From: an uncultured delta proteobacterium
GTDB lineage: Bacteria > Desulfobacterota > RBG-13-43-22
NCBI GenBank assembly: GCA_963843145.1
Contig: CAWJJC010000020.1
Location: 448,001 to 512,000 of the forward strand
Direction: 5' to 3'
Length of the DNA: 64,000 nucleotides
In this document: piece after piece, positions 1 to 64,000 of the stretch
Numbering within the stretch: the stretch's first letter is position 1
Layout: each line of letters starts with the position of its first letter
Translations under genes and position numbers: made by a program
The notes under the pieces: generated by a model
What the model was told of the DNA's origin: nothing
The model's input: the letters and a program-made list of their open reading frames with translations, nothing else
Databases searched by the model: none

Positions 1-232
1 TCTCCGCCAATTTGACCGGTTTGCGGGACAGGGCCGTACGTTCGAACAGCATGGACTGGATTTTCTTGTCCAAAGTGCGCGTATTCCATCCCTCGATCCG
101 GCACATTTCGGCGTAGAATTCACGTTTCAGAGGATCGTCAAGATAAATGAGCGATTTAAAGTGGGTCCAGGTTAATTGTCTCCGCAGTGCGGAGACAATC
201 TCCAGATGAGGAAACGCTTCTGCAAACCGCAT
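1..232 (-). pseudogene. YhcG/DUF1016 (PDDEXK nuclease family) fragment, 5'-truncated, running off the window start
   Basis: Manual translation MRFAEAFPHLEIVSALRRQLTWTHFKSLIYLDDPLKREFYAEMCRIEGWNTRTLDKKIQSMLFERTALSRKP matches the DUF1016 N-terminal motifs. The upstream in-frame sequence is unrelated and hits a stop at ~311, so the normal N-terminus is missing. Confidence 0.75.
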
Positions 233-385
233 CTTCTTTAAAAAAATGGGGTTTTGTCGGACTGCTTCGTTGTCCAGCCTTTCCGAATAAGGTTGCCAGT
301 CATGAAGAGTTTACCTGTCGACGAACAAGTTAAAGCATAACAACAAGTTAAAGTCAATGAAAGATTCGTTATCAGAAATCCAAAA

Positions 386-712
386 ATAGCGGTTGCGATA
401 TTTCCGTTTTTCCCGGATCCGTTGACCGCTCGCTTCGGATAATGAATGCTCTTCTTACGGCTATGGCCAAACGGGGATATTTGGTGCCAGTGGATATGTT
501 AAATCATTCATTCGCGGTAAAGGTATTGGATGAACAGATTAACTTTCGCCTGGCATGAAAGTCAAAATCTTCGAGCTTTCATAGATGCAACTAAGGAGAA
601 ATACTTCCCTATCGATCCCGACGGTGAGCTGGCCAAATGGTTAATATGGGCCAGCCGGCAAGCAGATCATCTGGATCCCTTAAATAGTCAATCCAGGTTT
701 CAAATCCCATAG
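386..712 (+). pseudogene. internally deleted remnant of a conserved hypothetical protein typical of mobile regions
   Basis: One frame reads CDISVFPGSVDRSLRIMNALLTAMAKRGY...EQINFRL. A second frame from ~548 reads AWHESQNLRAFIDA...WLIWASRQADHLDPL. These resemble the N- and C-terminal motifs of one family joined out of frame. Confidence 0.5.
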
Positions 713-851
713 ACCTCCTCAAAGGGCATACCACCGGATGGGGACGGTTAATGGGGGTCTTCCTTCGACTTGATTTTTTTGAGGTTTTTCGTTATCCTTT
801 CTAATAGACATCCTGAAGAATAGAAATTTTACCGTAAAGGGAGATTCGTTC

Positions 852-1436
852 ATGAAAAGAAACTTGATCTGGATAGTTCTGATAATTGGAGTGCTGAGTC
901 TCTACGGCTGCGGGTACAACACCATTCAGCAGAACGAGGAGGCGGTCAAGGCCGCCTGGGGGGACGTGGAATCCTCCTACCAGCGCCGGAATGATCTGGT
1001 CCCCAACCTGGTGGAAACCGTCAAGGGCTACGCCAAGCAGGAAAAGGATACCTTGATCGCCGTCACCGAGGCCCGGGCCAAGGTGGGCAGTATTAAGGTG
1101 GATAAGGGCCTCATCGAGGACCCTAACGCCATGGCGCAGTTTCAGGGCGCCCAGGCATCCATGAGCAGCGCTTTGTCTCGCTTAATGGTGGTGGTGGAAA
1201 AATACCCGGACTTAAAATCAAACCAGAATTTTCTGGACCTCCAGCACCAACTGGAGGGCACGGAAAACCGCATCAACGTGGCCCGGGGGAAATACAACAA
1301 GACCGTGGAGATTTTTAACACCTCCATCCGGACCTTTCCCAACAGCCTGACCAATAGCATTTTGCTGAAGCTGAAATTAAAAGAACCATTCAAAGCCGAG
1401 GCCGGGGCGGAGAAAGCCCCCCAGGTAAAGTTTTAA
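852..1436 (+). CDS. lemA: LemA family protein (lipoprotein-like N-terminus)
   Basis: GCGYNTIQ, YQRRNDLVPNLVETVKGYA, YPDLKSNQNF, LEGTENRI motifs; SD AAGGGAG upstream. Confidence 0.95.
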   Translation: MKRNLIWIVLIIGVLSLYGCGYNTIQQNEEAVKAAWGDVESSYQRRNDLVPNLVETVKGYAKQEKDTLIAVTEARAKVGSIKVDKGLIEDPNAMAQFQGAQASMSSALSRLMVVVEKYPDLKSNQNFLDLQHQLEGTENRINVARGKYNKTVEIFNTSIRTFPNSLTNSILLKLKLKEPFKAEAGAEKAPQVKF

Positions 1437-1472
1437 TAAGAATTCTTGGTTCGAACATAGGCTGAGAACTAC

Positions 1473-1500
1473 CTGGATCCCGGCTTTCGCCGGGATGACG
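1473..1500. repeat. REP-like palindrome CTGGATCCCGGCTTTCGCCGGGATGACG
   Basis: 8-bp stem ATCCCGGC/GCCGGGAT with a TGACG tail; same family as the units at 20421-20538 and 47352-47470. Confidence 0.75.
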
Positions 1501-1549
1501 ACAAAAGACGGACCCCGTTCTTCCATCAGGGTCAATACACCTCATTATA

Positions 1550-2425
1550 ATGAAAAAAATCTGGTTTCTCATCTTGATTATCCTCCTGTTGCCCTACTAT
1601 TCTTGGGCTCTGGAGGTGCCGGCGCTTCAGGGGTATGTGAACGACTATGCCGGTCTGATCTCCCCGGAGGCCAAGGCCAAGCTGGAAAATGATCTCCGGG
1701 CCTTTGAACAGAGTGATTCGACCCAGGTGGTTATTCTGACCATCCCTTCCCTCGAAGGGGAAGACCTGGAAGGCTTCTCCATCCGGGTCGCCACCACCTG
1801 GAAGATCGGCCAGCAGACTAAAGACAACGGGGTGCTGCTGCTGGTAGCCAAGCAGGAGCGAAAAATCCGTATCGAGGTGGGCAAGGGGTTGGAAGGGGTC
1901 CTGACAGACCTGCTCTCCGGACGGATCATCGATCTGGTCATCAAGCCAAATTTCAAGCGAGGGGATTATAGCGGCGGTTTTGTCGCCGGAGTGGCCGCTA
2001 TCATCGACGCTACCCGCGGCGAATTCAAGGGCGACGCCCAGGGGCCGTCGGCCCAACATAAAAAAGGGGCGCCTTCTTTTTTTACCTTGCTCCTTTTTTT
2101 AGGGATCCTCTTACTTTTTCTGGGCAGCCTGTCCCGTATTTTAGGTGGAATAACCGGCGCCGCCGGACTGCCCTTGATCACCAACCTGGGACTATTCCCG
2201 CTCGGGTTAACGGCCCTGATTATTCTAGGTCTGGTCGGGTTTGGTTTGGGGTTTCTACTGCCCGCCCTTTTTTCAGCCGGCCGAGGATCTTCCGGAGGCG
2301 GGCCCTGGTTCGGAGGCGGCTTCTTTGGATCCGGTGGCGGCTGGGGCGGGGGCGGTGATTCCGGCGGTGGGTTCAGCGGCGGCGGGGGCGACTTCGGCGG
2401 CGGCGGGGCCTCGGGGGGCTGGTAG
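1550..2425 (+). CDS. TPM domain (YgcG-like) membrane protein with Gly-rich tail
   Basis: Signal peptide, VNDYAGL, DNGVLLLVA, RIEVGKGLEGVLTD, TM helices, GGGDFGGGGASGGW end. Confidence 0.92.
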   Translation: MKKIWFLILIILLLPYYSWALEVPALQGYVNDYAGLISPEAKAKLENDLRAFEQSDSTQVVILTIPSLEGEDLEGFSIRVATTWKIGQQTKDNGVLLLVAKQERKIRIEVGKGLEGVLTDLLSGRIIDLVIKPNFKRGDYSGGFVAGVAAIIDATRGEFKGDAQGPSAQHKKGAPSFFTLLLFLGILLLFLGSLSRILGGITGAAGLPLITNLGLFPLGLTALIILGLVGFGLGFLLPALFSAGRGSSGGGPWFGGGFFGSGGGWGGGGDSGGGFSGGGGDFGGGGASGGW

Positions 2426-2483
2426 GGAAAACCGATCCTTGAGGCTGGATACGGAATGCGGGTTAACCAAGGGGAAATACTGA

Positions 2484-3119
2484 TTGAAGGCCGATAATTT
2501 TTTCAACCAACAGGAAAAGGAAGAGATCAGCCGGGCGATCAAGTCCATGGAAACACGGACCAGCGGTGAAATAGCGGTGATCCTGGTTGACCAGAGCGAT
2601 CCCTACCCCGAAGGAGAATTCCTGGGGGGGATTTTAATCGGAGGGCTGCTGGCCTTTGTGGCGGCGCTGTGGTTCTTTCACGGCCAGATCTGGTTTCTCG
2701 TCCCGCTCCACTTCCTTTTCTTTCTCCCCTTGTACCTCCTGTTCCAAAAAATCCCTTTCTTAAAAACACCCTTCCTCGGGGCCAGGAGAAAAGAGGCGGC
2801 GGTCAGAAGGAGGGCGTTACAGGCTTTCTACGAAAAGGGGCTGTATAGAACTCAGCAGCATACGGGCGTACTTTTTTTTCTTTCGCTCCTGGAAAGAAAA
2901 GTCTGGGTCCTGGCCGATAAGGGGATTTACGAAAAGATAAAACAGGAAACGCTGAATCAATTTGCGGGCCAGGTGTCGGCGGGAGTCAGGGACCGGCTGG
3001 CCGGGCGAGCCCTGGTCCAGGCCATCCAAGGAATAGGGAATCTCTTGGCCGAGCATTTTCCAATAACACCGGGGGATATCGACGAACTGCCCGATGAAGT
3101 AATGACCCTGGAAAACTAA
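2484..3119 (+). CDS. TPM domain membrane protein, third gene of the lemA operon
   Basis: ETRTSGEI, two TM helices, TGVLFFLSLLERKVWVLADKGI, DELPD; TTG start uncertain. Confidence 0.88.
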   Translation: MKADNFFNQQEKEEISRAIKSMETRTSGEIAVILVDQSDPYPEGEFLGGILIGGLLAFVAALWFFHGQIWFLVPLHFLFFLPLYLLFQKIPFLKTPFLGARRKEAAVRRRALQAFYEKGLYRTQQHTGVLFFLSLLERKVWVLADKGIYEKIKQETLNQFAGQVSAGVRDRLAGRALVQAIQGIGNLLAEHFPITPGDIDELPDEVMTLEN

Positions 3120-3241
3120 GCAAAAATTGGCAAACCGGCCTGGCGCGGCGGATCACGGCTCCACTGGATTTTATTGTCGGCTAAGGTCGCTCTGACGGTG
3201 GTTACGCGGTCGTTTTCCGGAGCTTCTTTTCTCTGCCGACG

Positions 3242-4738
3242 TCAGAGTGCGAGGTCGATTCCGGTGATGCAGGTTCCGGGGCGGACCGTTACCGTGCAAA
3301 CGGCGTTTGGCTTGTCCGCTGCACGGATTAGGTATTCATCCGCCGGCAGTTCCAGCCTTGAAAAGCGGTACCGTCCTGAAGAGTCGGTGCGGGTCTCGGC
3401 GATGAGCCGCTCGCCCTTGAATGCCCTGACGACCGCGCCCGGCACAGCATCGGATCCCTGGCGCACGGTCCCGCAGAGGGCCAAAACCTTGTTCCGGAGC
3501 GTCTCCAGGTAGCGAAGCCCGTGCCCGCTGTAGGCGTATCCCTGGGTGTACAGGTTCCCCGATGGACTATTATCGGTCCTGGTTGGACCGGAAGGATCCA
3601 GCGGTTCTATGGCCGTATCCTCGTTCCATTCGTTCCAACTGGTGATCAGAATCATATTCAGCCGGGGATCCACGAACCGAAATGCCGTCAGGTCGAACAG
3701 TTTGGCAAACAGGCTGGCTTCGCCTGCGCCCTCGCTCCATTCCCGTGGAATCGCGTAGTGATTCTCATTCAGCCGGACCCCGCGGTCGTTGTAGCCTGGA
3801 ATAATCTGCGGGACAAAGTAGACCGTGCCGTTCGAGGCCGAGAGGTACTCGGTGTACTTGGCGGCGACGTCTGAGACGTAGGTGCTGCGGGCGGCATAAC
3901 CCTTCTGGGATACGCTGCCGTTCTCATACATGTTGTACGAGGTGATGGCATCGAACAGGCGGAACCGGGTCGGCTGCGGGGTCTCTACCAGCGGGAAGGG
4001 AATCTGGCCGGGTCGGACTACCGGGGACACCTTCCAGAATACCTCGTCCCCGATCAGGAACAGGTCGTACCCCCGCGTCCGCATGGCGGAGCGCAAACGG
4101 ACGATGGCCTGCGCAAATGCGCCGCTGAAAGTTCTGGTCAGGTAAAGGAAGACGACGGGTCGCCCCCGGATACGCAGATAGGACGGATGGCTGAAACAGC
4201 GCGTCGCGATTCTTTCGAAGTCGGCGATCATCCGGGTCGTTTTGGCCTCGTCGAAGCGGATGGTTCCCAGCCTGGAGTCGAAACCCAGCGCCTGTGTTTC
4301 GTAGAAGACACAGAACTTGATGTCGGCGATATTCGGGGTCTGGTACAGGCTGTCGAGGAACGACTCGGTGCGTTCCGATTCACTCGACCACCAACCGATG
4401 GACAGGAAATCGATCCCGTATTCGGAGCACCAGGCGATATGGCGTCCGATCACCTTGGTGTCGGTTGACCGATACTCGCCCCCGGGAAAAGTCTGCTTGG
4501 GACGAAGGTGTTCGCGCAAATAGCCCTGCCGGAAATTACCCGGATACCAGATGTAATAATGGGCGCCCACAAGATACCGATCAGGCTGGATGACCGGAAG
4601 CGTTGCCGGCGGCGCGCTGATCCGTCGTTGTACGGTGTAATAAGCCAGTCCAACCAGGACGAAGGCCACCGCGATACCGGCGGCGGTCCAGATCCGGCGG
4701 CGACTGCCCCAAGCGGATAGTCTTTCTGCCGGGTTCAT
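3242..4738 (-). CDS. membrane-anchored glycoside hydrolase, GH99/GH71-like, with C-terminal carboxypeptidase-regulatory-like beta domain
   Basis: VGAHYYIWY, YGIDF, PGYNDR, ITSWNEWNEDTAIEP (ExxE/D catalytic motif); N-terminal TM segment. ATG at 4738 preferred over the ORF-track start 4942, whose extension lies on an IS91 remnant. Confidence 0.75.
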   Translation of the reverse strand: MNPAERLSAWGSRRRIWTAAGIAVAFVLVGLAYYTVQRRISAPPATLPVIQPDRYLVGAHYYIWYPGNFRQGYLREHLRPKQTFPGGEYRSTDTKVIGRHIAWCSEYGIDFLSIGWWSSESERTESFLDSLYQTPNIADIKFCVFYETQALGFDSRLGTIRFDEAKTTRMIADFERIATRCFSHPSYLRIRGRPVVFLYLTRTFSGAFAQAIVRLRSAMRTRGYDLFLIGDEVFWKVSPVVRPGQIPFPLVETPQPTRFRLFDAITSYNMYENGSVSQKGYAARSTYVSDVAAKYTEYLSASNGTVYFVPQIIPGYNDRGVRLNENHYAIPREWSEGAGEASLFAKLFDLTAFRFVDPRLNMILITSWNEWNEDTAIEPLDPSGPTRTDNSPSGNLYTQGYAYSGHGLRYLETLRNKVLALCGTVRQGSDAVPGAVVRAFKGERLIAETRTDSSGRYRFSRLELPADEYLIRAADKPNAVCTVTVRPGTCITGIDLAL

Positions 4739-4829
4739 GTCGACGCCTTCACGCAGAGCCGTGGCGGGCTGGCCGGGTCGAATCTGGCCAGGCTCTGGGC
4801 CCGAAGGGAGCGCCGGTCTTCCACGCCCC

Positions 4830-4982
4830 AGTAGGATAGACAGGACAGTAATTCTCCGCTCCCAGGACAACCGGCCAGAAAAAATCTTCGCGGCTATTGA
4901 ATGGCTGGCGGCCATGACCTCTTCTATCCCCGGCCAGAGCAATCAAATGATTCGTTAGCATGGTTTCTATAGTAATATCTCG
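4830..4982 (+). mobile_element. IS91-family (Y2) transposase remnant
   Basis: Reads VILRSQDNRPEKIFAAIEWLAAMTSSIPGQSNQMIR*HGFYSNIS, matching the IS91-type C-terminal motif (KVFDALEWLAAM..HIP...QMVRYYG.YSN) with TAG at 4956-4958. Confidence 0.7.
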
Positions 4983-5129
4983 TTGCGGATGACGGTGTTG
5001 GAATGGTCCAGGGTGTTGGTGCGAAACTCATCGGACTGGCCGACTCCCGCCGACCCCAAGACCTCAAACTTCCGGCCTCCTTTTATTAACAGTGTCATAA
5101 TTGTACTTACACGGGGTGTTTTCTTTTTA

Positions 5130-5338
5130 TCTCTCGCCCGCTTCGCTCGAGTTCGCCGAGGGCGCAGAGAAAGACCAAGTTGCTTTTTGAAAAATCGCTG
5201 AGACGCCGATTTTTCAAAAGAACTCACGCCTCCGGCGGGGTCTTATTCGCGGAGCGGGAGATTTTTTTTGATTGCCGGCCCCTCAGCGGCAATCAAAAAT
5301 TATTTATTCTCTGCGGTCTCGGTGTGCTCTGTGAGAGA
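5130..5338. repeat. nested palindromic (MITE/REP-like) intergenic element
   Basis: Outer arms ...GGCGCAGAGAA / TTCTCTGCGG... enclose two perfect 13-bp hairpins: TTTTGAAAAATCG/CGATTTTTCAAAA and TTTTTGATTGCCG/CGGCAATCAAAAA. Confidence 0.65.
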
Positions 5339-5403
5339 TCGTCTTTTGTCTTTGGTTGTGACTGGCGGCTTCAAGGAATCCTGTCAATATTATTTTGAGA
5401 CCG

Positions 5404-7470
5404 TTAATAAGTCCCGGGATTCCTTAGAACCTGAAAGCCCACATACTCTCGATCTTCAAAGAACTTCCTCAGATTCGGGGTTTGGGCAAAGGCCGTCAGA
5501 TACGTCTCCAGGGTGGGCAGGTCATATCTGGTTTTTTCCATAACGATCCAGTCCACCCGAATGACCGACAGGAAAGCCGCCAACTCCTTCCGGGTGATTG
5601 GTCGTTGCTTCCAAAAGGCCTCCACCCCGGGAAGCTTTCGGAAATAATCGAAGACGCTGTCATCGAGTTTCGAGGAGAAGCCTCCCACATTCCACTGCTG
5701 GTGAATTGTCTGATAAAAAAAGGTCCGGGTTTCCCGCTTCCCTTCCCAATGATCCCCGCTTTGGGTAAATAGCGGAAGGTCCAGCAAGACCCCCTCTCGT
5801 CCCTGCGCCCTTTCGGCCAGGGCCTGATAGACGGGGGGAATCCGATAATCCGTTATGGGGCCCTGCACCGGAAAAGGGAAGAGGGCCGTTTCGAAGGCGG
5901 TGACCAGCACCAGCCCCAAGTAGCACAAAACCTTGGCGCCGGGTGATATTTTCTTAAAAAAATCTTTTATGATCAGGCAGCCGATCACTAGGCTGAAAAG
6001 GGTCAAGGGGATCAGAAACCGGGACAGGGTCCGGGTGCTTCCCAATAAGGGCAGGTTCGGGAGCAGGTATCCCGGAAGGACGAAATCGGTAAAGGTAATG
6101 CCGTGAAACTTTATATAAGGTCCGAGACAAAAAAAGAGAAATACCAGCCAGGCCAGGATCCATAGCCGCAAGGCCTCCCTTTTAAAAAAAAGGCTGATCC
6201 CGATAACTACCAGGATCATCCACAAATATCCAAAGAACCCGGGGGTCCCCCGCAGGGGCCCTCCCAGCTTCCAGTCCGCGGCGATTTTTTGGGATACACC
6301 CGACAGCCAGGGATGAAACGGGGCAAAGAAACTGGCCAGGTCCACGCTGAAGGTTTGAAAGTCGATCGGGAGGCTTTTCACGGCCGAGCGGGTACCCGGG
6401 TCGAGCAAGTAGGATTCCGTATAAGGGAAGGTCGTCAGGAGGGCCGTAGCCAGCACCAGCAGGCAAAGGATTAAAATGGTGGCCGCCTCTTTTCCTTTCG
6501 GAGGCCGCCATTCCAGCGAGCGGGGCCGCAGCCGTTTTGCCCAACCCAAACGGGCTGGAGATGCCTCCCATCCCGCTTTCCACCGCGCAACAAAAATATC
6601 CCCTATTATTAACAGAAAATAAATCCCCGCCAAGAACCCCAGAGCGATGGGGGTGCTAAACCAATCACCGATTTTCAACGTTTCCCAGGTTTCCTTGGAA
6701 AGCAAGGTCAGGGAAAAGAGCAGGCCGAAAATCAACCAGGCCAGCACGGTTCCGAGCCGGAACCCTCCGGGTTCCCCAGAAACTTCGATCGGCTTCACGG
6801 ACCAGGGAAAGAGCCGGTACAGAACCAGCACCGTGAGCCAGACCAGACCGAAAACAAAAAAATAGGGATAATTATAAACCGAAAGCCCCAGGAGGATTCC
6901 GGCGGCAATCCCCCAGTAATAGCGGCGGACTTCGAAGAGATGAAAGGAGGCCAAAACGAAAAATACAAACAGATAGGGTTCGATCAGACTTTGGGTCCCC
7001 TGGTAACTGGTCAGGATCGGTGAGTGTCCGAAGGCCAGGGCGCCGATAAAGGCCAGCCCGCTCAATCCGGTAAGCCTGAAAACCAAGGCATAGGCCGCCA
7101 GGGAATTTAGAAAAATGGACAGCCAGGTTATGGCGTTATGAAAGACCAGCAGGGGCACCCACGGCCTGACCAGGGTATAGAAAAGCCCGTCCAGGAAGGT
7201 ATAGGTGTGGTGGACCATGTTTATCCCCAGGGGATAAAGCATATGGTCGCTGTAAAAGGGGTTGCTTTTGAGGTCCAGCAGGGCATGGGCCGTCCACCAG
7301 ACATTCCAGGGGTACTGGGCCGTATCCATGGCATCTCCCACCAGGTGGGTGGTGAAATGGGGGAACAGATGGATAAAATTGACCGGAGACAGAACAAAAA
7401 GGAGAAAAATAAATAAGAGCTGAGCGGTTTTATTTAAACCCGGGAATGCCATGGAGGCCCAATGTATCAA
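5404..7470 (-). CDS. polytopic membrane protein, probable GT-C fold glycosyltransferase (YfhO/ArnT-like)
   Basis: Many TM helices; periplasmic loop GDAMDTAQYPWNVWW...NPFYSDHMLYPLG after TM1; soluble C-terminal domain with YQTIHQ..VGG. Start may be 7452. Confidence 0.6.
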   Translation of the reverse strand: MIHWASMAFPGLNKTAQLLFIFLLFVLSPVNFIHLFPHFTTHLVGDAMDTAQYPWNVWWTAHALLDLKSNPFYSDHMLYPLGINMVHHTYTFLDGLFYTLVRPWVPLLVFHNAITWLSIFLNSLAAYALVFRLTGLSGLAFIGALAFGHSPILTSYQGTQSLIEPYLFVFFVLASFHLFEVRRYYWGIAAGILLGLSVYNYPYFFVFGLVWLTVLVLYRLFPWSVKPIEVSGEPGGFRLGTVLAWLIFGLLFSLTLLSKETWETLKIGDWFSTPIALGFLAGIYFLLIIGDIFVARWKAGWEASPARLGWAKRLRPRSLEWRPPKGKEAATILILCLLVLATALLTTFPYTESYLLDPGTRSAVKSLPIDFQTFSVDLASFFAPFHPWLSGVSQKIAADWKLGGPLRGTPGFFGYLWMILVVIGISLFFKREALRLWILAWLVFLFFCLGPYIKFHGITFTDFVLPGYLLPNLPLLGSTRTLSRFLIPLTLFSLVIGCLIIKDFFKKISPGAKVLCYLGLVLVTAFETALFPFPVQGPITDYRIPPVYQALAERAQGREGVLLDLPLFTQSGDHWEGKRETRTFFYQTIHQQWNVGGFSSKLDDSVFDYFRKLPGVEAFWKQRPITRKELAAFLSVIRVDWIVMEKTRYDLPTLETYLTAFAQTPNLRKFFEDREYVGFQVLRNPGTY

Positions 7471-7480
7471 ATAAGATTTA

Positions 7481-7700
7481 TTATAACAAAGACTTTTTAC
7501 CGTCGCCTTTTCTCAGGTCATTTTCGGGAAAGTGAATCAGCATTTCCTGGACGAGGGCCGCCGCGAAATCCAGATCCCGGAGCGACACCGTTTCCACCAG
7601 TGAATGGGTATAGCGGCAGGGGAGGCAAATCGGCAGCACGCCCAGCCCCTGGCGAACCAGTTGCACGGCCGCCGCATCGGTTGACCCGCCGGTCACCCCA
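7481..7700 (-). pseudogene. C-terminal fragment of an M42 family aminopeptidase
   Basis: GGSTDAAAVQL...ICLPCRYTHSLVETVSLRDL matches the M42 C-terminus (GGTDA...P.RY.HS..E); most of the gene is missing. Confidence 0.75.
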
Positions 7701-7847
7701 TAAATTTTGGTAGTAACGCTATTGGTATACCTCAATTCTCTTAAATTTCAAACGGGCCATTTTACCTGTTTTTGACCCGTGAACCAATCTTTCGCCCATT
7801 CACGCCTGTCTTTGGGCGGGTCCTGGATCTTGGTGCGCGGTTCAAAG

Positions 7848-8107
7848 AAAGGGATTTGTTTTATGGCATCGATACCTTCGACTCATTGTGCCGGGATCTC
7901 GGCATAGCCCGCAATATTTTGGCTGTCCGATTGAAAAAATTGGGAGAAAGGGGATTAATCGATAAGCGGACTGGAGAGAAGGGGTCGCGGAGGCAGTCCT
8001 ATCGCCTCACGTCAAAAGCGATTGATATTCAGCCCCAAATAGGCCCCGGGGCGGCCAGGCTGGAGGCCCTGCCTCTCCCCTTACGGGCCGAGGAGGCCAT
8101 AAAATAA
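7848..8107 (+). pseudogene. HxlR-family winged-helix regulator, N-terminally truncated
   Basis: RDLFYGIDTFDSLCRDLGIARNILAVRLKKL...YRLT; lacks the usual N-terminal C...GD.W segment. Confidence 0.65.
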
Positions 8108-8148
8108 ATCGGCCCCGGTTTCAGGGCTCCTGACCCCGAAAATTTCAT

Positions 8149-8493
8149 TTACCGGCCGCAACATTTTTTATGTTTTTTCCCGCTGCCACACGGGCAAAGC
8201 TCGTTGCGTCCGACCTTCTTTTCAACCGTCACGGGCTCCAACGGATTCAGCAATCTTTCTAAATCGGTCGTATCCTCCGCCAGGTCCGGTTCCAATTCAA
8301 CGGCATACTTCCAGCCCTTGGCTTCACATAGGGCGGCCACCTCATTCTGCCTTTCTTTGGTCCGGACGCGCACTCGCGCGGGATTCTTTTCAGTACCCAG
8401 TTTGGCCGGCCGGTTAGCCTCAAAGGCTTTTTTCCGCGGCTCTCCCTCAAATGATTTTCCTGTTAATTTGCCCTCGTAGTTTATTTTGGCCAT
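8149..8493 (-). CDS. SEC-C motif protein (PBPRA1643-like)
   Basis: KLGTEKNPA...[11 protein letters not shown] and C-terminal [20 protein letters not shown]. Confidence 0.85.
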
Positions 8494-8543
8494 CGTTTCC
8501 TCATTTTAAAATTTCTAGGCGGATTGATCCGCCTGATCCCCTT

Positions 8544-9038
8544 TCACCTCGATGGAGTTTGGGGACAGACGATTTTTATTAAATTTTCTGAAACGGACTC
8601 CGGATACAAATCCTGCGGGGGGCGACGATGCGGATTTGGGGGGATGACACAGGGCACTTCGGAGTGATGCACCAGCCGGCCGTCCTGGTCATAATCGGCG
8701 GATCTCAACAAGGTATCGCTACGATTTCGGCATTCAATCTGATGACGGGTGATGGTATACGCGCCTAGTTGAAGCCCTGCCTTCCCGTCCTGGCTGCTTC
8801 GGAGGCTCTTCTTTCTGCCCTCTCCTTCCTCGAAGTCATATTTGATGGTTTTGGTGCTCAATCTGACGATTTCCGGAGAGGGGTAGGCAACGCTCCCTCG
8901 ATCGTAATACTCCTCAATTCTTCCGTCCATACTGATGGCAAACAAAACCCAATCCTCTCCGAAAGCCTTTGGTAAGGGCATCCCCACGAATAGAACGGCC
9001 ATGATTAAACCTATTTTATTCATTGAGGCTCTGCTCAT
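8544..9038 (-). CDS. secreted hypothetical protein (surface-adhesin E-like)
   Basis: Signal peptide, DW..., YYDRGS, IEC, PES..E.L...VC pattern. Confidence 0.55.
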   Translation of the reverse strand: MSRASMNKIGLIMAVLFVGMPLPKAFGEDWVLFAISMDGRIEEYYDRGSVAYPSPEIVRLSTKTIKYDFEEGEGRKKSLRSSQDGKAGLQLGAYTITRHQIECRNRSDTLLRSADYDQDGRLVHHSEVPCVIPPNPHRRPPQDLYPESVSENLIKIVCPQTPSR

Positions 9039-9153
9039 GTCTTGATCTGGTCATAAAAAACCTGGTGGAACCCGGAGACTTTCTCGAGTAGTATTATATC
9101 GTATTTTTCAATTAACAGGGAAAAGTTATTATTAATAAAGGAGCTGTCCTGCC

Positions 9154-9468
9154 TTGGATATAATCGTCATCCTGATCATTGTCTTTATCGCCTTTGAGTT
9201 CCTGGAGCATGTGGTTTTTCCGCTAATCTGGGTACTGCTTCAACGAAGGAAGAAGCCCGTCACCGGCCCCTCCGCCCTGGAGGGACGAATCGCGGAGGTA
9301 CTCGAATGGCGGCAAAAAGAAGGTTATGTCTTCGTCAATGGAGAGCAGTGGAAAGCGAACAGCGAGAAGCCCTTGACCCGGGGAGATCAGGTGGTTATTG
9401 AAAAGGTCGAGGGGTTGACTTTGACAGTCAAAGCCGGAGACACTACCGGGTACAGGACCTTGAAATAA
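9154..9468 (+). CDS. NfeD family C-terminal OB-fold protein
   Basis: N-terminal TM; GYVFVNGEQWKA; VVIEKVEGLTLTV. Confidence 0.85.
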   Translation: MDIIVILIIVFIAFEFLEHVVFPLIWVLLQRRKKPVTGPSALEGRIAEVLEWRQKEGYVFVNGEQWKANSEKPLTRGDQVVIEKVEGLTLTVKAGDTTGYRTLK

Positions 9469-9492
9469 TTTATTTTCTAGGCTATGGAACAG

Positions 9493-9520
9493 CCGGGGCG
9501 GGCCGTTAAGCCCGCCCCGG
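9493..9520. terminator. hairpin between convergent nfeD and hcrA, probable terminator
   Basis: Perfect 11-bp stem CCGGGGCGGGC/GCCCGCCCCGG with 6-nt loop. Confidence 0.7.
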
Positions 9521-9533
9521 GTATCGGGGAGGA

Positions 9534-11880
9534 TTACTTCTTTTCTTGCAGCGCCCGCCAGATCCGTTCGGAGGTGATGGGCAGTTCGTTGATGCGTACG
9601 CCGGTGGCGTCGTAGATGGCATTGAGGATGGCCGGGATGACGGGCATGATGCCTCCTTCGCCGACTTCCTTGGCCCCGTAAGGACCGTTGGGCTCGCCGC
9701 TTTCGATGATCAGGGACTGGATCGCCGGCACGTCCAGGGCCGTGGGGATCTTGTATTCTCCCAGGGAGGCGTTCAGGATCTGGCCCTTATCGTTGAACTT
9801 CACTTCTTCGAACAGGGACTCGCCCAGCCCCATGGAGACCGAGCCCTCCATCTGGCCTTCCACCTGCGTCCGGTTGATGGCCAGGCCGCAGTCGTGGGCG
9901 TCGGTGACCTTGTCCATGGTCACCTCGCCGGTTTCCAGGTCCACAGTCACCTCGGCTATCATGGCCGAACAGCCGTAGGCCGGGGAGGTCCCCACCGCCG
10001 CGCCCTTGAAGGACCCGCCCAGCTTGGGGGGCTTGTATTTCCCGGTACCCACGATGGTCCCCTTTTTCAGGTAGGCCAGGCGGGCCGCTTCCTTGAAGGT
10101 CAACTGGGTCTCCTGCGGCGGATCGCCCCAACCGCGGTGTTCCTTGATGTACCCGATCCGCAGGGCCTCGAAAGTCCGGCGTTTGCCCTTTGAAGGCGAT
10201 CAGACCGTTTCGGACCATAATCTCCTCCACAGGCACGTTCAAGGTCTCGGCGAGCACTTCCAGCACCTGGCGCTTGGCGTCCTCGGCCGCCTGCTTGGTG
10301 GCGTGGCCGGTCATCAGGGTCTGGCGGCTGGAGTAGGCCCCCAGGTCCACCGAATAGTCCGTGTCGCCCGAGACGATCCGCACATCCTCGAGCCGCACCC
10401 CCAGGGCCTCGGCGGCGATCATGGCAAAGGCCGTATCCGACCCCTGTCCGATTTCGGCGCTGCCGGTCTGTACCAGGGCCGTTCCCCCGTCTTCCGCAAG
10501 TTTGATCACCACCGTGGCATGATAGGTGTCGGAACGGTAGATGGGGTAACCGGCCCCGGAGACAAAGAACCCGCAGGCCATGCCGATGCCCTTGCCCTTG
10601 GGCAGCTTCCCCTTTTTTAATTTCCAGTCGGAGTTATCGCGGATGGCCTCGATGCACTCTTTCATGCCCAGACTGCTCATATCCAATTCGTTGCAGGTGA
10701 TGTCCCCGGTTTCCATGATGTTTTTCAGACGCATTTCCAAGGGATCCAGGCCCAGCTCCTTGGCGATCAGGTCCAACTGCTGCTCGAAACCGGCTCGAGC
10801 GGCCACCCCGCCGTGGCCCCGCTGGGCCCCACAGGCCGGCTTGTTGGTATAGAGCCGGAATCCGTCATATTTCATATTAGGCAGCTTGTAGGGGCCGCCC
10901 AGCAATGATCCGGCGTAATAGACGGTGGCGATGCCGAAACTGGAGTAGGCCCCTCCCTCCAGAAAACACTCGTTGTGCAGGGCCATCAGGGTCCCGTCCT
11001 TTTTCACGCCGGTCTTGAAAGTGTGAAAGAACTGATGCCGGCCGCGGCTGTGAAGAAAGACCTGCTCCCGGGTAAAGCCCATCTTGACCGGCTTGAGGGT
11101 CTTCATGGACAGCAGGCAGCTCAGCAGTTCCAGGGCGGAAGCCGCCGCCTTGGGCCCGAACCCGCCCCCCACGTAGGGCTTCACCACCCGGACCTTGCCG
11201 ATGGGCAGTTTCAGCACCATGGCCACGGTCCGCTGCACATAGTGGGGGACCTGGGTGGAGGTGTGGAGGGTCAAGTAGCCCTGCCCGTCGAAGACGGCCG
11301 TGCAGGCGTTGGGTTCCAGAAAGGCCGCGTCCTGCCTTTTGTTGACGAATTTGTGCAGGTGGATAAAGTCGCATTGAGCGAAGGCCGCTTCCACGTCCCC
11401 GAACTCCTGATGCACTTCGGCGCAGATGTTGCGGGGAAAATGCTCGTGTACCAGGGGCGCGCCTTCGGCCATGGCGGCCACGGGGTCGAAGACCGCCGGG
11501 AGCTCCTCGTATTCCACCTTGATTAAACCCAGCGCTTCCAGGGCGGTTTCCTGGTCAATGGCCGCCACGGCCGCCACTTCATCTCCTACGTAGCGGACCT
11601 TGTTCACCGCCAAAATAGTCTCGTCGTAGCGGGCCGGGGAAACTCCGTAGGGAATGATCTCCAGGTCTTTAGCCGTCACCACGGCCTTGACCCCCGGAAG
11701 GGCCTTGGCTCGGGAGGTGTCGATGTTCAGGATGCGGGCATGGGCCAGAGGGCTTTGCAGGATAGCCCCGTAGAGCTGGTTGGGGAATGTCAGGTCATCG
11801 GCGTAAATCGCCTGGCCGGTGGATTTGGCCGGGGCATCCAATCGCGGCGCCCGGCTGTTGATCACGCTGTATTGGCTCAT
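9534..11880 (-). CDS. hcrA: 4-hydroxybenzoyl-CoA reductase alpha subunit (Mo-binding, xanthine oxidase family); +1 frameshift at ~10171-10173
   Basis: GGGFGPK, QRGHG, AEIGQGS, SSRQT, GAKEVGEG motifs. Removing one T from GAC TTT C joins ORFs 9787-11880 and 9534-10103 into one frame. Context: pps/ppc genes. Confidence 0.82.
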
Positions 11881-11930
11881 AGGTAATTCCTTCCTTATGA
11901 ATGGATCTGGGCTGGAATGCGGGACGGTCT

Positions 11931-12398
11931 TCAGCCGTCCGCTTTAACGGAGGCGATGGCCTCCACGATCTTCTGGTATCCGGTGCAGCGGCAGAGATTG
12001 CCGCTGATGGCTTCCCGGATCTCTCTTTCCGTGGGCGCGGGATTTTTATCCAGCAGGGCCTTGCTGGTCAGGATCATACCCGGACTGCAGAATCCGCATT
12101 GGATGGCACCGAGATCCACAAAGGCCTGCTGCAGGGGATGCAGTTTTTCCCCATCGGCCAACCCTTCAATGGTCGTGATTTCCTGCCCGTCGGCTTCGAC
12201 CGCCAGGACCAGACAGGAATTGACCGGCTTTCCGTTCAACAAAACCGTACAGGAGCCGCAATCCCCCACGGCGCACCCTTGCTTGGTCCCGGTAAGACGT
12301 AAATTTTCCCGCAGCACCTGGGTCAGGGTCTTATTCACCGGGATGACCAGATCGTATTCCTGGCCGTTCACTTGCAAATTAATGGTCATCTTCTTCAT
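11931..12398 (-). CDS. hcrC: 4-hydroxybenzoyl-CoA reductase gamma subunit, 2x[2Fe-2S]
   Basis: GCAVGDCGSC...SC, QCGFCSPG, NLCRCTGY. Confidence 0.85.
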   Translation of the reverse strand: MKKMTINLQVNGQEYDLVIPVNKTLTQVLRENLRLTGTKQGCAVGDCGSCTVLLNGKPVNSCLVLAVEADGQEITTIEGLADGEKLHPLQQAFVDLGAIQCGFCSPGMILTSKALLDKNPAPTEREIREAISGNLCRCTGYQKIVEAIASVKADG

Positions 12399-12408
12399 CT
12401 GCGCTCTC

Positions 12409-13302
12409 CTAAGCCGTTTTCATGAGCTGTTGATAGGCGGACATCAGGGTCCGGACGGTTAAAATCTCGATCAGGGCCCGGCGGTACTCGGCCGATCCGC
12501 GATGGTCGTCAATGGGCTTACCATCCCGGGCGGCCGCCCGGGCCGCTTCCAGGAACAAGGAATCCCCTGATCCCACGGGCTTTTCGCCTTTCAGGATCTT
12601 TTCCGCCGATTTGGCCCGGAGCGGGGTGGGCCCCACGGCCCCCAAGGCAATTCGCGCCTGCCGGATGGATCCCTCCGGACCCAATTCCAGAAAAGCGGCC
12701 ACATTGACCAGGGAGATCTCCAGGGCCTTGCGGGAACCCAGCTTCAGGTAGGCGCTGCCGCAGGGACCTTCGCAGGAGGGGATATAGATTTGGGATAGAA
12801 TTTCTTTGGGTTTGATGGAGGTTTTCCCGGGACCTTTGAAAAACTTCTCCACTTCCAATTCCCGCTCCCCGTCCTTGTTCTTTAAAATCAATTGCGCGCC
12901 TAAAACCATTAGAGGCGGGGCGAGATCCGAGGCCGGCCGGGCGGTAACGATATTTCCGCCCAGGGTGGCCCGATTGCGAATCAGGGGAGATCCCAACCGT
13001 CCGGCCCCCTGGGCCAGAACGGTCAAATGTTCCTGAACCAGTTCCGATTCCGCCAGTACGCTCGCGGTAACCAACGGACCGATGGAGATCCCTTTCCCTT
13101 TCTTAGGAATAATCTCGTTGAGGCCTTTGATCTTATTCAGGCTTACCACCTGCTGGGGGGCCAGGACTTTTTTCTTCAGGTTGACCAGGAGATCGGTCCC
13201 GCCGGCCAGGAGCTTGGCCTTGGCCCCGAATTCCTCCAACAGGGCGCAGGCCTCCCGCAGGCTTTTGGGGGCCTGGTAGTCAAATTTGGGCAGTAACATC
13301 AT
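12409..13302 (-). CDS. hcrB: FAD-binding subunit of 4-hydroxybenzoyl-CoA reductase, without the [4Fe-4S] insertion
   Basis: AGGTDL, IRNRATLGGN, DHRGSAEYR; no Cys-rich loop after ATLGGN. Confidence 0.8.
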   Translation of the reverse strand: MMLLPKFDYQAPKSLREACALLEEFGAKAKLLAGGTDLLVNLKKKVLAPQQVVSLNKIKGLNEIIPKKGKGISIGPLVTASVLAESELVQEHLTVLAQGAGRLGSPLIRNRATLGGNIVTARPASDLAPPLMVLGAQLILKNKDGERELEVEKFFKGPGKTSIKPKEILSQIYIPSCEGPCGSAYLKLGSRKALEISLVNVAAFLELGPEGSIRQARIALGAVGPTPLRAKSAEKILKGEKPVGSGDSLFLEAARAAARDGKPIDDHRGSAEYRRALIEILTVRTLMSAYQQLMKTA

Positions 13303-13425
13303 ATCCTCCTATTTAGTATGGTTGCGGGCTACGAGATCTTTTACGGAATTTATCCTGAGCCCAAGACCGAGACCCTTCGCGGAGTCTTTCCCGCCTGCGG
13401 GACTCAGGCTGACCGGTCAGCGCGA

Positions 13426-13779
13426 TCAATCGGGCCAATGGCTTAATTCCAACTCAATAGGTAATTCGGCGGCCCAAGCTTTCAAGAGCAGGGCATTGGC
13501 TTTGGCCTGGGCGATCCGCAAGGCCTGGATTTCTCCGGGGTCGATTCGTTCCGCCAGAGGAAAAACCAAGCAACTGAAATAATGCCAGTCTTTATACCCC
13601 CCAAAGGGCGTACCGTCAAGAGGACGATTGCCGGCTTTGATCCCCCGGGCAATCTGCAGGTCTACCGGCACGACCACATGATACCGCTGCCCGTCCGGAG
13701 AAATCCCAATATACCCTTCGTTGCCGCATCGGTCGTCCAAGGTGGCCCGGAGAATGTCGTTGAAGTCGATGGTCATCAT
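13426..13779 (-). CDS. conserved hypothetical protein
   Basis: Operon-like spacing after the ThiS-like gene; GTPFGGYKDWHYF motif; no family recognised. Confidence 0.7.
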   Translation of the reverse strand: MMTIDFNDILRATLDDRCGNEGYIGISPDGQRYHVVVPVDLQIARGIKAGNRPLDGTPFGGYKDWHYFSCLVFPLAERIDPGEIQALRIAQAKANALLLKAWAAELPIELELSHWPD

Positions 13780-13788
13780 TATAATTAT

Positions 13789-13989
13789 TTATCCACCAAA
13801 GGCCGGATGGATCAACTCCAGCACATCCCCTTCTTTCAACGGGGTCGCTTCGTAATCTTTCTGATGGATAAACCGGTGGTTCAACTCCACAATCATGTGG
13901 ACCTCAAATTCCTGATTGCTGCTGATGACCGAGGAGACCGTGCTGTTCTCCGGCAGTTCCTCCTGAAATCCGTTTAAAATAATCCGCAT
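13789..13989 (-). CDS. ThiS/MoaD-family sulfur carrier protein
   Basis: 66 aa ubiquitin-like pattern (I.LNG...VELN...LKEGD.LELI) ending in GG. Confidence 0.85.
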   Translation of the reverse strand: MRIILNGFQEELPENSTVSSVISSNQEFEVHMIVELNHRFIHQKDYEATPLKEGDVLELIHPAFGG

Positions 13990-14039
13990 GGCCCAACCCG
14001 AAATATCCGGTAAAGACTTTTTGCCTTTAGTTAACCTAC

Positions 14040-14675
14040 TTAAATAGTTGACGTTTCGTCTTTTCGTTCCGCCGAACCCGTTCTAGCCAATGACTCCCGA
14101 ACCAAACGCCTGGCCGTGGGGGTCCGAAACCAGGTCTTGGATCCCTCCAGGAGAAACCGGCGGCCCTCCTGCAAATAATTCTCGCCGAACATCTTTCGGT
14201 AACGCTGCAGGCTTTCTTCACCGAAGCGGTCCAGGCGATCCGCCTCCATGACCAGGATGGCCTCCGGATCCGGCAGGGCCTGAATAGCATCCGGTAGATC
14301 ATGAACGGCGATTATCTTTAGAACCAATTCTTTTTTGCCTTTCGGAAAATCAAGGGGATCCAAAATTTCACGGGCCAGGACAGCGCCTTGAACCATATGT
14401 TCCTTTAGACTGCGGGTCTCCTTTTTTTTCTCCGGCGGGGCCTGCACGAAATCATCAAAGGAAACCCGGCTCCAGCCGATGTCGTGGAGCACCAGGGCGG
14501 TCAGGACGACCTCCGGATCCCCTTTTTCCTCATTCAACAAGGCCTTACCATATGCGATGGCCCTGAGGGTATGATCCCAGTCATCGGGCCGCCCCTGGAG
14601 CAAATAGGGCCGTGCCTTCTCCTTAAGCTGAATTTCCCAGGGTGTTAAGGAACCCGCTGACTTTTCACCCGACAA
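14040..14675 (-). CDS. HD-domain metal-dependent phosphohydrolase
   Basis: H(TLRA)...LHDIG...H...VHD...EADRLD; overlaps the upstream gene by 11 nt. Confidence 0.85.
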   Translation of the reverse strand: MSGEKSAGSLTPWEIQLKEKARPYLLQGRPDDWDHTLRAIAYGKALLNEEKGDPEVVLTALVLHDIGWSRVSFDDFVQAPPEKKKETRSLKEHMVQGAVLAREILDPLDFPKGKKELVLKIIAVHDLPDAIQALPDPEAILVMEADRLDRFGEESLQRYRKMFGENYLQEGRRFLLEGSKTWFRTPTARRLVRESLARTGSAERKDETSTI

Positions 14676-15939
14676 GCTTTTCTCTTTTCCTATCCCTGGA
14701 TTTCAAAAAGGGACTCTCGGTAATTTCCCGAAAAGTCCGCACCACTTCTTCGGCAAATCGGGGATCATTGATGTGAGCCGGGATTTCCTTCACTCTGATC
14801 CCCGGGGGGGCGCTTCGTTTAATCGCCTCGATAAACACCCGGTCGACGGCCAGATCGAAAAAGGATTTTCCCGGACTGTCAAAGACCGAATATCCTCCGG
14901 AGGGCAGCAGGAGCGCTGTGGGGCCGGCGGCCAACTTTAATTTTTCCGCCACCACCCCGGCCAATCGTTTCATCTCCTGGGCGTTGGTCCGAACCACACA
15001 AATAGCCGCATTATGCACATGGATCGGACGGTTTTTATAGCGAGGCGGGAGGGTTTCCGGCGGTCCGGTGACGATAAAATCGATGTTGCCCGGGATGAGG
15101 ATCGTCGGCAGCCCTTTGGTTAAAGCCGCTTCCAGACGGTGGGCCCCGGCGTCATAGGACCCTTTGAAAAGATGGTCCACCAATTCATGAAGCGAGACCT
15201 CGATGACGGCTTGCGGTTCCCCCTCCACCACCAACTCCTCCAGAGCCTGGCCCCCGGAGCCGACGGTGTGAAACACCGCCAATTCCCAGCCCGACTTTTC
15301 CAGGTCCGTTCTGAAATGACGGATACAGGCTTCGGTAGTCCCCAGGGTGCTTACGGCGATCAGCGGCGTCTCAAAATGTTTCTTGCTCCGAGGGGTGAAC
15401 CGGACCATCCCAGCCATAGCCCCGGCCGCCTGAGACAACACCTGCCGAGTCATGCGGTTGAGCCCCACTAAATCCACCACCGAATGGTACATGAGGATAT
15501 CTTTACTCCCCACGAACGGCCGGGTATCCCGGGAAGCCATGGTGGAAACCATGAGTTTGGGAAACCCGAAAGGCAAGGCCCGCATGGCGCTGGTGCCGAG
15601 AGTGGTCCCCATGGATCCCCCCAGGCCGATGATACCGTCGATTTCTTCCTGATCGTAGAGGTCCCGGACCACCTTGATGGCCCCCTGCACCATGGTCCCC
15701 ATGGCCTTGCCTTCATGCCCCAGGCGGCGCAGGGCGGCCAGGGAACTCCCGGCCTTGCGGGCCAGGGCGCTGGCCGGAATATCCGCCGGGCTGGTCGCGC
15801 CACTCAAGATTCCCCCGTCAATCACCAGAACATTCACCTCGGCCTCCCTCAGTCGCTCTCTCAGGAAAGCGACCTCGGATCCTTTAGTATCCAGGGTGGC
15901 CAGAATGGCTACGGTGGGCTTGGCCTTTGTTTTTTTCAT
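14665..15939 (-). CDS. UPF0261 / Tm-1-like ATP-binding domain protein (copy 2)
   Basis: ATLDTKG, GLGGSMGT, RALPFGFPKLMVST, FHTVGSGG, HINDPRFA; ATG at 15939 with SD AGGAAGGA. Confidence 0.88.
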   Translation of the reverse strand: MKKTKAKPTVAILATLDTKGSEVAFLRERLREAEVNVLVIDGGILSGATSPADIPASALARKAGSSLAALRRLGHEGKAMGTMVQGAIKVVRDLYDQEEIDGIIGLGGSMGTTLGTSAMRALPFGFPKLMVSTMASRDTRPFVGSKDILMYHSVVDLVGLNRMTRQVLSQAAGAMAGMVRFTPRSKKHFETPLIAVSTLGTTEACIRHFRTDLEKSGWELAVFHTVGSGGQALEELVVEGEPQAVIEVSLHELVDHLFKGSYDAGAHRLEAALTKGLPTILIPGNIDFIVTGPPETLPPRYKNRPIHVHNAAICVVRTNAQEMKRLAGVVAEKLKLAAGPTALLLPSGGYSVFDSPGKSFFDLAVDRVFIEAIKRSAPPGIRVKEIPAHINDPRFAEEVVRTFREITESPFLKSRDRKREKLVG

Positions 15940-16063
15940 GGTGTCCTTCCTCATAACCTCGCAAAAAGTCAAAAAACGACTTTCTGCTCGGCGGGGGAGG
16001 GCTTCCCCTCCCCCGCCATTTGAAATGAATTCAAATGGTCCCACCCCTACCCCAGCCCGGCGC

Positions 16064-16681
16064 TTAATCGCGCTCGGGCTGCTGACGGACCTCTGGCGAG
16101 TCCATCACACCCGCCCAGCGTTTAAAATCCGGAACTTCGATATCGAAGAGGTCCAAAATTTTTCCGATGCTGTGCCGGATGATATCTTCCAGGTCTCTGG
16201 GTCGATGGTAAAAAGCCGGTACGGGCGGAAAGAGGATCGCCCCCATATCGGTCAACCGCAGCATTAATTCCAAGTGTCCCCGGTGCAGCGGGGTCTCCCG
16301 CACCGCCACCACCAGCTTGCGCCGTTCTTTCAAGGTCACATCCGCCGCTCGAATCAGGATGTTGACGTTGAAGGAGTTGGCCAGGGCCGAAAGGGTTTTA
16401 ATGGAACAGGGCAGGATCACCATGCCCCTCGTCCCTTTAAAAGACCCGCTGGAAACCGGAGCGGCGATATCGTCGAGATCATAGCAGACCGTGGCCATTT
16501 TTTTTACCTGCTCCACGGCATAATCCGTCTCCAGTTCAATCGTGCGTTCGGCCGCCCGACTGAGGATCAAGTGGGTGGCGATGTTTATTTTCTGCAGGAT
16601 CTCCAGCAGCCGGATGCCGTAAATGGCCCCCGAGGCCCCGGAGATGCCGATGATTAGTCCCTGGTTGGGCATAGATACCAC
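16064..16681 (-). CDS. ubiX: flavin prenyltransferase UbiX
   Basis: GISGASGAIYG, SSGSF, PCSIKTL, RAADVTLKERR, RETPL, PPVPAFYHRP. Confidence 0.95.
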   Translation of the reverse strand: MVSMPNQGLIIGISGASGAIYGIRLLEILQKINIATHLILSRAAERTIELETDYAVEQVKKMATVCYDLDDIAAPVSSGSFKGTRGMVILPCSIKTLSALANSFNVNILIRAADVTLKERRKLVVAVRETPLHRGHLELMLRLTDMGAILFPPVPAFYHRPRDLEDIIRHSIGKILDLFDIEVPDFKRWAGVMDSPEVRQQPERD

Positions 16682-16776
16682 ATTTCCTTTAAATCGACCC
16701 CCTCCACCCTGCTTTTAGGGGAGAGGGAACAATCAAATCTATCTCAGGTTGTAATAGTACGTTCCCTAGGTGTATT

Positions 16777-17205
16777 TCATTTTTTACTCCCTCTTACCCA
16801 TCGTGGGGGAGAGGGTTGGGGTGAGGGGGTTCCAGCCTTTTCAATGATCTTCCGGGTCAACCGCTCTGTCATATTTACGATGGTCTGGATCTCTTCCGGG
16901 TTCAAATTATCCCAATGGATACCGGCGGTGACCACCACATTTTTCTTAAGGGCCGAGGCCAATACCTCCGATACCCTCCTGGCGGTTACATCCTCCTTAT
17001 GCCCCAACAAGGTCAGCACCGAAGAAGTCGCGCTGGTCTTCTTCTTATCCCGCAAACTGGGACGGGGCAGCGCCAGGGCTACGGCCCCGATATGGGGGTG
17101 GGTCCCGCCCCAGACGGCGACCAATAAATCCCGCCCCAGGGATTTTACCAAGGCCTCCAATTTAAAACGCCCCTCTTTGATGGAAACGGAAATAGGCTTC
17201 ATCAT
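16777..17205 (-). CDS. lpdD: LpdD-like prenylated-FMN binding/chaperone protein
   Basis: DLLVAVWGGTHPHIGAV, GHKED, VTAGIH match LpdD-family motifs as recalled; adjacent to ubiX. C-terminal TPSPQPSPPRWVRG is encoded by a repeat. Confidence 0.7.
   Translation of the reverse strand: MMKPISVSIKEGRFKLEALVKSLGRDLLVAVWGGTHPHIGAVALALPRPSLRDKKKTSATSSVLTLLGHKEDVTARRVSEVLASALKKNVVVTAGIHWDNLNPEEIQTIVNMTERLTRKIIEKAGTPSPQPSPPRWVRGSKK
16788..16830. repeat. CCCTCTCCC...GGGGAGAGGG palindromic repeat family (related copies at ~16697-16727 and 41707-41751)
   Basis: CCCTCTTACCCATCGTGGGGGAGAGGGTTGGGGTGAGGGGG versus CCTTCCCCTCTCCCCTAGGTGGGGGAGAGGGCGGGGTGGGGGGG. Confidence 0.65.
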
Positions 17206-17254
17206 GGATATCGGCGTTCCCCCTGCCGGCCCCCCGGTCCAGAAAGGTTGGACC

Positions 17255-18493
17255 TCAGGGCTTGAGGACTCTGATCATAGCCTCCACCGCGGCTCGGGCG
17301 AAGGCGGGATCATTTAAATAGGCCTCAACGGTCTGAATGGTGATTTCGGGTTTACAATGCTGCCGGAGGGTTTCGGTAAAGAACCGATCCTCTTCCGGAT
17401 CATAGGCGGCGCTGCCGGGGGCATCCGCCGTAGACCAGCCCCGGGTAGGGATCAGCAGGATCACCGGTCCCTGGGCCTGATTCAGTTTCCCGGCCATTAC
17501 TTCGGCCACTTGTTTTAATTCATCCGTACTCAAACGAAGCCAGGTGCGGTCCTTATCCAGATCGTATTTGCGCCGCTGGGCGTAATCCGGTTTATAGTTT
17601 TTCCGGCTGGGGCTCATGAAATTCACCCCGCTGGGGGCGATCACTTGCGGGATACCCAACTTTCCGGCCGCCTCCAGCCGCTTCGATCCGGCGGCCCGCA
17701 TGCCGCCCAGGAGCTGTTCGCCCACCCCGCCGGGGGCCAGATCCACCACGCCGTCGAAATAGCCTTCGGCGATCATCTCTTCCATCGCCCGATCGCAGAT
17801 GCCGGCGGCGTGAAAACCGATGACCTGGAAACCGGCCTGGGTAAGACCGGCCTGGATGAGGTGAGCGCAGGGATCGCAAGGTCCGAACATGGACAGGGCG
17901 ATCTGCTTTTGGGCCGATCCTCTGGCCGCCTCCGCGGAGAACCGAGGTTCCTGGGCCATGGCCCTGACCGCCCGGGCGGCCCGATTAAGCACATTTTTCA
18001 AGTGGGGACTCAACCCGGAGAGCTCAATAACTGTGTGAAAGAGCATGATGTCGCCGGTCCCGATGTAGCGGGTGGAGAGCCCCGGCAGGGCGGCGCTGGA
18101 GGAAACCATGACTTTGGGAATTCCAAAGGGCAGCGCGCGCATGATGTTCGTGGCGATCATGGAAAGTGTGGCCCCGCCCAGACCAAGGACGCCGGCCAAC
18201 CGGCCTTCCTCCAGCAGTTTCCGGGCGATCTTGACCGCCCCCTGGGTCATATCCCTGGTAATACCGGTCCGATCGCGGGAGGCGCGGACGGCTTCAATCG
18301 TAGTTCCTCCTTGCAAAGCGACTTCGTCCGGCAGGATATCCCCCTTCTCCCTGGCCGCCGCCCCCATGGACAAATCCATGGTCAGGGCCCGGCCGCCCAG
18401 CGCCCGGATCTGATCCTGCAAATAAAGGGTTTCCTGCGCCTTGGTATCCAAGGTTGAAATAATCAGAATGGCTGAGTCTATGGAATTTATCAT
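17255..18493 (-). CDS. UPF0261 / Tm-1-like ATP-binding domain protein (copy 1)
   Basis: STLDTKAQE, GLGGAT, MRALPFGIPKVMVSS, MFG, FHAAG..DRAMEE, YLNDPAFA. Confidence 0.88.
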   Translation of the reverse strand: MINSIDSAILIISTLDTKAQETLYLQDQIRALGGRALTMDLSMGAAAREKGDILPDEVALQGGTTIEAVRASRDRTGITRDMTQGAVKIARKLLEEGRLAGVLGLGGATLSMIATNIMRALPFGIPKVMVSSSAALPGLSTRYIGTGDIMLFHTVIELSGLSPHLKNVLNRAARAVRAMAQEPRFSAEAARGSAQKQIALSMFGPCDPCAHLIQAGLTQAGFQVIGFHAAGICDRAMEEMIAEGYFDGVVDLAPGGVGEQLLGGMRAAGSKRLEAAGKLGIPQVIAPSGVNFMSPSRKNYKPDYAQRRKYDLDKDRTWLRLSTDELKQVAEVMAGKLNQAQGPVILLIPTRGWSTADAPGSAAYDPEEDRFFTETLRQHCKPEITIQTVEAYLNDPAFARAAVEAMIRVLKP

Positions 18494-18518
18494 AAGCTAT
18501 CGCGTTTCCTGTTGACAA

Positions 18519-18641
18519 GGACCAAAGGATCGAGGAACGAGGATAAAGGTTTCTAGATCCTTTTTCCTCGTTCCTTTATCCTTAATTTGTTGTCTGATTT
18601 TTTTGCCTTTCCGCTTTGCGCTTTGCCCTCCGCGCTCTGCG
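18519..18641. repeat. heptamer-periodic palindromic element
   Basis: AGGATCG AGGAACG AGGATAA mirrored by TCCTCGT TCCTTTA TCCTT; followed by TTTGCCT TTCCGCT TTGCGCT TTGCCCT CCGCGCT. Confidence 0.6.
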
Positions 18642-18646
18642 TTTTC

Positions 18647-20306
18647 TTATTTTCCCGCCTTGACCCACTCTTCCAGTTGCGTCTTCAAAACCTTCTTATC
18701 GACCTTGCCTGAATCCCCTACCGTCGGCAGGGCCGGGACCAATTCCAAACGTTCGGGCAGCTTATAGGCGGAAATCTTCTTCTCTTTCAAAAAGGCCTTC
18801 ATCTCTTCAAAGGTGAGGGTCTGCCCGGCCTTGGGAACCACGTAGGCGCAGGCCCGCTCCCCCATCTCCCGATCCGGGTAACCGACGACGGCCACACTGG
18901 CTACCGCCGGATGACCGTTCAGCAGACCTTCGATTTCCGCCGGGTAAATATTCTGGCCGCCGCGGATGATCATGTCCTTGGCCCGTCCCAGGATCCAAAG
19001 GCAGCCCTGGTCGAACTTAACGATGTCGCCGGTGGTGGTCCAGCCGTCTTGATCGAAAACCGTGGCCGTCAATTCCGGATCCCGGTAATAGCCGGCCGGG
19101 GCATGGGGGCCCCGGAACCAGAGGATCCCGGGTTCGCCGTCCGGAACCGGGTTGCCCTGTTCGTCCTTAAGGACCACCTTGTTGCCCGGAAGCATCCGGC
19201 CCACTGTCCGGCGACGCAGGTCCTTGGAGTCATCGACCGAACAACCGGACACGGAGCCCACGTCCTGGGTACCCAGGTCACTGGTAATGGCCGCCCCGAA
19301 GGCCTTTTCGGCCTCTTCCGCCACCTGGGGCGACAGGTAACCGCCGGCGGACCGGATGAACCGCAGGGAGCTCAAATCATATTTCGTGGTATCCGCCTCG
19401 AGCATCCGCACCAGGTGGGTCGGCACCACCCCGATGGCCGTGGCTTTTTCCTTTTCGATCAGGGCCAGGGCCGCCTCCGGGTTGAATTCTTCCAGCATCA
19501 CGGTTTTGGCCCCGGCCAGGGGGGCCGCAAAATAGGTCAGGGTCCCGGCGGCCCCGCCGGCATGGGGGGCGATGGCCATGGTGATATCGTCTTTGGTCAG
19601 CTTCCAGATAGCCACCCGGCCCTTGGAGGTACAGACCCGGGGGGCGATGGGCCACTCAACCAGCTTGGGCAGACCGGTGGTCCCGGTCGTACTGGTCAGC
19701 AGACCGATGTCCCACTTGGGGTTGAAGCGCCGAGCATTCAGCAGTGCCTTCGTCAATCGGTTTAGCCAGGGATTCCTCCGCCAGTTTGATCAGGGAATAG
19801 GTATTTTTCGGGGCCTCCGGGGGAACCGTCTCCTCAAAAAGAAAAATGTGCTTTAAAAACGGAAAACGGACCTGCAGTCCCTTATACATTTCCAGGTAAT
19901 TAAAATTGCGGTAGATATAACAGATGATCACCGCCTCGGCCTGGGTCTTTTCGACGAAGTGCTCCAACTCGCGCTCCCGCAGATAGGGGTAGACGGTCAG
20001 GGAAATGAGCCCGGCCCGTTCGCTGGCGACGCGGGCCAGAAAGCCATAGACGCTGTTAGGGGATTGAATAATGATCCGGGCATCCTTGGGGATGCCCATT
20101 TGGACAAAGTTCTGGGCGATCCCGTCAATCAGCCGTTTGGCCTGCTTCCAGGTGAGCCGGTATTTGGAATCCACCAGGGCTTCGCGGTCCCCGAATTCCC
20201 GCACATTGCGTTCGTAAAAATCATAAAAGGTTTCGTCGGTCCAGTACCCGTCGCGGGTGTATTCATCGACCATTTCCTGCGTGTAGCGTATGGGTTTCAC
20301 TATCAA
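18647..20306 (-). CDS. AMP-forming aryl-CoA ligase, probable 4-hydroxybenzoate-CoA ligase; frameshift at ~19748
   Basis: TSTTGTTGLPK P-loop, TGDI, GRAKDMIIRGG, KLPE, SGK. Removing one base from GAAGGCA fuses ORFs 19656-20306 and 18647-19756. Substrate inferred from context. Confidence 0.75.
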
Positions 20307-20420
20307 CCTCCGTTATGAATTAAAACGAATATCGATCACCGAATTCGTTTTTGTTTTCGTATTAAACCCCCATGCCCGGGGGGTACCCGCAAAGCATGAA
20401 GATGGATGATTAAACTAAAA

Positions 20421-20538
20421 GTCGTCATTCCGGCGGAAGCCCTTCGGCTTGCTCAGGGCCATGAGCTTTGTCGAATGGCCGGAATCCGGCAGTAAAGTTC
20501 TTGGGTCAACTGGATGCCGGATCAGGTCCGGCATGACG
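20421..20538. repeat. composite REP-like element (inverted copy at 47352-47470)
   Basis: Two head-to-head GTCAT(T/G)CCGG...CCGG.ATCC units; the first carries an inserted CTTCGGCTTGCTCAGGGCCATGAGCTTTGTCGAA element. Confidence 0.8.
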
Positions 20539-20833
20539 GCAAAAGCAGCTTCCTGGAAACGGTTATAGCTGGGTGCGGGAGGGGTTAACAGCTCGGCTGA
20601 ACCTTTCGGTGAACTCAAGGCCCTGAGCTCGTCGAAGGGCTCGCCGAAGTCCCCTCCCCTGCACTCGAACTAATAATCAACGTCTAATTAATAATTAGTA
20701 ATTGAGAATTGATTGTTGATCATTAATCACGGTCCTCCCCAGCCCCAAGGCTTTCCACTCCGACCCCCTTTCCTGGCAGGAAAGGGGGTCGGCCATGGCA
20801 AAACGAGGAAGAACTTGGCTGACGTTCAGGCCT

Positions 20834-22240
20834 CTAGAGGCCGAATTCCTTCCAGCGGCTTTCAACTTGCTTGACCATATCCGGGTCCAGCGCAATCGGG
20901 ATGGGTTTCTCCTTCCAGTCGTAGGGAATGGTGGCGTCCAAAAGCAACCGGCCGGTGATGTCCCGGGAATCGATGGGCAGCGATGGATCCAACGGCGTGG
21001 ATCGCCCGCGCTTGATAACCTGGCTGCGGTTGGGCTGGAAGCGAAAGCTCAGGGCGTACATGACCCGGGGAATGTCCCAGGCGTCGATGTCGTCGTCCAC
21101 CACGATGACGGTCTTGAGACCGTAGGCCCCCATTTCGGTGGAGATGGCCGCGGTCAGCACCTGATCGGCGTGGCCCGGGTACATCTGCTTCAGGGAAATA
21201 ATGGCCAGGAAGCGGCCCGATCCCTCGGGCGGACAATATACCGATTTAACCCCCGGAATCTTCATGGCAGTCAATTGTTGCCAGAGGGTCGACCCGTAAG
21301 ACAAGGCCATGGTCATGTGCGTATCGGTCACCGCCCGGCCAACCGTGGTCCCCCAGAGTATGGGGTTGTTCCGGAAAGTAACGCATTGGACGTCAATAAA
21401 ATTCCGGGGGTCCGTGCCCACCCCTGAATAGTAGCCGGTGTATTCCCCAAAGGGGCCTTCCGGCAAAAATTTTTCCGCATCCACCAATCCCTCGATGACG
21501 ATCTCGGCGTGGGCCGGGATGGGCAAGTCCACCGTCTCCCCCTTGACCACTTCAATGGGGGCCCCGGCGATGGCCCCGGCCACATCGTACTCGGAAACGA
21601 AGGCCGAGAGCCGGGCCGCGCCCAAGACAAACAGCAGCGGATCCCCGCCGATAACCGAGGCCACCGGCATGGGCTTTTTCAGGGCCTGGTATTTCTTGAG
21701 CATAATATCGGCATGTTTGCCCTTGATGAATTGGGTGCCGACCTTGTCCTTCTCCAGCAATTGGGAGCGGTAGGTCCCCAGGTTGATCCAGCCGGAGTCC
21801 GGATCCTTGGTGATGATGTAATGGGCCGTGCCGATAAAGCGCCCGCCGTCCTTGGGATACCATTTGGGCACCGGGAACTTGAAGAGATCGATATCGCTCC
21901 CCTTCATGATGTTTTCCTTGCAGGGGGCCTGGTCTCGTTCCACCCAGACCGGCGGGATCAGTTTATCGCCCACCTTGACCCATTGCTCCATGAGCCCCAC
22001 CAGGCTGGTTTCTCTGGGCATGCGCATGAGGATCGCTAACCGCTGAGTGGTGGTGCAGACGCTGGTCATGACCGGGCTGCTATAGCCCTTCACGTTTTCA
22101 AAGAGCAAGGCCGGACCAAGTTTTTCCTCATTCAGTTTGGCGATGTGAGATAACTCCAGGTTCCAATCCACTTCCGCCTTCACCCGATGCACTAATCCGT
22201 CGGGTTCCCCTATGGCAATAAAATCTCTCAGATCTTTCAT
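20834..22240 (-). CDS. ppcB: phenylphosphate carboxylase beta subunit (UbiD family)
   Basis: EVDWNLELSH, GPALLFE, EGPFGEYTGYY, KQMYPGH, IKRGRSTPLDP; closely follows Thauera PpcB motifs as recalled; downstream of ppsB. Confidence 0.88.
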   Translation of the reverse strand: MKDLRDFIAIGEPDGLVHRVKAEVDWNLELSHIAKLNEEKLGPALLFENVKGYSSPVMTSVCTTTQRLAILMRMPRETSLVGLMEQWVKVGDKLIPPVWVERDQAPCKENIMKGSDIDLFKFPVPKWYPKDGGRFIGTAHYIITKDPDSGWINLGTYRSQLLEKDKVGTQFIKGKHADIMLKKYQALKKPMPVASVIGGDPLLFVLGAARLSAFVSEYDVAGAIAGAPIEVVKGETVDLPIPAHAEIVIEGLVDAEKFLPEGPFGEYTGYYSGVGTDPRNFIDVQCVTFRNNPILWGTTVGRAVTDTHMTMALSYGSTLWQQLTAMKIPGVKSVYCPPEGSGRFLAIISLKQMYPGHADQVLTAAISTEMGAYGLKTVIVVDDDIDAWDIPRVMYALSFRFQPNRSQVIKRGRSTPLDPSLPIDSRDITGRLLLDATIPYDWKEKPIPIALDPDMVKQVESRWKEFGL

Positions 22241-22482
22241 AATTATTCTCCAGGCCTCCTTATTATTAGTGATTTATGATAATAGTACCCACGAAAGATC
22301 CCACTCCGCGGGGTTGTCGGTTTGAGCGAAGCCTGTCCTTTGGTGAGAGGCCAAAGGACGATAACGCCCCCCGGTTTTCCACCCTTCGAAAACCGCCGGC
22401 CGACTGGTCCGTCCCGGTCGTCCTCTCCCGGCCGAAACGGATCAGCCTCCGCTCAAAGATCCTTTCCCCCGCGGGGAATGGG

Positions 22483-23568
22483 CTAAAATTTCCTGCCCTG
22501 CATCAATCCGGCCACAATCTGTTCCATGGCCGTGGCCTTGGGCTTTACCACCGGCTCCACCTTTTTCTGGCTCCAGACCGTTTCTGGCCGGGCCTGAAGG
22601 ATGCGGACATTGCCGCCGGCCGGCAGGTCCTTATCCACGGCCCACTCAATATCCATCTGTTTGCCGTAATGGGCCTCGATCAACTTGCCGTACCGGGCCA
22701 GTTCCCTGATGTCTTTGTCGATGACCGATTGAACCTCCTTGCGTTCCTCTTCAACTTCCATCTCCACCAGTTGGTTGCGTTCGGGATTGGTAGTGAAATA
22801 CATTTCCTTGCGGGAAATGGTCCTCTTGAGGATCTCCAGGTTGATTTTATCCACCACGAACTGGTCGGGAGTTACCGACCCGCTGACCACTGACTCCCCC
22901 ACCCCCCAGTTGGCATCGATGACGATGACCGAAACGTCCCCGGAAGCCGGATTCAAGGTGAACATGACTCCGGCCGTAAAGGAGTTGACCATCTTCTGGA
23001 TGCCCACGCTGATCAGGACCTTCTCATGGTCAAAGCCCATCTTGATCCGATAGGTGATGGCCCGGGGGGTAAACAGGGAAGACCAACATAACCGGACCTT
23101 GTCGATGATTTCTTCCTGGGTGCGGACAAACAGGTAGGTCTCCTGCTGCCCGGCAAAGCTGGCCCCGGGCAGGTCCTCGGCCGTGGCGCTGGATCGAACG
23201 GCCACCGGCATCAGGGGCAGTTGCAGCTCCCGCCATAAATGGTTATAGCTATCCCCGATAGCCGTGGCGATCTCCTCCGGAATCGGGGTGCTTTCGATCA
23301 AGGCCCGGACAAATTGACTGGCGGACTCCACCCCGTCCATATCCTGCGGATCCAGACCCCGGAGCCGATCAAAAATCGGTTTCTTCAATCCCTGTTGGTT
23401 CAAATAGACGTCATAGGCTTCGGTGGTTATGGCATAACCGGGAGGGACCGGAATGCCAGCCCGGAGTAACTCCCCCAGACTGGCATTCTTCCCGCCCACC
23501 AAAGGCAAAAAGCTCAGGTCGCATTCTTCGAACCGTAAAATATAAGGGCTTTTTACTTCCTGACCCAT
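22483..23568 (-). CDS. ppsB: phenylphosphate synthase beta subunit (ATP-binding, PEP-synthase N-terminal-like)
   Basis: VGGKNASLGE, AVRSSATAEDLPGASFAGQQET, DIEWA, LQARPETVWS; stand-alone 361 aa. Confidence 0.9.
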   Translation of the reverse strand: MGQEVKSPYILRFEECDLSFLPLVGGKNASLGELLRAGIPVPPGYAITTEAYDVYLNQQGLKKPIFDRLRGLDPQDMDGVESASQFVRALIESTPIPEEIATAIGDSYNHLWRELQLPLMPVAVRSSATAEDLPGASFAGQQETYLFVRTQEEIIDKVRLCWSSLFTPRAITYRIKMGFDHEKVLISVGIQKMVNSFTAGVMFTLNPASGDVSVIVIDANWGVGESVVSGSVTPDQFVVDKINLEILKRTISRKEMYFTTNPERNQLVEMEVEEERKEVQSVIDKDIRELARYGKLIEAHYGKQMDIEWAVDKDLPAGGNVRILQARPETVWSQKKVEPVVKPKATAMEQIVAGLMQGRKF

Positions 23569-23571
23569 TCC

Positions 23572-25416
23572 TTACCTCCTGATGCTAATAACTCCCGTGC
23601 TGCCGTCCACCTTGATATAATCCCCGGTCTTGATCGCCTGGGTGCCGAGACCGGTGCCGACGATAGCCGGCACACCGTATTCCCGGCAAACAATGGCCGC
23701 GTGACACATGACCCCGCCCACGTCGGTGACGCAGGCCTTGATCTTCTGAAAGGCCGGGGCCCAACTGGGCGAGGTGGTGGGGGCCACGAGGATCTCGCCT
23801 TCCTGCAGTTGGTTGATTTCGGTCACGCTGCGGCAGACCCGGGCCGGCCCTTCCACCTGTCCGGGAGAGCCGGGGAAGCCCTTGAGTTCGGTCAGGGTGC
23901 TCAGATCGCCCACCTCTTTGGCCTTGGCCCAGTTGGTCATGCTCTCCGAGGTGACCCCCCAGAGAACGATGGTAAAGGGCTCGGTGATGGACTCCGGGGC
24001 GATCCCCAGGGCCGGCGGCGCGGTCCACTGCCGGAACTTATCCATGACCCCTTTGCGCCAGGTGATCTCCTTAGGCCAATAGAGCGGTCCGCGGGCCTTG
24101 GTGCCCGTGGCCCAACCGGTGACCAGATCCCAGAGGGCGTCCTTGATCTCGCTGCGCGAGAGGTACCAGATATCTTCCACGTCCTTGATAAAGCCGTGGT
24201 TGACCATAATGCCGGAAATCTTGCGCATCTGTTTCCAGAAGATGCTGTGGAACCAGTGCTCCACATAAAAGAGGTGGTTTTCCACGTAAGGAAAAACCGT
24301 TTTGGAAGTGCCCAGAAGCTGGTCGAAGGTAGCCCGGTCCTCATCGGTTTTCAGGAGCTTGCGGTATTCGGTGGTGATCTTGTCCCGTTCTTCCCGAACA
24401 TCGGCCAAGGGCCGTTCAATGGTGCCGCCCTTTTTCAGGGTGCCAATATAGATGCGGATCGAATCCAGCGGGATGTTGAGGTCATCCAGCCAGCAGGAGT
24501 CGTGGTGGTACCAACCGGTCCCGGTGGAGATGTAGAACCAGGGGTCTTTGGCCTTATCGAAGGCTGCCGTCCACTTCTTCCCCGCTTCTGTGGCCTGCAG
24601 TTTGGGCCAGAGCTGGTCGATCGTTCCGCCGTCCAGGATGGCATCGCCCAAACCCAGCTCCATGGCCAGCTTGGCCAATTTTTTCAGTTCCTCGTCGGGC
24701 TGGTACATGATGACGTCCACCCCGGAGACCATCTGGGTGACGCGCTGGATAGGAATATCCGGAAAGGCCTTCTGGCAGAAATCCAAAAAGACTACGTAGG
24801 CGGCATAACCGAGGTTTAAGAACTCAAAGTGATATTGCCAGGCCAGGATACCCAGGTCGATCAAATCGTCGTATTTTTTCAAGAGTTTATATCCGCTGCT
24901 GATTCCCAGACCTTCCAGTACCACCGACTCCTCCTCCATTTCCGGCAAATCGGAAATTTCGATAGCCGCTACCCTTTCAATCACCTCCCGCATCTTCTTT
25001 TCCCAATTATCATGGAGGCGATCCCAATTCTGGTAATAATAGCCGGCCCGCTTCATGAAGAGTTCGACCCGGGCGGGGATCGTACTCGGATCGGCCACCG
25101 GGACGGGGGTAATGTAGATATTGCCGTTTACGATGCGGTGATCGACTCCCAGGGCCGGCGGGACGATGAAAACCCGGGTATTATTCTGCGACAGGGCTAA
25201 GAACCAGGCCTCATCCCAGATGATGTCAAAGGGATACATCGGCTCGGGATAATGAAGGGCATCGTTAAACCAGAACATGCTTTTCTCATAGGCCTTTCGC
25301 TCCGGATCGTCGGTGGTAAACAGATAATGATAGGGATACATGCGTTCCCAGCCTTCCGTGCCGGGGATGGTGGGGATTTCATGGGGGTCAGGAAACTTCA
25401 TATTGGTTCCGGCCAT
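23572..25416 (-). CDS. ppsA: phenylphosphate synthase alpha subunit (His phosphocarrier)
   Basis: IPGTEGWERMYPYHY, WQYHFEFLNLGYAAY, FPYVENHLFYVEHWFHS, GGVMCHAAIVCREYG; ATG at 25416 with SD AAGGAG. Confidence 0.93.
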   Translation of the reverse strand: MAGTNMKFPDPHEIPTIPGTEGWERMYPYHYLFTTDDPERKAYEKSMFWFNDALHYPEPMYPFDIIWDEAWFLALSQNNTRVFIVPPALGVDHRIVNGNIYITPVPVADPSTIPARVELFMKRAGYYYQNWDRLHDNWEKKMREVIERVAAIEISDLPEMEEESVVLEGLGISSGYKLLKKYDDLIDLGILAWQYHFEFLNLGYAAYVVFLDFCQKAFPDIPIQRVTQMVSGVDVIMYQPDEELKKLAKLAMELGLGDAILDGGTIDQLWPKLQATEAGKKWTAAFDKAKDPWFYISTGTGWYHHDSCWLDDLNIPLDSIRIYIGTLKKGGTIERPLADVREERDKITTEYRKLLKTDEDRATFDQLLGTSKTVFPYVENHLFYVEHWFHSIFWKQMRKISGIMVNHGFIKDVEDIWYLSRSEIKDALWDLVTGWATGTKARGPLYWPKEITWRKGVMDKFRQWTAPPALGIAPESITEPFTIVLWGVTSESMTNWAKAKEVGDLSTLTELKGFPGSPGQVEGPARVCRSVTEINQLQEGEILVAPTTSPSWAPAFQKIKACVTDVGGVMCHAAIVCREYGVPAIVGTGLGTQAIKTGDYIKVDGSTGVISIRR

Positions 25417-25595
25417 CTTTGCTTCTCCTTTTTGGTGGTGGGTAAAAATTAAAAGCAAAATACCTCTCCCTAAACTAAAGAACTATGAAGAAAAAAAATC
25501 ACCTCCTTTTCGTGTTTTTCGGAGTCCCTCAGGGATTGCAATTTCAGCGTCGGGATGCTTGCGGATAGGCGCCAGGCCTCTGGGAGCTAGCTTAA

Positions 25596-25624
25596 AGGGT
25601 AAAAAAAAACCCGGGTCTTGTCAA
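25596..25624 (-). promoter_or_regulatory. sigma70-type promoter for the pps operon
   Basis: TTGACA (25624-25619), 17-nt spacer, TACCCT (25601-25596) on the minus strand. Confidence 0.6.
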
Positions 25625-25643
25625 GACAATTGATTTTATGATA

Positions 25644-25662
25644 CTATAAGAATTATTTATAG
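25644..25662. promoter_or_regulatory. LysR recognition site (T-N11-A dyad)
   Basis: CTATAA-GAATTAT-TTATAG, centred about 65 bp upstream of the predicted pps transcription start and just upstream of lysR. Confidence 0.65.
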
Positions 25663-25677
25663 CTAGGGCTCGCCCAT

Positions 25678-26583
25678 ATGAACCTTAACCAATTAAAATT
25701 ATTTTATATTTCAGGAAAAAGCCAGAGCTTCTCCGCCGCCGCCGAAGAACTCTATCTGACCCAGCCGGCAGTGACCATGCAGGTCCGGCAACTGGAAAAC
25801 TATTTTGGGGTACCCTTGTTTCATCGCCACGGAAAACGGATCGAGTTAACCGAGGCCGGCCGCCTCCTTTTCGGCTATGCCCGGAGAATCTTCGACCTGA
25901 CGGCAACCGCCGAAAGGGCCGTCTGGGAGTTGCGGGACCTGGAAAAGGGGACCCTAAAAATCGGCACCACCAAAACCTACGCCAAGCACCTCATGCCGGC
26001 CCTGATCTCCTCCTTTCGCGAACTGCACCCGGGCGTCCATGTCATCCTGGATGAGGGTAGCTCGGCGGAAATTGCCCGCAGCCTGCTGGTCCACAAGAAT
26101 GAGTTGGCCCTGATCGCCAAGGAATCCTATCCCCCGCCCTTAAAGGTGATTTCCTTTGCCCAGGAGGAACTGGTCCTGATCCTGGGACGCTATCACCCTT
26201 TAAGCAAGAGTCGCAAGCTGACCTTCCGGGATCTGGCCCGGGAGCCGCTGATCATCCGGGAAAGGGGCTCCGGCACCCGGGATATTATCCTGGATCATTT
26301 CCGGAAAGCCGGAATCAAACCCTCCATATTAACCGAAGCGGGAAATGTGGACTTCATCAAGGAACTGGTGGAAACCGGCAAGGGGATCTCCTTCGTGGTC
26401 CGCTCGGCGGTGGAAGAAGAACTGAAACGGGGCGCCCTTAAAACCCGGGCCCTGGCCGAGGGGCCTTTTTATTTAAATGTGGATATTGTTTACTTGAAAA
26501 ACCGCAGCCTCTCCCCCACGGCTCAGGCTTTTCTGGACCTGCTTTTGAAAAAAATCGGGGTCAGCGATGAAGCCCTGGCTTGA
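25678..26583 (+). CDS. LysR-family transcriptional regulator (CysL/CbbR-like)
   Basis: SFSAAAEELYLTQPAVTMQVRQLE HTH; RERGSGTR; divergent from ppsA. Confidence 0.93.
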   Translation: MNLNQLKLFYISGKSQSFSAAAEELYLTQPAVTMQVRQLENYFGVPLFHRHGKRIELTEAGRLLFGYARRIFDLTATAERAVWELRDLEKGTLKIGTTKTYAKHLMPALISSFRELHPGVHVILDEGSSAEIARSLLVHKNELALIAKESYPPPLKVISFAQEELVLILGRYHPLSKSRKLTFRDLAREPLIIRERGSGTRDIILDHFRKAGIKPSILTEAGNVDFIKELVETGKGISFVVRSAVEEELKRGALKTRALAEGPFYLNVDIVYLKNRSLSPTAQAFLDLLLKKIGVSDEALA

Positions 26584-26697
26584 ATCGGGTGGGGACCTGC
26601 CGGCCTATACCGGTTATTCCATTGACACCGATCTAATTTTAAAGTTAGAATCGGTATCGTCAATTCGGAGAGCTCCAAATCCAGTAAGAGGTGATTC

Positions 26698-27156
26698 ATG
26701 ACCCACATAAAAAAAATAGCCTATAGTACGGATTTTTCCGAGAATGCCGATCAGGCCTTTGAATTGGCCTTCGATCTGGCGAAAAAGTACGGGGCCCGGC
26801 TGTTTTTGGTCCATGTGGTCCCGCCCCTGGTCTTTCCTTCTCCTACCATGGAGGAATTCATTTCCGAACAGGCCAATTACCAGTTCATCGAACAGGTGAC
26901 CCAACGGTCCACCGAACAACTGGAAAGCCGTTATGTTGGGCGGATGGACGATTACCGCAATGTCGAGGTCCGGGTCCTCTCCGGCCACCCGGCCAGTGAA
27001 ATCCTGAACTTCATCGACCAGGAACAAGTGGACCTGGTGGTCATGGGCACCCATGGCTTTACCGGGCTGGCCCATTTCTTCCTGGGCAGTACCGCCGAAA
27101 AAGTGGTCCGTCGGGCCGGCTGTTCGGTTCTGACGGTTCATTCGCCCAGAGCCTGA
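26698..27156 (+). CDS. universal stress protein
   Basis: TDFS, DLVVMGTHG, LGSTAEKVVR. Confidence 0.93.
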   Translation: MTHIKKIAYSTDFSENADQAFELAFDLAKKYGARLFLVHVVPPLVFPSPTMEEFISEQANYQFIEQVTQRSTEQLESRYVGRMDDYRNVEVRVLSGHPASEILNFIDQEQVDLVVMGTHGFTGLAHFFLGSTAEKVVRRAGCSVLTVHSPRA

Positions 27157-27309
27157 TCGGCCTCCCGAGCCTGATAGGCCGGAAAAGTCCAACGCGCTTT
27201 TAATCGTCCACCGAACGGCGACCGAACCGAGTGGCGAATACCGTCCCCCTTTTCCGCTGGGTTCAACGCTGGTCAACGATCGGATGGCTGCCATGGAGAA
27301 AAGGCGAAA

Positions 27310-27867
27310 ATGGCCATTGAAAAAGAGGTAACCTGCCCCCACTGCTTGAAACCCTTCCAGGCTGTCCCGCGGATTTCATTGCTCGGCTTTCAAAAGTTCG
27401 CCTGTCCCCACTGTCGGAAACCCATCCTCTATCCGCTTTATTCCCGAACCTATTACTGGGTCATCTTTACTCTGCTCGGCCTGGTGGTGCTCTTGTCCCT
27501 GGCCGGGCTGTCGGAAACCGATTGGGGGGAGCAACTGTTGGCGGGAACCCTCTGGCTTTTCCTTTATTTATACAACCGCCGGTTTCTGCTGTTGATCCCC
27601 CTGGCCATCTGGGGAATTATCCGCCTGTTCGGGATACCCTATCCCCGGATGAAAGCGGTAGCCCGCCCCATTCTTTATTATCTGGGGCTCATCGCCCTGG
27701 TGGGTCTCGCGCTGGTTGTCCTGGGCGCCGTGGCCATCCTGATTGTCAGCGGCATCATCATTCCTCCGCTGATCGGGGCGCTGTTCTTGAGCGCCGTTTT
27801 TTCTTATGGCCTTTGGAAAGACGCCTCCCTCAAGAAAAAATTGAAGGGGATAGGGAAACCATTTTAA
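27310..27867 (+). CDS. hypothetical membrane protein with N-terminal Zn ribbon
   Basis: CPHC...CPHC followed by 4-5 hydrophobic segments. Confidence 0.65.
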   Translation: MAIEKEVTCPHCLKPFQAVPRISLLGFQKFACPHCRKPILYPLYSRTYYWVIFTLLGLVVLLSLAGLSETDWGEQLLAGTLWLFLYLYNRRFLLLIPLAIWGIIRLFGIPYPRMKAVARPILYYLGLIALVGLALVVLGAVAILIVSGIIIPPLIGALFLSAVFSYGLWKDASLKKKLKGIGKPF

Positions 27868-27889
27868 CTTCAATTTAAACGAGGCTTTT

Positions 27890-29839
27890 ATGGAAGAGCC
27901 AAAAAGAACGGGAAAAGTACAAAACTTTTTAAAGGCCGTTCCTCCCTTTCACCTGCTTCCCAACATGGCCTTGCAAGAACTGGCCCTGACCCTAACCATC
28001 GAACATTTTTCTGAGGGTGAAATCATTCTCCATCCCGATGGTCCGCCCACCCAATTCCTCTACCTGATCCGTACCGGAGGCGTAAAATTTTTGATCCCCG
28101 ACAAGCAAAACGAAGGTGGAGAAAAAATTATCGATATCCGGGGCGAAAAGGAATTTTTCGGAATTTTTTCCCTCCTGTCCAACCGCCCCAGCCCTTTTAA
28201 AATCGTGGCTGAAACGGATTCGATCTGTTACCTGTTAAAAAAAGGGGTCTTTGCCCGGATTCTGGACCAGCACGTCGACGTGTTGCTTTATTTCACCATG
28301 GGGCCCAGCAAAGGGTTTAAAACGGGGGCCACCGCTAAAGTCGGCGCCGGTGCGGATCCGCCCGGAATGGAGGCGGACCACCTGCTTTTTTCCACCAAAG
28401 TTCGGGATATCATGCATCGCCAGGTGTTAACCTGTCTGCCCGCCGAGACCATCGTGGAGGCCGCCCGGCGGATGACCCAGCGGGGTGTGGGCTCTCTGAT
28501 CGTGGTCGACCCCGAGCAGCAGCCTATCGGCATTGTCACTGATGGAGACCTGCGTAAAAAAGTGATCGCTTCCGGGCAGTTGGACAACCGGCCGGTGGAA
28601 GCCATCATGAGCGTTCCCCTAAAGTCAATTCCCCCGGAATCTTTTTACTTTGAAGCCGTCATCTCCATGATCCGCCACCGGATCAAATACCTGCCGGTCA
28701 TGGAAGAAGACGAACTGGTCGGCATTCTCTCCGAGCGAGACCTTATGATCTCCCAGGGGAACAACCCGGTGGCCGTCATCCGGCAGATTCATCAGGCCCC
28801 CGACCTGGACCAGTTGGTGGTCATCCATAAAGATATTACCCGGACCATGAAGGTCATGCTCGAGCGGGGAGGCCAAGCCAAGGAAATTTGTGAACTGATC
28901 ACCCAGCTCAACGATCACCTGACCTATAAAATTATCCGTCTGGGCGAGGAAGCCCTAGTCCAACAAGGGCTGGGAAATCCGCCGGTTGAATATATCTGGA
29001 TGGCCCTGGGCAGCGAAGGGCGTCAGGAACAGACCCTCTCCACCGATCAGGATAACGCCCTGGTCTTTGCCGACGTCGAGCAATCTCGGGAATCCGAAGT
29101 CCAAGCCTACTTTCTGGCCCTGGCCGAACAAGTGGTCTCCGGACTGGAGCGCTGCGGGTTTCCCCGCTGCACCGGGGACATGATGGCCTCCAACCCGAAG
29201 TGGTGCCAGCCACTCCGGGTTTGGAAAGACTATTACCGGAAATGGATTACGACTCGGGATCTTTCCGCCCAGGACATCCTGATATCCTCCATTTTCTTCG
29301 ATTTTCGGACCATCTTGGGGCCGGAGAATTTTCTGAAGGAACTGAGCCAGGTCATCAAAGAGGCGGTGGGCCAGAGCCGGACCTTCCTGCCCAATATGGC
29401 CTTGCGCTCTCTGGAAACCCGGCCCCCGTTGGGTTTTTTCAACCGGCTGATCGTGGAAAAATCCGGTGAATATAAGAACATGCTCAATTTGAAACTGCAC
29501 GGTTTTATCCCTCTGGTCGATGCCGTCCGCATTTTAGCCTTGGAGCAAGGCCTGACCAAAACCAACACCCTGGAACGCATCCAGGGTTTGACGGATAAAG
29601 GGGTTTTTCCCGGGGATGATGGAAGAGACCTCTACGAATCCTTCAACCTGCTGATGCTCCTGCGGTTTCGGCATCACCTCGATCAGATGAACCGCGGGCA
29701 AAAACTGGATAACTATATCAAACCCTCGGCCTTGACTCAGATCCAGCGTTCCATGCTTAAATCGGCTTTCAAGGCCATCGACCGTCTTCAGAACCAGATA
29801 GAAATCCGCTTCGGTCTTACTGCCTTGCGGCAGCGCTAA
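27890..29839 (+). CDS. cNMP-binding/CBS/DUF294 nucleotidyltransferase-like protein, catalytic motif intact
   Basis: cNMP domain, CBS pair, GSEGRQEQTLSTDQDNAL, MASNPKW, FFDFR, DUF294_C. Confidence 0.9.
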   Translation: MEEPKRTGKVQNFLKAVPPFHLLPNMALQELALTLTIEHFSEGEIILHPDGPPTQFLYLIRTGGVKFLIPDKQNEGGEKIIDIRGEKEFFGIFSLLSNRPSPFKIVAETDSICYLLKKGVFARILDQHVDVLLYFTMGPSKGFKTGATAKVGAGADPPGMEADHLLFSTKVRDIMHRQVLTCLPAETIVEAARRMTQRGVGSLIVVDPEQQPIGIVTDGDLRKKVIASGQLDNRPVEAIMSVPLKSIPPESFYFEAVISMIRHRIKYLPVMEEDELVGILSERDLMISQGNNPVAVIRQIHQAPDLDQLVVIHKDITRTMKVMLERGGQAKEICELITQLNDHLTYKIIRLGEEALVQQGLGNPPVEYIWMALGSEGRQEQTLSTDQDNALVFADVEQSRESEVQAYFLALAEQVVSGLERCGFPRCTGDMMASNPKWCQPLRVWKDYYRKWITTRDLSAQDILISSIFFDFRTILGPENFLKELSQVIKEAVGQSRTFLPNMALRSLETRPPLGFFNRLIVEKSGEYKNMLNLKLHGFIPLVDAVRILALEQGLTKTNTLERIQGLTDKGVFPGDDGRDLYESFNLLMLLRFRHHLDQMNRGQKLDNYIKPSALTQIQRSMLKSAFKAIDRLQNQIEIRFGLTALRQR

Positions 29840-29875
29840 AGGCCTCCTGGTGAAGCGAGCGGTGCGGGAACCGGC

Positions 29876-31747
29876 ATGAGCAGATCCAATTGGCCCGACG
29901 ATTATCTGAGAAAACGGGTTTCGGCCCAGGAGGCGATCCGGAAGATTCAATCCGGGCAAAGGATCTTTATCGGCTCCTCCTGCGGAGAACCCCAATGTCT
30001 GGCCCGGGAACTGGTGAACCAGGCCCATTCTTTTGCCGATCTGGAAGTTGTCCGCCTGCTGAGTCTGGAAAGTTCCCCCCTGACCCAAATTGCCGCCAAA
30101 AGCGGAGGTAATTGCATTACCATTCGTTCTTTTTACCTGGGGTCGATCAAACCCCGGAGCCTGGAACGGAACAAGCGTTTTATGACCCCGATCAACCTTT
30201 CCGCCGTGCCCCGCTTGCTGAAAAGCCGCCAAATTCCCGTGCATGTGGCCCTGATTCAGGTGTCTCCCCCCGATGATTTCGGCTGGATGAGCCTGGGCGT
30301 TTCGGTGGATATCACCCTGGCCGGCGCCCAATCGGCCGACCTGGTGATTGCCCAGGTGAACAGCCGCATGCCGCGGGTTCTGGGACGCAGTTTCCTGCAT
30401 GTCGATGATGTGCACCTGATCGTGGAATGCGAAGAAGACCTGCTGACCATCACCGATCCGCCCGAATCGCCGGCGACCCGAAGGATTGCCGAGCATGTGG
30501 CCAAGTTGATCGACGATGGCTCAACCATTCAAATCAGTCTCGGGGCGGCCCCCCGAGCCACCCTGCTGGGATTAGGCGATCGCAAGGACCTGGGCATCCA
30601 CACCCGTTACCTGACCGACGCCATCATGGATCTGGTGGCCCGCGGGGTCATCACCAACCGAAAGAAGGGGTTCCACGAGGGCAAACTGGTGGCCAGCGCC
30701 GCCATCGGATCCATGGACCTTTATGCCATTATCAACGACAACCCGGGTATTGAGTTTTTCCCCTCCGATTATGTGAATAACCCGGCGATCATAGCCCGGA
30801 ATAACAAAATGGTGGCCTTGAATGTGGCCATGGCCATGGATCTCACCGGACAAGTGGCCGCCGATGCCCTACCCTATAATAATTTTTCCGGGGTATCCGG
30901 GATGATGGATTTTATTCGGGGGGCCGCGGACGCCCCGGAAGGGAAATCCATCCTCATGCTTCCCTCCACCACCCTGGATGGGAAAAGCAGCCGCATCGTC
31001 CCCTCCCTGGAAAACATCGCCGTGGTGGTCCCCCGGGGGGATGTGCATTTCGTCGTTACCGAGTACGGCATCGTCAACCTCTTCGGCAAGAGCCTTCAGG
31101 AACGGGCCATGGCCCTGATCAGCATCGCCCATCCCGATTTCCGGGAAGATCTCTTTTACCAGGCCAAAAAAATCGGCCTGCTGGGTCCGGAACGGACCCT
31201 CAGCGAATCCATTTTCGGCATTTACCCCTTGAAGGTAGAAGAAACCCGGACCATCGACGGCAGGAAGGTCTTTTTCCGGCCATCCAAGCCCACGGATGAG
31301 CGGCTCATCCAGGAGCATTTCTACGACATGGACAAGGATGATGTGATTTCCCGCTTCATGCATGAAAAATTACTCTTCTCCCGTCAGGACCTGGCGGATA
31401 TGTACCAGGTTGATTACATCAAGAACATGACCGTCGTGGCCGTGGTCGGAGAGGTGGGATTTGAGCGTATCGTGGCCGTAGGGGCTTATTTTTTCGAACC
31501 GGCCCGAAACACCGCGGAGGTAGCCTTCTCGGTGCTCAAGGACTGGCAGGGGAAGGGCTTGAGCTCCATTATCATCAAAAAGCTGGCCGACGCGGCCCGG
31601 GAAAAAGGGATTTCCGGACTGACGGCCTACACCGCACCCCAAAACCAGCGGATGATCCAGTTGTTCAAGTCCTTGCCCTATAAGGTCCATACTTCTCTTG
31701 AAGAAGATATGCTGTTTTTGAACTGCCGTTTTGACGAGCCGCTTTAA
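29876..31747 (+). CDS. acetyl-CoA hydrolase/CoA-transferase-like domain fused to a GNAT acetyltransferase
   Basis: VSPPDDFGWMSLGVSVD, VVTEYG, ISIAHPDFRE; C-terminal AEVAFSVLKDWQGKGL acetyl-CoA motif; LGIHTR where LGIH(S/T)E is expected. Confidence 0.88.
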   Translation: MSRSNWPDDYLRKRVSAQEAIRKIQSGQRIFIGSSCGEPQCLARELVNQAHSFADLEVVRLLSLESSPLTQIAAKSGGNCITIRSFYLGSIKPRSLERNKRFMTPINLSAVPRLLKSRQIPVHVALIQVSPPDDFGWMSLGVSVDITLAGAQSADLVIAQVNSRMPRVLGRSFLHVDDVHLIVECEEDLLTITDPPESPATRRIAEHVAKLIDDGSTIQISLGAAPRATLLGLGDRKDLGIHTRYLTDAIMDLVARGVITNRKKGFHEGKLVASAAIGSMDLYAIINDNPGIEFFPSDYVNNPAIIARNNKMVALNVAMAMDLTGQVAADALPYNNFSGVSGMMDFIRGAADAPEGKSILMLPSTTLDGKSSRIVPSLENIAVVVPRGDVHFVVTEYGIVNLFGKSLQERAMALISIAHPDFREDLFYQAKKIGLLGPERTLSESIFGIYPLKVEETRTIDGRKVFFRPSKPTDERLIQEHFYDMDKDDVISRFMHEKLLFSRQDLADMYQVDYIKNMTVVAVVGEVGFERIVAVGAYFFEPARNTAEVAFSVLKDWQGKGLSSIIIKKLADAAREKGISGLTAYTAPQNQRMIQLFKSLPYKVHTSLEEDMLFLNCRFDEPL

Positions 31748-31774
31748 GACCAAAAAGGGATTCGGGATTTTAAC

Positions 31775-31960
31775 ATGAAAAACAAGGAAGTCTGGCCGTT
31801 CGTTTTTTTGCTGGGACTGCTGTTCTTTAATTGGCCGCTGATGGACCTCTTTGGATCGATACTGCCTTATTATCTCTATTCGGCCTGGTTTCTTTTCATT
31901 CTGGGAATCGGTTTCCTGGCCACCGTGAAAGGTCGGGTGGAAAAAAACGATCATGTTTAA
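31775..31960 (+). CDS. small two-TM membrane protein, CbrX-like, overlapping the kinase start
   Basis: 61 aa hydrophobic protein; stop overlaps the next ATG by 8 nt. Confidence 0.65.
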   Translation: MKNKEVWPFVFLLGLLFFNWPLMDLFGSILPYYLYSAWFLFILGIGFLATVKGRVEKNDHV

Positions 31961-34910
31961 AAACTGGCAGCTTTCCCTGATCAGCCTGGGGTATCTGAGC
32001 ATCCTGTTCATGGTTGCCTACTATGCCGAATGGCGGGAAAAGAAGGGCCGGAGCATTGTCACCAACCCCTATGTCTACTCCCTTTCACTGGCCGTTTATT
32101 GCACCTCCTGGACCTTTTACGGCAGCGTCGGAGAAGCGGCAACTTCGGGGTTGTCGTTTTTGCCCATCTATTTAGGCCCCACCCTGATGGCCGCTCTCTG
32201 GGGGGTGCTGCTCTTGAAAATTATCGGGATCGCCCATAAAAATCGAATAACCACCATCTCCGATTTTTTAGGGTCCCGGTATGGAAACTCCCTTTTTCTC
32301 TCCGGTCTGGTCACCGTGGTGACGCTGGTCGGGATCACCCCCTACCTGGGCCTGCAGATGAAGGCCATCATGAATACCTTTACGATTATGGCCGGTGAAC
32401 CCCGGGGAAGCATGGCCGCCGGATGGGTGATCACCCTGATCCTGGGCAGCTTCGCCATTATCTTCGGCGCCCGCCGACTGGACTCCTCCGAACGTCACGG
32501 CGGCCTGGTTTTTGCCATTGCCTTTGAATCGCTGGTCAAATTGATCGCCTTCCTCCTGGTGGGCCTCTTCGTCACCTTTGGTCTGTTCAACGGGTTCGGC
32601 GACATCTTCAACCGGATTCAAAGCTCCAACTTCAGCTATCTGTTGATGATCGGCAGCGGCTCTTCGGTCAGCTTTCAGGAGTGGGCTACCCTGCTCTTTC
32701 TTTCCATGATGGCCATCCTCTTTCTTCCGCGGCAATTTCACATCACCGTGGTGGAGAATTCGGACCCTTCCCATATTTCCAAAGCCACCTGGCTGTTCCC
32801 CCTCTACCTCCTGCTGATCAACGTCTTCGTCATCCCCGTGGCCTTCGGCGGTCTCCTGCTGGGCGGCAACCAACTGGAGGCCGACAGCTTCGTCCTGACC
32901 ATCCCCCTGCGCCAGGGAAGGTCCTACCTGGCCCTTCTGGCCTTTATCGGCGGTTTTTCCGCGGCCACCGGCATGATCATCGTGGAATCGCTGGCCCTGA
33001 GCACCATGGTCATGAACAGCCTGGTCATGCCGGCCATTTTTCGGTACAACCATGTCCGGGGCTTTCCCACCATTATCTTGAACATCAAACGGCTCATCAT
33101 CATCGGGTGTGTATTTTTAGGGTATTTTTTTGCCGTCTTTATTGGGCGCTTTTACACCCTGGTGGAGATCGGGCTGAAGTCGTTTGAAGCCGTGACCATT
33201 TTTGCCCCGCCCCTGATCCTGGGCCTCTACTGGAAGAAGGGCAACCGAAACGGGGCCATCGCCGGGATTGTCGCCGGTTTTGTGATCTGGTTTTATACCC
33301 TGCTCATGCCCGCCTTGATCAAGGCCGAAGTGTTCACCCCGGAAGGATTCCTGGCCGCCACCTTACGCCTGGATCTCCTCAACCCCCATGCCCTCTTCGG
33401 CTTGAAGGGGCTGGACAAGTGGAGCCAATCGCTCTTTTGGGGGCTGCTCTTCAACCTGTCCCTCTACTTGGGGTTTTCCATATTCACCAATCAGCGGGAG
33501 GGAGAAGATCGGCAGGCCCTGCTCTTTGTCGAATCCTATGACCCGGGCTTCGTTTCCCAAAAAAGCCGCTATACTATCCGGCAAATCGAGGAAATTCTAG
33601 GCCAGTATGTGGGCCGCATCGAGGCCCAGGAAATCATCGACCGTTTCATTCGGCAGCAGGGGATCAACCGCGAGGCGATCTCCTCGGAGGAAATCATTCA
33701 CTTGCGGAACGAGGCGGAGCGGGTCCTTTCCGGGGCACTGGGATCCTCCATCGCGACCATTATTTTTGAGGAAAAATCCGTCCTGACCGAAGAGGAACGG
33801 GGCGAGCTTTCCCATTCCATCAAGCAGATCACCGACACCCTGAGGCTTTCCCGCCATGAACTGGCCGAAGCCAACCGCAATCTGGCTTACCTGAAAGAAT
33901 TCAGTGAGAATATTATCGAAAGCGCCCCGGTGGGCATCATCACCGTGGACTCCCTCTCCCGGGTCAAGTACTGGAACCGGGAGATGGAAACCATCACCGG
34001 GATCAAAAAAAGCGTGGCCATCAACCGTTCCATTCAACCCCTGCTGCCCTGGGTCCATCGGGGGGCCTGGGGTCCCGGAAGTCCCCAGGAACTCATCGTC
34101 CAGACCCCGGCCAAGCAGACCATTAAAATCAACCTCAGCCCTTTTAAGGATCCGTCGGGCGGGCTGGTCGTCATGCTGGAGAACATTACCGAAAAAAAGA
34201 AAATGGAGGAGCAGCTCCTGCAGACCTCCAAATTGGCCAGTCTGGGACAGCTCACGGCCGGCATCTCCCATGAAATCGGGAACCCCCTGGCTTCCATCTC
34301 CTCCCTGGTCCAAGAACTGCAATCCATCGAACTGCTCGATCCGGAAGAAATCCTCTTTACCCGCGATTCCTTGAAAACCATCAACAGTCACCTGGAACGA
34401 ATCGCCAAGATCGTGCGCAGTCTGGGCGATTTTGCCCGCATCTCCTCCTCGGAGAAAAAACCGACCAATATTGTAGAAATCCTGGATCAGACCATCAGCC
34501 TGGTGAAATACGATAAACGCTCCCGGAAGGTGGACTTCACCTCCGACATCGACCCCATTCCCTTTCTGCGGGTCAACCCCGATCAGATTCAGCAGGTGTT
34601 TCTGAACATGGTACTCAATGCCATCGATGCCATGCCGGCGGGAGGCCGGTTCAATGTGTCCATCAAGCGGGCCGATCCTTGGGTGGAAATCCGCTTCACC
34701 GATACCGGCCAAGGGATCGAAGAGGCCGTGCTGGATCGAATATTCGACCCCTTCTTTACGACCAAGCCCCTGGGCAAAGGAACGGGATTGGGTTTAAGCA
34801 TCTGTTATGGTATCATCAGGGATCACGACGGGCAAATTTCGGTAAAAAGCAAAAAGGGAATCGGGACTACCTTTGAAATCCGACTCCCCCTGGAGGAATC
34901 CAATGGATGA
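31953..34910 (+). CDS. cbrA: SLC5(SSS)-STAC-PAS-histidine kinase, CbrA-like
   Basis: YSLSLAVYCTSWTFYGSVG, LPRQFH, AERVLSGALGS (STAC), PAS, SHEIGNPL H-box, DTGQGI, FDPFFTTK, GTGLGL; no receiver domain. Confidence 0.85.
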   Translation: MFKNWQLSLISLGYLSILFMVAYYAEWREKKGRSIVTNPYVYSLSLAVYCTSWTFYGSVGEAATSGLSFLPIYLGPTLMAALWGVLLLKIIGIAHKNRITTISDFLGSRYGNSLFLSGLVTVVTLVGITPYLGLQMKAIMNTFTIMAGEPRGSMAAGWVITLILGSFAIIFGARRLDSSERHGGLVFAIAFESLVKLIAFLLVGLFVTFGLFNGFGDIFNRIQSSNFSYLLMIGSGSSVSFQEWATLLFLSMMAILFLPRQFHITVVENSDPSHISKATWLFPLYLLLINVFVIPVAFGGLLLGGNQLEADSFVLTIPLRQGRSYLALLAFIGGFSAATGMIIVESLALSTMVMNSLVMPAIFRYNHVRGFPTIILNIKRLIIIGCVFLGYFFAVFIGRFYTLVEIGLKSFEAVTIFAPPLILGLYWKKGNRNGAIAGIVAGFVIWFYTLLMPALIKAEVFTPEGFLAATLRLDLLNPHALFGLKGLDKWSQSLFWGLLFNLSLYLGFSIFTNQREGEDRQALLFVESYDPGFVSQKSRYTIRQIEEILGQYVGRIEAQEIIDRFIRQQGINREAISSEEIIHLRNEAERVLSGALGSSIATIIFEEKSVLTEEERGELSHSIKQITDTLRLSRHELAEANRNLAYLKEFSENIIESAPVGIITVDSLSRVKYWNREMETITGIKKSVAINRSIQPLLPWVHRGAWGPGSPQELIVQTPAKQTIKINLSPFKDPSGGLVVMLENITEKKKMEEQLLQTSKLASLGQLTAGISHEIGNPLASISSLVQELQSIELLDPEEILFTRDSLKTINSHLERIAKIVRSLGDFARISSSEKKPTNIVEILDQTISLVKYDKRSRKVDFTSDIDPIPFLRVNPDQIQQVFLNMVLNAIDAMPAGGRFNVSIKRADPWVEIRFTDTGQGIEEAVLDRIFDPFFTTKPLGKGTGLGLSICYGIIRDHDGQISVKSKKGIGTTFEIRLPLEESNG

Positions 34911-36072
34911 ACGACTGTTAATTGTGGAAGATGAAGATACCCTCAGGGAATCGCTCAGCCGGGTCTTTTCCCGGGAGGGGTATCAGGTGGTGGCGGTGAG
35001 CAGCGCCGAGCCGGCGCTGGAACTTTTCGAGGAAGGGTATTTTGACCTGATCATCACCGACATCATTCTGCCGGGAATCACCGGGATCGAACTGCTGAAA
35101 CGGGTCAAGGAGACGGCACCCGAACAGGTGGTCATCATCATGACCGCCTATGCCTCCCTGGAAACCGCCGTCGAAACCCTGCGCAACGGCGCCTACGACT
35201 ACATCGTCAAACCCATCATCCACGAAGAAATCAAGCAGATCGTCAAAAACGCGCTGAAGGTCCGGGCCTTGCAGAAGGAAAACGTCTTTCTCAAGAAGCA
35301 GATGGGCGGGTCCTATGACCTGAGCCGCATCATCGGGCAGCATCCCGAAATCCAGCAGATCGTCGGCCGGATCAAAAAGATCGTGGAGACCCGCAGCAAC
35401 GTCCTGTTCATCGGGGAAGTCGGGACCGGCAAGCGGCTTATCGCTCGGGCCATCCACTTCAACAGCCCCCGGGCCGACAAAACCTTCATGCCCGTCAACC
35501 TCCGGGCCATTCCTTCCCACCTGCTGGAGGAGGAGCTCTTCGGCCGGGTCAAGGACACCTTTCCCGGCTCCAGCCTGGTCATGGGAGGTTTTCTGGAAGA
35601 AGCCAACGGGGGAACGATCTATCTCAACGGCATTGAACTGTTGTCTCCCGACCTGCAGTTGAAACTCCTGAGGGTGTTGGAAGACCAGGAAGTCCGGCCG
35701 GTGGGCGGACCCCAGGGCATCAAGCTGGATCTACTGGTGATCTCCAGCTCTAACCTGGAACTGGAGGACCTGGTCCAGGCCGGGGAATTCCGGGAAGATC
35801 TCTACCAGCGCCTGAAGGTCGTGATCCTCAAAATCCCCCCTTTGCGGGAACGGGAAGAGGATTTGGACCTTCTGGCCCGGTTTTTCATCCAGCGCTATGC
35901 CAAAGAATTCGGCAAAACCGTCAAGGACCTCGCCCCGGAGGTCCTGACCCAATTCAAACGCTATGACTGGCCGGGCAACGTCCGTGAATTGCGTAGCCTT
36001 CTGGAAAGAGCCGTCCTGATCACCCGGGAAGAAGTTATCCGTCCCCATCATTTCTCGATCCCAGCGCCCTGA
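34903..36072 (+). CDS. receiver-AAA+ NtrC-like protein with degenerate AAA+ motifs and no HTH
   Basis: Receiver Asp present (IITDI); GAFTGA replaced by DTFPGS; Walker B YLNGI; ends HHFSIPAP; ATG 34903 with SD GGAGGA. Confidence 0.85.
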   Translation: MDERLLIVEDEDTLRESLSRVFSREGYQVVAVSSAEPALELFEEGYFDLIITDIILPGITGIELLKRVKETAPEQVVIIMTAYASLETAVETLRNGAYDYIVKPIIHEEIKQIVKNALKVRALQKENVFLKKQMGGSYDLSRIIGQHPEIQQIVGRIKKIVETRSNVLFIGEVGTGKRLIARAIHFNSPRADKTFMPVNLRAIPSHLLEEELFGRVKDTFPGSSLVMGGFLEEANGGTIYLNGIELLSPDLQLKLLRVLEDQEVRPVGGPQGIKLDLLVISSSNLELEDLVQAGEFREDLYQRLKVVILKIPPLREREEDLDLLARFFIQRYAKEFGKTVKDLAPEVLTQFKRYDWPGNVRELRSLLERAVLITREEVIRPHHFSIPAP

Positions 36073-36084
36073 ACCCGACGGATT

Positions 36085-37983
36085 ATGATCATTGAAGACG
36101 TCCTCAGTTTTTTAAAAGGGATCCCCCCGTTTCAATTCCTGGAAGAACCCCTCTTAAAAAAAGCGGCCGGGAGCCTGTCCCTGGAATTCTATCCCAAGGA
36201 TACCGTCATCTTGAAACAAAACGGCCCTCCCAGCGATTCTTTGCGGGTAATCAAAAAAGGGGCGGTCAAGGTCCTGATGGGGGACGAGACGGGGGAAGAA
36301 ATCGTCCTGGAATACAAAGGGGAGGGAGATAACTTCGGGTTCCTTTCCCTGATCGGAAAGGATCGCCAGCGGACCACCGTCAAGGCGGTCGAGGACACCC
36401 TCTGCTACATAATGGATGAACAGCGGGTGCGCAAGCTGATAGAAACCAGCCCGCCCTTCAACGAATATTTCATGGCCTACCTCTCCCGGTATGTGGATCG
36501 GACCTATCAGGAGATGCATCAACGGAACGCACTAAACAACGAAAGCGACCGCCTCCTGTTCACCACCTCGTTGGGGAGCATCGCCATTCCGCTGGTCACA
36601 GTATCCGAAAAGACCTCCATTCAGGAGGCGGCGCAGGTGATGGCCCAACACAAAATCAGCTCCCTGATCATCTGCAATAAAAACAACTTGCCCAGCGGGA
36701 TCGTCACCGATCGCGACTTGCGGGAAAAAGTGGTCGCCAAGGGTCGAAACATCGCCGAACCGGTCAAAAACATCGGAAATCTTTCCTTGATCCGGGCGGA
36801 CGGGAGAGATTCCTGCTTCGAGGCCCTGTTGAAAATGATCCAGTATGGCATCCACCATCTGCTGGTGGTGGAGGAGGGCGCCCTGAAGGGCATTGTTACC
36901 AACCATGACCTGATGCTGCTCCAGGGAACGTCTCCGGTTTCCTTTGCCAATGATATTTTGAATCAAGAAACCGTCGAAGGCCTGGTCCCCTTAACACAAA
37001 AAATTTTTAATATCATCCACCTGCTGTTAAAGGAAGACACCCAGGTAGCCCACCTGTCCAATATTATTACCGAGATTTATGACCGCCTTTTCCGCAAGGT
37101 CATGGAGATCGGAGAAAAAAAATTCGGCCCGCCGCCCCTGCCCTATTGTTTTGTGGTCCTGGGCAGTGAAGGCCGCAGGGAACAGATCTTTAAAACCCGG
37201 CAGGACCATTGCCTGATCTATTCTGACCCGGGGACCCCGGGCGCCGAGATCGAGGCCGCCGGATACTTTGCGGATCTCAGCGCTTGGATCCGGGACAGCC
37301 TGACGACTCTGGAAATACCTCCGGGGCCGGGCGGCTATCTGGCCTCCAACCCCAACTGGCGGCAACCGTTTCAAGTCTGGCAAAAAATTTTCCGGGAGTG
37401 GATCGAGGAGGCTTCCCCGGAAAAACTAAGGGAGGCCCTGCCCTTTTTTGACTCCCGCCCCTTGTATGGAAAATTCAGCCTTTTTCTGACCACCCGGGAC
37501 CATATCGTCGCCCTCATCGGCGAGGAAGGGCAGGGTTTTTTGAAAGCTGTTACCGAATTAATCGTTAAAACCCCGCCGCCGGTAGGGTTCATCAAAAACC
37601 GGGTGGTGGAACAGGATGGAACCCAGCAGGAACGGCTCGACTTGCACGAAAAAGGCCTGCGGCCCTTGATCGATCTGGTCAGGCTCTTTGCCCTTTCCAG
37701 GGGCATTCGGGAAACCTCCACGCTGGCCCGGATCCAGGCCCTGAAAGACCGCGAACCGGCCTTCCAAAAACTCAGCGGGGAGCTGGCCCATGCTTTCGAG
37801 TTCATGATGCTGTTTACTATTCATCATCAGTTTCAGCAGATTAAGAAAGGCCAGCGGCCGGACTCCCTGTTAGAACCGACGCATCTGAACAGCCTGGAGA
37901 AAAAGACTCTTCGGGAAGCCTTCCGCTTGATCGGTCGGCTGCAGGCCCTGGCTCAGGCGGCCTTTGGGGTGGAAACCCCCTGA
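36085..37983 (+). CDS. cNMP/CBS/DUF294 protein, NTase motif partly degenerate
   Basis: GSEGRREQIFKTRQDHCL (DxD changed to RQD). Confidence 0.88.
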   Translation: MIIEDVLSFLKGIPPFQFLEEPLLKKAAGSLSLEFYPKDTVILKQNGPPSDSLRVIKKGAVKVLMGDETGEEIVLEYKGEGDNFGFLSLIGKDRQRTTVKAVEDTLCYIMDEQRVRKLIETSPPFNEYFMAYLSRYVDRTYQEMHQRNALNNESDRLLFTTSLGSIAIPLVTVSEKTSIQEAAQVMAQHKISSLIICNKNNLPSGIVTDRDLREKVVAKGRNIAEPVKNIGNLSLIRADGRDSCFEALLKMIQYGIHHLLVVEEGALKGIVTNHDLMLLQGTSPVSFANDILNQETVEGLVPLTQKIFNIIHLLLKEDTQVAHLSNIITEIYDRLFRKVMEIGEKKFGPPPLPYCFVVLGSEGRREQIFKTRQDHCLIYSDPGTPGAEIEAAGYFADLSAWIRDSLTTLEIPPGPGGYLASNPNWRQPFQVWQKIFREWIEEASPEKLREALPFFDSRPLYGKFSLFLTTRDHIVALIGEEGQGFLKAVTELIVKTPPPVGFIKNRVVEQDGTQQERLDLHEKGLRPLIDLVRLFALSRGIRETSTLARIQALKDREPAFQKLSGELAHAFEFMMLFTIHHQFQQIKKGQRPDSLLEPTHLNSLEKKTLREAFRLIGRLQALAQAAFGVETP

Positions 37984-39329
37984 TGGCCGAGCGAATCCTC
38001 ATTGTTGACGATGAAGCCACCCTGTGCGCGTCCCTGCAGCGGGTTTTCGTCAGGGAAGGGTATGAGGTGGTAACGGCCCACGACGCCGAGGCGGCCCTGG
38101 CCCAATTCGAGGAAGGCGCCTACGACCTGATCATTTCCGATATCCTCCTTCCCGGCATGAACGGCATCGAGTTTCTGCAGGCCGTCAAAAAACGGGCGCC
38201 CGACCTGATCGTCATCGTCATGACCGCCTATGCTTCCATCGAAACTGCCGTCAGCGCCCTGCGCTCCGGGGCCCACGATTATATTCTTAAGCCGGTCATC
38301 CATGACGAAATCAAACGCCTGGTTCGGCTGGCCCTGCACGAAAGGGCCCTTCGGACCGAAAACATCCTGTTAAAAAAACAGATCGAAGACCGCTATGACT
38401 TTGAAAACATCCTAGGCAAAAGTCAGTCTATTCAAGATCTGATCGAACAGGTGAAAAAAATATCGGATTCCCGCAGCAACGTCCTGGTCCTGGGGGAAAC
38501 CGGCACCGGGAAAGAACTGTTTACCCGGGCTATCCATTTCAACAGTTCTCGCAGGAACAAGCCCTTCGTACCCATCAATTGCAGCGCCATTCCCGATAAC
38601 CTCCTGGAATCCGAATTGTTCGGCTACGTCAAAGGCGCCTTTACCGGAGCCACCCAGACCAAGAGAGGCCTGCTGGAAGAAGCGGATGGGGGCACTGTTT
38701 TCCTGGACGAAATCGCCGATCTGGGTTTCTCCCTTCAGGCCAAATTGCTCCGGGTGATCGACGATCACGAAATTCGTCCCCTGGGCAGCACTCAGAGCCG
38801 AAAGGTGGACCTGCGCTTTGTCTCCGCCACCAATAAAGATGTCCGGACAGCCGTGAAGGAAGGGTCTCTGCGGGAGGACCTTTATTACCGCCTGAGCGTG
38901 GTCACCTTTCACTTGCCCCCTCTTCGAGACCGGAAAGAGGATATTCCTATTTTGGCCCGTCGGTTCGTCAAAAAGTATGTCCAGGAACTGGGGAAGCCGG
39001 TCCAGGAAATCGATCCGGTCGCCATTAAAATCTTTAGCGAATACGATTGGCCAGGGAATGTCAGGGAGCTTCAGAATGTCATTGAGCGGGCCGTACTGAT
39101 TTCCGAAGGGAAGAGCATCCTTCCCGAACATCTTCCAGAGGGAATCAGGAAGACCGATTCTTTTATGTTGAAGGCCCTGGATGATTCATTATCTATAGAA
39201 AACTATACCAAAGAATTCATCAAACGACACGAAACCTCCATGAACGAACAAAGACTTGCGGATATGCTGGGGATTACCAGAAAGGCCCTTTGGGAAAAGA
39301 GAAAAAGGTGGGGTCTGGTAAAAAAATAA
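37983..39329 (+). CDS. cbrB: sigma54-dependent response regulator, CbrB-like
   Basis: GETGTGKE, ESELFGYVKGAFTGA, FLDEI, WPGNVREL; tail LSIENY...LADMLGITRKALWEKR resembles the CbrB C-terminus. Confidence 0.8.
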   Translation: MAERILIVDDEATLCASLQRVFVREGYEVVTAHDAEAALAQFEEGAYDLIISDILLPGMNGIEFLQAVKKRAPDLIVIVMTAYASIETAVSALRSGAHDYILKPVIHDEIKRLVRLALHERALRTENILLKKQIEDRYDFENILGKSQSIQDLIEQVKKISDSRSNVLVLGETGTGKELFTRAIHFNSSRRNKPFVPINCSAIPDNLLESELFGYVKGAFTGATQTKRGLLEEADGGTVFLDEIADLGFSLQAKLLRVIDDHEIRPLGSTQSRKVDLRFVSATNKDVRTAVKEGSLREDLYYRLSVVTFHLPPLRDRKEDIPILARRFVKKYVQELGKPVQEIDPVAIKIFSEYDWPGNVRELQNVIERAVLISEGKSILPEHLPEGIRKTDSFMLKALDDSLSIENYTKEFIKRHETSMNEQRLADMLGITRKALWEKRKRWGLVKK

Positions 39330-39330
39330 A

Positions 39331-39443
39331 TGTTACTTTTTTTCCTGAAAAGCTCGGCATTTATTACTTTTGGTAACATAATATAACTTATTATATTTAT
39401 TATGTAATTATTATATGCAATAATTTTCGTAACCATTTGTAAC
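39331..39443 (+). promoter_or_regulatory. putative enhancer (UAS) with TGTTAC/GTAAC(A) half-sites
   Basis: TGTTAC 39331-36, GTAACA 39373-78, GTAAC 39429-33 and 39439-43 in AT-rich DNA 120-240 bp upstream of a sigma54 promoter. Confidence 0.6.
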
Positions 39444-39565
39444 GTTTTTTTTAACAAAATCATGAAAACTATTTCACCAATAGAAGAACCTGCTCAAACC
39501 AATTGAATAGAATATAATAATTAATTCAGTAGGTTATTATATTCAGGGCGCTCTCTTTCCTTCCC

Positions 39566-39581
39566 TGGCATACCTATTGCT
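39566..39581 (+). promoter_or_regulatory. sigma54 (-24/-12) promoter
   Basis: TGGCAT-ACCTA-TTGCT with exact GG-N10-GC spacing. Confidence 0.85.
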
Positions 39582-39591
39582 TCGTTAATAA

Positions 39592-39714
39592 TGAAAAAAT
39601 TAAATTACGTAATCGGGTTTAAAGAGGATCGCACTCTTTAAAGGTTAAATATTTTAACACCGATGGTCGGGCCGCCATCTCCGTCATATTTTATGACGGG
39701 TTGGCGGTTTTTTT
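39592..39714 (+). ncRNA. candidate sigma54-dependent structured small RNA or attenuating leader (~120 nt)
   Basis: Bounded by the sigma54 promoter and an intrinsic terminator; can form a three-way junction (ATCGG/CCGAT, TTTAAAGAG/CTCTTTAAA, GTTAAA/TTTAAC). Confidence 0.55.
39672..39714 (+). terminator. intrinsic terminator
   Basis: CCGCCA..CCGTCATA-TTT-TATGACGG..TGGCGG followed by T7. Confidence 0.8.
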
Positions 39715-39768
39715 CTTTCCTGAATAAACAACAATAAAAATTTGAATAGATCGATCCCCTGATCTCAG

Positions 39769-41700
39769 GTGAATATTCCTCCGGGGAAACAGGTCATGGC
39801 AATCGAAGAGGCCCTACAATTCCTCCGGGAAACCCCCCCGTTTCATAATCTGGACGGCGTGGTCCTGCAGGATATCCGGGCCCAAATTACCACGGAAACC
39901 TATCCCCAGGGTACCCCTATAGTTCTCCCGGACAGGCCGGGGGGGGACCATCTTCGAATAATCAAGAAGGGAGCGGTTAAGGTTATCGCCTACTTTGGCT
40001 CAGCGAGCGACGTGGTGACGGACTACCGAGGAGCAGGGGAAATCTTCGGATTTTTGTCCCTGCTGACCGGAGACGAGCTGAAGGCCCAGGTGGTCGCCCT
40101 GGAGGAAACCACATGCTACCTCATCGACCGGAAGATGTTTTTTCAGCTTATTCAGACCCAGCCGGCCTTCGCCGAACAAATGTTCGCCGCCGTTCTGAAA
40201 AAATATGTGGATAAGCCCAACCGGGAAAGGGGAAAGAAGAAACTGCTCTATGGGGGGGCCGACCGCCTTTTTTTTACAACTCCCGTCGGTGAACTGGTTA
40301 CCAGGGACCTGGTTACGGCCTCCGAAGAAATTTCCATCCGGGAGGCCACGGAGATCATGTCCAAGGAGCAGATAAGCTCCTTGGTCCTATTGAATCCCCT
40401 GGGACTGCCATCGGGGATTATAACCATCAAGGACCTGCGGGATAAAGTGGTTTCCAGAGGGCGGGACCTCAATCTGCCGGTCAAAAGGGTCCAGAGCGTT
40501 TCACTGGTCCGGGCCGAAGCCGGCGAGCACTGCATCGAAGCCCTATTTAAGATGATTCATTATAACATCCATCATCTGCTGGTGGTGGACCAGGGTCGTC
40601 TGAAGGGGGTCGTGACCACCCACGATCTGATGAAACTGCAGGGCGCTTCGCCGATTTCTCTGGTCCGAGAGATTGAGGGCCGGCATTCCTTGGAGGACCT
40701 GGCCCCGCTTGGCGGGAAAGTCCGGGACCTGGTGGGGATTTTTTTGAATGACGGCGTCAATCCGGCCCAGATCCTGCGGATTACCACCGAGGTCTATGAC
40801 CGCCTACTCCGGAAGATACTCGAAATAGTCGAAAGGAAACTGGGGACCCCGCCGAGATCTTATTGCTATGGTTCCCTCGACCGGGCCGGCCGTAAGGAGC
40901 AGGGTTTGGAGAACGTTCAACCCTTCGCCCTGATATATTCCGATCCCGCCCCTTCGGAGCCGGAAAAAGAAGCCCGGGAATATTTTGACCGTTTCTTTTA
41001 CCTGACCTCCGAAGCCCTGGGTCGTCTCGGCTTTCAGGTCTCGACACTTGAGGACCCTGAATCCGGAAATCTCGACCGCTGCCGAACGCTAGGATCTTGG
41101 AAGACCGTATTTACCGATTGGATCCATCAGGCAGATGCCCGGTCCGCTGCGGCTGCTCTGCCCTATTTGGATTTCCGGCCCCTGCACGGCGATCTGCGCC
41201 TGGCCGACGATTTACGGCGCTCGATTACCTCCGATTTGTCCCGAAAACGGGAATTCCTGGAGGCCCTGGCCCTGTTCATTCTTAAAAACTCTCCCCCGAT
41301 CAGCGTTTTCCGGAACTTCATTTTGAAAAAAAGCGGAGAGTTCAAAGGATGCTTCGACCTGGAGGAAAAAGGGTTGAGGCCTCTGGTGGACCTGATTCGG
41401 TTTTTCGCTCTGGAAGCCGGGATACCTGAAACCTCCACCCTGGATCGACTTCAAGCCCTGAAGGCGATTTCTCCCTTGGTCAGGGAAAACGGGCAGGAGC
41501 TGGAATACGGCTTTGAATTCCTGACCGGGCTCTGGCTGAAGATTCGGCAGGAACAGATCACCCGGGGACTCCCGCCGCATCCCTACCTGGACCCTAACAA
41601 CCTAAACAGCCTGGAAAAAAAAACGCTGAAAGAAGTGTTCGCCCTGGTCGCCCGACTGCAGGGTCTGCTGCTGGAGAAGGTTCAACCAATTAAATTCTGA
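39769..41700 (+). CDS. cNMP/CBS/DUF294 protein, NTase motif fully degenerate
   Basis: LDRAGRKEQGLENVQPFAL in place of LGSEGR.EQ....DQDNAL; start may be ATG 39796. Confidence 0.85.
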   Translation: MNIPPGKQVMAIEEALQFLRETPPFHNLDGVVLQDIRAQITTETYPQGTPIVLPDRPGGDHLRIIKKGAVKVIAYFGSASDVVTDYRGAGEIFGFLSLLTGDELKAQVVALEETTCYLIDRKMFFQLIQTQPAFAEQMFAAVLKKYVDKPNRERGKKKLLYGGADRLFFTTPVGELVTRDLVTASEEISIREATEIMSKEQISSLVLLNPLGLPSGIITIKDLRDKVVSRGRDLNLPVKRVQSVSLVRAEAGEHCIEALFKMIHYNIHHLLVVDQGRLKGVVTTHDLMKLQGASPISLVREIEGRHSLEDLAPLGGKVRDLVGIFLNDGVNPAQILRITTEVYDRLLRKILEIVERKLGTPPRSYCYGSLDRAGRKEQGLENVQPFALIYSDPAPSEPEKEAREYFDRFFYLTSEALGRLGFQVSTLEDPESGNLDRCRTLGSWKTVFTDWIHQADARSAAAALPYLDFRPLHGDLRLADDLRRSITSDLSRKREFLEALALFILKNSPPISVFRNFILKKSGEFKGCFDLEEKGLRPLVDLIRFFALEAGIPETSTLDRLQALKAISPLVRENGQELEYGFEFLTGLWLKIRQEQITRGLPPHPYLDPNNLNSLEKKTLKEVFALVARLQGLLLEKVQPIKF

Positions 41701-41752
41701 CCAAACCTTCCCCCTCTCCCCTAGGTGGGGGGAGAGGGCGGGGTGGGGGGGT

Positions 41753-42463
41753 ATGCTCGATTTTTTTAGAAGCAAAAAAACAAAATTTAACGCCGGAGCC
41801 CCTCCGGGGGCCGTGGTTGAAGCCGGACTCCCGATCAATGAAATCCGCGCCGTGGTCCTGGACACCGAACTGACCGGTCTGGACCGAAAACGGGACGCTA
41901 TCGTTTCCATCGGGGCGGTCAAAATGGTCGGGGGCCGGATCGAAATGGGCCACACCTTTTACCAGTTGGTGAACCCCAACAAGGTGATGAAGCCGGAGAG
42001 TGTGGTCGTCCATGAGATCACCCCCTCCGAGGTCGTTGAAAAGCCAGATATCGGCCCGGTCCTGGCAGAATTCCTGACCTTCTGCAACGGAGACATCCTG
42101 ATCGGTCATTATATCAACATGGACCTGGCCTTCATCAACCGGGAGTTAAAGAAGACCTTGGGCCGAACCCTGAAGAATCCGGCCCTGGACACCATGGCCC
42201 TGATGCACTGGTGGCGTTCCAACACCCCCCAGCATGGCCCGAGCTCCTTTACGGCCCAAAATTTTGAGTTGGTGGCCATCGCCAAGGAATTGGCCATACC
42301 GGTCCAGGGGGCGCACAACGCCCTCATGGACGCCTTTATGACCGCGCAGGTTTTTCAACGGTTGCTCCCGAGGCTGGAGCAATCAGGCCTGCGGACCCTG
42401 GGGGAGCTGCTGCGGGCGGGAGATCCGGCCCGCAAGCTGCGGCAGGCCGGGGCGATGATTTGA
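41753..42463 (+). CDS. DEDDh 3'-5' exonuclease (DnaQ-like), DUF294-associated
   Basis: LDTELTG, MDLAF, HNALMDA. Confidence 0.9.
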   Translation: MLDFFRSKKTKFNAGAPPGAVVEAGLPINEIRAVVLDTELTGLDRKRDAIVSIGAVKMVGGRIEMGHTFYQLVNPNKVMKPESVVVHEITPSEVVEKPDIGPVLAEFLTFCNGDILIGHYINMDLAFINRELKKTLGRTLKNPALDTMALMHWWRSNTPQHGPSSFTAQNFELVAIAKELAIPVQGAHNALMDAFMTAQVFQRLLPRLEQSGLRTLGELLRAGDPARKLRQAGAMI

Positions 42464-42647
42464 TGGAACCCGTCCTTTCCTTTTCCCAGGGGAGGAGAAA
42501 AGGGGACCGTTTAGGCAAACACAGTTAAATGAATCAGCGGAAGGAGGTGAACTGGAGGAGAGAGGAGGGGAAAACTTTTTTGGAGTCAACCGCAAGGCCC
42601 GGTTTAACTAAACAGGGCCGAAAACGCACACCATCAAAGGAGGTTTT

Positions 42648-42905
42648 ATGGCTACAAGAGATTTAAAGGCCTACTGGAAGGAGAATCTTACCTACGTGTT
42701 CATTCTCCTGGCTATCTGGTTTGCTGTGTCCTACCTCTTCGGCATCATCCTGGTCAACCAACTGGGTAGCGTCTACCTGGGCGGTTTCCCGCTGGGGTTC
42801 TGGTTCGCCAACCAGGGATCGGAGGTCATCTTTGTCCTCCTGATCCTGGTTTACGTAAAACTGATGAATGCCCTGGATCGAAAATACGACGTCCATGAAA
42901 AGTAG
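42648..42905 (+). CDS. solute:sodium symporter small subunit (DUF4212-like)
   Basis: AYWKEN, GFPLGFWFANQGS; SD AAGGAGG. Confidence 0.9.
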   Translation: MATRDLKAYWKENLTYVFILLAIWFAVSYLFGIILVNQLGSVYLGGFPLGFWFANQGSEVIFVLLILVYVKLMNALDRKYDVHEK

Positions 42906-42938
42906 TTTTCCACACTTCGCTATAGAAAGGAGTATCTT

Positions 42939-44723
42939 ATGGGTATATTAGCTTGGACTTGGGTGATTGTCGGCCTGTCATTCGCCCTGTATATATCGAT
43001 CGCCTGGTACGCCAAGGCCAAAACCACCGGCGACTTCTACGTGGCCGAACGGCAGATCCATCCGGTCTTGAACGGGATGGCCACCGGGGCGGACTGGATG
43101 TCCGCGGCCTCCTTCATCTCCATGGCCGGTCTGATTTCCTTCCTCGGCCGGGACGGTTCCATGTACCTCATGGGCTGGACCGGCGGCTATGTCCTCCTGG
43201 CCATGCTTCTGGCCCCTTATCTGCGCAAGTACGGGAAGTTCACCGTACCCATGTTCGTCAAGGAGCGCTATTACTCCGATGCGGCCCGGGTCGTGGCCGT
43301 CTTCTGCGCCATCTTCGTGTCTTTTACTTACGTGGCCGGCCAGATGCGCGGCGTGGGCATTGTCTTCTCCCGCTTTTTGGAAGTGCCGATCAACACGGGC
43401 GTGCTGATCGGCATGGCCATCGTCTTTTTCTACGCCGTCACCGGCGGCATGAAAGGCATCACCTACACCCAGGTGGCCCAGTACTGCGTCTTGATCGTGG
43501 CCTACATGATCCCGGCCATCTTCATCTCCATCATGCTCACCGGTTGGCCCATCCCCCAGATCGGTTACGGCAGCAGCTTAAGCCAGGGCGGGCAGGCGCT
43601 TTTAGGTACCTCGCCGGGATACCTGCTGGATAAGCTGGACGGACTGCAGATAGAACTGGGCTTTAAGGCCTACACCGGCCAGGGGGCCAAGAGTCTGCTC
43701 GACGTCTTCATGATCACCTTCGCCCTGATGGTCGGAACGGCCGGGCTGCCCCACATCATCATCCGCTTTTTCACCACCCCGACGATCAAGGGCGCCCGGG
43801 CCTCGGCCGGCTGGGCCCTCTTCTTCATCGCCCTGCTCTACACCACCGCCCCGGCCGTGGCCGCCTTCGCCCGGACCAACCTGATCCTGACCTTAAACAA
43901 CAAAAACTACGCTGACGCGCCTTCCTGGTTCAAGAACTGGGAGATGACCGGTCTCGTCGCCTGGAAAGACAAGAACGGGGACGGCAAAATCCAGTTCGCC
44001 CCGGGAAACGCCTTTAAGGGCAAAGTGGCTTTTTCCAAGGAAAAAGGCCAATACGGAGAACGGGTAGTTACCACGCCTTTCGATGACAAGAGTAAAAACG
44101 AACTGTACATCGACAACGACATCGTCGTGCTGGCCAACCCGGAAATCGCCAAACTACCAAACTGGGTAGTGGCCCTGGTGGCCGCCGGCGGGCTGGCCGC
44201 GGCCCTGTCCACCGCGGCCGGTTTGCTCCTGGTCATTGCCTCGGCCATCTCCCACGACCTGATCAAGGGCATTATTCGCAAGGACATTTCCGAGAAGGGA
44301 GAACTGACCTGGGCCCGGAGCGCCGCCGGCGCGGCGGTCATCGTTGCCGGCTACTTCGGCATCAACCCCCCCGGCTTCGTGGCTCAGGTGGTGGCCTTTG
44401 CCTTCGGTCTGGCCGCCTCCTCCTTCTTCCCCCTGATCATCATGGGGATCTTCTGGAAGCGGGCCACCAAGGCCGGGGCCATCCTGGGCATGGCCAGCGG
44501 CATCGTCTTTACCGCCATCTACATCATCTACTTCAAGTTCGTCAACCCGGGGGTCAACAATGCCGCTCATTGGTTATGGGGCATCTCTCCGGAAGGCATC
44601 GGCACCATCGGGATGGCCCTTAACTTCATCGTGATGTATGTGGTTTCCCTGATCACCCCCCCGCCTCCGCAGGAGGTCCAGGACATGGTCGAGCGGATCC
44701 GTTATCCGAGGGAGCTGGCCTAA
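42939..44723 (+). CDS. sodium:solute symporter large subunit (VC_2705/ActP-related), probable acetate permease
   Basis: NGMATGADWMSAASFISMAG, GGMKGITYTQVAQY, GTAGLPH, AAGGLAAALSTAAGLL. Confidence 0.9.
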   Translation: MGILAWTWVIVGLSFALYISIAWYAKAKTTGDFYVAERQIHPVLNGMATGADWMSAASFISMAGLISFLGRDGSMYLMGWTGGYVLLAMLLAPYLRKYGKFTVPMFVKERYYSDAARVVAVFCAIFVSFTYVAGQMRGVGIVFSRFLEVPINTGVLIGMAIVFFYAVTGGMKGITYTQVAQYCVLIVAYMIPAIFISIMLTGWPIPQIGYGSSLSQGGQALLGTSPGYLLDKLDGLQIELGFKAYTGQGAKSLLDVFMITFALMVGTAGLPHIIIRFFTTPTIKGARASAGWALFFIALLYTTAPAVAAFARTNLILTLNNKNYADAPSWFKNWEMTGLVAWKDKNGDGKIQFAPGNAFKGKVAFSKEKGQYGERVVTTPFDDKSKNELYIDNDIVVLANPEIAKLPNWVVALVAAGGLAAALSTAAGLLLVIASAISHDLIKGIIRKDISEKGELTWARSAAGAAVIVAGYFGINPPGFVAQVVAFAFGLAASSFFPLIIMGIFWKRATKAGAILGMASGIVFTAIYIIYFKFVNPGVNNAAHWLWGISPEGIGTIGMALNFIVMYVVSLITPPPPQEVQDMVERIRYPRELA

Positions 44724-44757
44724 GCCAAAACCAAAGATAGCTCTATTTTAATCCCAC

Positions 44758-44800
44758 TCCTTCCTACCCTCCCCCCCGCCCGGAGGGAGGGTAGGAAGGA
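44758..44800. terminator. 16-bp stem hairpin after the SSS gene
   Basis: TCCTTCCTACCCTCCC / GGGAGGGTAGGAAGGA. Confidence 0.65.
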
Positions 44801-44869
44801 ATAGTAATTGATAATCAACCATTAACTAATATTTATTAAAAGAGCGATTAAACCAGCCCATCCGGCTCA

Positions 44870-45146
44870 GCCGACATCGGCTGGGTGACCGGGCACAGCA
44901 CCATTGTCTACGGGTCGTTATCCGCCGGGGCCACCAGCCTGATCTTCGAGGGCATCCCCACCTATCCCCAGGCCGGCCGGTTCTAAGACATCGTGGACAC
45001 CCGGTGGCAGACCGAGAACGGGGGGATACTGATCACGCCGTTACCCGGGGCCATGACCTTGAAACCCGGTTTGGCCACCCGTCCCTTTCCCGGGGTCTTC
45101 CCCAAGATCATCCAGGAGGACGGTTCGGCGGCCAAGGCCAACAAGG
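44870..45146 (+). pseudogene. acetyl-CoA synthetase remnant
   Basis: [15 protein letters not shown]...[45 protein letters not shown]; stop at 44984-86 and an internal deletion. Confidence 0.85.
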
Positions 45147-45218
45147 TGAGCAAGCGAGAAAATTGGCAAGGCTGTAATTGTTAGCCTGAAAAAAATATAA
45201 AAAGGAGTGAAAAAAACT

Positions 45219-47267
45219 ATGGCTGAAAAAGAAGAAAAAGGCGTTGAAGCGTCCGAAGCTGAAATAGCGGTGCATTGGCAGGAAGAAGGGTTGGTTTATC
45301 CTTCGGTGAAGTTCATTGCCCAGGCCAACATGACCGATGAATCGATCTATGATCGTTTTTCATTGGAAAATTTTCCCAACTGTTTCAAAGAATATGCCGA
45401 TATGCTGACCTGGTACAAGTACTGGGACGAAATCCTCGATACCAGTGATGCCCCCTGTTACAAATGGTTTAAGGGCGGCTTGATCAATGCCAGCTACAAC
45501 TGTATTGACCGGCATCTGGCCCAGTATAAGAACAAAACCGCGATCCACTTCGTCCCGGAGCTGGAGAATGAGAAGACCGAGCATGTCACCTACCAGGAGT
45601 TGTATGTCCGGGTGAATGAGTTTGCCGCCATCCTGCAGAATGAATGCGGACTGAAGGCCGGGGACCGGGTCACCCTGCATTTGCCCATGGTGGCCGAACT
45701 ACCCATCACGATGCTGGCCTGCGCCAGACTGGGCGTTATTCATTCTCAGGTCTTCGGCGGGTTCAGCGCCAGGGCCTGCGCCGACCGGATCGTGGACTCG
45801 GGAAGTGAATACCTGATCACGATGGACGCCTATTATCGATCCGGCCAGCTTCAAGAACATAAAGAAAAGGCGGATATTGCCCTGGCCGAGGCGGCCAAAG
45901 ACGGACAGCAGGTCAAAAAGGTCCTGGTCTGGCAGCGCTATCCCGGCAAGTATTCTTCGAAGATCCCGATGGTGGAAGGGCGCGACTTTTTTGTCAATGA
46001 CCTGCTGAAAAAGTATTACGGCGCCCGGATTGAGCCGGTCAAGATGCCCGCGGAAGCGCCGCTGTTTCTCATGTATACCAGCGGCACCACCGGAAAGCCC
46101 AAAGGCGCCCAGCACAGTACCGGGGGTTATCTGGCGTATGTCACCGGCACCTCGAAATACGTTCAGGATATTCATCCGGAAGACGTTTACTGGTGTATGG
46201 CGGACATCGGCTGGATTACGGGCCATTCCTACATTGTTTATGGTCCGCTGGCCTTAGCGGCCTCCACGGTTATTTATGAAGGCGTCCCTACCTATCCGGA
46301 TGCCGGCCGATCCTGGAGGATTGCTCAGGACCTCGACGTGAATATATTCCACACCGCACCGACGGCCATCCGGGCACTAAGAAAGGTCGGTCCTGACGAG
46401 CCGAAGAAATACAATTATCACTTCAAGCATATGACCACCGTGGGTGAGCCGATTGAGCCTGAAGTCTGGAGATGGTATTATAAGGAGGTCGGCAAAGGCG
46501 AGGCGATCATTGTGGATACCTGGTGGCAGACCGAAAACGGCGGTTTCCTGTGCAGCACCCTCCCGGCCATTAAGCCCATGAAGCCCGGCAGTGCCGGCCC
46601 GGGTATGCCCGGTATCCATCCGATCGTTTATGACAATGACGGCAACGTCGTTCCAGCAGGATCAGGCAAGGCCGGCAACATCTGCATCCAAAACCCGTGG
46701 CCCGGCATGTTCCAGACCATCTGGGGAGACCGCGACCGTTTTGTCAAGACTTATTTTGAAAGATACTGCAAAGACCCAAAGAGCAAGCGGTGGCAGGATT
46801 GGCCATATCTGACCGGTGATGCCGCGGTGGTGGCTGAGGACGGTTATGTCCGCATCCTCGGTAGAATTGACGATGTGATCAATGTTTCCGGTCACCGACT
46901 GGGGACCAAGGAGATTGAGTCCGCGGCTTTGACCCACCCGGATGTGGCCGAGGCGGCCGTTGTTCCGGTGAAGCATGAGGTCAAAGGCAAGGAACCGGAT
47001 CTGTATATCGCCTTGAAACCCGGCAGAACAGCCTCTGATGAACTGGCCAAAGCCATATCCCAGTGTATCGTCAAGGAAATCGGTGCCATCGCCAGGCCGA
47101 GAAAGGTATGGATTGTCGCTGACATGCCCAAGACCCGGTCGGGAAAGATCATGCGTCGTGTACTGGGCGCTATTTCCAACCACACGGATGTCGGCGATGT
47201 GATGACCCTGGCCAATCCTGAAATCGTCGAGGCCATTCTGAAGATGAATAAGGAATCCGGAGTGTAA
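45219..47267 (+). CDS. acs: acetate--CoA ligase (AMP-forming)
   Basis: YTSGTTGKPKG, ADIGWITGHSY, DTWWQTE, PKTRSGK; ATG 45219 preferred (SD AAGGAG). Confidence 0.93.
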   Translation: MAEKEEKGVEASEAEIAVHWQEEGLVYPSVKFIAQANMTDESIYDRFSLENFPNCFKEYADMLTWYKYWDEILDTSDAPCYKWFKGGLINASYNCIDRHLAQYKNKTAIHFVPELENEKTEHVTYQELYVRVNEFAAILQNECGLKAGDRVTLHLPMVAELPITMLACARLGVIHSQVFGGFSARACADRIVDSGSEYLITMDAYYRSGQLQEHKEKADIALAEAAKDGQQVKKVLVWQRYPGKYSSKIPMVEGRDFFVNDLLKKYYGARIEPVKMPAEAPLFLMYTSGTTGKPKGAQHSTGGYLAYVTGTSKYVQDIHPEDVYWCMADIGWITGHSYIVYGPLALAASTVIYEGVPTYPDAGRSWRIAQDLDVNIFHTAPTAIRALRKVGPDEPKKYNYHFKHMTTVGEPIEPEVWRWYYKEVGKGEAIIVDTWWQTENGGFLCSTLPAIKPMKPGSAGPGMPGIHPIVYDNDGNVVPAGSGKAGNICIQNPWPGMFQTIWGDRDRFVKTYFERYCKDPKSKRWQDWPYLTGDAAVVAEDGYVRILGRIDDVINVSGHRLGTKEIESAALTHPDVAEAAVVPVKHEVKGKEPDLYIALKPGRTASDELAKAISQCIVKEIGAIARPRKVWIVADMPKTRSGKIMRRVLGAISNHTDVGDVMTLANPEIVEAILKMNKESGV

Positions 47268-47351
47268 GCCGCCGTTCGAAGGGTAACTATTTCTCCGCAG
47301 GGTATAAAGAGTGAAAACATCATTTGTCTTTTGACCCATTTCAGGTTTTTT

Positions 47352-47470
47352 CGTCATGCCGGACTCGATCCGGCATCCAGGGAATTTGAAGCTTGGACGA
47401 ACCCGGATTCCGGCCCTTCGACAAAGCTCATGGCCCTGAGCAAGCCGAAGGGCTTCCGTCGGAATGACGA
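47352..47470. repeat. composite REP-like element, inverted copy of 20421-20538
   Basis: Reverse complement of 47403-47470 matches 20422-20489 at 66 of 68 positions by manual comparison. Confidence 0.85.
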
Positions 47471-47779
47471 TTTTATTCCTGGCCAGTACATTTTTTCATT
47501 CTTCGGGGTGCCCGTCCCGGGCATGGGGGTTTAGCAGATAACTTTCCTTATCAAAGTCCCCCTTGGAAGAAGGGAGGACGGGCAGGATTTTGAAAAAATG
47601 AAAGCCGGGAGCGTTATTGGCAAAGCGTCTCTCCGCGGGAGGACGATTGTTGGCGGGTACACCACCGTTCGGCAACCGACCTCCCCTTCTCCGGCAGGCC
47701 GGGAGGGTGGATCGATTCACCCTCCCCGGCCTGCTCCTCCAATAAACCGGGTTGGGAATGCTCCCTGAGGAAGGGCCTT

Positions 47780-48334
47780 ATGGTAGATAAATTTCTCATT
47801 AGAAAAGGCGCGGTCATTTTAGTCCTCATCGATATCCAAGAGAAACTGGCCGCCGCCATGAAAAAAAGGGAAACGGTGACGGCCAATTGCCTCCACCTGG
47901 TGGAACTGGCCAAGCTCCTGGGAATCCCTATTCTGCTGACCGAACAATACCCTCGAGGGCTGGGTCCCACCCTGGATGAAATCAAAACGGCCCTGCCGCT
48001 GTACGAGCCCTTTGAGAAAACCGCCTTTGACTGCTGCCGAGAGATCGGTTTCATCGAAAAGGTAGCGGCCTCCGGAAGGCAAAAAATCCTGCTGACCGGC
48101 ATGGAGACCCACATTTGTGTCCTCCAGACCGCGCTGGGTTTGATCCAGGCCGGCTATGCCGTCCAGGTCATCCAGGATGCCTGCTGTTCCCGGACCAAGG
48201 ATAATTTTAAAATCGGCCTGGAATGGCTGCGCGACGCCGGGGCGGTCATCACCGGAACGGAAACGGTTCTATTTCAACTGCTGGAAAAGGCCGGAACCGA
48301 GCCTTTCAAAGTGATTTCGAAAAGAATAAAGTAA
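47780..48334 (+). CDS. isochorismatase-family cysteine hydrolase (YcaC-like)
   Basis: IDIQEKL, TEQYPRGLGPT, K..F, GMETHICVLQT. Confidence 0.9.
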   Translation: MVDKFLIRKGAVILVLIDIQEKLAAAMKKRETVTANCLHLVELAKLLGIPILLTEQYPRGLGPTLDEIKTALPLYEPFEKTAFDCCREIGFIEKVAASGRQKILLTGMETHICVLQTALGLIQAGYAVQVIQDACCSRTKDNFKIGLEWLRDAGAVITGTETVLFQLLEKAGTEPFKVISKRIK

Positions 48335-48344
48335 GGAGGTCTAC

Positions 48345-50246
48345 ATGACGTATAAGGAACTGTACCGGGAATCGATTGAAAAACCCGATTCTTTCTGGGG
48401 AAGGGCGGCGGAAGAGATCGTCTGGGATCGGAAATGGGACCAGGTCCTGGACGATTCCCGGAAACCCTTTTACCGCTGGTTTAAAGGGGGCCGGCTGAAC
48501 ACTTGTTTTAATGCCGTCGATGTCCACGTCCAGCAGGGGCGGGGCAGCCAGCCGGCCCTGATCTACGACAGCCCGGTCACCAACACGATTCAAACGACCA
48601 CCTATCAGGAACTTCTGGACCGGGTTTCCCGGATTGCCGGTTTTCTAAAAGCACTGGGGGTCCAAAAAGGGGATACGGTGATCGTCTATATGCCCATGAT
48701 CCCGGAAGCCGTCCTGTCCATGCTGGCCTGTGCCCGCCTGGGGGCCATCCATTCCGTGGTCTTCGGGGGGTTTGCCCCCCGGGAGCTGGCCATCCGCATC
48801 GATGACGCCAAACCTAAGGTCATCCTCTCCGCTTCCTGCGGAATCGAAGGGCAACGGGTCATTCCTTATAAACCCCTGCTGGATGAAGCCATCCAACTGG
48901 CGGAAAGCAAACCGGAGAAATGCGTCATCTTTCAACGCCCCCAGGCCCCGGCCGACCTGCTCCCCGAGCGCGATCTGGAATGGACCCACCTGGAGGCCCA
49001 GGCCCAGCCGGCCGACTGCGTTTCCGTGGAGGCCACCGATCCCTTGTACATCCTTTACACCTCCGGTACCACCGGCAAGCCCAAGGGGGTGGTCCGGGAC
49101 AACGGCGGCCACGCCGTGGCCTTGAAATGGACCATGAAGCATATTTACAACATCGGTCCGGGCGAGGTTTATTGGGCGGCCTCGGACGTGGGTTGGGTGG
49201 TCGGCCACTCCTATATCGTTTACGGGCCCCTCCTCATGGGCGCCACCTCGATTGTCTATGAAGGCAAGCCGGTGGGCACCCCCGACCCCGGCGCCTTCTG
49301 GCGAGTTATCTCCCAGCACGGCGTCAAGGCCCTGTTTACGGCGCCCACGGCTATCCGGGCCATCAAGCGGGAGGATTCCAAAGGCGAATTCCTGAAGAAA
49401 TACGACCTCTCCAAGTTCGAAACCCTTTTTCTGGCCGGCGAACGCCTCGATCCGGACACCTACCACTGGGCCACCGACCTGCTTAAAAAGCCGGTCATCG
49501 ACCACTGGTGGCAAACCGAAACCGGCTGGGCCATCGCCGGGAACTTCCGGGGGCTGGAACTCTTTCCCATCAAACCCGGATCGGCCACTATGCCCATGCC
49601 CGGCTACAACATCAAAATTCTGGAACCCGCCTCCGGTCAGGAACTGGGGCCCAATGAAAACGGGATGATCGTGGTCAAGCTGCCCCTGCCGCCGGCCAAC
49701 CTGCCCACCCTGTGGCAGGACGATCAACGCTTTCTGAACTCCTATATGAACCCCTATCCCGGGTATTACCTTACCGGAGACGGCGGATATTTGGACGAAG
49801 AGGGGTATGTCTTTGTCATGGGCCGGGTTGATGACGTGATCAACGTGGCCGGGCATCGCCTGTCCACCGGCGGGATGGAAGAGGTCCTCTCTCGCCATCC
49901 CGACGTGGCCGAATGCGCGGTCATGGGGGTGGCCGACGACCTGAAAGGCCAGGTACCGGTGGGAATGATCGTTCTCAAGAGCGGGGTCACCCGCCCGCCG
50001 GAGGAAATCGTCGCCGAAGTCATCCAAATGGTCCGAAAGGATATCGGCGCCGTAGCCTCCTTTAAAAAGGCGGTGGTGGTCAAACGCCTGCCCAAGACCC
50101 GTTCCGGCAAGATCCTCCGCGGGACCATGCGCAAGATCGCCGACGGGGAGGAATTCAAAATCCCCTCCACCATCGACGATCCGGTCATCCTGGATGAGAT
50201 CGGCGACTCCCTGAAGTCCATCGGCTATGGAAAGTCCCCCGCTTAG
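48345..50246 (+). CDS. prpE: propionyl-CoA synthetase
   Basis: YTSGTTGKPKGVVRDNGG, ASDVGWVVGHSY, DHWWQTETGW, LPKTRSGK. Confidence 0.88.
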   Translation: MTYKELYRESIEKPDSFWGRAAEEIVWDRKWDQVLDDSRKPFYRWFKGGRLNTCFNAVDVHVQQGRGSQPALIYDSPVTNTIQTTTYQELLDRVSRIAGFLKALGVQKGDTVIVYMPMIPEAVLSMLACARLGAIHSVVFGGFAPRELAIRIDDAKPKVILSASCGIEGQRVIPYKPLLDEAIQLAESKPEKCVIFQRPQAPADLLPERDLEWTHLEAQAQPADCVSVEATDPLYILYTSGTTGKPKGVVRDNGGHAVALKWTMKHIYNIGPGEVYWAASDVGWVVGHSYIVYGPLLMGATSIVYEGKPVGTPDPGAFWRVISQHGVKALFTAPTAIRAIKREDSKGEFLKKYDLSKFETLFLAGERLDPDTYHWATDLLKKPVIDHWWQTETGWAIAGNFRGLELFPIKPGSATMPMPGYNIKILEPASGQELGPNENGMIVVKLPLPPANLPTLWQDDQRFLNSYMNPYPGYYLTGDGGYLDEEGYVFVMGRVDDVINVAGHRLSTGGMEEVLSRHPDVAECAVMGVADDLKGQVPVGMIVLKSGVTRPPEEIVAEVIQMVRKDIGAVASFKKAVVVKRLPKTRSGKILRGTMRKIADGEEFKIPSTIDDPVILDEIGDSLKSIGYGKSPA

Positions 50247-50280
50247 AACACCGGCCAAAAAGGTCCCGCCCCAAACTTAA

Positions 50281-50313
50281 ACCGGAAGTCCCCCGCGGGG
50301 GGGGGCTTCCGGT
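50281..50313. terminator. hairpin between convergent prpE and treY
   Basis: ACCGGAAGTCCCC / GGGGGCTTCCGGT. Confidence 0.65.
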
Positions 50314-50483
50314 CCCAGAGAGGCACTCAATAATAATTAATAGTTAACAATTGATTATTAATTATTAATATAAATAACTTAGGATGTGGAACCGCCCCTT
50401 ATATTTTCAGCTTTCGAGGGTGCCCGCTCCTGGATAAAGGGATTTCCCGCGAAAGAAGCCGGCCTTGGTCGGGAACCCGAATA

Positions 50484-53468
50484 TTACAAGACTTCCTCTT
50501 CCTCTCCCGCCGCATCATCCCAGACGGCCCGGCCGTCAAATCCCAATTTTTCGCGGATCCTCCGGCGGACAGGTTTGACCGGCGCCCCGGTCAGCAAGGC
50601 CTGGGGAAGCTGCCCGAAGACCGAAGACAACGACAATATCTTCTTGGAGGAAACCCCTTGAGGCTCCCATTCTTCCCCGGTCAGGACGTTCCGCCAGCGT
50701 CTCGGTCCGCCCTTCGGGAGAACCAGCGCATTCCCTCCCCAGCAGGATTCCCCCAGGGGCAGCCGATCCGGTCCCGAAATTTCCGAAAAAAAACGGCCAG
50801 CCACCGTTATGGTCCAGTCATCTCCCAGAACCCTGGCGAAAGCCGCCACCCGGTCCCGGTGAACCCCCTGTACGGCCAGCGGCAGGTAAGCCCCCGACTG
50901 AAAAAGTTTGGCTTGCGCCCGTCGAAAGCGGAGGGTTTTGGCGGTAATAAACATTTTGATCAACCCGTCTGGCCATTGGTGAAGCAGTTTGCCGGCCAAT
51001 TCCGGTTCACCCCGGGAATCCCGCGCCAGCAGTCGACGAAGGGCGGACCGCCGCAGCTTGAAATCCACCGGCCGCCGGTTATCGGGGTCCACCAGACTGA
51101 AGTCCCAGAGTTCCGTCCCCTGGTAAAAATCGGGGACTCCCGGGGAGGTGGACTTGAGCAGCACCTGGGAGAGGGAATTCAGGGCGCCCCAGAAAGCCAG
51201 CCGCGCTTGCCATTGGAGAAGATCATCCAGAAAGGGGGAGTCCCTGGTATCATCCAAGATGGCCCTTAAAAAAGACACCAGCGCCTGTTCATATTCCAGA
51301 TGAGGGGCAATCCAGCGGGTATGGACCTTGGCCTCCCGGGCGGCCTTTACCAGGTAGGTCTCCAGACGGGTTCGACATTCCGGAACCTCTCGGGGCAGCA
51401 AGGGCCAGACCCCCAGCAGGGTCTGGTAGATAAAAATCTCTTCATTGGGTCCGGGGACCGGCAGACCCCGGATCGACATCTTGATTCCGGCATTCCATTC
51501 GGTCCACTGATTCAGACGCTTTTCCCATTCTTCGGGGATTTCCGAAAGTACCTGAAGCCGTGCCCTGACGTCTTCGCTTCGTTTAGTATCGTGGGTGGAA
51601 GTGGCATTCAAGGTAAATGGACAGGACTGTTGACGCTCCCGGTTGAAACGATGGAAATCATCCAGCCTTTCCGCCTGCGGCCCGCCTCCCACCTCGTTCA
51701 GGGAGAGCAGCGGGTGATAGACATACAGGGCGGTATCTTCCAGCCCTTTGGCCATGATCGGACCGGTGAACTGCTGCCAGCGCATCAGGAAGGAAAGCCA
51801 GGTTTGCCGGCGTTCCTCCCCGACCCCATCCGGATTGTCCAGCGACATAATCCTTTCCAGGAAATCCAGGCCTTTCGCATCCAGGTCCGGAAGACGGCGG
51901 ACCCTCTTAAGCAATTCGGTCAGGATGTGACGGTCGAAAGGGGAAATCTGAAAGTCACGAAGGTACGTCCGATAGACCGGGAGACGGGCGACGCTCTCCT
52001 CCAGGACTTTCAACAAGGCCTTCCGGGATACGTCCCGGGCCTGCCGGTCCCCGTCGGCCAATTGGACCAGCAGATTGGTCAGCGATTCCACCTCCCCGCC
52101 GAACAGGGAACGCAGGATCAGTTTTTTCTTTTCGGCCACGATTTCCTGAAAATCCCGCCGCTCTCCGCTGAAACGGCGGTATATCGATTTCAATTTGGCG
52201 AGACCATCCGGGTGGACCAGGAGGCCGTTCAGTTTCCCCAGAAAATCGTAACCGGAGGTCCCGGCCACCGGCCAGGTCCCGGGCACCCGTTCCTCCCCCA
52301 TCAGGATATTTTCCACCAGGATATAAAAGTCTTTTAATCCCTCACCCTGGCCGGTCAATTGGCGGATTCGTTGCTGCAAGCGCTGTAGATAGCCCTCGGG
52401 ATCATACAACCCGTCTATATGATCGATGCGCAGTCCCGTGATTTTCCCTCCCTCGATCAGGGGCCAGAGGCCGGCATGGGCCGCCTCGAAGACCGCCGGA
52501 TCTTCCACCCGGATTCCGATGAGGTCATTGATGCTGAAAAATCGCCGGTAATTGATCATCTCCAGGGCCACCAGCCAGCAAGCCAGGCGGTAGGGTTGTT
52601 CCCGCAGGAGTCCTTCGAGGAGGTCGAAGCTGGGGGCGTCTCCCGGAATCCCGTTGAACTGACGAAGGTTCTCCTCCAGAAACGCTCGAATTTCCGGAAA
52701 CCCCTGTACCAAGTTCCAGAGCCCCTTTTTAAGGCCCTCGATCTGATGCTGGCGCGCCCGCAGTTTATTCCGCTGGGAGGATTGATAACCGGGCAGTTCT
52801 TTAATCAGGGCGATCAAACCTCGGAGAGCCAAAACGGCGGGATGGCTTTCTCCGGTTGTATGCTCCAGATCCGACAGCCGGTGGGTCAAAATCTGCAGCC
52901 AGGATCGGGGTTCCACCGGAAACTGGTGTTCGTAATAGCGGATGAAAAAACCCCTGGGATCCAGGTCCAGGGAAATCTCCCGACCTTCCAGAACCTGCCC
53001 GTAAGGGGCCCCCAGCACCGGGATCAGCACTTTGCCCTGCATCAGCCCCTGAGGAGGATACCAGTCGATATCAAAAAAGACCGCGTAAGGCGATCCCGGA
53101 CCGCTTTCCAGGACATTCCACCACCAGGGGTTATCCTGGCTCAAGGCCAGGTGATTGGGGACTACGTCCAGGAGCAGCCCCATCCCCCTGGAACTCAGGG
53201 CCTTAGTCAGGGCCTCGAAAGACCGCCGCCCCCCGAGTTCCGGGTTAATCTCCTGGGGGTTGGTCACCGAGTACCCGTGCAGACTTCCCTGGCGCGCTTT
53301 AAACAAAGGCGACGCGTAGAGGTCGGAGATGCCCAGGGCCTCCAGATAGGGCACCAGGTCCCGGGCCTCCGCCAGGGTCCAATCCGGATGGAACTGGACC
53401 CGGTAGGTAGCCGTGGGGATCCTATTCAGCGCGGTAGAATTTTTCAGGGGCAACGACACGGCGGTCAA
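50484..53468 (-). CDS. treY: malto-oligosyltrehalose synthase
   Basis: PTATYRVQ, NYRRFFSIN, LRIDHIDGL, STHDTKRSED, SLVDPDNRRPVD. Confidence 0.95.
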   Translation of the reverse strand: MTAVSLPLKNSTALNRIPTATYRVQFHPDWTLAEARDLVPYLEALGISDLYASPLFKARQGSLHGYSVTNPQEINPELGGRRSFEALTKALSSRGMGLLLDVVPNHLALSQDNPWWWNVLESGPGSPYAVFFDIDWYPPQGLMQGKVLIPVLGAPYGQVLEGREISLDLDPRGFFIRYYEHQFPVEPRSWLQILTHRLSDLEHTTGESHPAVLALRGLIALIKELPGYQSSQRNKLRARQHQIEGLKKGLWNLVQGFPEIRAFLEENLRQFNGIPGDAPSFDLLEGLLREQPYRLACWLVALEMINYRRFFSINDLIGIRVEDPAVFEAAHAGLWPLIEGGKITGLRIDHIDGLYDPEGYLQRLQQRIRQLTGQGEGLKDFYILVENILMGEERVPGTWPVAGTSGYDFLGKLNGLLVHPDGLAKLKSIYRRFSGERRDFQEIVAEKKKLILRSLFGGEVESLTNLLVQLADGDRQARDVSRKALLKVLEESVARLPVYRTYLRDFQISPFDRHILTELLKRVRRLPDLDAKGLDFLERIMSLDNPDGVGEERRQTWLSFLMRWQQFTGPIMAKGLEDTALYVYHPLLSLNEVGGGPQAERLDDFHRFNRERQQSCPFTLNATSTHDTKRSEDVRARLQVLSEIPEEWEKRLNQWTEWNAGIKMSIRGLPVPGPNEEIFIYQTLLGVWPLLPREVPECRTRLETYLVKAAREAKVHTRWIAPHLEYEQALVSFLRAILDDTRDSPFLDDLLQWQARLAFWGALNSLSQVLLKSTSPGVPDFYQGTELWDFSLVDPDNRRPVDFKLRRSALRRLLARDSRGEPELAGKLLHQWPDGLIKMFITAKTLRFRRAQAKLFQSGAYLPLAVQGVHRDRVAAFARVLGDDWTITVAGRFFSEISGPDRLPLGESCWGGNALVLPKGGPRRWRNVLTGEEWEPQGVSSKKILSLSSVFGQLPQALLTGAPVKPVRRRIREKLGFDGRAVWDDAAGEEEEVL

Positions 53469-55891
53469 TCCACTCGTACCGAAAGCTTATCCCCGATCCC
53501 CCGAAAAAACTTTACCCAGTTCCGGGCCTTCTTGCGGCCTTGATTGGCCTTCCAGCGCCATTCCGGGTAAACGGTATGCAGGGCTTCATAAAACAAATTT
53601 TGGACCTTCCAGAGTTGTATGGGAAAGGGGAGTCCCCGGGCCAGAGTAACGGCTTCATCGAGTCTGATCAGGCTTTGAAGCTGCCCGGGATTGGCCTGGA
53701 AGTCCCGGGCCAGCCGGATGATTTTTTGTCGCAGGGCATACTCCAGTCCGGTTTGATCCAGACTGATCTGTAACATCCGGGCCTCCTCGAGCTGGGCTTC
53801 AATGGCGTTCACATCCGGCTCCTCAGCATCAATGGCCGCCATTAAATTGGCGTTCAGGACCAGTTCGGCCGTCGCCCGGTAGGCATTCGGCAACGGCGCT
53901 CCCAAATTGACCAAAAACCGCATCAAGGGCCCGTGGTAGTTGTAGATCTGCCGGTAGCTGCCCCGGATTTCCTCCAGTGAGGATTCCATGATCTGGTTCA
54001 GGACCTTCCGCTGCTCATCTCGAAAAAGGGAGCGCAGGGAATAGGTGGATTCCCCGAAATGCCGGTCGATGCCCCGGATGGTTTCGGGAAAATCGGCTCT
54101 GGAAAAGGTCCCGGAAATTTCCCGGACCATCTCCTGGTAGGCTTCCTCTCCCTGGAAGCTCCGGACCCCCCCGGCGATATTGTGGTCACCGAAATGGAAA
54201 ACGGCGAAACTGATCCGGTCCTCATTGCGGGTGATTTCCGAGGTAATCCGGATCCGTCCCAGGCCCAACTTCGCCTTGCCCGCTTCCTGGAAATGAAAGT
54301 CTTCCTGGGCGACCGCATAGGCAAAGATGCGGTTTTGACTTTCATACACCTCAAAAAGGGAGCTGACGGCATAGTGGGCCCCCACCTCCAGCAGGTCCAG
54401 ACGGGCCGGCCGGACCAGGGTCTCATAAATCCGGCGGCCGTCCCGGTGCTCCGGCAAATTGCTTTTGGCCTGCTCGAGTCGCTCCAGAAAACGGCTCTCC
54501 ATATCTGTGCCGAGCACTCCATCGGCCAACTGCAGGACCCGGCCGGCATACTGGATCACCTGGACGGTTTCGAGGCCCGAGAGTTCATCAAAAAACCAGC
54601 CGCAACTGGTGTACATCAGCAGAGCGTAACGCTGCATTTCCAGGAGCCGCAGCAGGTCGACCGTCTCTTCCGGGTTCAGCGGGCGAAGGCTCTGCCGGTT
54701 GATAAAGGCTTGGACGTTTTCCGGAGTACGGTCCAGGATGACCCGGATATAGTCATCCCGGGCGCCCCAGGGATCTTTCAGATAGGTCCCGGCTTTTTCC
54801 TCGTAAGACGGCACCAGAGCCTCCCGGAGCCAGTCCAGGGCATCGCGCAGTGGCGTCCGCCAGGCCTGGTTCCAGCCCGGGTGCATCCCGCTGTTGCAAC
54901 CGCAATCCCGCCACCAGCGCTCCACGCCGTGAATGCAGCTCCAGGAAGAGTTCTCAAATATTTCCACTTCCTGGGTGGCAGGATGTCTTTCCAGATACTC
55001 TCCGTAATTGGTCAGAGTAGCCAGTCCCCGGGATTCGATAAATTCCAGGGCGTAAGCCAGGGCCATCTCCCCGTGGGCGTGGTGATGGCCGAAGGTTTCA
55101 CCGTCGGTGGCTATGTGGACCAGTTGGGGCCAGGAACGTCCTTCACTGAAGGCCCCCACCAGTCGGTGGGCCAGATTTTCTCCCTGTTCCAGCACCCCCT
55201 CGAAAGCCACCCCCCGGGAGATCGGCCCGTCATAAAAAAATAGGGTTATCGTTCTTCCCGAGGGCAAGCGCTGCAGATAAGGCCGGGTCGGGTCGATCCG
55301 TTCCCCGGAAACGTCCTCCCAATGCTTCCCGTCGGCCGGCCGGATGCGGGCCGCCTGGCGGGGAGCTAAAAGGGTAAAACGGATCCCCTCCTCAGCCAGG
55401 ATATCCAGGGTCTCCAGATCCGCTGCCGTTTCCGCCAGCCACATCCCCTCGGGATCCCGACCGAAGCGGTGCTGGAAATCCCGGATCCCCCAGCGCACCT
55501 GGGTCAGCTTATCCCGGCGATTGGCCAGCGGCAGGATCATGTGGTTATAGACCTGGGCCAGGGCCGAACCGTGCCCCGAAAAATGCTCCCGGCTGATCCG
55601 GTCGGCCAGGAGTACCGCGTTATAGATGTCTGGGTCTTTTTCGGCCATCCAGGCCAGGAGGGTCGGCCCGAAGTTAAAACTGATGCGGGAATAATTGTTG
55701 GGAATCTTAATGATCCGGCCTTCCCCGTCCAGGACGCGGGAGGCGGCATTGGGTGCATAACACTCGGCGCTGATCCGCTCGTTCCAGTCGTGGTAGGGAT
55801 AGGCGGAATCCTGCAGCTCGATATCCTCCAGCCAAGGATTTTCCCGGGGTGGTTGATAAAAATGCCCATGGATACAGATATAACGTTCCAT
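53465..55891 (-). CDS. GH57-like DUF3536 domain protein
   Basis: HGHFYQPPRENPW, WLAETA, ATDGETFGHH, MYTSCGWFFDE. Confidence 0.92.
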   Translation of the reverse strand: MERYICIHGHFYQPPRENPWLEDIELQDSAYPYHDWNERISAECYAPNAASRVLDGEGRIIKIPNNYSRISFNFGPTLLAWMAEKDPDIYNAVLLADRISREHFSGHGSALAQVYNHMILPLANRRDKLTQVRWGIRDFQHRFGRDPEGMWLAETAADLETLDILAEEGIRFTLLAPRQAARIRPADGKHWEDVSGERIDPTRPYLQRLPSGRTITLFFYDGPISRGVAFEGVLEQGENLAHRLVGAFSEGRSWPQLVHIATDGETFGHHHAHGEMALAYALEFIESRGLATLTNYGEYLERHPATQEVEIFENSSWSCIHGVERWWRDCGCNSGMHPGWNQAWRTPLRDALDWLREALVPSYEEKAGTYLKDPWGARDDYIRVILDRTPENVQAFINRQSLRPLNPEETVDLLRLLEMQRYALLMYTSCGWFFDELSGLETVQVIQYAGRVLQLADGVLGTDMESRFLERLEQAKSNLPEHRDGRRIYETLVRPARLDLLEVGAHYAVSSLFEVYESQNRIFAYAVAQEDFHFQEAGKAKLGLGRIRITSEITRNEDRISFAVFHFGDHNIAGGVRSFQGEEAYQEMVREISGTFSRADFPETIRGIDRHFGESTYSLRSLFRDEQRKVLNQIMESSLEEIRGSYRQIYNYHGPLMRFLVNLGAPLPNAYRATAELVLNANLMAAIDAEEPDVNAIEAQLEEARMLQISLDQTGLEYALRQKIIRLARDFQANPGQLQSLIRLDEAVTLARGLPFPIQLWKVQNLFYEALHTVYPEWRWKANQGRKKARNWVKFFRGIGDKLSVRVD

Positions 55892-57759
55892 TACAATAGA
55901 TGACCTTCTTGAAAATAGACTAGGCAGGAGTGGGGTGGGAGCGACAAGGACAGGGTACTCCCGCCGGAAAAACCATCCGGCGAAAAATCCCCCGGTCCCT
56001 TCCAGCGACTTTCGCCGGAAGACAGTATTTTATGCCATTTCCCGTACGGACTTGGCCAAGCCAGCATCCGCTCCTTTTCACCAAAATGTAGGATCACCAG
56101 TATTTCCTTCGCTTCCCGGCCATCCCGGAGAATGAGCACCCGTTCCTCCTCCAGTCCTGTTACCTCTTTGATACCCTGCTCCGGATTTCTCCGATCCAAT
56201 ATTTTTCGGCGGACCCGGATCAGCTCCCGGTAGAATTCCCAAAGGATCCGGTGATCACCCTTTTCCAATAAGTCGAACCGAATCCGGGAATTGAGGAAGG
56301 TCTCTTCCGCCTGGGGGTCGGGGGGTTCCCCCTCCCATTGGAAGCGGGAGAATTCCTCTCTCCGGCCCTGACGGACGGCCTGAATTAAGTCCGGATTCGA
56401 ATGGCTCACAAAATAGAGGAAGGGCGCCGGTTCTCCGTACTCCTCTCCCATGAACAGCAGGGGGATAAAGGGGGACAACATGACGGCGGAGGCGGCCAGT
56501 TTCTGCGCTTCAAAAGAGACCAGGCGGCTTAGGCGCTCCCCCCGCAGCCGGTTTCCCACTTGATCATGGTTCTGGGAAAAAACGAGCAGCCGTCGGGGAG
56601 GGAATTTCCGGGTTGAGGACCCGTGACGGTGTTTACGATATTTCGAATATTGACCGGAATAGACGAACCCTTCACGGTACCCTTTGGCCAGATCTTCCAA
56701 ACGTCCGTAATCCCGGTAATACCCTTGCTGCTCGCCGGTCAGCAGGGCATGGAGCGCGTGGTGGAAGTCATCGTTCCAATGAACGTCCAGGCCGTATCCG
56801 CCGGATTGCTCGGGGCGGAGAAATTTCGCATCATTCAGATCGCTTTCGGCCATCAAGTGGACCCGACGCCCCAGCCTTTCCCCGGTCCGGCGAACCGCAT
56901 CGGAAAGCTCGGCCAGGAAAGGCCGGGGAAAAATATCCAGGATGGCGTGCAGGGCGTCCAGTCGCAGGGCGTCAAGATGAAATTCCTTCAACCAGGTGAG
57001 GGCGTTCTCGATAAAATATCGTCGGACCTCGTCGCTGTAAGGGCCGTCAAAGTTGATGGCTTCTCCCCAGGGGGTCCGGTAGCGCTCGGTGAAATAGGGC
57101 CCGAAGTCCCTCAGATAATTGCCTTCCGGTCCCAGGTGGTTGTACACTACGTCCAGGACCACGGCTATACCCAGGCGATGGGCGGCATTGACCAGCCTTT
57201 TTAATCCCCCCGGTCCGCCATAGGAGTTTTGAACGGCGTAGGGGTAGACTCCGTCGTAGCCCCAATTGCGTACCCCGGGGAACTGGGCCACGGGCATAAG
57301 TTCCAGGGCCGTGATCCCCAAGGCCTTCAGTTTTTCCAGACGGGGGATGACGGCCTCAAAGGTTCCTTCCGGCGTAAAGGTACCGATATGCAGCTCGTAG
57401 AGGATATACTCCGGCAGGTCCAGACCTTTCCAGCCGGCATCTTCCCAGGGAAAAGCCGGATCGACTACTTGAGAAGGCCCGTCCACACCCCGGGGCTGAA
57501 AACGGGAGGCCGGGTCCGGCCGCTCCAGGTTTCCATCCAGTTGGATTTGATAGAGGGCTCCGGAGAAAACTTCTTCGGCGCTGCCTCTGAAATACCCCCA
57601 GGCTCCTTGGTCCAGGATCAGCCGGTCTTCGCGTGGGGCCAACAGGTGAATAGCCACCTGCTTCCGGAAAGGGGCCCAGACCTGGAACTGGCAGCGTCCC
57701 TCCCCCAGGTAGGTGGCCCCCAAAGACTCAAAGATCTTACCCGGCACATTTATGCCCAT
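55891..57759 (-). CDS. treZ: malto-oligosyltrehalose trehalohydrolase
   Basis: NWGYDGV, DVVYNHLGPEGNY, LRLDALH, QNHDQVGNR. Confidence 0.95.
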   Translation of the reverse strand: MGINVPGKIFESLGATYLGEGRCQFQVWAPFRKQVAIHLLAPREDRLILDQGAWGYFRGSAEEVFSGALYQIQLDGNLERPDPASRFQPRGVDGPSQVVDPAFPWEDAGWKGLDLPEYILYELHIGTFTPEGTFEAVIPRLEKLKALGITALELMPVAQFPGVRNWGYDGVYPYAVQNSYGGPGGLKRLVNAAHRLGIAVVLDVVYNHLGPEGNYLRDFGPYFTERYRTPWGEAINFDGPYSDEVRRYFIENALTWLKEFHLDALRLDALHAILDIFPRPFLAELSDAVRRTGERLGRRVHLMAESDLNDAKFLRPEQSGGYGLDVHWNDDFHHALHALLTGEQQGYYRDYGRLEDLAKGYREGFVYSGQYSKYRKHRHGSSTRKFPPRRLLVFSQNHDQVGNRLRGERLSRLVSFEAQKLAASAVMLSPFIPLLFMGEEYGEPAPFLYFVSHSNPDLIQAVRQGRREEFSRFQWEGEPPDPQAEETFLNSRIRFDLLEKGDHRILWEFYRELIRVRRKILDRRNPEQGIKEVTGLEEERVLILRDGREAKEILVILHFGEKERMLAWPSPYGKWHKILSSGESRWKGPGDFSPDGFSGGSTLSLSLPPHSCLVYFQEGHLL

Positions 57760-57780
57760 AACCTTGAAGCTCCCCGGGTT

Positions 57781-57918
57781 AAATTCGAAACCCGAAATCC
57801 GAAACTCGAAACAAATTCAAATGACCAAATTTCGAAATTCAAAACGTTTTTGTTTCGGTCATTTGGATTTCGGACCTTTGTATTTGTTTCGGATTTCGTG
57901 TTTCGAATTTCGAGTTTT
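57781..57918. repeat. heptamer-periodic long hairpin element
   Basis: AAATTCG AAACCCG AAATCCG AAACTCG AAAC... mirrored by ...TTTCGGA TTTCGTG TTTCGAA TTTCGAG TTT. Confidence 0.75.
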
Positions 57919-57927
57919 ATAGAATTC

Positions 57928-59877
57928 CTAATCATTTGGTTTGAAGACACAAAGCGCCAGCGGAGGGAGAGTCAGGTTCAAAGAGTAGGGCCGTCCATGA
58001 AAAGGAATCGGAGCCGCCTCCATCCCGCCCATATTTCCCTGCCCGCTGCCGCCGAACTCCTTGGCGTCCCCGTTCAGGAGCTCCCGCCAATATCCCCCCC
58101 GGGGGACCCCGACCCGGTAGTTATATCGGGGAACCGGGGTGAAGTTAGCGGCTACCAGGACCACCTGACGGCCCTCCTCATCCCGGCGTAGAAACGTCAA
58201 GGCGCTATTGTCCGAGTCGTTGCAGTCGACCCACTCAAAGCCCTTAGAGGAAAATTCCTGACTGTGCAGGGCCGGCTCCTCTCGGTACACCCGATTCAAG
58301 GACTTCACCCATTGCTGCAGACCGGCATGAAGCGGATACTCCAACAGATGCCAGTCCAGACTCTCGTCGTGAGTCCATTCCCGCCACTGGCCGAATTCGA
58401 TCCCCATAAAGAGCAGTTTCTTTCCCGGCTGGGTGAACTGGTAGCCCAGCAGCAGCCGCAGGTTGGCGAACTTCTGCCAGTCATCTCCGGGCATCTTCCC
58501 CAGCAGGGAGCCCTTGCCGTGGACCACTTCGTCGTGCGACAGGGGAAGCATGAAATTTTCATTGAAGGCGTAGAGCAGCCGGAACGTCAATTGATTCTGA
58601 TGATACTTCCGGAAATAGGGGTCCCGGGCCATGTACTGCAGGGTATCGTGCATCCAGCCCATGTCCCACTTGAACCCGAATCCCAACCCACCCACATAGG
58701 TCGGCCGGGAGACCATGGGCCAATCCGTGGATTCCTCGGCAATCGTCTGGACCCCGGGAAATTCCTTATAGATGAATTCATTGAATTGCCGGAGAAGGGA
58801 AATGGCCTGCAAATTTTCCCGACCCCCGAATTCATTGGGGATCCACTCCCCCTCCCTGCGGGAATAGTCCAGGTAGAGCATGGAGGCCACGGCATCCACC
58901 CGGATTCCGTCGGCATGGAAGACATCCAGCCAGAACATGGCGCTGCTCATCAGGAAGCTGCGGACCTCGAGGCGGTTGTAGTTGAAGATGAAACTGTCCC
59001 AGTCGGGGTGATGCCCCTGCCGCCGGTCGGCATGCTCGAAGAGGTGGGTCCCGTCGAAGTAAGCCAGCCCGTACTCGTCGGTGGGGAAGTGGGAGGGGAC
59101 CCAGTCCAGAATGACGCCGATGCCGTTTTGATGGAGGTAGTCGATCAGGTACATCAGGTCCTGGGGCCTGCCGAAGCGGCTGGTCGGCGCAAAGTATCCG
59201 GTGCACTGATACCCCCAGGATCCGTAAAAGGGGTGTTCCATAACCGGCATGAACTCCACGTGGGTAAATCCCAGGGCCTTCACGTATTCGGTCAATTGGG
59301 GGGCGAGTTCCCGATAGGTTAAGAAACGATTGCTTTCCCCGGGAATCCTTCTCCAGGAACCCAGGTGCACTTCATACACGGAAATCGGCTGGGTCATGGG
59401 GTTCATCTGTTTCCGCCGTTCCAGCCATTCTCGATCTCCCCAATCGTACCAGAGGTCCCAGACCACGGAACCGGTTTTCGGCGGAATTTCGCAGTAAAAG
59501 GCGAAGGGGTCGGCCTTATCCACCCGGTAATCCTGTCCCCGGGAAGCAATGCGAAATTTATATAAATCGCCGTTTTTCACTTCCGGGAGAAATCCTTCCC
59601 AGATGCCGGAAACTCCATGGGGGTAAAGGTCCTGGGGGTTTTCCCCCCAGCGGTTGAAGTCACCGATGACCTGCACCCGTTCGGCATTCGGGGCCCAAAC
59701 GGCAAAATAGGTTCCCCGGGTTTCCCCGAGGGTCATGGAATGGGCGCCCAAATGTTCATAGAGGCGGTAATGATTTCCCTCGTTGAACAGATACACGTCC
59801 TCTTCCTTCAAGAGGCTGGCTTGATACTCGACCTGGGCCTTGGGTCCGCCGGAAGTGTCGACAATTTCATTGGACAT
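57928..59877 (-). CDS. glgB: 1,4-alpha-glucan branching enzyme
   Basis: WAPNA, YEVHLGSW, RVDAVASMLY, AEEST, LSHDEVVHGK. Confidence 0.96.
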   Translation of the reverse strand: MSNEIVDTSGGPKAQVEYQASLLKEEDVYLFNEGNHYRLYEHLGAHSMTLGETRGTYFAVWAPNAERVQVIGDFNRWGENPQDLYPHGVSGIWEGFLPEVKNGDLYKFRIASRGQDYRVDKADPFAFYCEIPPKTGSVVWDLWYDWGDREWLERRKQMNPMTQPISVYEVHLGSWRRIPGESNRFLTYRELAPQLTEYVKALGFTHVEFMPVMEHPFYGSWGYQCTGYFAPTSRFGRPQDLMYLIDYLHQNGIGVILDWVPSHFPTDEYGLAYFDGTHLFEHADRRQGHHPDWDSFIFNYNRLEVRSFLMSSAMFWLDVFHADGIRVDAVASMLYLDYSRREGEWIPNEFGGRENLQAISLLRQFNEFIYKEFPGVQTIAEESTDWPMVSRPTYVGGLGFGFKWDMGWMHDTLQYMARDPYFRKYHQNQLTFRLLYAFNENFMLPLSHDEVVHGKGSLLGKMPGDDWQKFANLRLLLGYQFTQPGKKLLFMGIEFGQWREWTHDESLDWHLLEYPLHAGLQQWVKSLNRVYREEPALHSQEFSSKGFEWVDCNDSDNSALTFLRRDEEGRQVVLVAANFTPVPRYNYRVGVPRGGYWRELLNGDAKEFGGSGQGNMGGMEAAPIPFHGRPYSLNLTLPPLALCVFKPND

Positions 59878-59910
59878 GGTCTTGGGCTCCTTTATTCATT
59901 GGCTGGTATT

Positions 59911-63270
<3,360 letters not shown>

Positions 63271-63282
63271 TGGGCTGATCCT

Positions 63283-64000
63283 TTATAAGTAATAGTCAAA
63301 GTCCCGTTCACTCCGAATCCTTTTTCGCACCCGAAAGATCTGGGCGGGCATCACCCGGGGATCGAGCTCCACGTAATTCCGTTCTCCCTGCCACAGGTAA
63401 CGGGCGTCGCTCAACAGGTCGTGAACCTGGTAGGGTCGATCCCCCTCGACTCCCACTTGCTCCAGGGGGAAATGCACCCACCCGGACTGAACATGATGGG
63501 GATCCAGATTGACTACGGTCAGGATGAGGTTGGAAAAATCCGCCGTGTGCTTGCTGTAGCAGAGCAACTGTTCATTGTCCACGACCTGAAAGCGCAGGGT
63601 CCAATCCTGTTGAAGCGCCTGATTTTCTCGTCGGATCCGGTTCACCCGGGCGATCAGTTCTTTGAAGTTTCCCGCCTGTTCGAGGTTCCAGGAACGGATT
63701 TCATATTTTTCGGAGTTCAGGTATTCTTCGGAACCAAAGTCCCGGGGCTGGTTTTCGCACAATTCAAAGGCCGGACCGTAAATCCCGTAACTGGCCCCCA
63801 GGGTGGCGGCCAGGATCAAACGGATGATAAAGGCCGGTCGACCTCCGAACTGGAGATATTCCGTCAAGATATCCGGCGTATTCGGCCAGAGATTAGGCCG
63901 GAAAAACTCGCGGAGCTCGGTCTGGGTGAGTTGCTGAAAATAGTCCGTAATCTCTCCCTTGGCATTACGCCAGGCAAAATAGGAATAGGACTGGGTGAAA
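63283..64000 (-). CDS. glgE: alpha-1,4-glucan:maltose-1-phosphate maltosyltransferase, 3' part (gene starts beyond the window)
   Basis: Frame open to the window end: FTQSYSYFAWRN...FRPNLWPNTPDIL...SEEYLNSEKYE. Confidence 0.92.
   Translation of the reverse strand, partial: FTQSYSYFAWRNAKGEITDYFQQLTQTELREFFRPNLWPNTPDILTEYLQFGGRPAFIIRLILAATLGASYGIYGPAFELCENQPRDFGSEEYLNSEKYEIRSWNLEQAGNFKELIARVNRIRRENQALQQDWTLRFQVVDNEQLLCYSKHTADFSNLILTVVNLDPHHVQSGWVHFPLEQVGVEGDRPYQVHDLLSDARYLWQGERNYVELDPRVMPAQIFRVRKRIRSERDFDYYL

What the first reader, a model, noticed from the sequence alone, without database searches (positions are those of the whole stretch)
39331..39768. Candidate new sigma54-dependent structured RNA at the crcZ position behind a CbrB-like gene
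Seen: directly after the CbrB-like gene come TGTTAC/GTAAC(A) half-sites, an exact -24/-12 promoter (39566-81), about 120 nt able to fold as a three-way junction (P1 39612-16/39660-64, P2 39618-42, P3 39644-58) and a strong terminator with T7 (39672-714), all before the next CDS. GATGG (39662-66) could instead pair with CCATC in the terminator 5' arm; this excludes P1 and would make a switch. An AACAACAATAA motif (39727-37) lies just past the terminator. Known: in Pseudomonas, CbrB binds TGTTAC/GTAACA sites and drives the sigma54 sRNA CrcZ directly downstream of cbrB, with read-through into the next gene. Inference: this RNA is shorter than CrcZ and lacks its repeated AAnAAnAA motifs, so it is either a different sRNA output of a Cbr-like system in an anaerobe or a ligand/protein-controlled attenuator for the DUF294-exonuclease(-transporter) genes.
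Basis: partly seen in the sequence, partly recalled or inferred. Interest (0 to 1): 0.85.

Follow-up and report, generated by a model that had tools for sequence, protein, structure and literature searches.

The report
Known sodium/lithium-type riboswitch behind sigma54 promoter
The "new RNA" is a member of an already described ion-sensing riboswitch family (nhaA-I, probably its sodium-sensing form) that sits, unusually, behind a sigma54 promoter and probably lets a sodium-coupled acetate-uptake operon be transcribed only when both its activator protein and the ion signal are present.

Summary
The sequence features are real, but the RNA is not new. Rfam nhaA-I (RF03057) matches window 39615-39680 at 44.7 bits (cut-off 37), the only Rfam hit in the window. 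The terminator (39671-39714) overlaps the 3' arm of P2, as in 23 of 27 other phylum members. This is the terminator-bearing deltaproteobacterial variant that White et al. 2022 showed to be a Na+-activated ON switch ("Na+-II"). The TGTTAC-N5-GTAACA sites and the exact sigma54 promoter are confirmed and conserved in six orthologous loci. None of those loci has the riboswitch, so it was gained or kept only in this lineage. Downstream lie genes for cNMP-CBS-DUF294, an exonuclease, a two-subunit VC_2705-family sodium/solute symporter, and acs. Best reading: a two-input gate, with a CbrB-like activator AND a Na+ riboswitch controlling Na+-coupled acetate uptake. The context is new: 1 of 28 aptamers has a sigma54 promoter and none of the other 27 precedes DUF294. 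Ligand identity and expression are untested.

The parts
31953..34910 (+). Sensor histidine kinase with an N-terminal sodium:solute-symporter-like (SSF/SLC5) region, PAS, HisKA and HATPase domains (CbrA/CrbS-type architecture)
   Evidence: Pfam; NCBIfam best match AtoS, below its cut-off
34873..36072 (+). Response regulator with a sigma54-interaction AAA+ domain, 399 aa, no DNA-binding domain detected
   Evidence: Pfam
36085..37983 (+). First cNMP-binding/CBS/DUF294 nucleotidyltransferase paralogue
   Evidence: Pfam
37983..39329 (+). Response regulator and sigma54 activator (448 aa), the 'CbrB-like' gene
   Evidence: Pfam; NCBIfam, (AtoC/NtrC-like, below cut-offs)
39332..39345 (+).
   Evidence: The pattern matched the window plus L021 and L024 (3 of 7 segments). 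Similar, non-matching sequences in L017-L020 were seen by eye.
39362..39378 (+). Upstream activator site 1, TATTAC-N5-GTAACA
   Evidence: equivalent palindrome in 6 orthologous loci
39428..39444 (+). Upstream activator site 2, CGTAAC-N5-GTAACG; 66 bp after site 1 and 138 bp before the promoter
39566..39581 (+). Sigma54 -24/-12 promoter TGGCAT-N5-TTGCT; the inferred start of transcription is near 39592
   Evidence: the start site is inferred from the spacing only
39615..39680 (+). nhaA-I-class aptamer: GGGU, P1 39619-26/39634-41, AGG at 39642-44, a 16-nt linker, P2 39661-67/39674-80 with loop CGGGCC at 39668-73
   Evidence: Rfam RF03057 at 44.7 bits against a cut-off of 37; covariation in a 28-sequence alignment
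39671..39714 (+). Intrinsic terminator (expression platform). Its 5' arm, 39671-79, overlaps the P2 loop and 3' arm; T7 at 39708-14
39727..39740 (+). A-rich AACAACAATAAAAA tract, present only in read-through transcripts; function unknown
39796..41700 (+). cNMP-binding/CBS/DUF294 protein. The start is probably ATG 39796, because the N-terminus then matches the orthologues; the ORF listing starts it at GTG 39769
41753..42463 (+). DnaQ/RNase T-type 3'-5' exonuclease
42648..42905 (+). Sodium/substrate symporter small subunit (DUF4212, TIGR03647)
   Evidence: 101.7 bits, cut-off 26
42939..44723 (+). VC_2705-family sodium/solute symporter (TIGR03648)
   Evidence: 845.6 bits, cut-off 320.75; Pfam SSF
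45207..47267 (+). Acetate--CoA ligase (Acs). It may be a separate transcription unit, because a 484-nt gap with a long hairpin follows the symporter gene

Best explanation
The element is a cis-acting riboswitch of the nhaA-I family (Rfam RF03057). It belongs to the terminator-bearing deltaproteobacterial sub-type that White et al. 2022 named Na+-II.

Inferred transcription: it starts near 39592 from a sigma54 promoter. That promoter is activated by the neighbouring CbrB-like response regulator, bound at two TGTTAC-N5-GTAACA-type sites.

Inferred switching: the nascent leader first folds the aptamer (P1, then P2 with the CGGGCC loop). Without ligand, the roughly 10 kcal/mol more stable terminator (39671-39714) takes over the P2 3' arm, and transcription stops at the T7 run, leaving an RNA of about 123 nt. 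With the ion bound, P2 holds. Only a hairpin not adjacent to the U-run remains, and polymerase reads through into the genes for DUF294, the exonuclease and the two-subunit sodium/solute symporter, and perhaps acs.

The operon therefore needs two inputs: the kinase/activator signal and the cytoplasmic cation. I put Na+ at about 0.6-0.65 and Li+ at about 0.15.

Shown here: family membership, helices, terminator overlap, promoter and site conservation, gene content. Inferred: start site, ligand, ON polarity, operon extent.
For: Family match. RF03057 scores 44.7 bits (cut-off 37), E 1.3e-5 for the window and 2.6e-7 for the genome. It is the only hit above cut-off in the window and the only copy in the genome.

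Conserved nucleotides and helices. All 12 invariant columns of a 28-sequence alignment are present in the window's copy. P1 and P2 are supported by covariation: 95.6% of cells are paired, 12 of 14 pairs change on both sides, 0 of 500 shuffles reach this, and slid controls give 41-59% paired. The window keeps P1 through U-A pairs where the others have C-G.

Expression platform. In 24 of 28 aptamers, the window's included, a terminator hairpin starts 6-12 nt before the aptamer's end. The full leader's MFE is -43.1 with the terminator, against -32.7 with P1 and P2 enforced. The aptamer alone, and the nascent RNA up to 39691, fold into P1 and P2.

Published behaviour (section 8 of PMC9646797, read). 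Terminator-bearing nhaA-I variants occur only in Deltaproteobacteria, upstream of non-nhaA genes. The Desulfobulbus propionicus example activates transcription with Na+.

Host phylum. A same-family relative's contig is titled Thermodesulfobacteriota (the same contig as L017).

Natural variant. One metagenome contig, about 88% identical, has 9 changes in the 21-nt stretch 39589-39609. It has only 3 in the 66-nt aptamer: one turns an A-U pair into G-U and two lie in the P1 loop. There are none in 39634-39687. Of its 4 terminator substitutions, two lie at the top of the stem or in the loop (39688, 39691; 39688 A>T gives up the closing A-U pair). The other two keep (39697) or strengthen (39708) a stem pair. 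One T of the run is deleted.

Gene content. The downstream genes name a sodium-dependent transporter above curated cut-offs.

Promoter. An exact promoter, rpoN in the genome, and conserved geometry of sites and promoter in 6 orthologous loci.
Against: No expression data exist: no RNA run holds the stretch. The 5' end near 39592, the 3' end near 39714 and read-through are therefore all unobserved.

The ligand is not tested. The one published discriminator, C instead of U at 'position 54' of the D. propionicus construct, could not be mapped, because the figure and supplements were not available.

The window's aptamer is atypical for the group. It has an AU-rich P1 opening with U-A pairs, the longest linker of the 28 sequences, and a C-U mismatch at the base of P2, so its affinity or specificity may differ.

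An ON response to cytoplasmic Na+ that raises a Na+-importing symporter is not an obviously homeostatic design.

The natural-variant evidence rests on a single contig of depth 3.9.

Whether the symporter genes and acs belong to the same transcript is unknown. No convincing internal terminators or promoters were found, but the scans are crude.
Confidence: 0.8

Rival explanations
1. The same riboswitch family and the same terminator mechanism, but the ligand is Li+ (a Li+-I riboswitch), or a broader set of monovalent cations, rather than Na+.
For: The Rfam family is defined mainly by Li+-responsive, nhaA-associated RNAs (PMC9646797 sections 5-6). The P2 loop is identical in terminator-type and non-terminator-type members seen here. 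A single C54U change broadened the response of the D. propionicus RNA to Li+, Na+ and NH4+, so specificity is labile. The window's aptamer is atypical within the group.
Against: Section 8 of the paper states that the terminator-type deltaproteobacterial variants with non-nhaA genes are the ones that changed specificity to Na+. The regulated transporter is a sodium/solute symporter, not a Li+/Na+ exporter. Switching on a solute importer and acetate genes in response to a rare toxic ion makes little physiological sense.
Confidence: 0.15
2. The roughly 123-nt terminated transcript is itself the product: a sigma54/CbrB-dependent trans-acting small RNA analogous to CrcZ, with read-through as a by-product.
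For: It has the same position as crcZ, directly downstream of a CbrB-like gene behind a sigma54 promoter with TGTTAC/GTAACA sites. The terminator is strong, so the short RNA should accumulate whenever the activator is on and the ligand is low.
Against: No Rfam sRNA family reaches its gathering score in the window; nhaA-I is the only hit above cut-off. There are no AANAANAA motifs in 39592-39714. The six orthologous loci have the same promoter reading straight into the DUF294 or exonuclease gene with no RNA element. The promoter's conserved job is therefore to drive the operon. The RNA belongs to a cis-regulatory family whose other members precede unrelated genes.
Confidence: 0.04
3. The covariance-model match is fortuitous. 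The region is just a leader with a constitutive or protein-controlled attenuator.
For: The score is only 7.7 bits above the cut-off. P1 is AU-rich and the linker carries a 10-nt insertion relative to the model. The element is absent from all orthologous loci.
Against: Every invariant nucleotide is present. The register between terminator and P2 is the same as in 23 of 27 other members. The next-best hits of my own model in the window score 12 bits or less. A diverged natural variant spares the aptamer while the adjacent leader changes at 9 of 21 positions.
Confidence: 0.03

Closest known systems
Na+-II riboswitch (terminator-bearing nhaA-I variant; Desulfobulbus propionicus example, White et al. 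2022, PMC9646797 section 8)
   Same: The aptamer has the same architecture and conserved nucleotides. An intrinsic terminator overlaps the P2 3' arm. The host belongs to the former Deltaproteobacteria. The associated gene is not nhaA. An ON switch is expected.
   Different: It is driven by a sigma54 promoter with activator sites. In the phylum, 15 of 28 aptamers have a sigma70-type promoter and only the window's has a sigma54-type one. The downstream genes are DUF294, an exonuclease and a sodium/solute symporter, not the small hypothetical genes seen elsewhere. P1 is AU-rich and the linker is the longest of the set. Ligand and 'position 54' identity are untested.
Li+-I riboswitch (nhaA-I motif, RF03057; Azorhizobium caulinodans nhaA example)
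   Same: Same Rfam family, helices and loop.
   Different: According to the paper, Li+-I members mostly precede nhaA and appear to act at the ribosome-binding site. Here the platform is a terminator and the operon is not a cation exporter.
Na+-I riboswitch (DUF1646 motif)
   Same: A similar two-hairpin consensus, and the logic of reporting cytoplasmic Na+ to genes that use or manage the Na+ gradient.
   Different: A different Rfam family, with distinct conserved features in lower P1 and the P2 loop according to the paper. The window's RNA was not reported as matching it.
CbrB-dependent sRNA CrcZ of Pseudomonas
   Same: It lies directly downstream of a response-regulator/sigma54-activator gene, behind a sigma54 promoter, with TGTTAC/GTAACA half-sites.
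   Different: There is no sequence or structure match and no A-rich repeat motifs in the RNA. It acts in cis as a riboswitch. The palindromes have N5 spacing. The activator was not shown to be a CbrB orthologue.
CrbS/CrbR (MxtR/ErdR) acetate regulon of Vibrio and Pseudomonas
   Same: An SLC5-domain sensor kinase controls acs, a cation/acetate-type symporter and a cNMP-CBS-nucleotidyltransferase protein. Pflu5625 is in the P. fluorescens regulon according to passages of PMC5715377. The gene set here is the same.
   Different: According to that paper, CrbR acts at RpoD promoters through a different motif. Here the regulator is a sigma54 activator and a riboswitch is added.

Membership tests
nhaA-I motif RNA (Rfam RF03057) | Score at or above the curated gathering threshold of the covariance model over the full model | tested here: met
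   44.7 bits against 37, model positions 1-55 of 55
nhaA-I motif RNA (Rfam RF03057) | A 5' GGGU, hairpin P1, an AGG linker, and hairpin P2 closed on a UCGGGCCGC-type loop | tested here: met
   All invariant columns are present. P1 and P2 are supported by covariation in 28 sequences.
nhaA-I motif RNA (Rfam RF03057) | Lies in the 5' leader of a gene on the same strand (cis-regulatory position) | tested here: met
   It lies between the promoter at 39566-81 and the ATG at 39796
Na+-II riboswitch (variant of nhaA-I) | Intrinsic terminator as expression platform, competing with the aptamer | tested here: met
   The terminator's 5' arm starts 9 nt before the aptamer's end. It is 10.4 kcal/mol more stable than the state with P2 enforced.
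Na+-II riboswitch (variant of nhaA-I) | Found in Deltaproteobacteria, with gene associations other than nhaA | tested here: met
   A same-family relative's record is titled Thermodesulfobacteriota. The downstream gene is DUF294.
Na+-II riboswitch (variant of nhaA-I) | C rather than U at the position equivalent to nucleotide 54 of the D. propionicus construct | not testable with these tools
   The position is defined only in Fig. 5A and the supplement of PMC9646797, which were not available. Only the text was read.
Na+-II riboswitch (variant of nhaA-I) | Selective response to Na+ (binding and read-through) | not testable with these tools
   Needs in-line probing or transcription assays
   0 matches in 39592-39714. 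Three overlapping matches occur only downstream of the terminator.
CrcZ-type CbrB-dependent sRNA | Match to an Rfam sRNA model for this family | tested here: not met
   nhaA-I is the only hit above cut-off. Nothing else exceeds 22.8 bits at E<=10, and all such hits are far below their cut-offs.
CrcZ-type CbrB-dependent sRNA | Sigma54 promoter with TGTTAC/GTAACA activator sites downstream of the activator gene | tested here: met

The most novel reading that the evidence does not exclude
A riboswitch module was captured into the leader of a conserved sigma54/enhancer-binding-protein regulon. The result is a two-input AND gate, in which a CbrB-like activator signal and cytoplasmic Na+ jointly control a Na+-coupled acetate (monocarboxylate) uptake operon. 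This would be the first functional context for the Na+-II riboswitch class, whose associated genes the main text of White et al. 2022 describes as being of unknown function. It would also be an example of a sigma54 promoter feeding a riboswitch. A side consequence: TGTTAC/GTAACA-recognising, SLC5-kinase-linked sigma54 activators would not be confined to Pseudomonadaceae.
Probability: 0.5. Interest if true: 0.45.

Novelty: new member of a known kind. Interest (0 to 1): 0.3.

Why it matters
The main value is corrective. A finding scored 0.85 as a "candidate new RNA" is in fact a member of a described, curated riboswitch family.

What remains of interest is the context.

1. The published Na+-II variants precede genes "of unknown function". 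Here the regulated operon encodes a recognisable two-subunit sodium/solute symporter with acetate-utilisation genes. That gives a testable physiological rationale: deploy Na+-coupled uptake only when Na+ is present.

2. A sigma54 promoter with conserved activator sites, combined with a transcription-terminating riboswitch, forms a natural AND gate.

3. Six orthologous loci have the same promoter architecture without the riboswitch. The case therefore shows a riboswitch-plus-terminator cassette as a gain or loss within one class of bacteria.

4. The conserved TGTTAC-N5-GTAACA sites define a candidate operator for an SLC5-kinase/sigma54-activator system in Thermodesulfobacteriota.

Tried and rejected
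Three-way-junction model. It was rejected in favour of the two-hairpin nhaA-I structure.

CrcZ-like sRNA. It was rejected.

Search for the riboswitch in orthologous loci. cmscan at E<=1 on 8 loci (L017-L024) found no nhaA-I. My own model R1, run on those 8 loci plus L049-L051, also found none.

DUF294 relatives in genome contigs. Only 3 loci were confirmed, and none has the aptamer.

Scan of metagenome contigs for 'sigma54 promoter + 55-85 nt + aptamer loop'. Of the 80 matched stretches read, 34 had an 89-nt pattern length, and most of these are one conserved coding region that I read by eye as NtrB-type kinase. R1 found no aptamer among the 80; the best score was 18.6 bits. Because it was truncated, this scan says nothing about how rare the combination is.

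Expression. No RNA holder was listed for window 39300-40300. The runs that were laid are DNA contigs and cannot show RNA ends. Parts of the stretch without contig cover are not evidence of anything.

Pairwise alignment of the window's leader with L017. The sequences are too diverged to place the insertion boundaries.

(order, class). They returned the same 21 genomes as the family and added nothing.

Mapping 'position 54'. It is not possible from the text alone. Supplementary Table I and the alignments of PMC9646797 may already list this gene association or this sequence, and I could not see them.

Literature. 'Na+-II' + riboswitch gave 3 papers. DUF294 + exonuclease + acetate gave 0. riboswitch + enhancer-binding protein + sigma54 gave 33 papers. 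Of these I saw the listing of 15 and passages of one (PMC12316311). None of them, by title or start of abstract, describes a sigma54-driven riboswitch. This is a weak negative.

Full report
WHAT IS THERE

The intergenic region 39330-39795 lies between a response-regulator/sigma54-activator gene (37983-39329) and a cNMP-CBS-DUF294 gene. A scan of the whole 64-kb window against Rfam 15 at gathering thresholds gave exactly one match. That match is nhaA-I (RF03057), at 39615-39680 on the + strand, with 44.7 bits against a cut-off of 37 and covering the full model.

The alignment shows the following parts:
- the conserved 5' GGGU;
- an 8-bp P1 (39619-26/39634-41);
- the conserved AGG (39642-44);
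- a linker with a 10-nt insertion relative to the model;
- a 7-position P2 (39661-67/39674-80, with a C-U mismatch at its base) closed on the CGGGCC loop.

It is the only copy in the 5.35-Mb assembly.

The pairing offered as an alternative, GATGG with CCATC, is the family's real P2.

I collected 27 further nhaA-I matches. They came from 61 relatives and from an evenly drawn sample of 151 genomes of the phylum; the two samples overlap. Two of the 27 (L015 and L046) score below the cut-off, and I kept them.

In the MAFFT alignment of the 28 sequences, 12 columns are invariant and all 12 are present in the window's copy. The two-hairpin structure is 95.6% paired. Twelve of 14 pairs change on both sides, and none of 500 shuffles reaches any of the five measures. 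Sliding the partners by 1-3 columns drops pairing to 41-59%. These sequences are relatives, and the structure was taken from the Rfam model, so the numbers overstate independence.

EXPRESSION PLATFORM

The 129-nt leader folds at -43.1 kcal/mol (z -4.73; 0 of 200 shuffles as good). In that fold, P1 is formed together with a long bulged hairpin at 39671-39708 followed by T7. Enforcing P1 and P2 costs 10.4 kcal/mol (-32.7). It leaves only an inner 9-bp hairpin (39680-88/39692-700) that is separated from the U-run.

The aptamer alone, and the nascent RNA up to 39691, fold into P1, a small linker hairpin and P2. So the default thermodynamic state is termination, and a ligand that stabilises P2 would give read-through.

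The same register recurs across the family. In 24 of 28 aptamers, a terminator's 5' arm starts 6-12 nt before the aptamer's end; in the window it starts 9 nt before. The four without such a terminator are L006, L014, L036 and L041.

WHAT IS KNOWN ABOUT THIS FAMILY

I read the abstract and sections 5, 6, 8 and 9 of White et al. 2022 (PMC9646797). I did not see the figures or the supplements.

According to that text, nhaA-I RNAs are Li+-responsive riboswitches that mostly precede nhaA. "Rare variants" carry an intrinsic terminator. These variants occur only in Deltaproteobacteria, upstream of genes of unknown function. The Desulfobulbus propionicus representative activates transcription with Na+, and only weakly with Li+. 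These variants were named Na+-II riboswitches. They carry C where most nhaA-I RNAs have U at 'position 54', and a C54U change broadens the response. The companion paper confirms the name in a passage (PMC9337991).

The window's element meets the criteria that can be tested here: the terminator platform, the host group, and a non-nhaA gene. The host group rests on a same-family relative's contig titled Thermodesulfobacteriota. 'Position 54' could not be mapped without the figure.

PROMOTER AND ACTIVATOR SITES

TGGCATACCTATTGCT (39566-81) is the only exact match to TGGCAY-N5-TTGCW in the window, where 0.06 are expected. Allowing one mismatch it would not stand out, because 3.06 are expected. The genome has 36 exact matches against 3 for the reversed pattern. 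It also encodes RpoN, at 442 bits against a cut-off of 277.

A DNA search of the 21 genomes of the family, which equal the order and the class in this collection, found eight loci matching the 3' end of the activator gene. Six of them (L017-L021 and L024) continue with the same architecture as the window:
- two TGTTAC-N5-GTAACA-like palindromes, with 0-2 mismatches (the window's own have 1 and 3), 64-66 bp apart;
- a GGCA-N6-TTGC promoter 121-138 bp after the second palindrome;
- a DUF294 gene next in L017, L018, L019 and L024, or what looks by eye like the exonuclease gene in L020 and L021.

A related GTTACTT-rich box directly follows the stop codon. The pattern found it only in the window, L021 and L024, and similar sequences elsewhere were seen only by eye. 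L022 and L023 have unrelated downstream sequence.

TGTTAC and GTAACA are the CbrB sub-sites reported for Pseudomonas putida (passages of PMC6296734). The observation about the sites and the promoter is therefore confirmed by phylogenetic footprinting. Orthology of the activator to CbrB was not tested; NCBIfam gives only sub-threshold AtoC and NtrC matches.

THE RIBOSWITCH IS LINEAGE-SPECIFIC HERE

None of the eight loci has an nhaA-I match, either by cmscan at E<=1 or by my model R1. In the two same-genus genomes with the orthologous junction (G002 and G003, 90% and 94% complete), the promoter is followed by the start codon within about 13-18 nt. Those genomes also have no nhaA-I copy anywhere in the searches run. 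In the window, 214 nt separate the promoter from ATG 39796.

In contrast, the commonest nhaA-I locus in this family is a sigma70-type promoter, the aptamer, a terminator, and a gene for a 57-62-aa two-helix membrane protein. That locus was found in G001, G008, G009 and G011, but not in G000, G002 or G003 with the G001 protein as query.

Across all 28 aptamers:
- 15 have a strict TTGACN-(16-19)-WAnnnT promoter within 120 nt;
- 3 are downstream members of tandems;
- only the window's has a sigma54-type element.

Of the downstream ORFs, I scanned 10 against Pfam. They gave NhaB (L014), CitMHS (L040), a periplasmic binding protein (L042), an HTH protein (L037), and six with no family. The remaining ORFs were seen only as translations. 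None is DUF294 or SSF.

A SECOND ORGANISM WITH THE ELEMENT

Nine DNA runs hold parts of the stretch and none is RNA. One 257-nt contig from run X7 aligns to 39556-39752 with 23 differences and one gap. Sixteen differences are listed. The other seven lie within roughly 30 nt of the ends of the aligned piece and are not shown. I therefore cannot say whether the promoter or the A-rich tract is identical in that contig.

Between 39589 and about 39720 the pattern is informative:
- 9 changes fall in 39589-39609, in the leader before the aptamer.
- 3 changes fall in the 66-nt aptamer. 39625 A>G turns an A-U pair into G-U, and 39631 and 39633 lie in the P1 loop.
- No changes fall in 39634-39687.
- In the terminator, 39688 and 39691 lie at the top of the stem or in the loop. 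39697 C>T keeps a G-U pair. 39708 T>C turns G-U into G-C. One T of the run is deleted.

This is what purifying selection on the aptamer and terminator predicts. It rests, however, on one contig of depth 3.9.

THE REGULATED GENES

Downstream of the riboswitch lie five genes:
- the cNMP-CBS-DUF294 gene;
- a DnaQ-type exonuclease gene;
- DUF4212, the 'sodium/substrate symporter small subunit' (TIGR03647, 101.7 bits, cut-off 26);
- a 'VC_2705 family sodium/solute symporter' (TIGR03648, 845.6 bits, cut-off 320.75);
- after a 484-nt gap, acetate--CoA ligase (above both Acs cut-offs).

Upstream lies an SSF-domain/PAS histidine kinase. It is followed by a second sigma54 response regulator without a detectable DNA-binding domain, and then by a DUF294 paralogue.

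In Pseudomonas fluorescens, the SLC5-kinase system CrbS/R controls acs, actP and a cAMP-binding/CBS/nucleotidyltransferase protein (passages of PMC5715377). The gene set therefore matches a known acetate-utilisation regulon, here wired through sigma54. Crude scans show no convincing internal terminator or promoter between the DUF294 gene and the symporter gene, so the extent of the operon is an inference.

MECHANISM PROPOSED

The kinase/activator pair opens the sigma54 promoter (inferred). The leader then terminates at 39714 unless the aptamer is occupied (inferred from the structure and from the published behaviour of the sub-type). Read-through expresses the DUF294/exonuclease pair and the Na+-dependent symporter.

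The ligand is most likely Na+, at about 0.6-0.65. This rests on the sub-type's published specificity and on the sodium-dependent transporter. Li+ or a broader cation response stands at about 0.15.

A caveat on logic: inducing a Na+ importer when cytoplasmic Na+ rises is not homeostatic. It makes sense only as 'use the Na+ gradient when the cell lives in Na+'. The Na+-I paper argues this way for ATP synthase genes (passage).

VERDICT

The RNA, however, is a new member of a known riboswitch class, not a new class and not a CrcZ analogue. Three things are moderately new and testable. The first is the sigma54 promoter context. The second is the association with a sodium/solute-symporter and acetate operon. 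The third is the evidence that the cassette is present in only one lineage of an otherwise conserved regulon.

No expression or ligand data exist. The supplements of the defining paper, which list the gene associations, could not be consulted.

Noticed in passing
L014:1501-1557 (G015:C161:8769-8825) and the ORF L014:1615-3057: An nhaA-I aptamer without a terminator lies about 58 nt upstream of an NhaB gene (Pfam PF06450, E 1e-186). Section 6 of White et al. 2022 states that nhaA-I RNAs are never associated with nhaB.
   Followed up: partly
L004, L005, L007, L008, L010, L012, L015 (downstream of each aptamer): In this bacterial family the commonest gene behind terminator-type nhaA-I aptamers encodes a 57-62-aa protein with two hydrophobic helices. 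The one member scanned, from L004, matches no Pfam family. With the G001 protein as query it was found in G001, G008, G009 and G011, weakly in G004 (E 3.7e-4), and not in the window's genome.
   Followed up: partly
window 44870-45150: The 484-nt gap between the symporter gene and acs contains what look by eye like decayed fragments of an Acs-like coding sequence, just upstream of the intact acs. A perfect 15-bp hairpin (about 44757-44803) follows the symporter's stop codon.
   Followed up: no
window 34873-36072: There is a second response regulator with a sigma54 AAA+ domain but no detectable DNA-binding domain (399 aa). It overlaps the kinase gene's end and is followed by a DUF294 paralogue (36085-37983). 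The locus thus carries two activator-like proteins and two DUF294 genes.
   Followed up: no
window 39727-39740: The A-rich tract AACAACAATAAAAA gives three overlapping AANAANAA matches. It is present only in read-through transcripts, 56-69 nt before the start codon, and could be an Hfq-type (ARN)n site. No evidence on this was gathered.
   Followed up: no
L052:122-225 (-) and L064:937-1040 (+): Two metagenome contigs share a sigma54-type promoter, followed about 20 nt later by an ~85-nt sequence ending in a GC-rich hairpin. L052 then has a T-run, while L064 has only four Ts. This may be a sigma54-dependent small RNA, unrelated to nhaA-I (no R1 match at E <= 0.1).
   Followed up: no
L003/L013 (G021), L039/L044 (G161), L043/L047 (G136): Tandem pairs of terminator-type nhaA-I aptamers lie 135-156 nt apart, each with its own terminator. 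This is consistent with the tandem arrangements the paper mentions for environmental sequences.
   Followed up: no
window 39769 versus 39796: the ORF listing starts the DUF294 ORF at GTG 39769. The N-terminus matches the orthologues only from ATG 39796, so that is the likelier start.
   Followed up: partly
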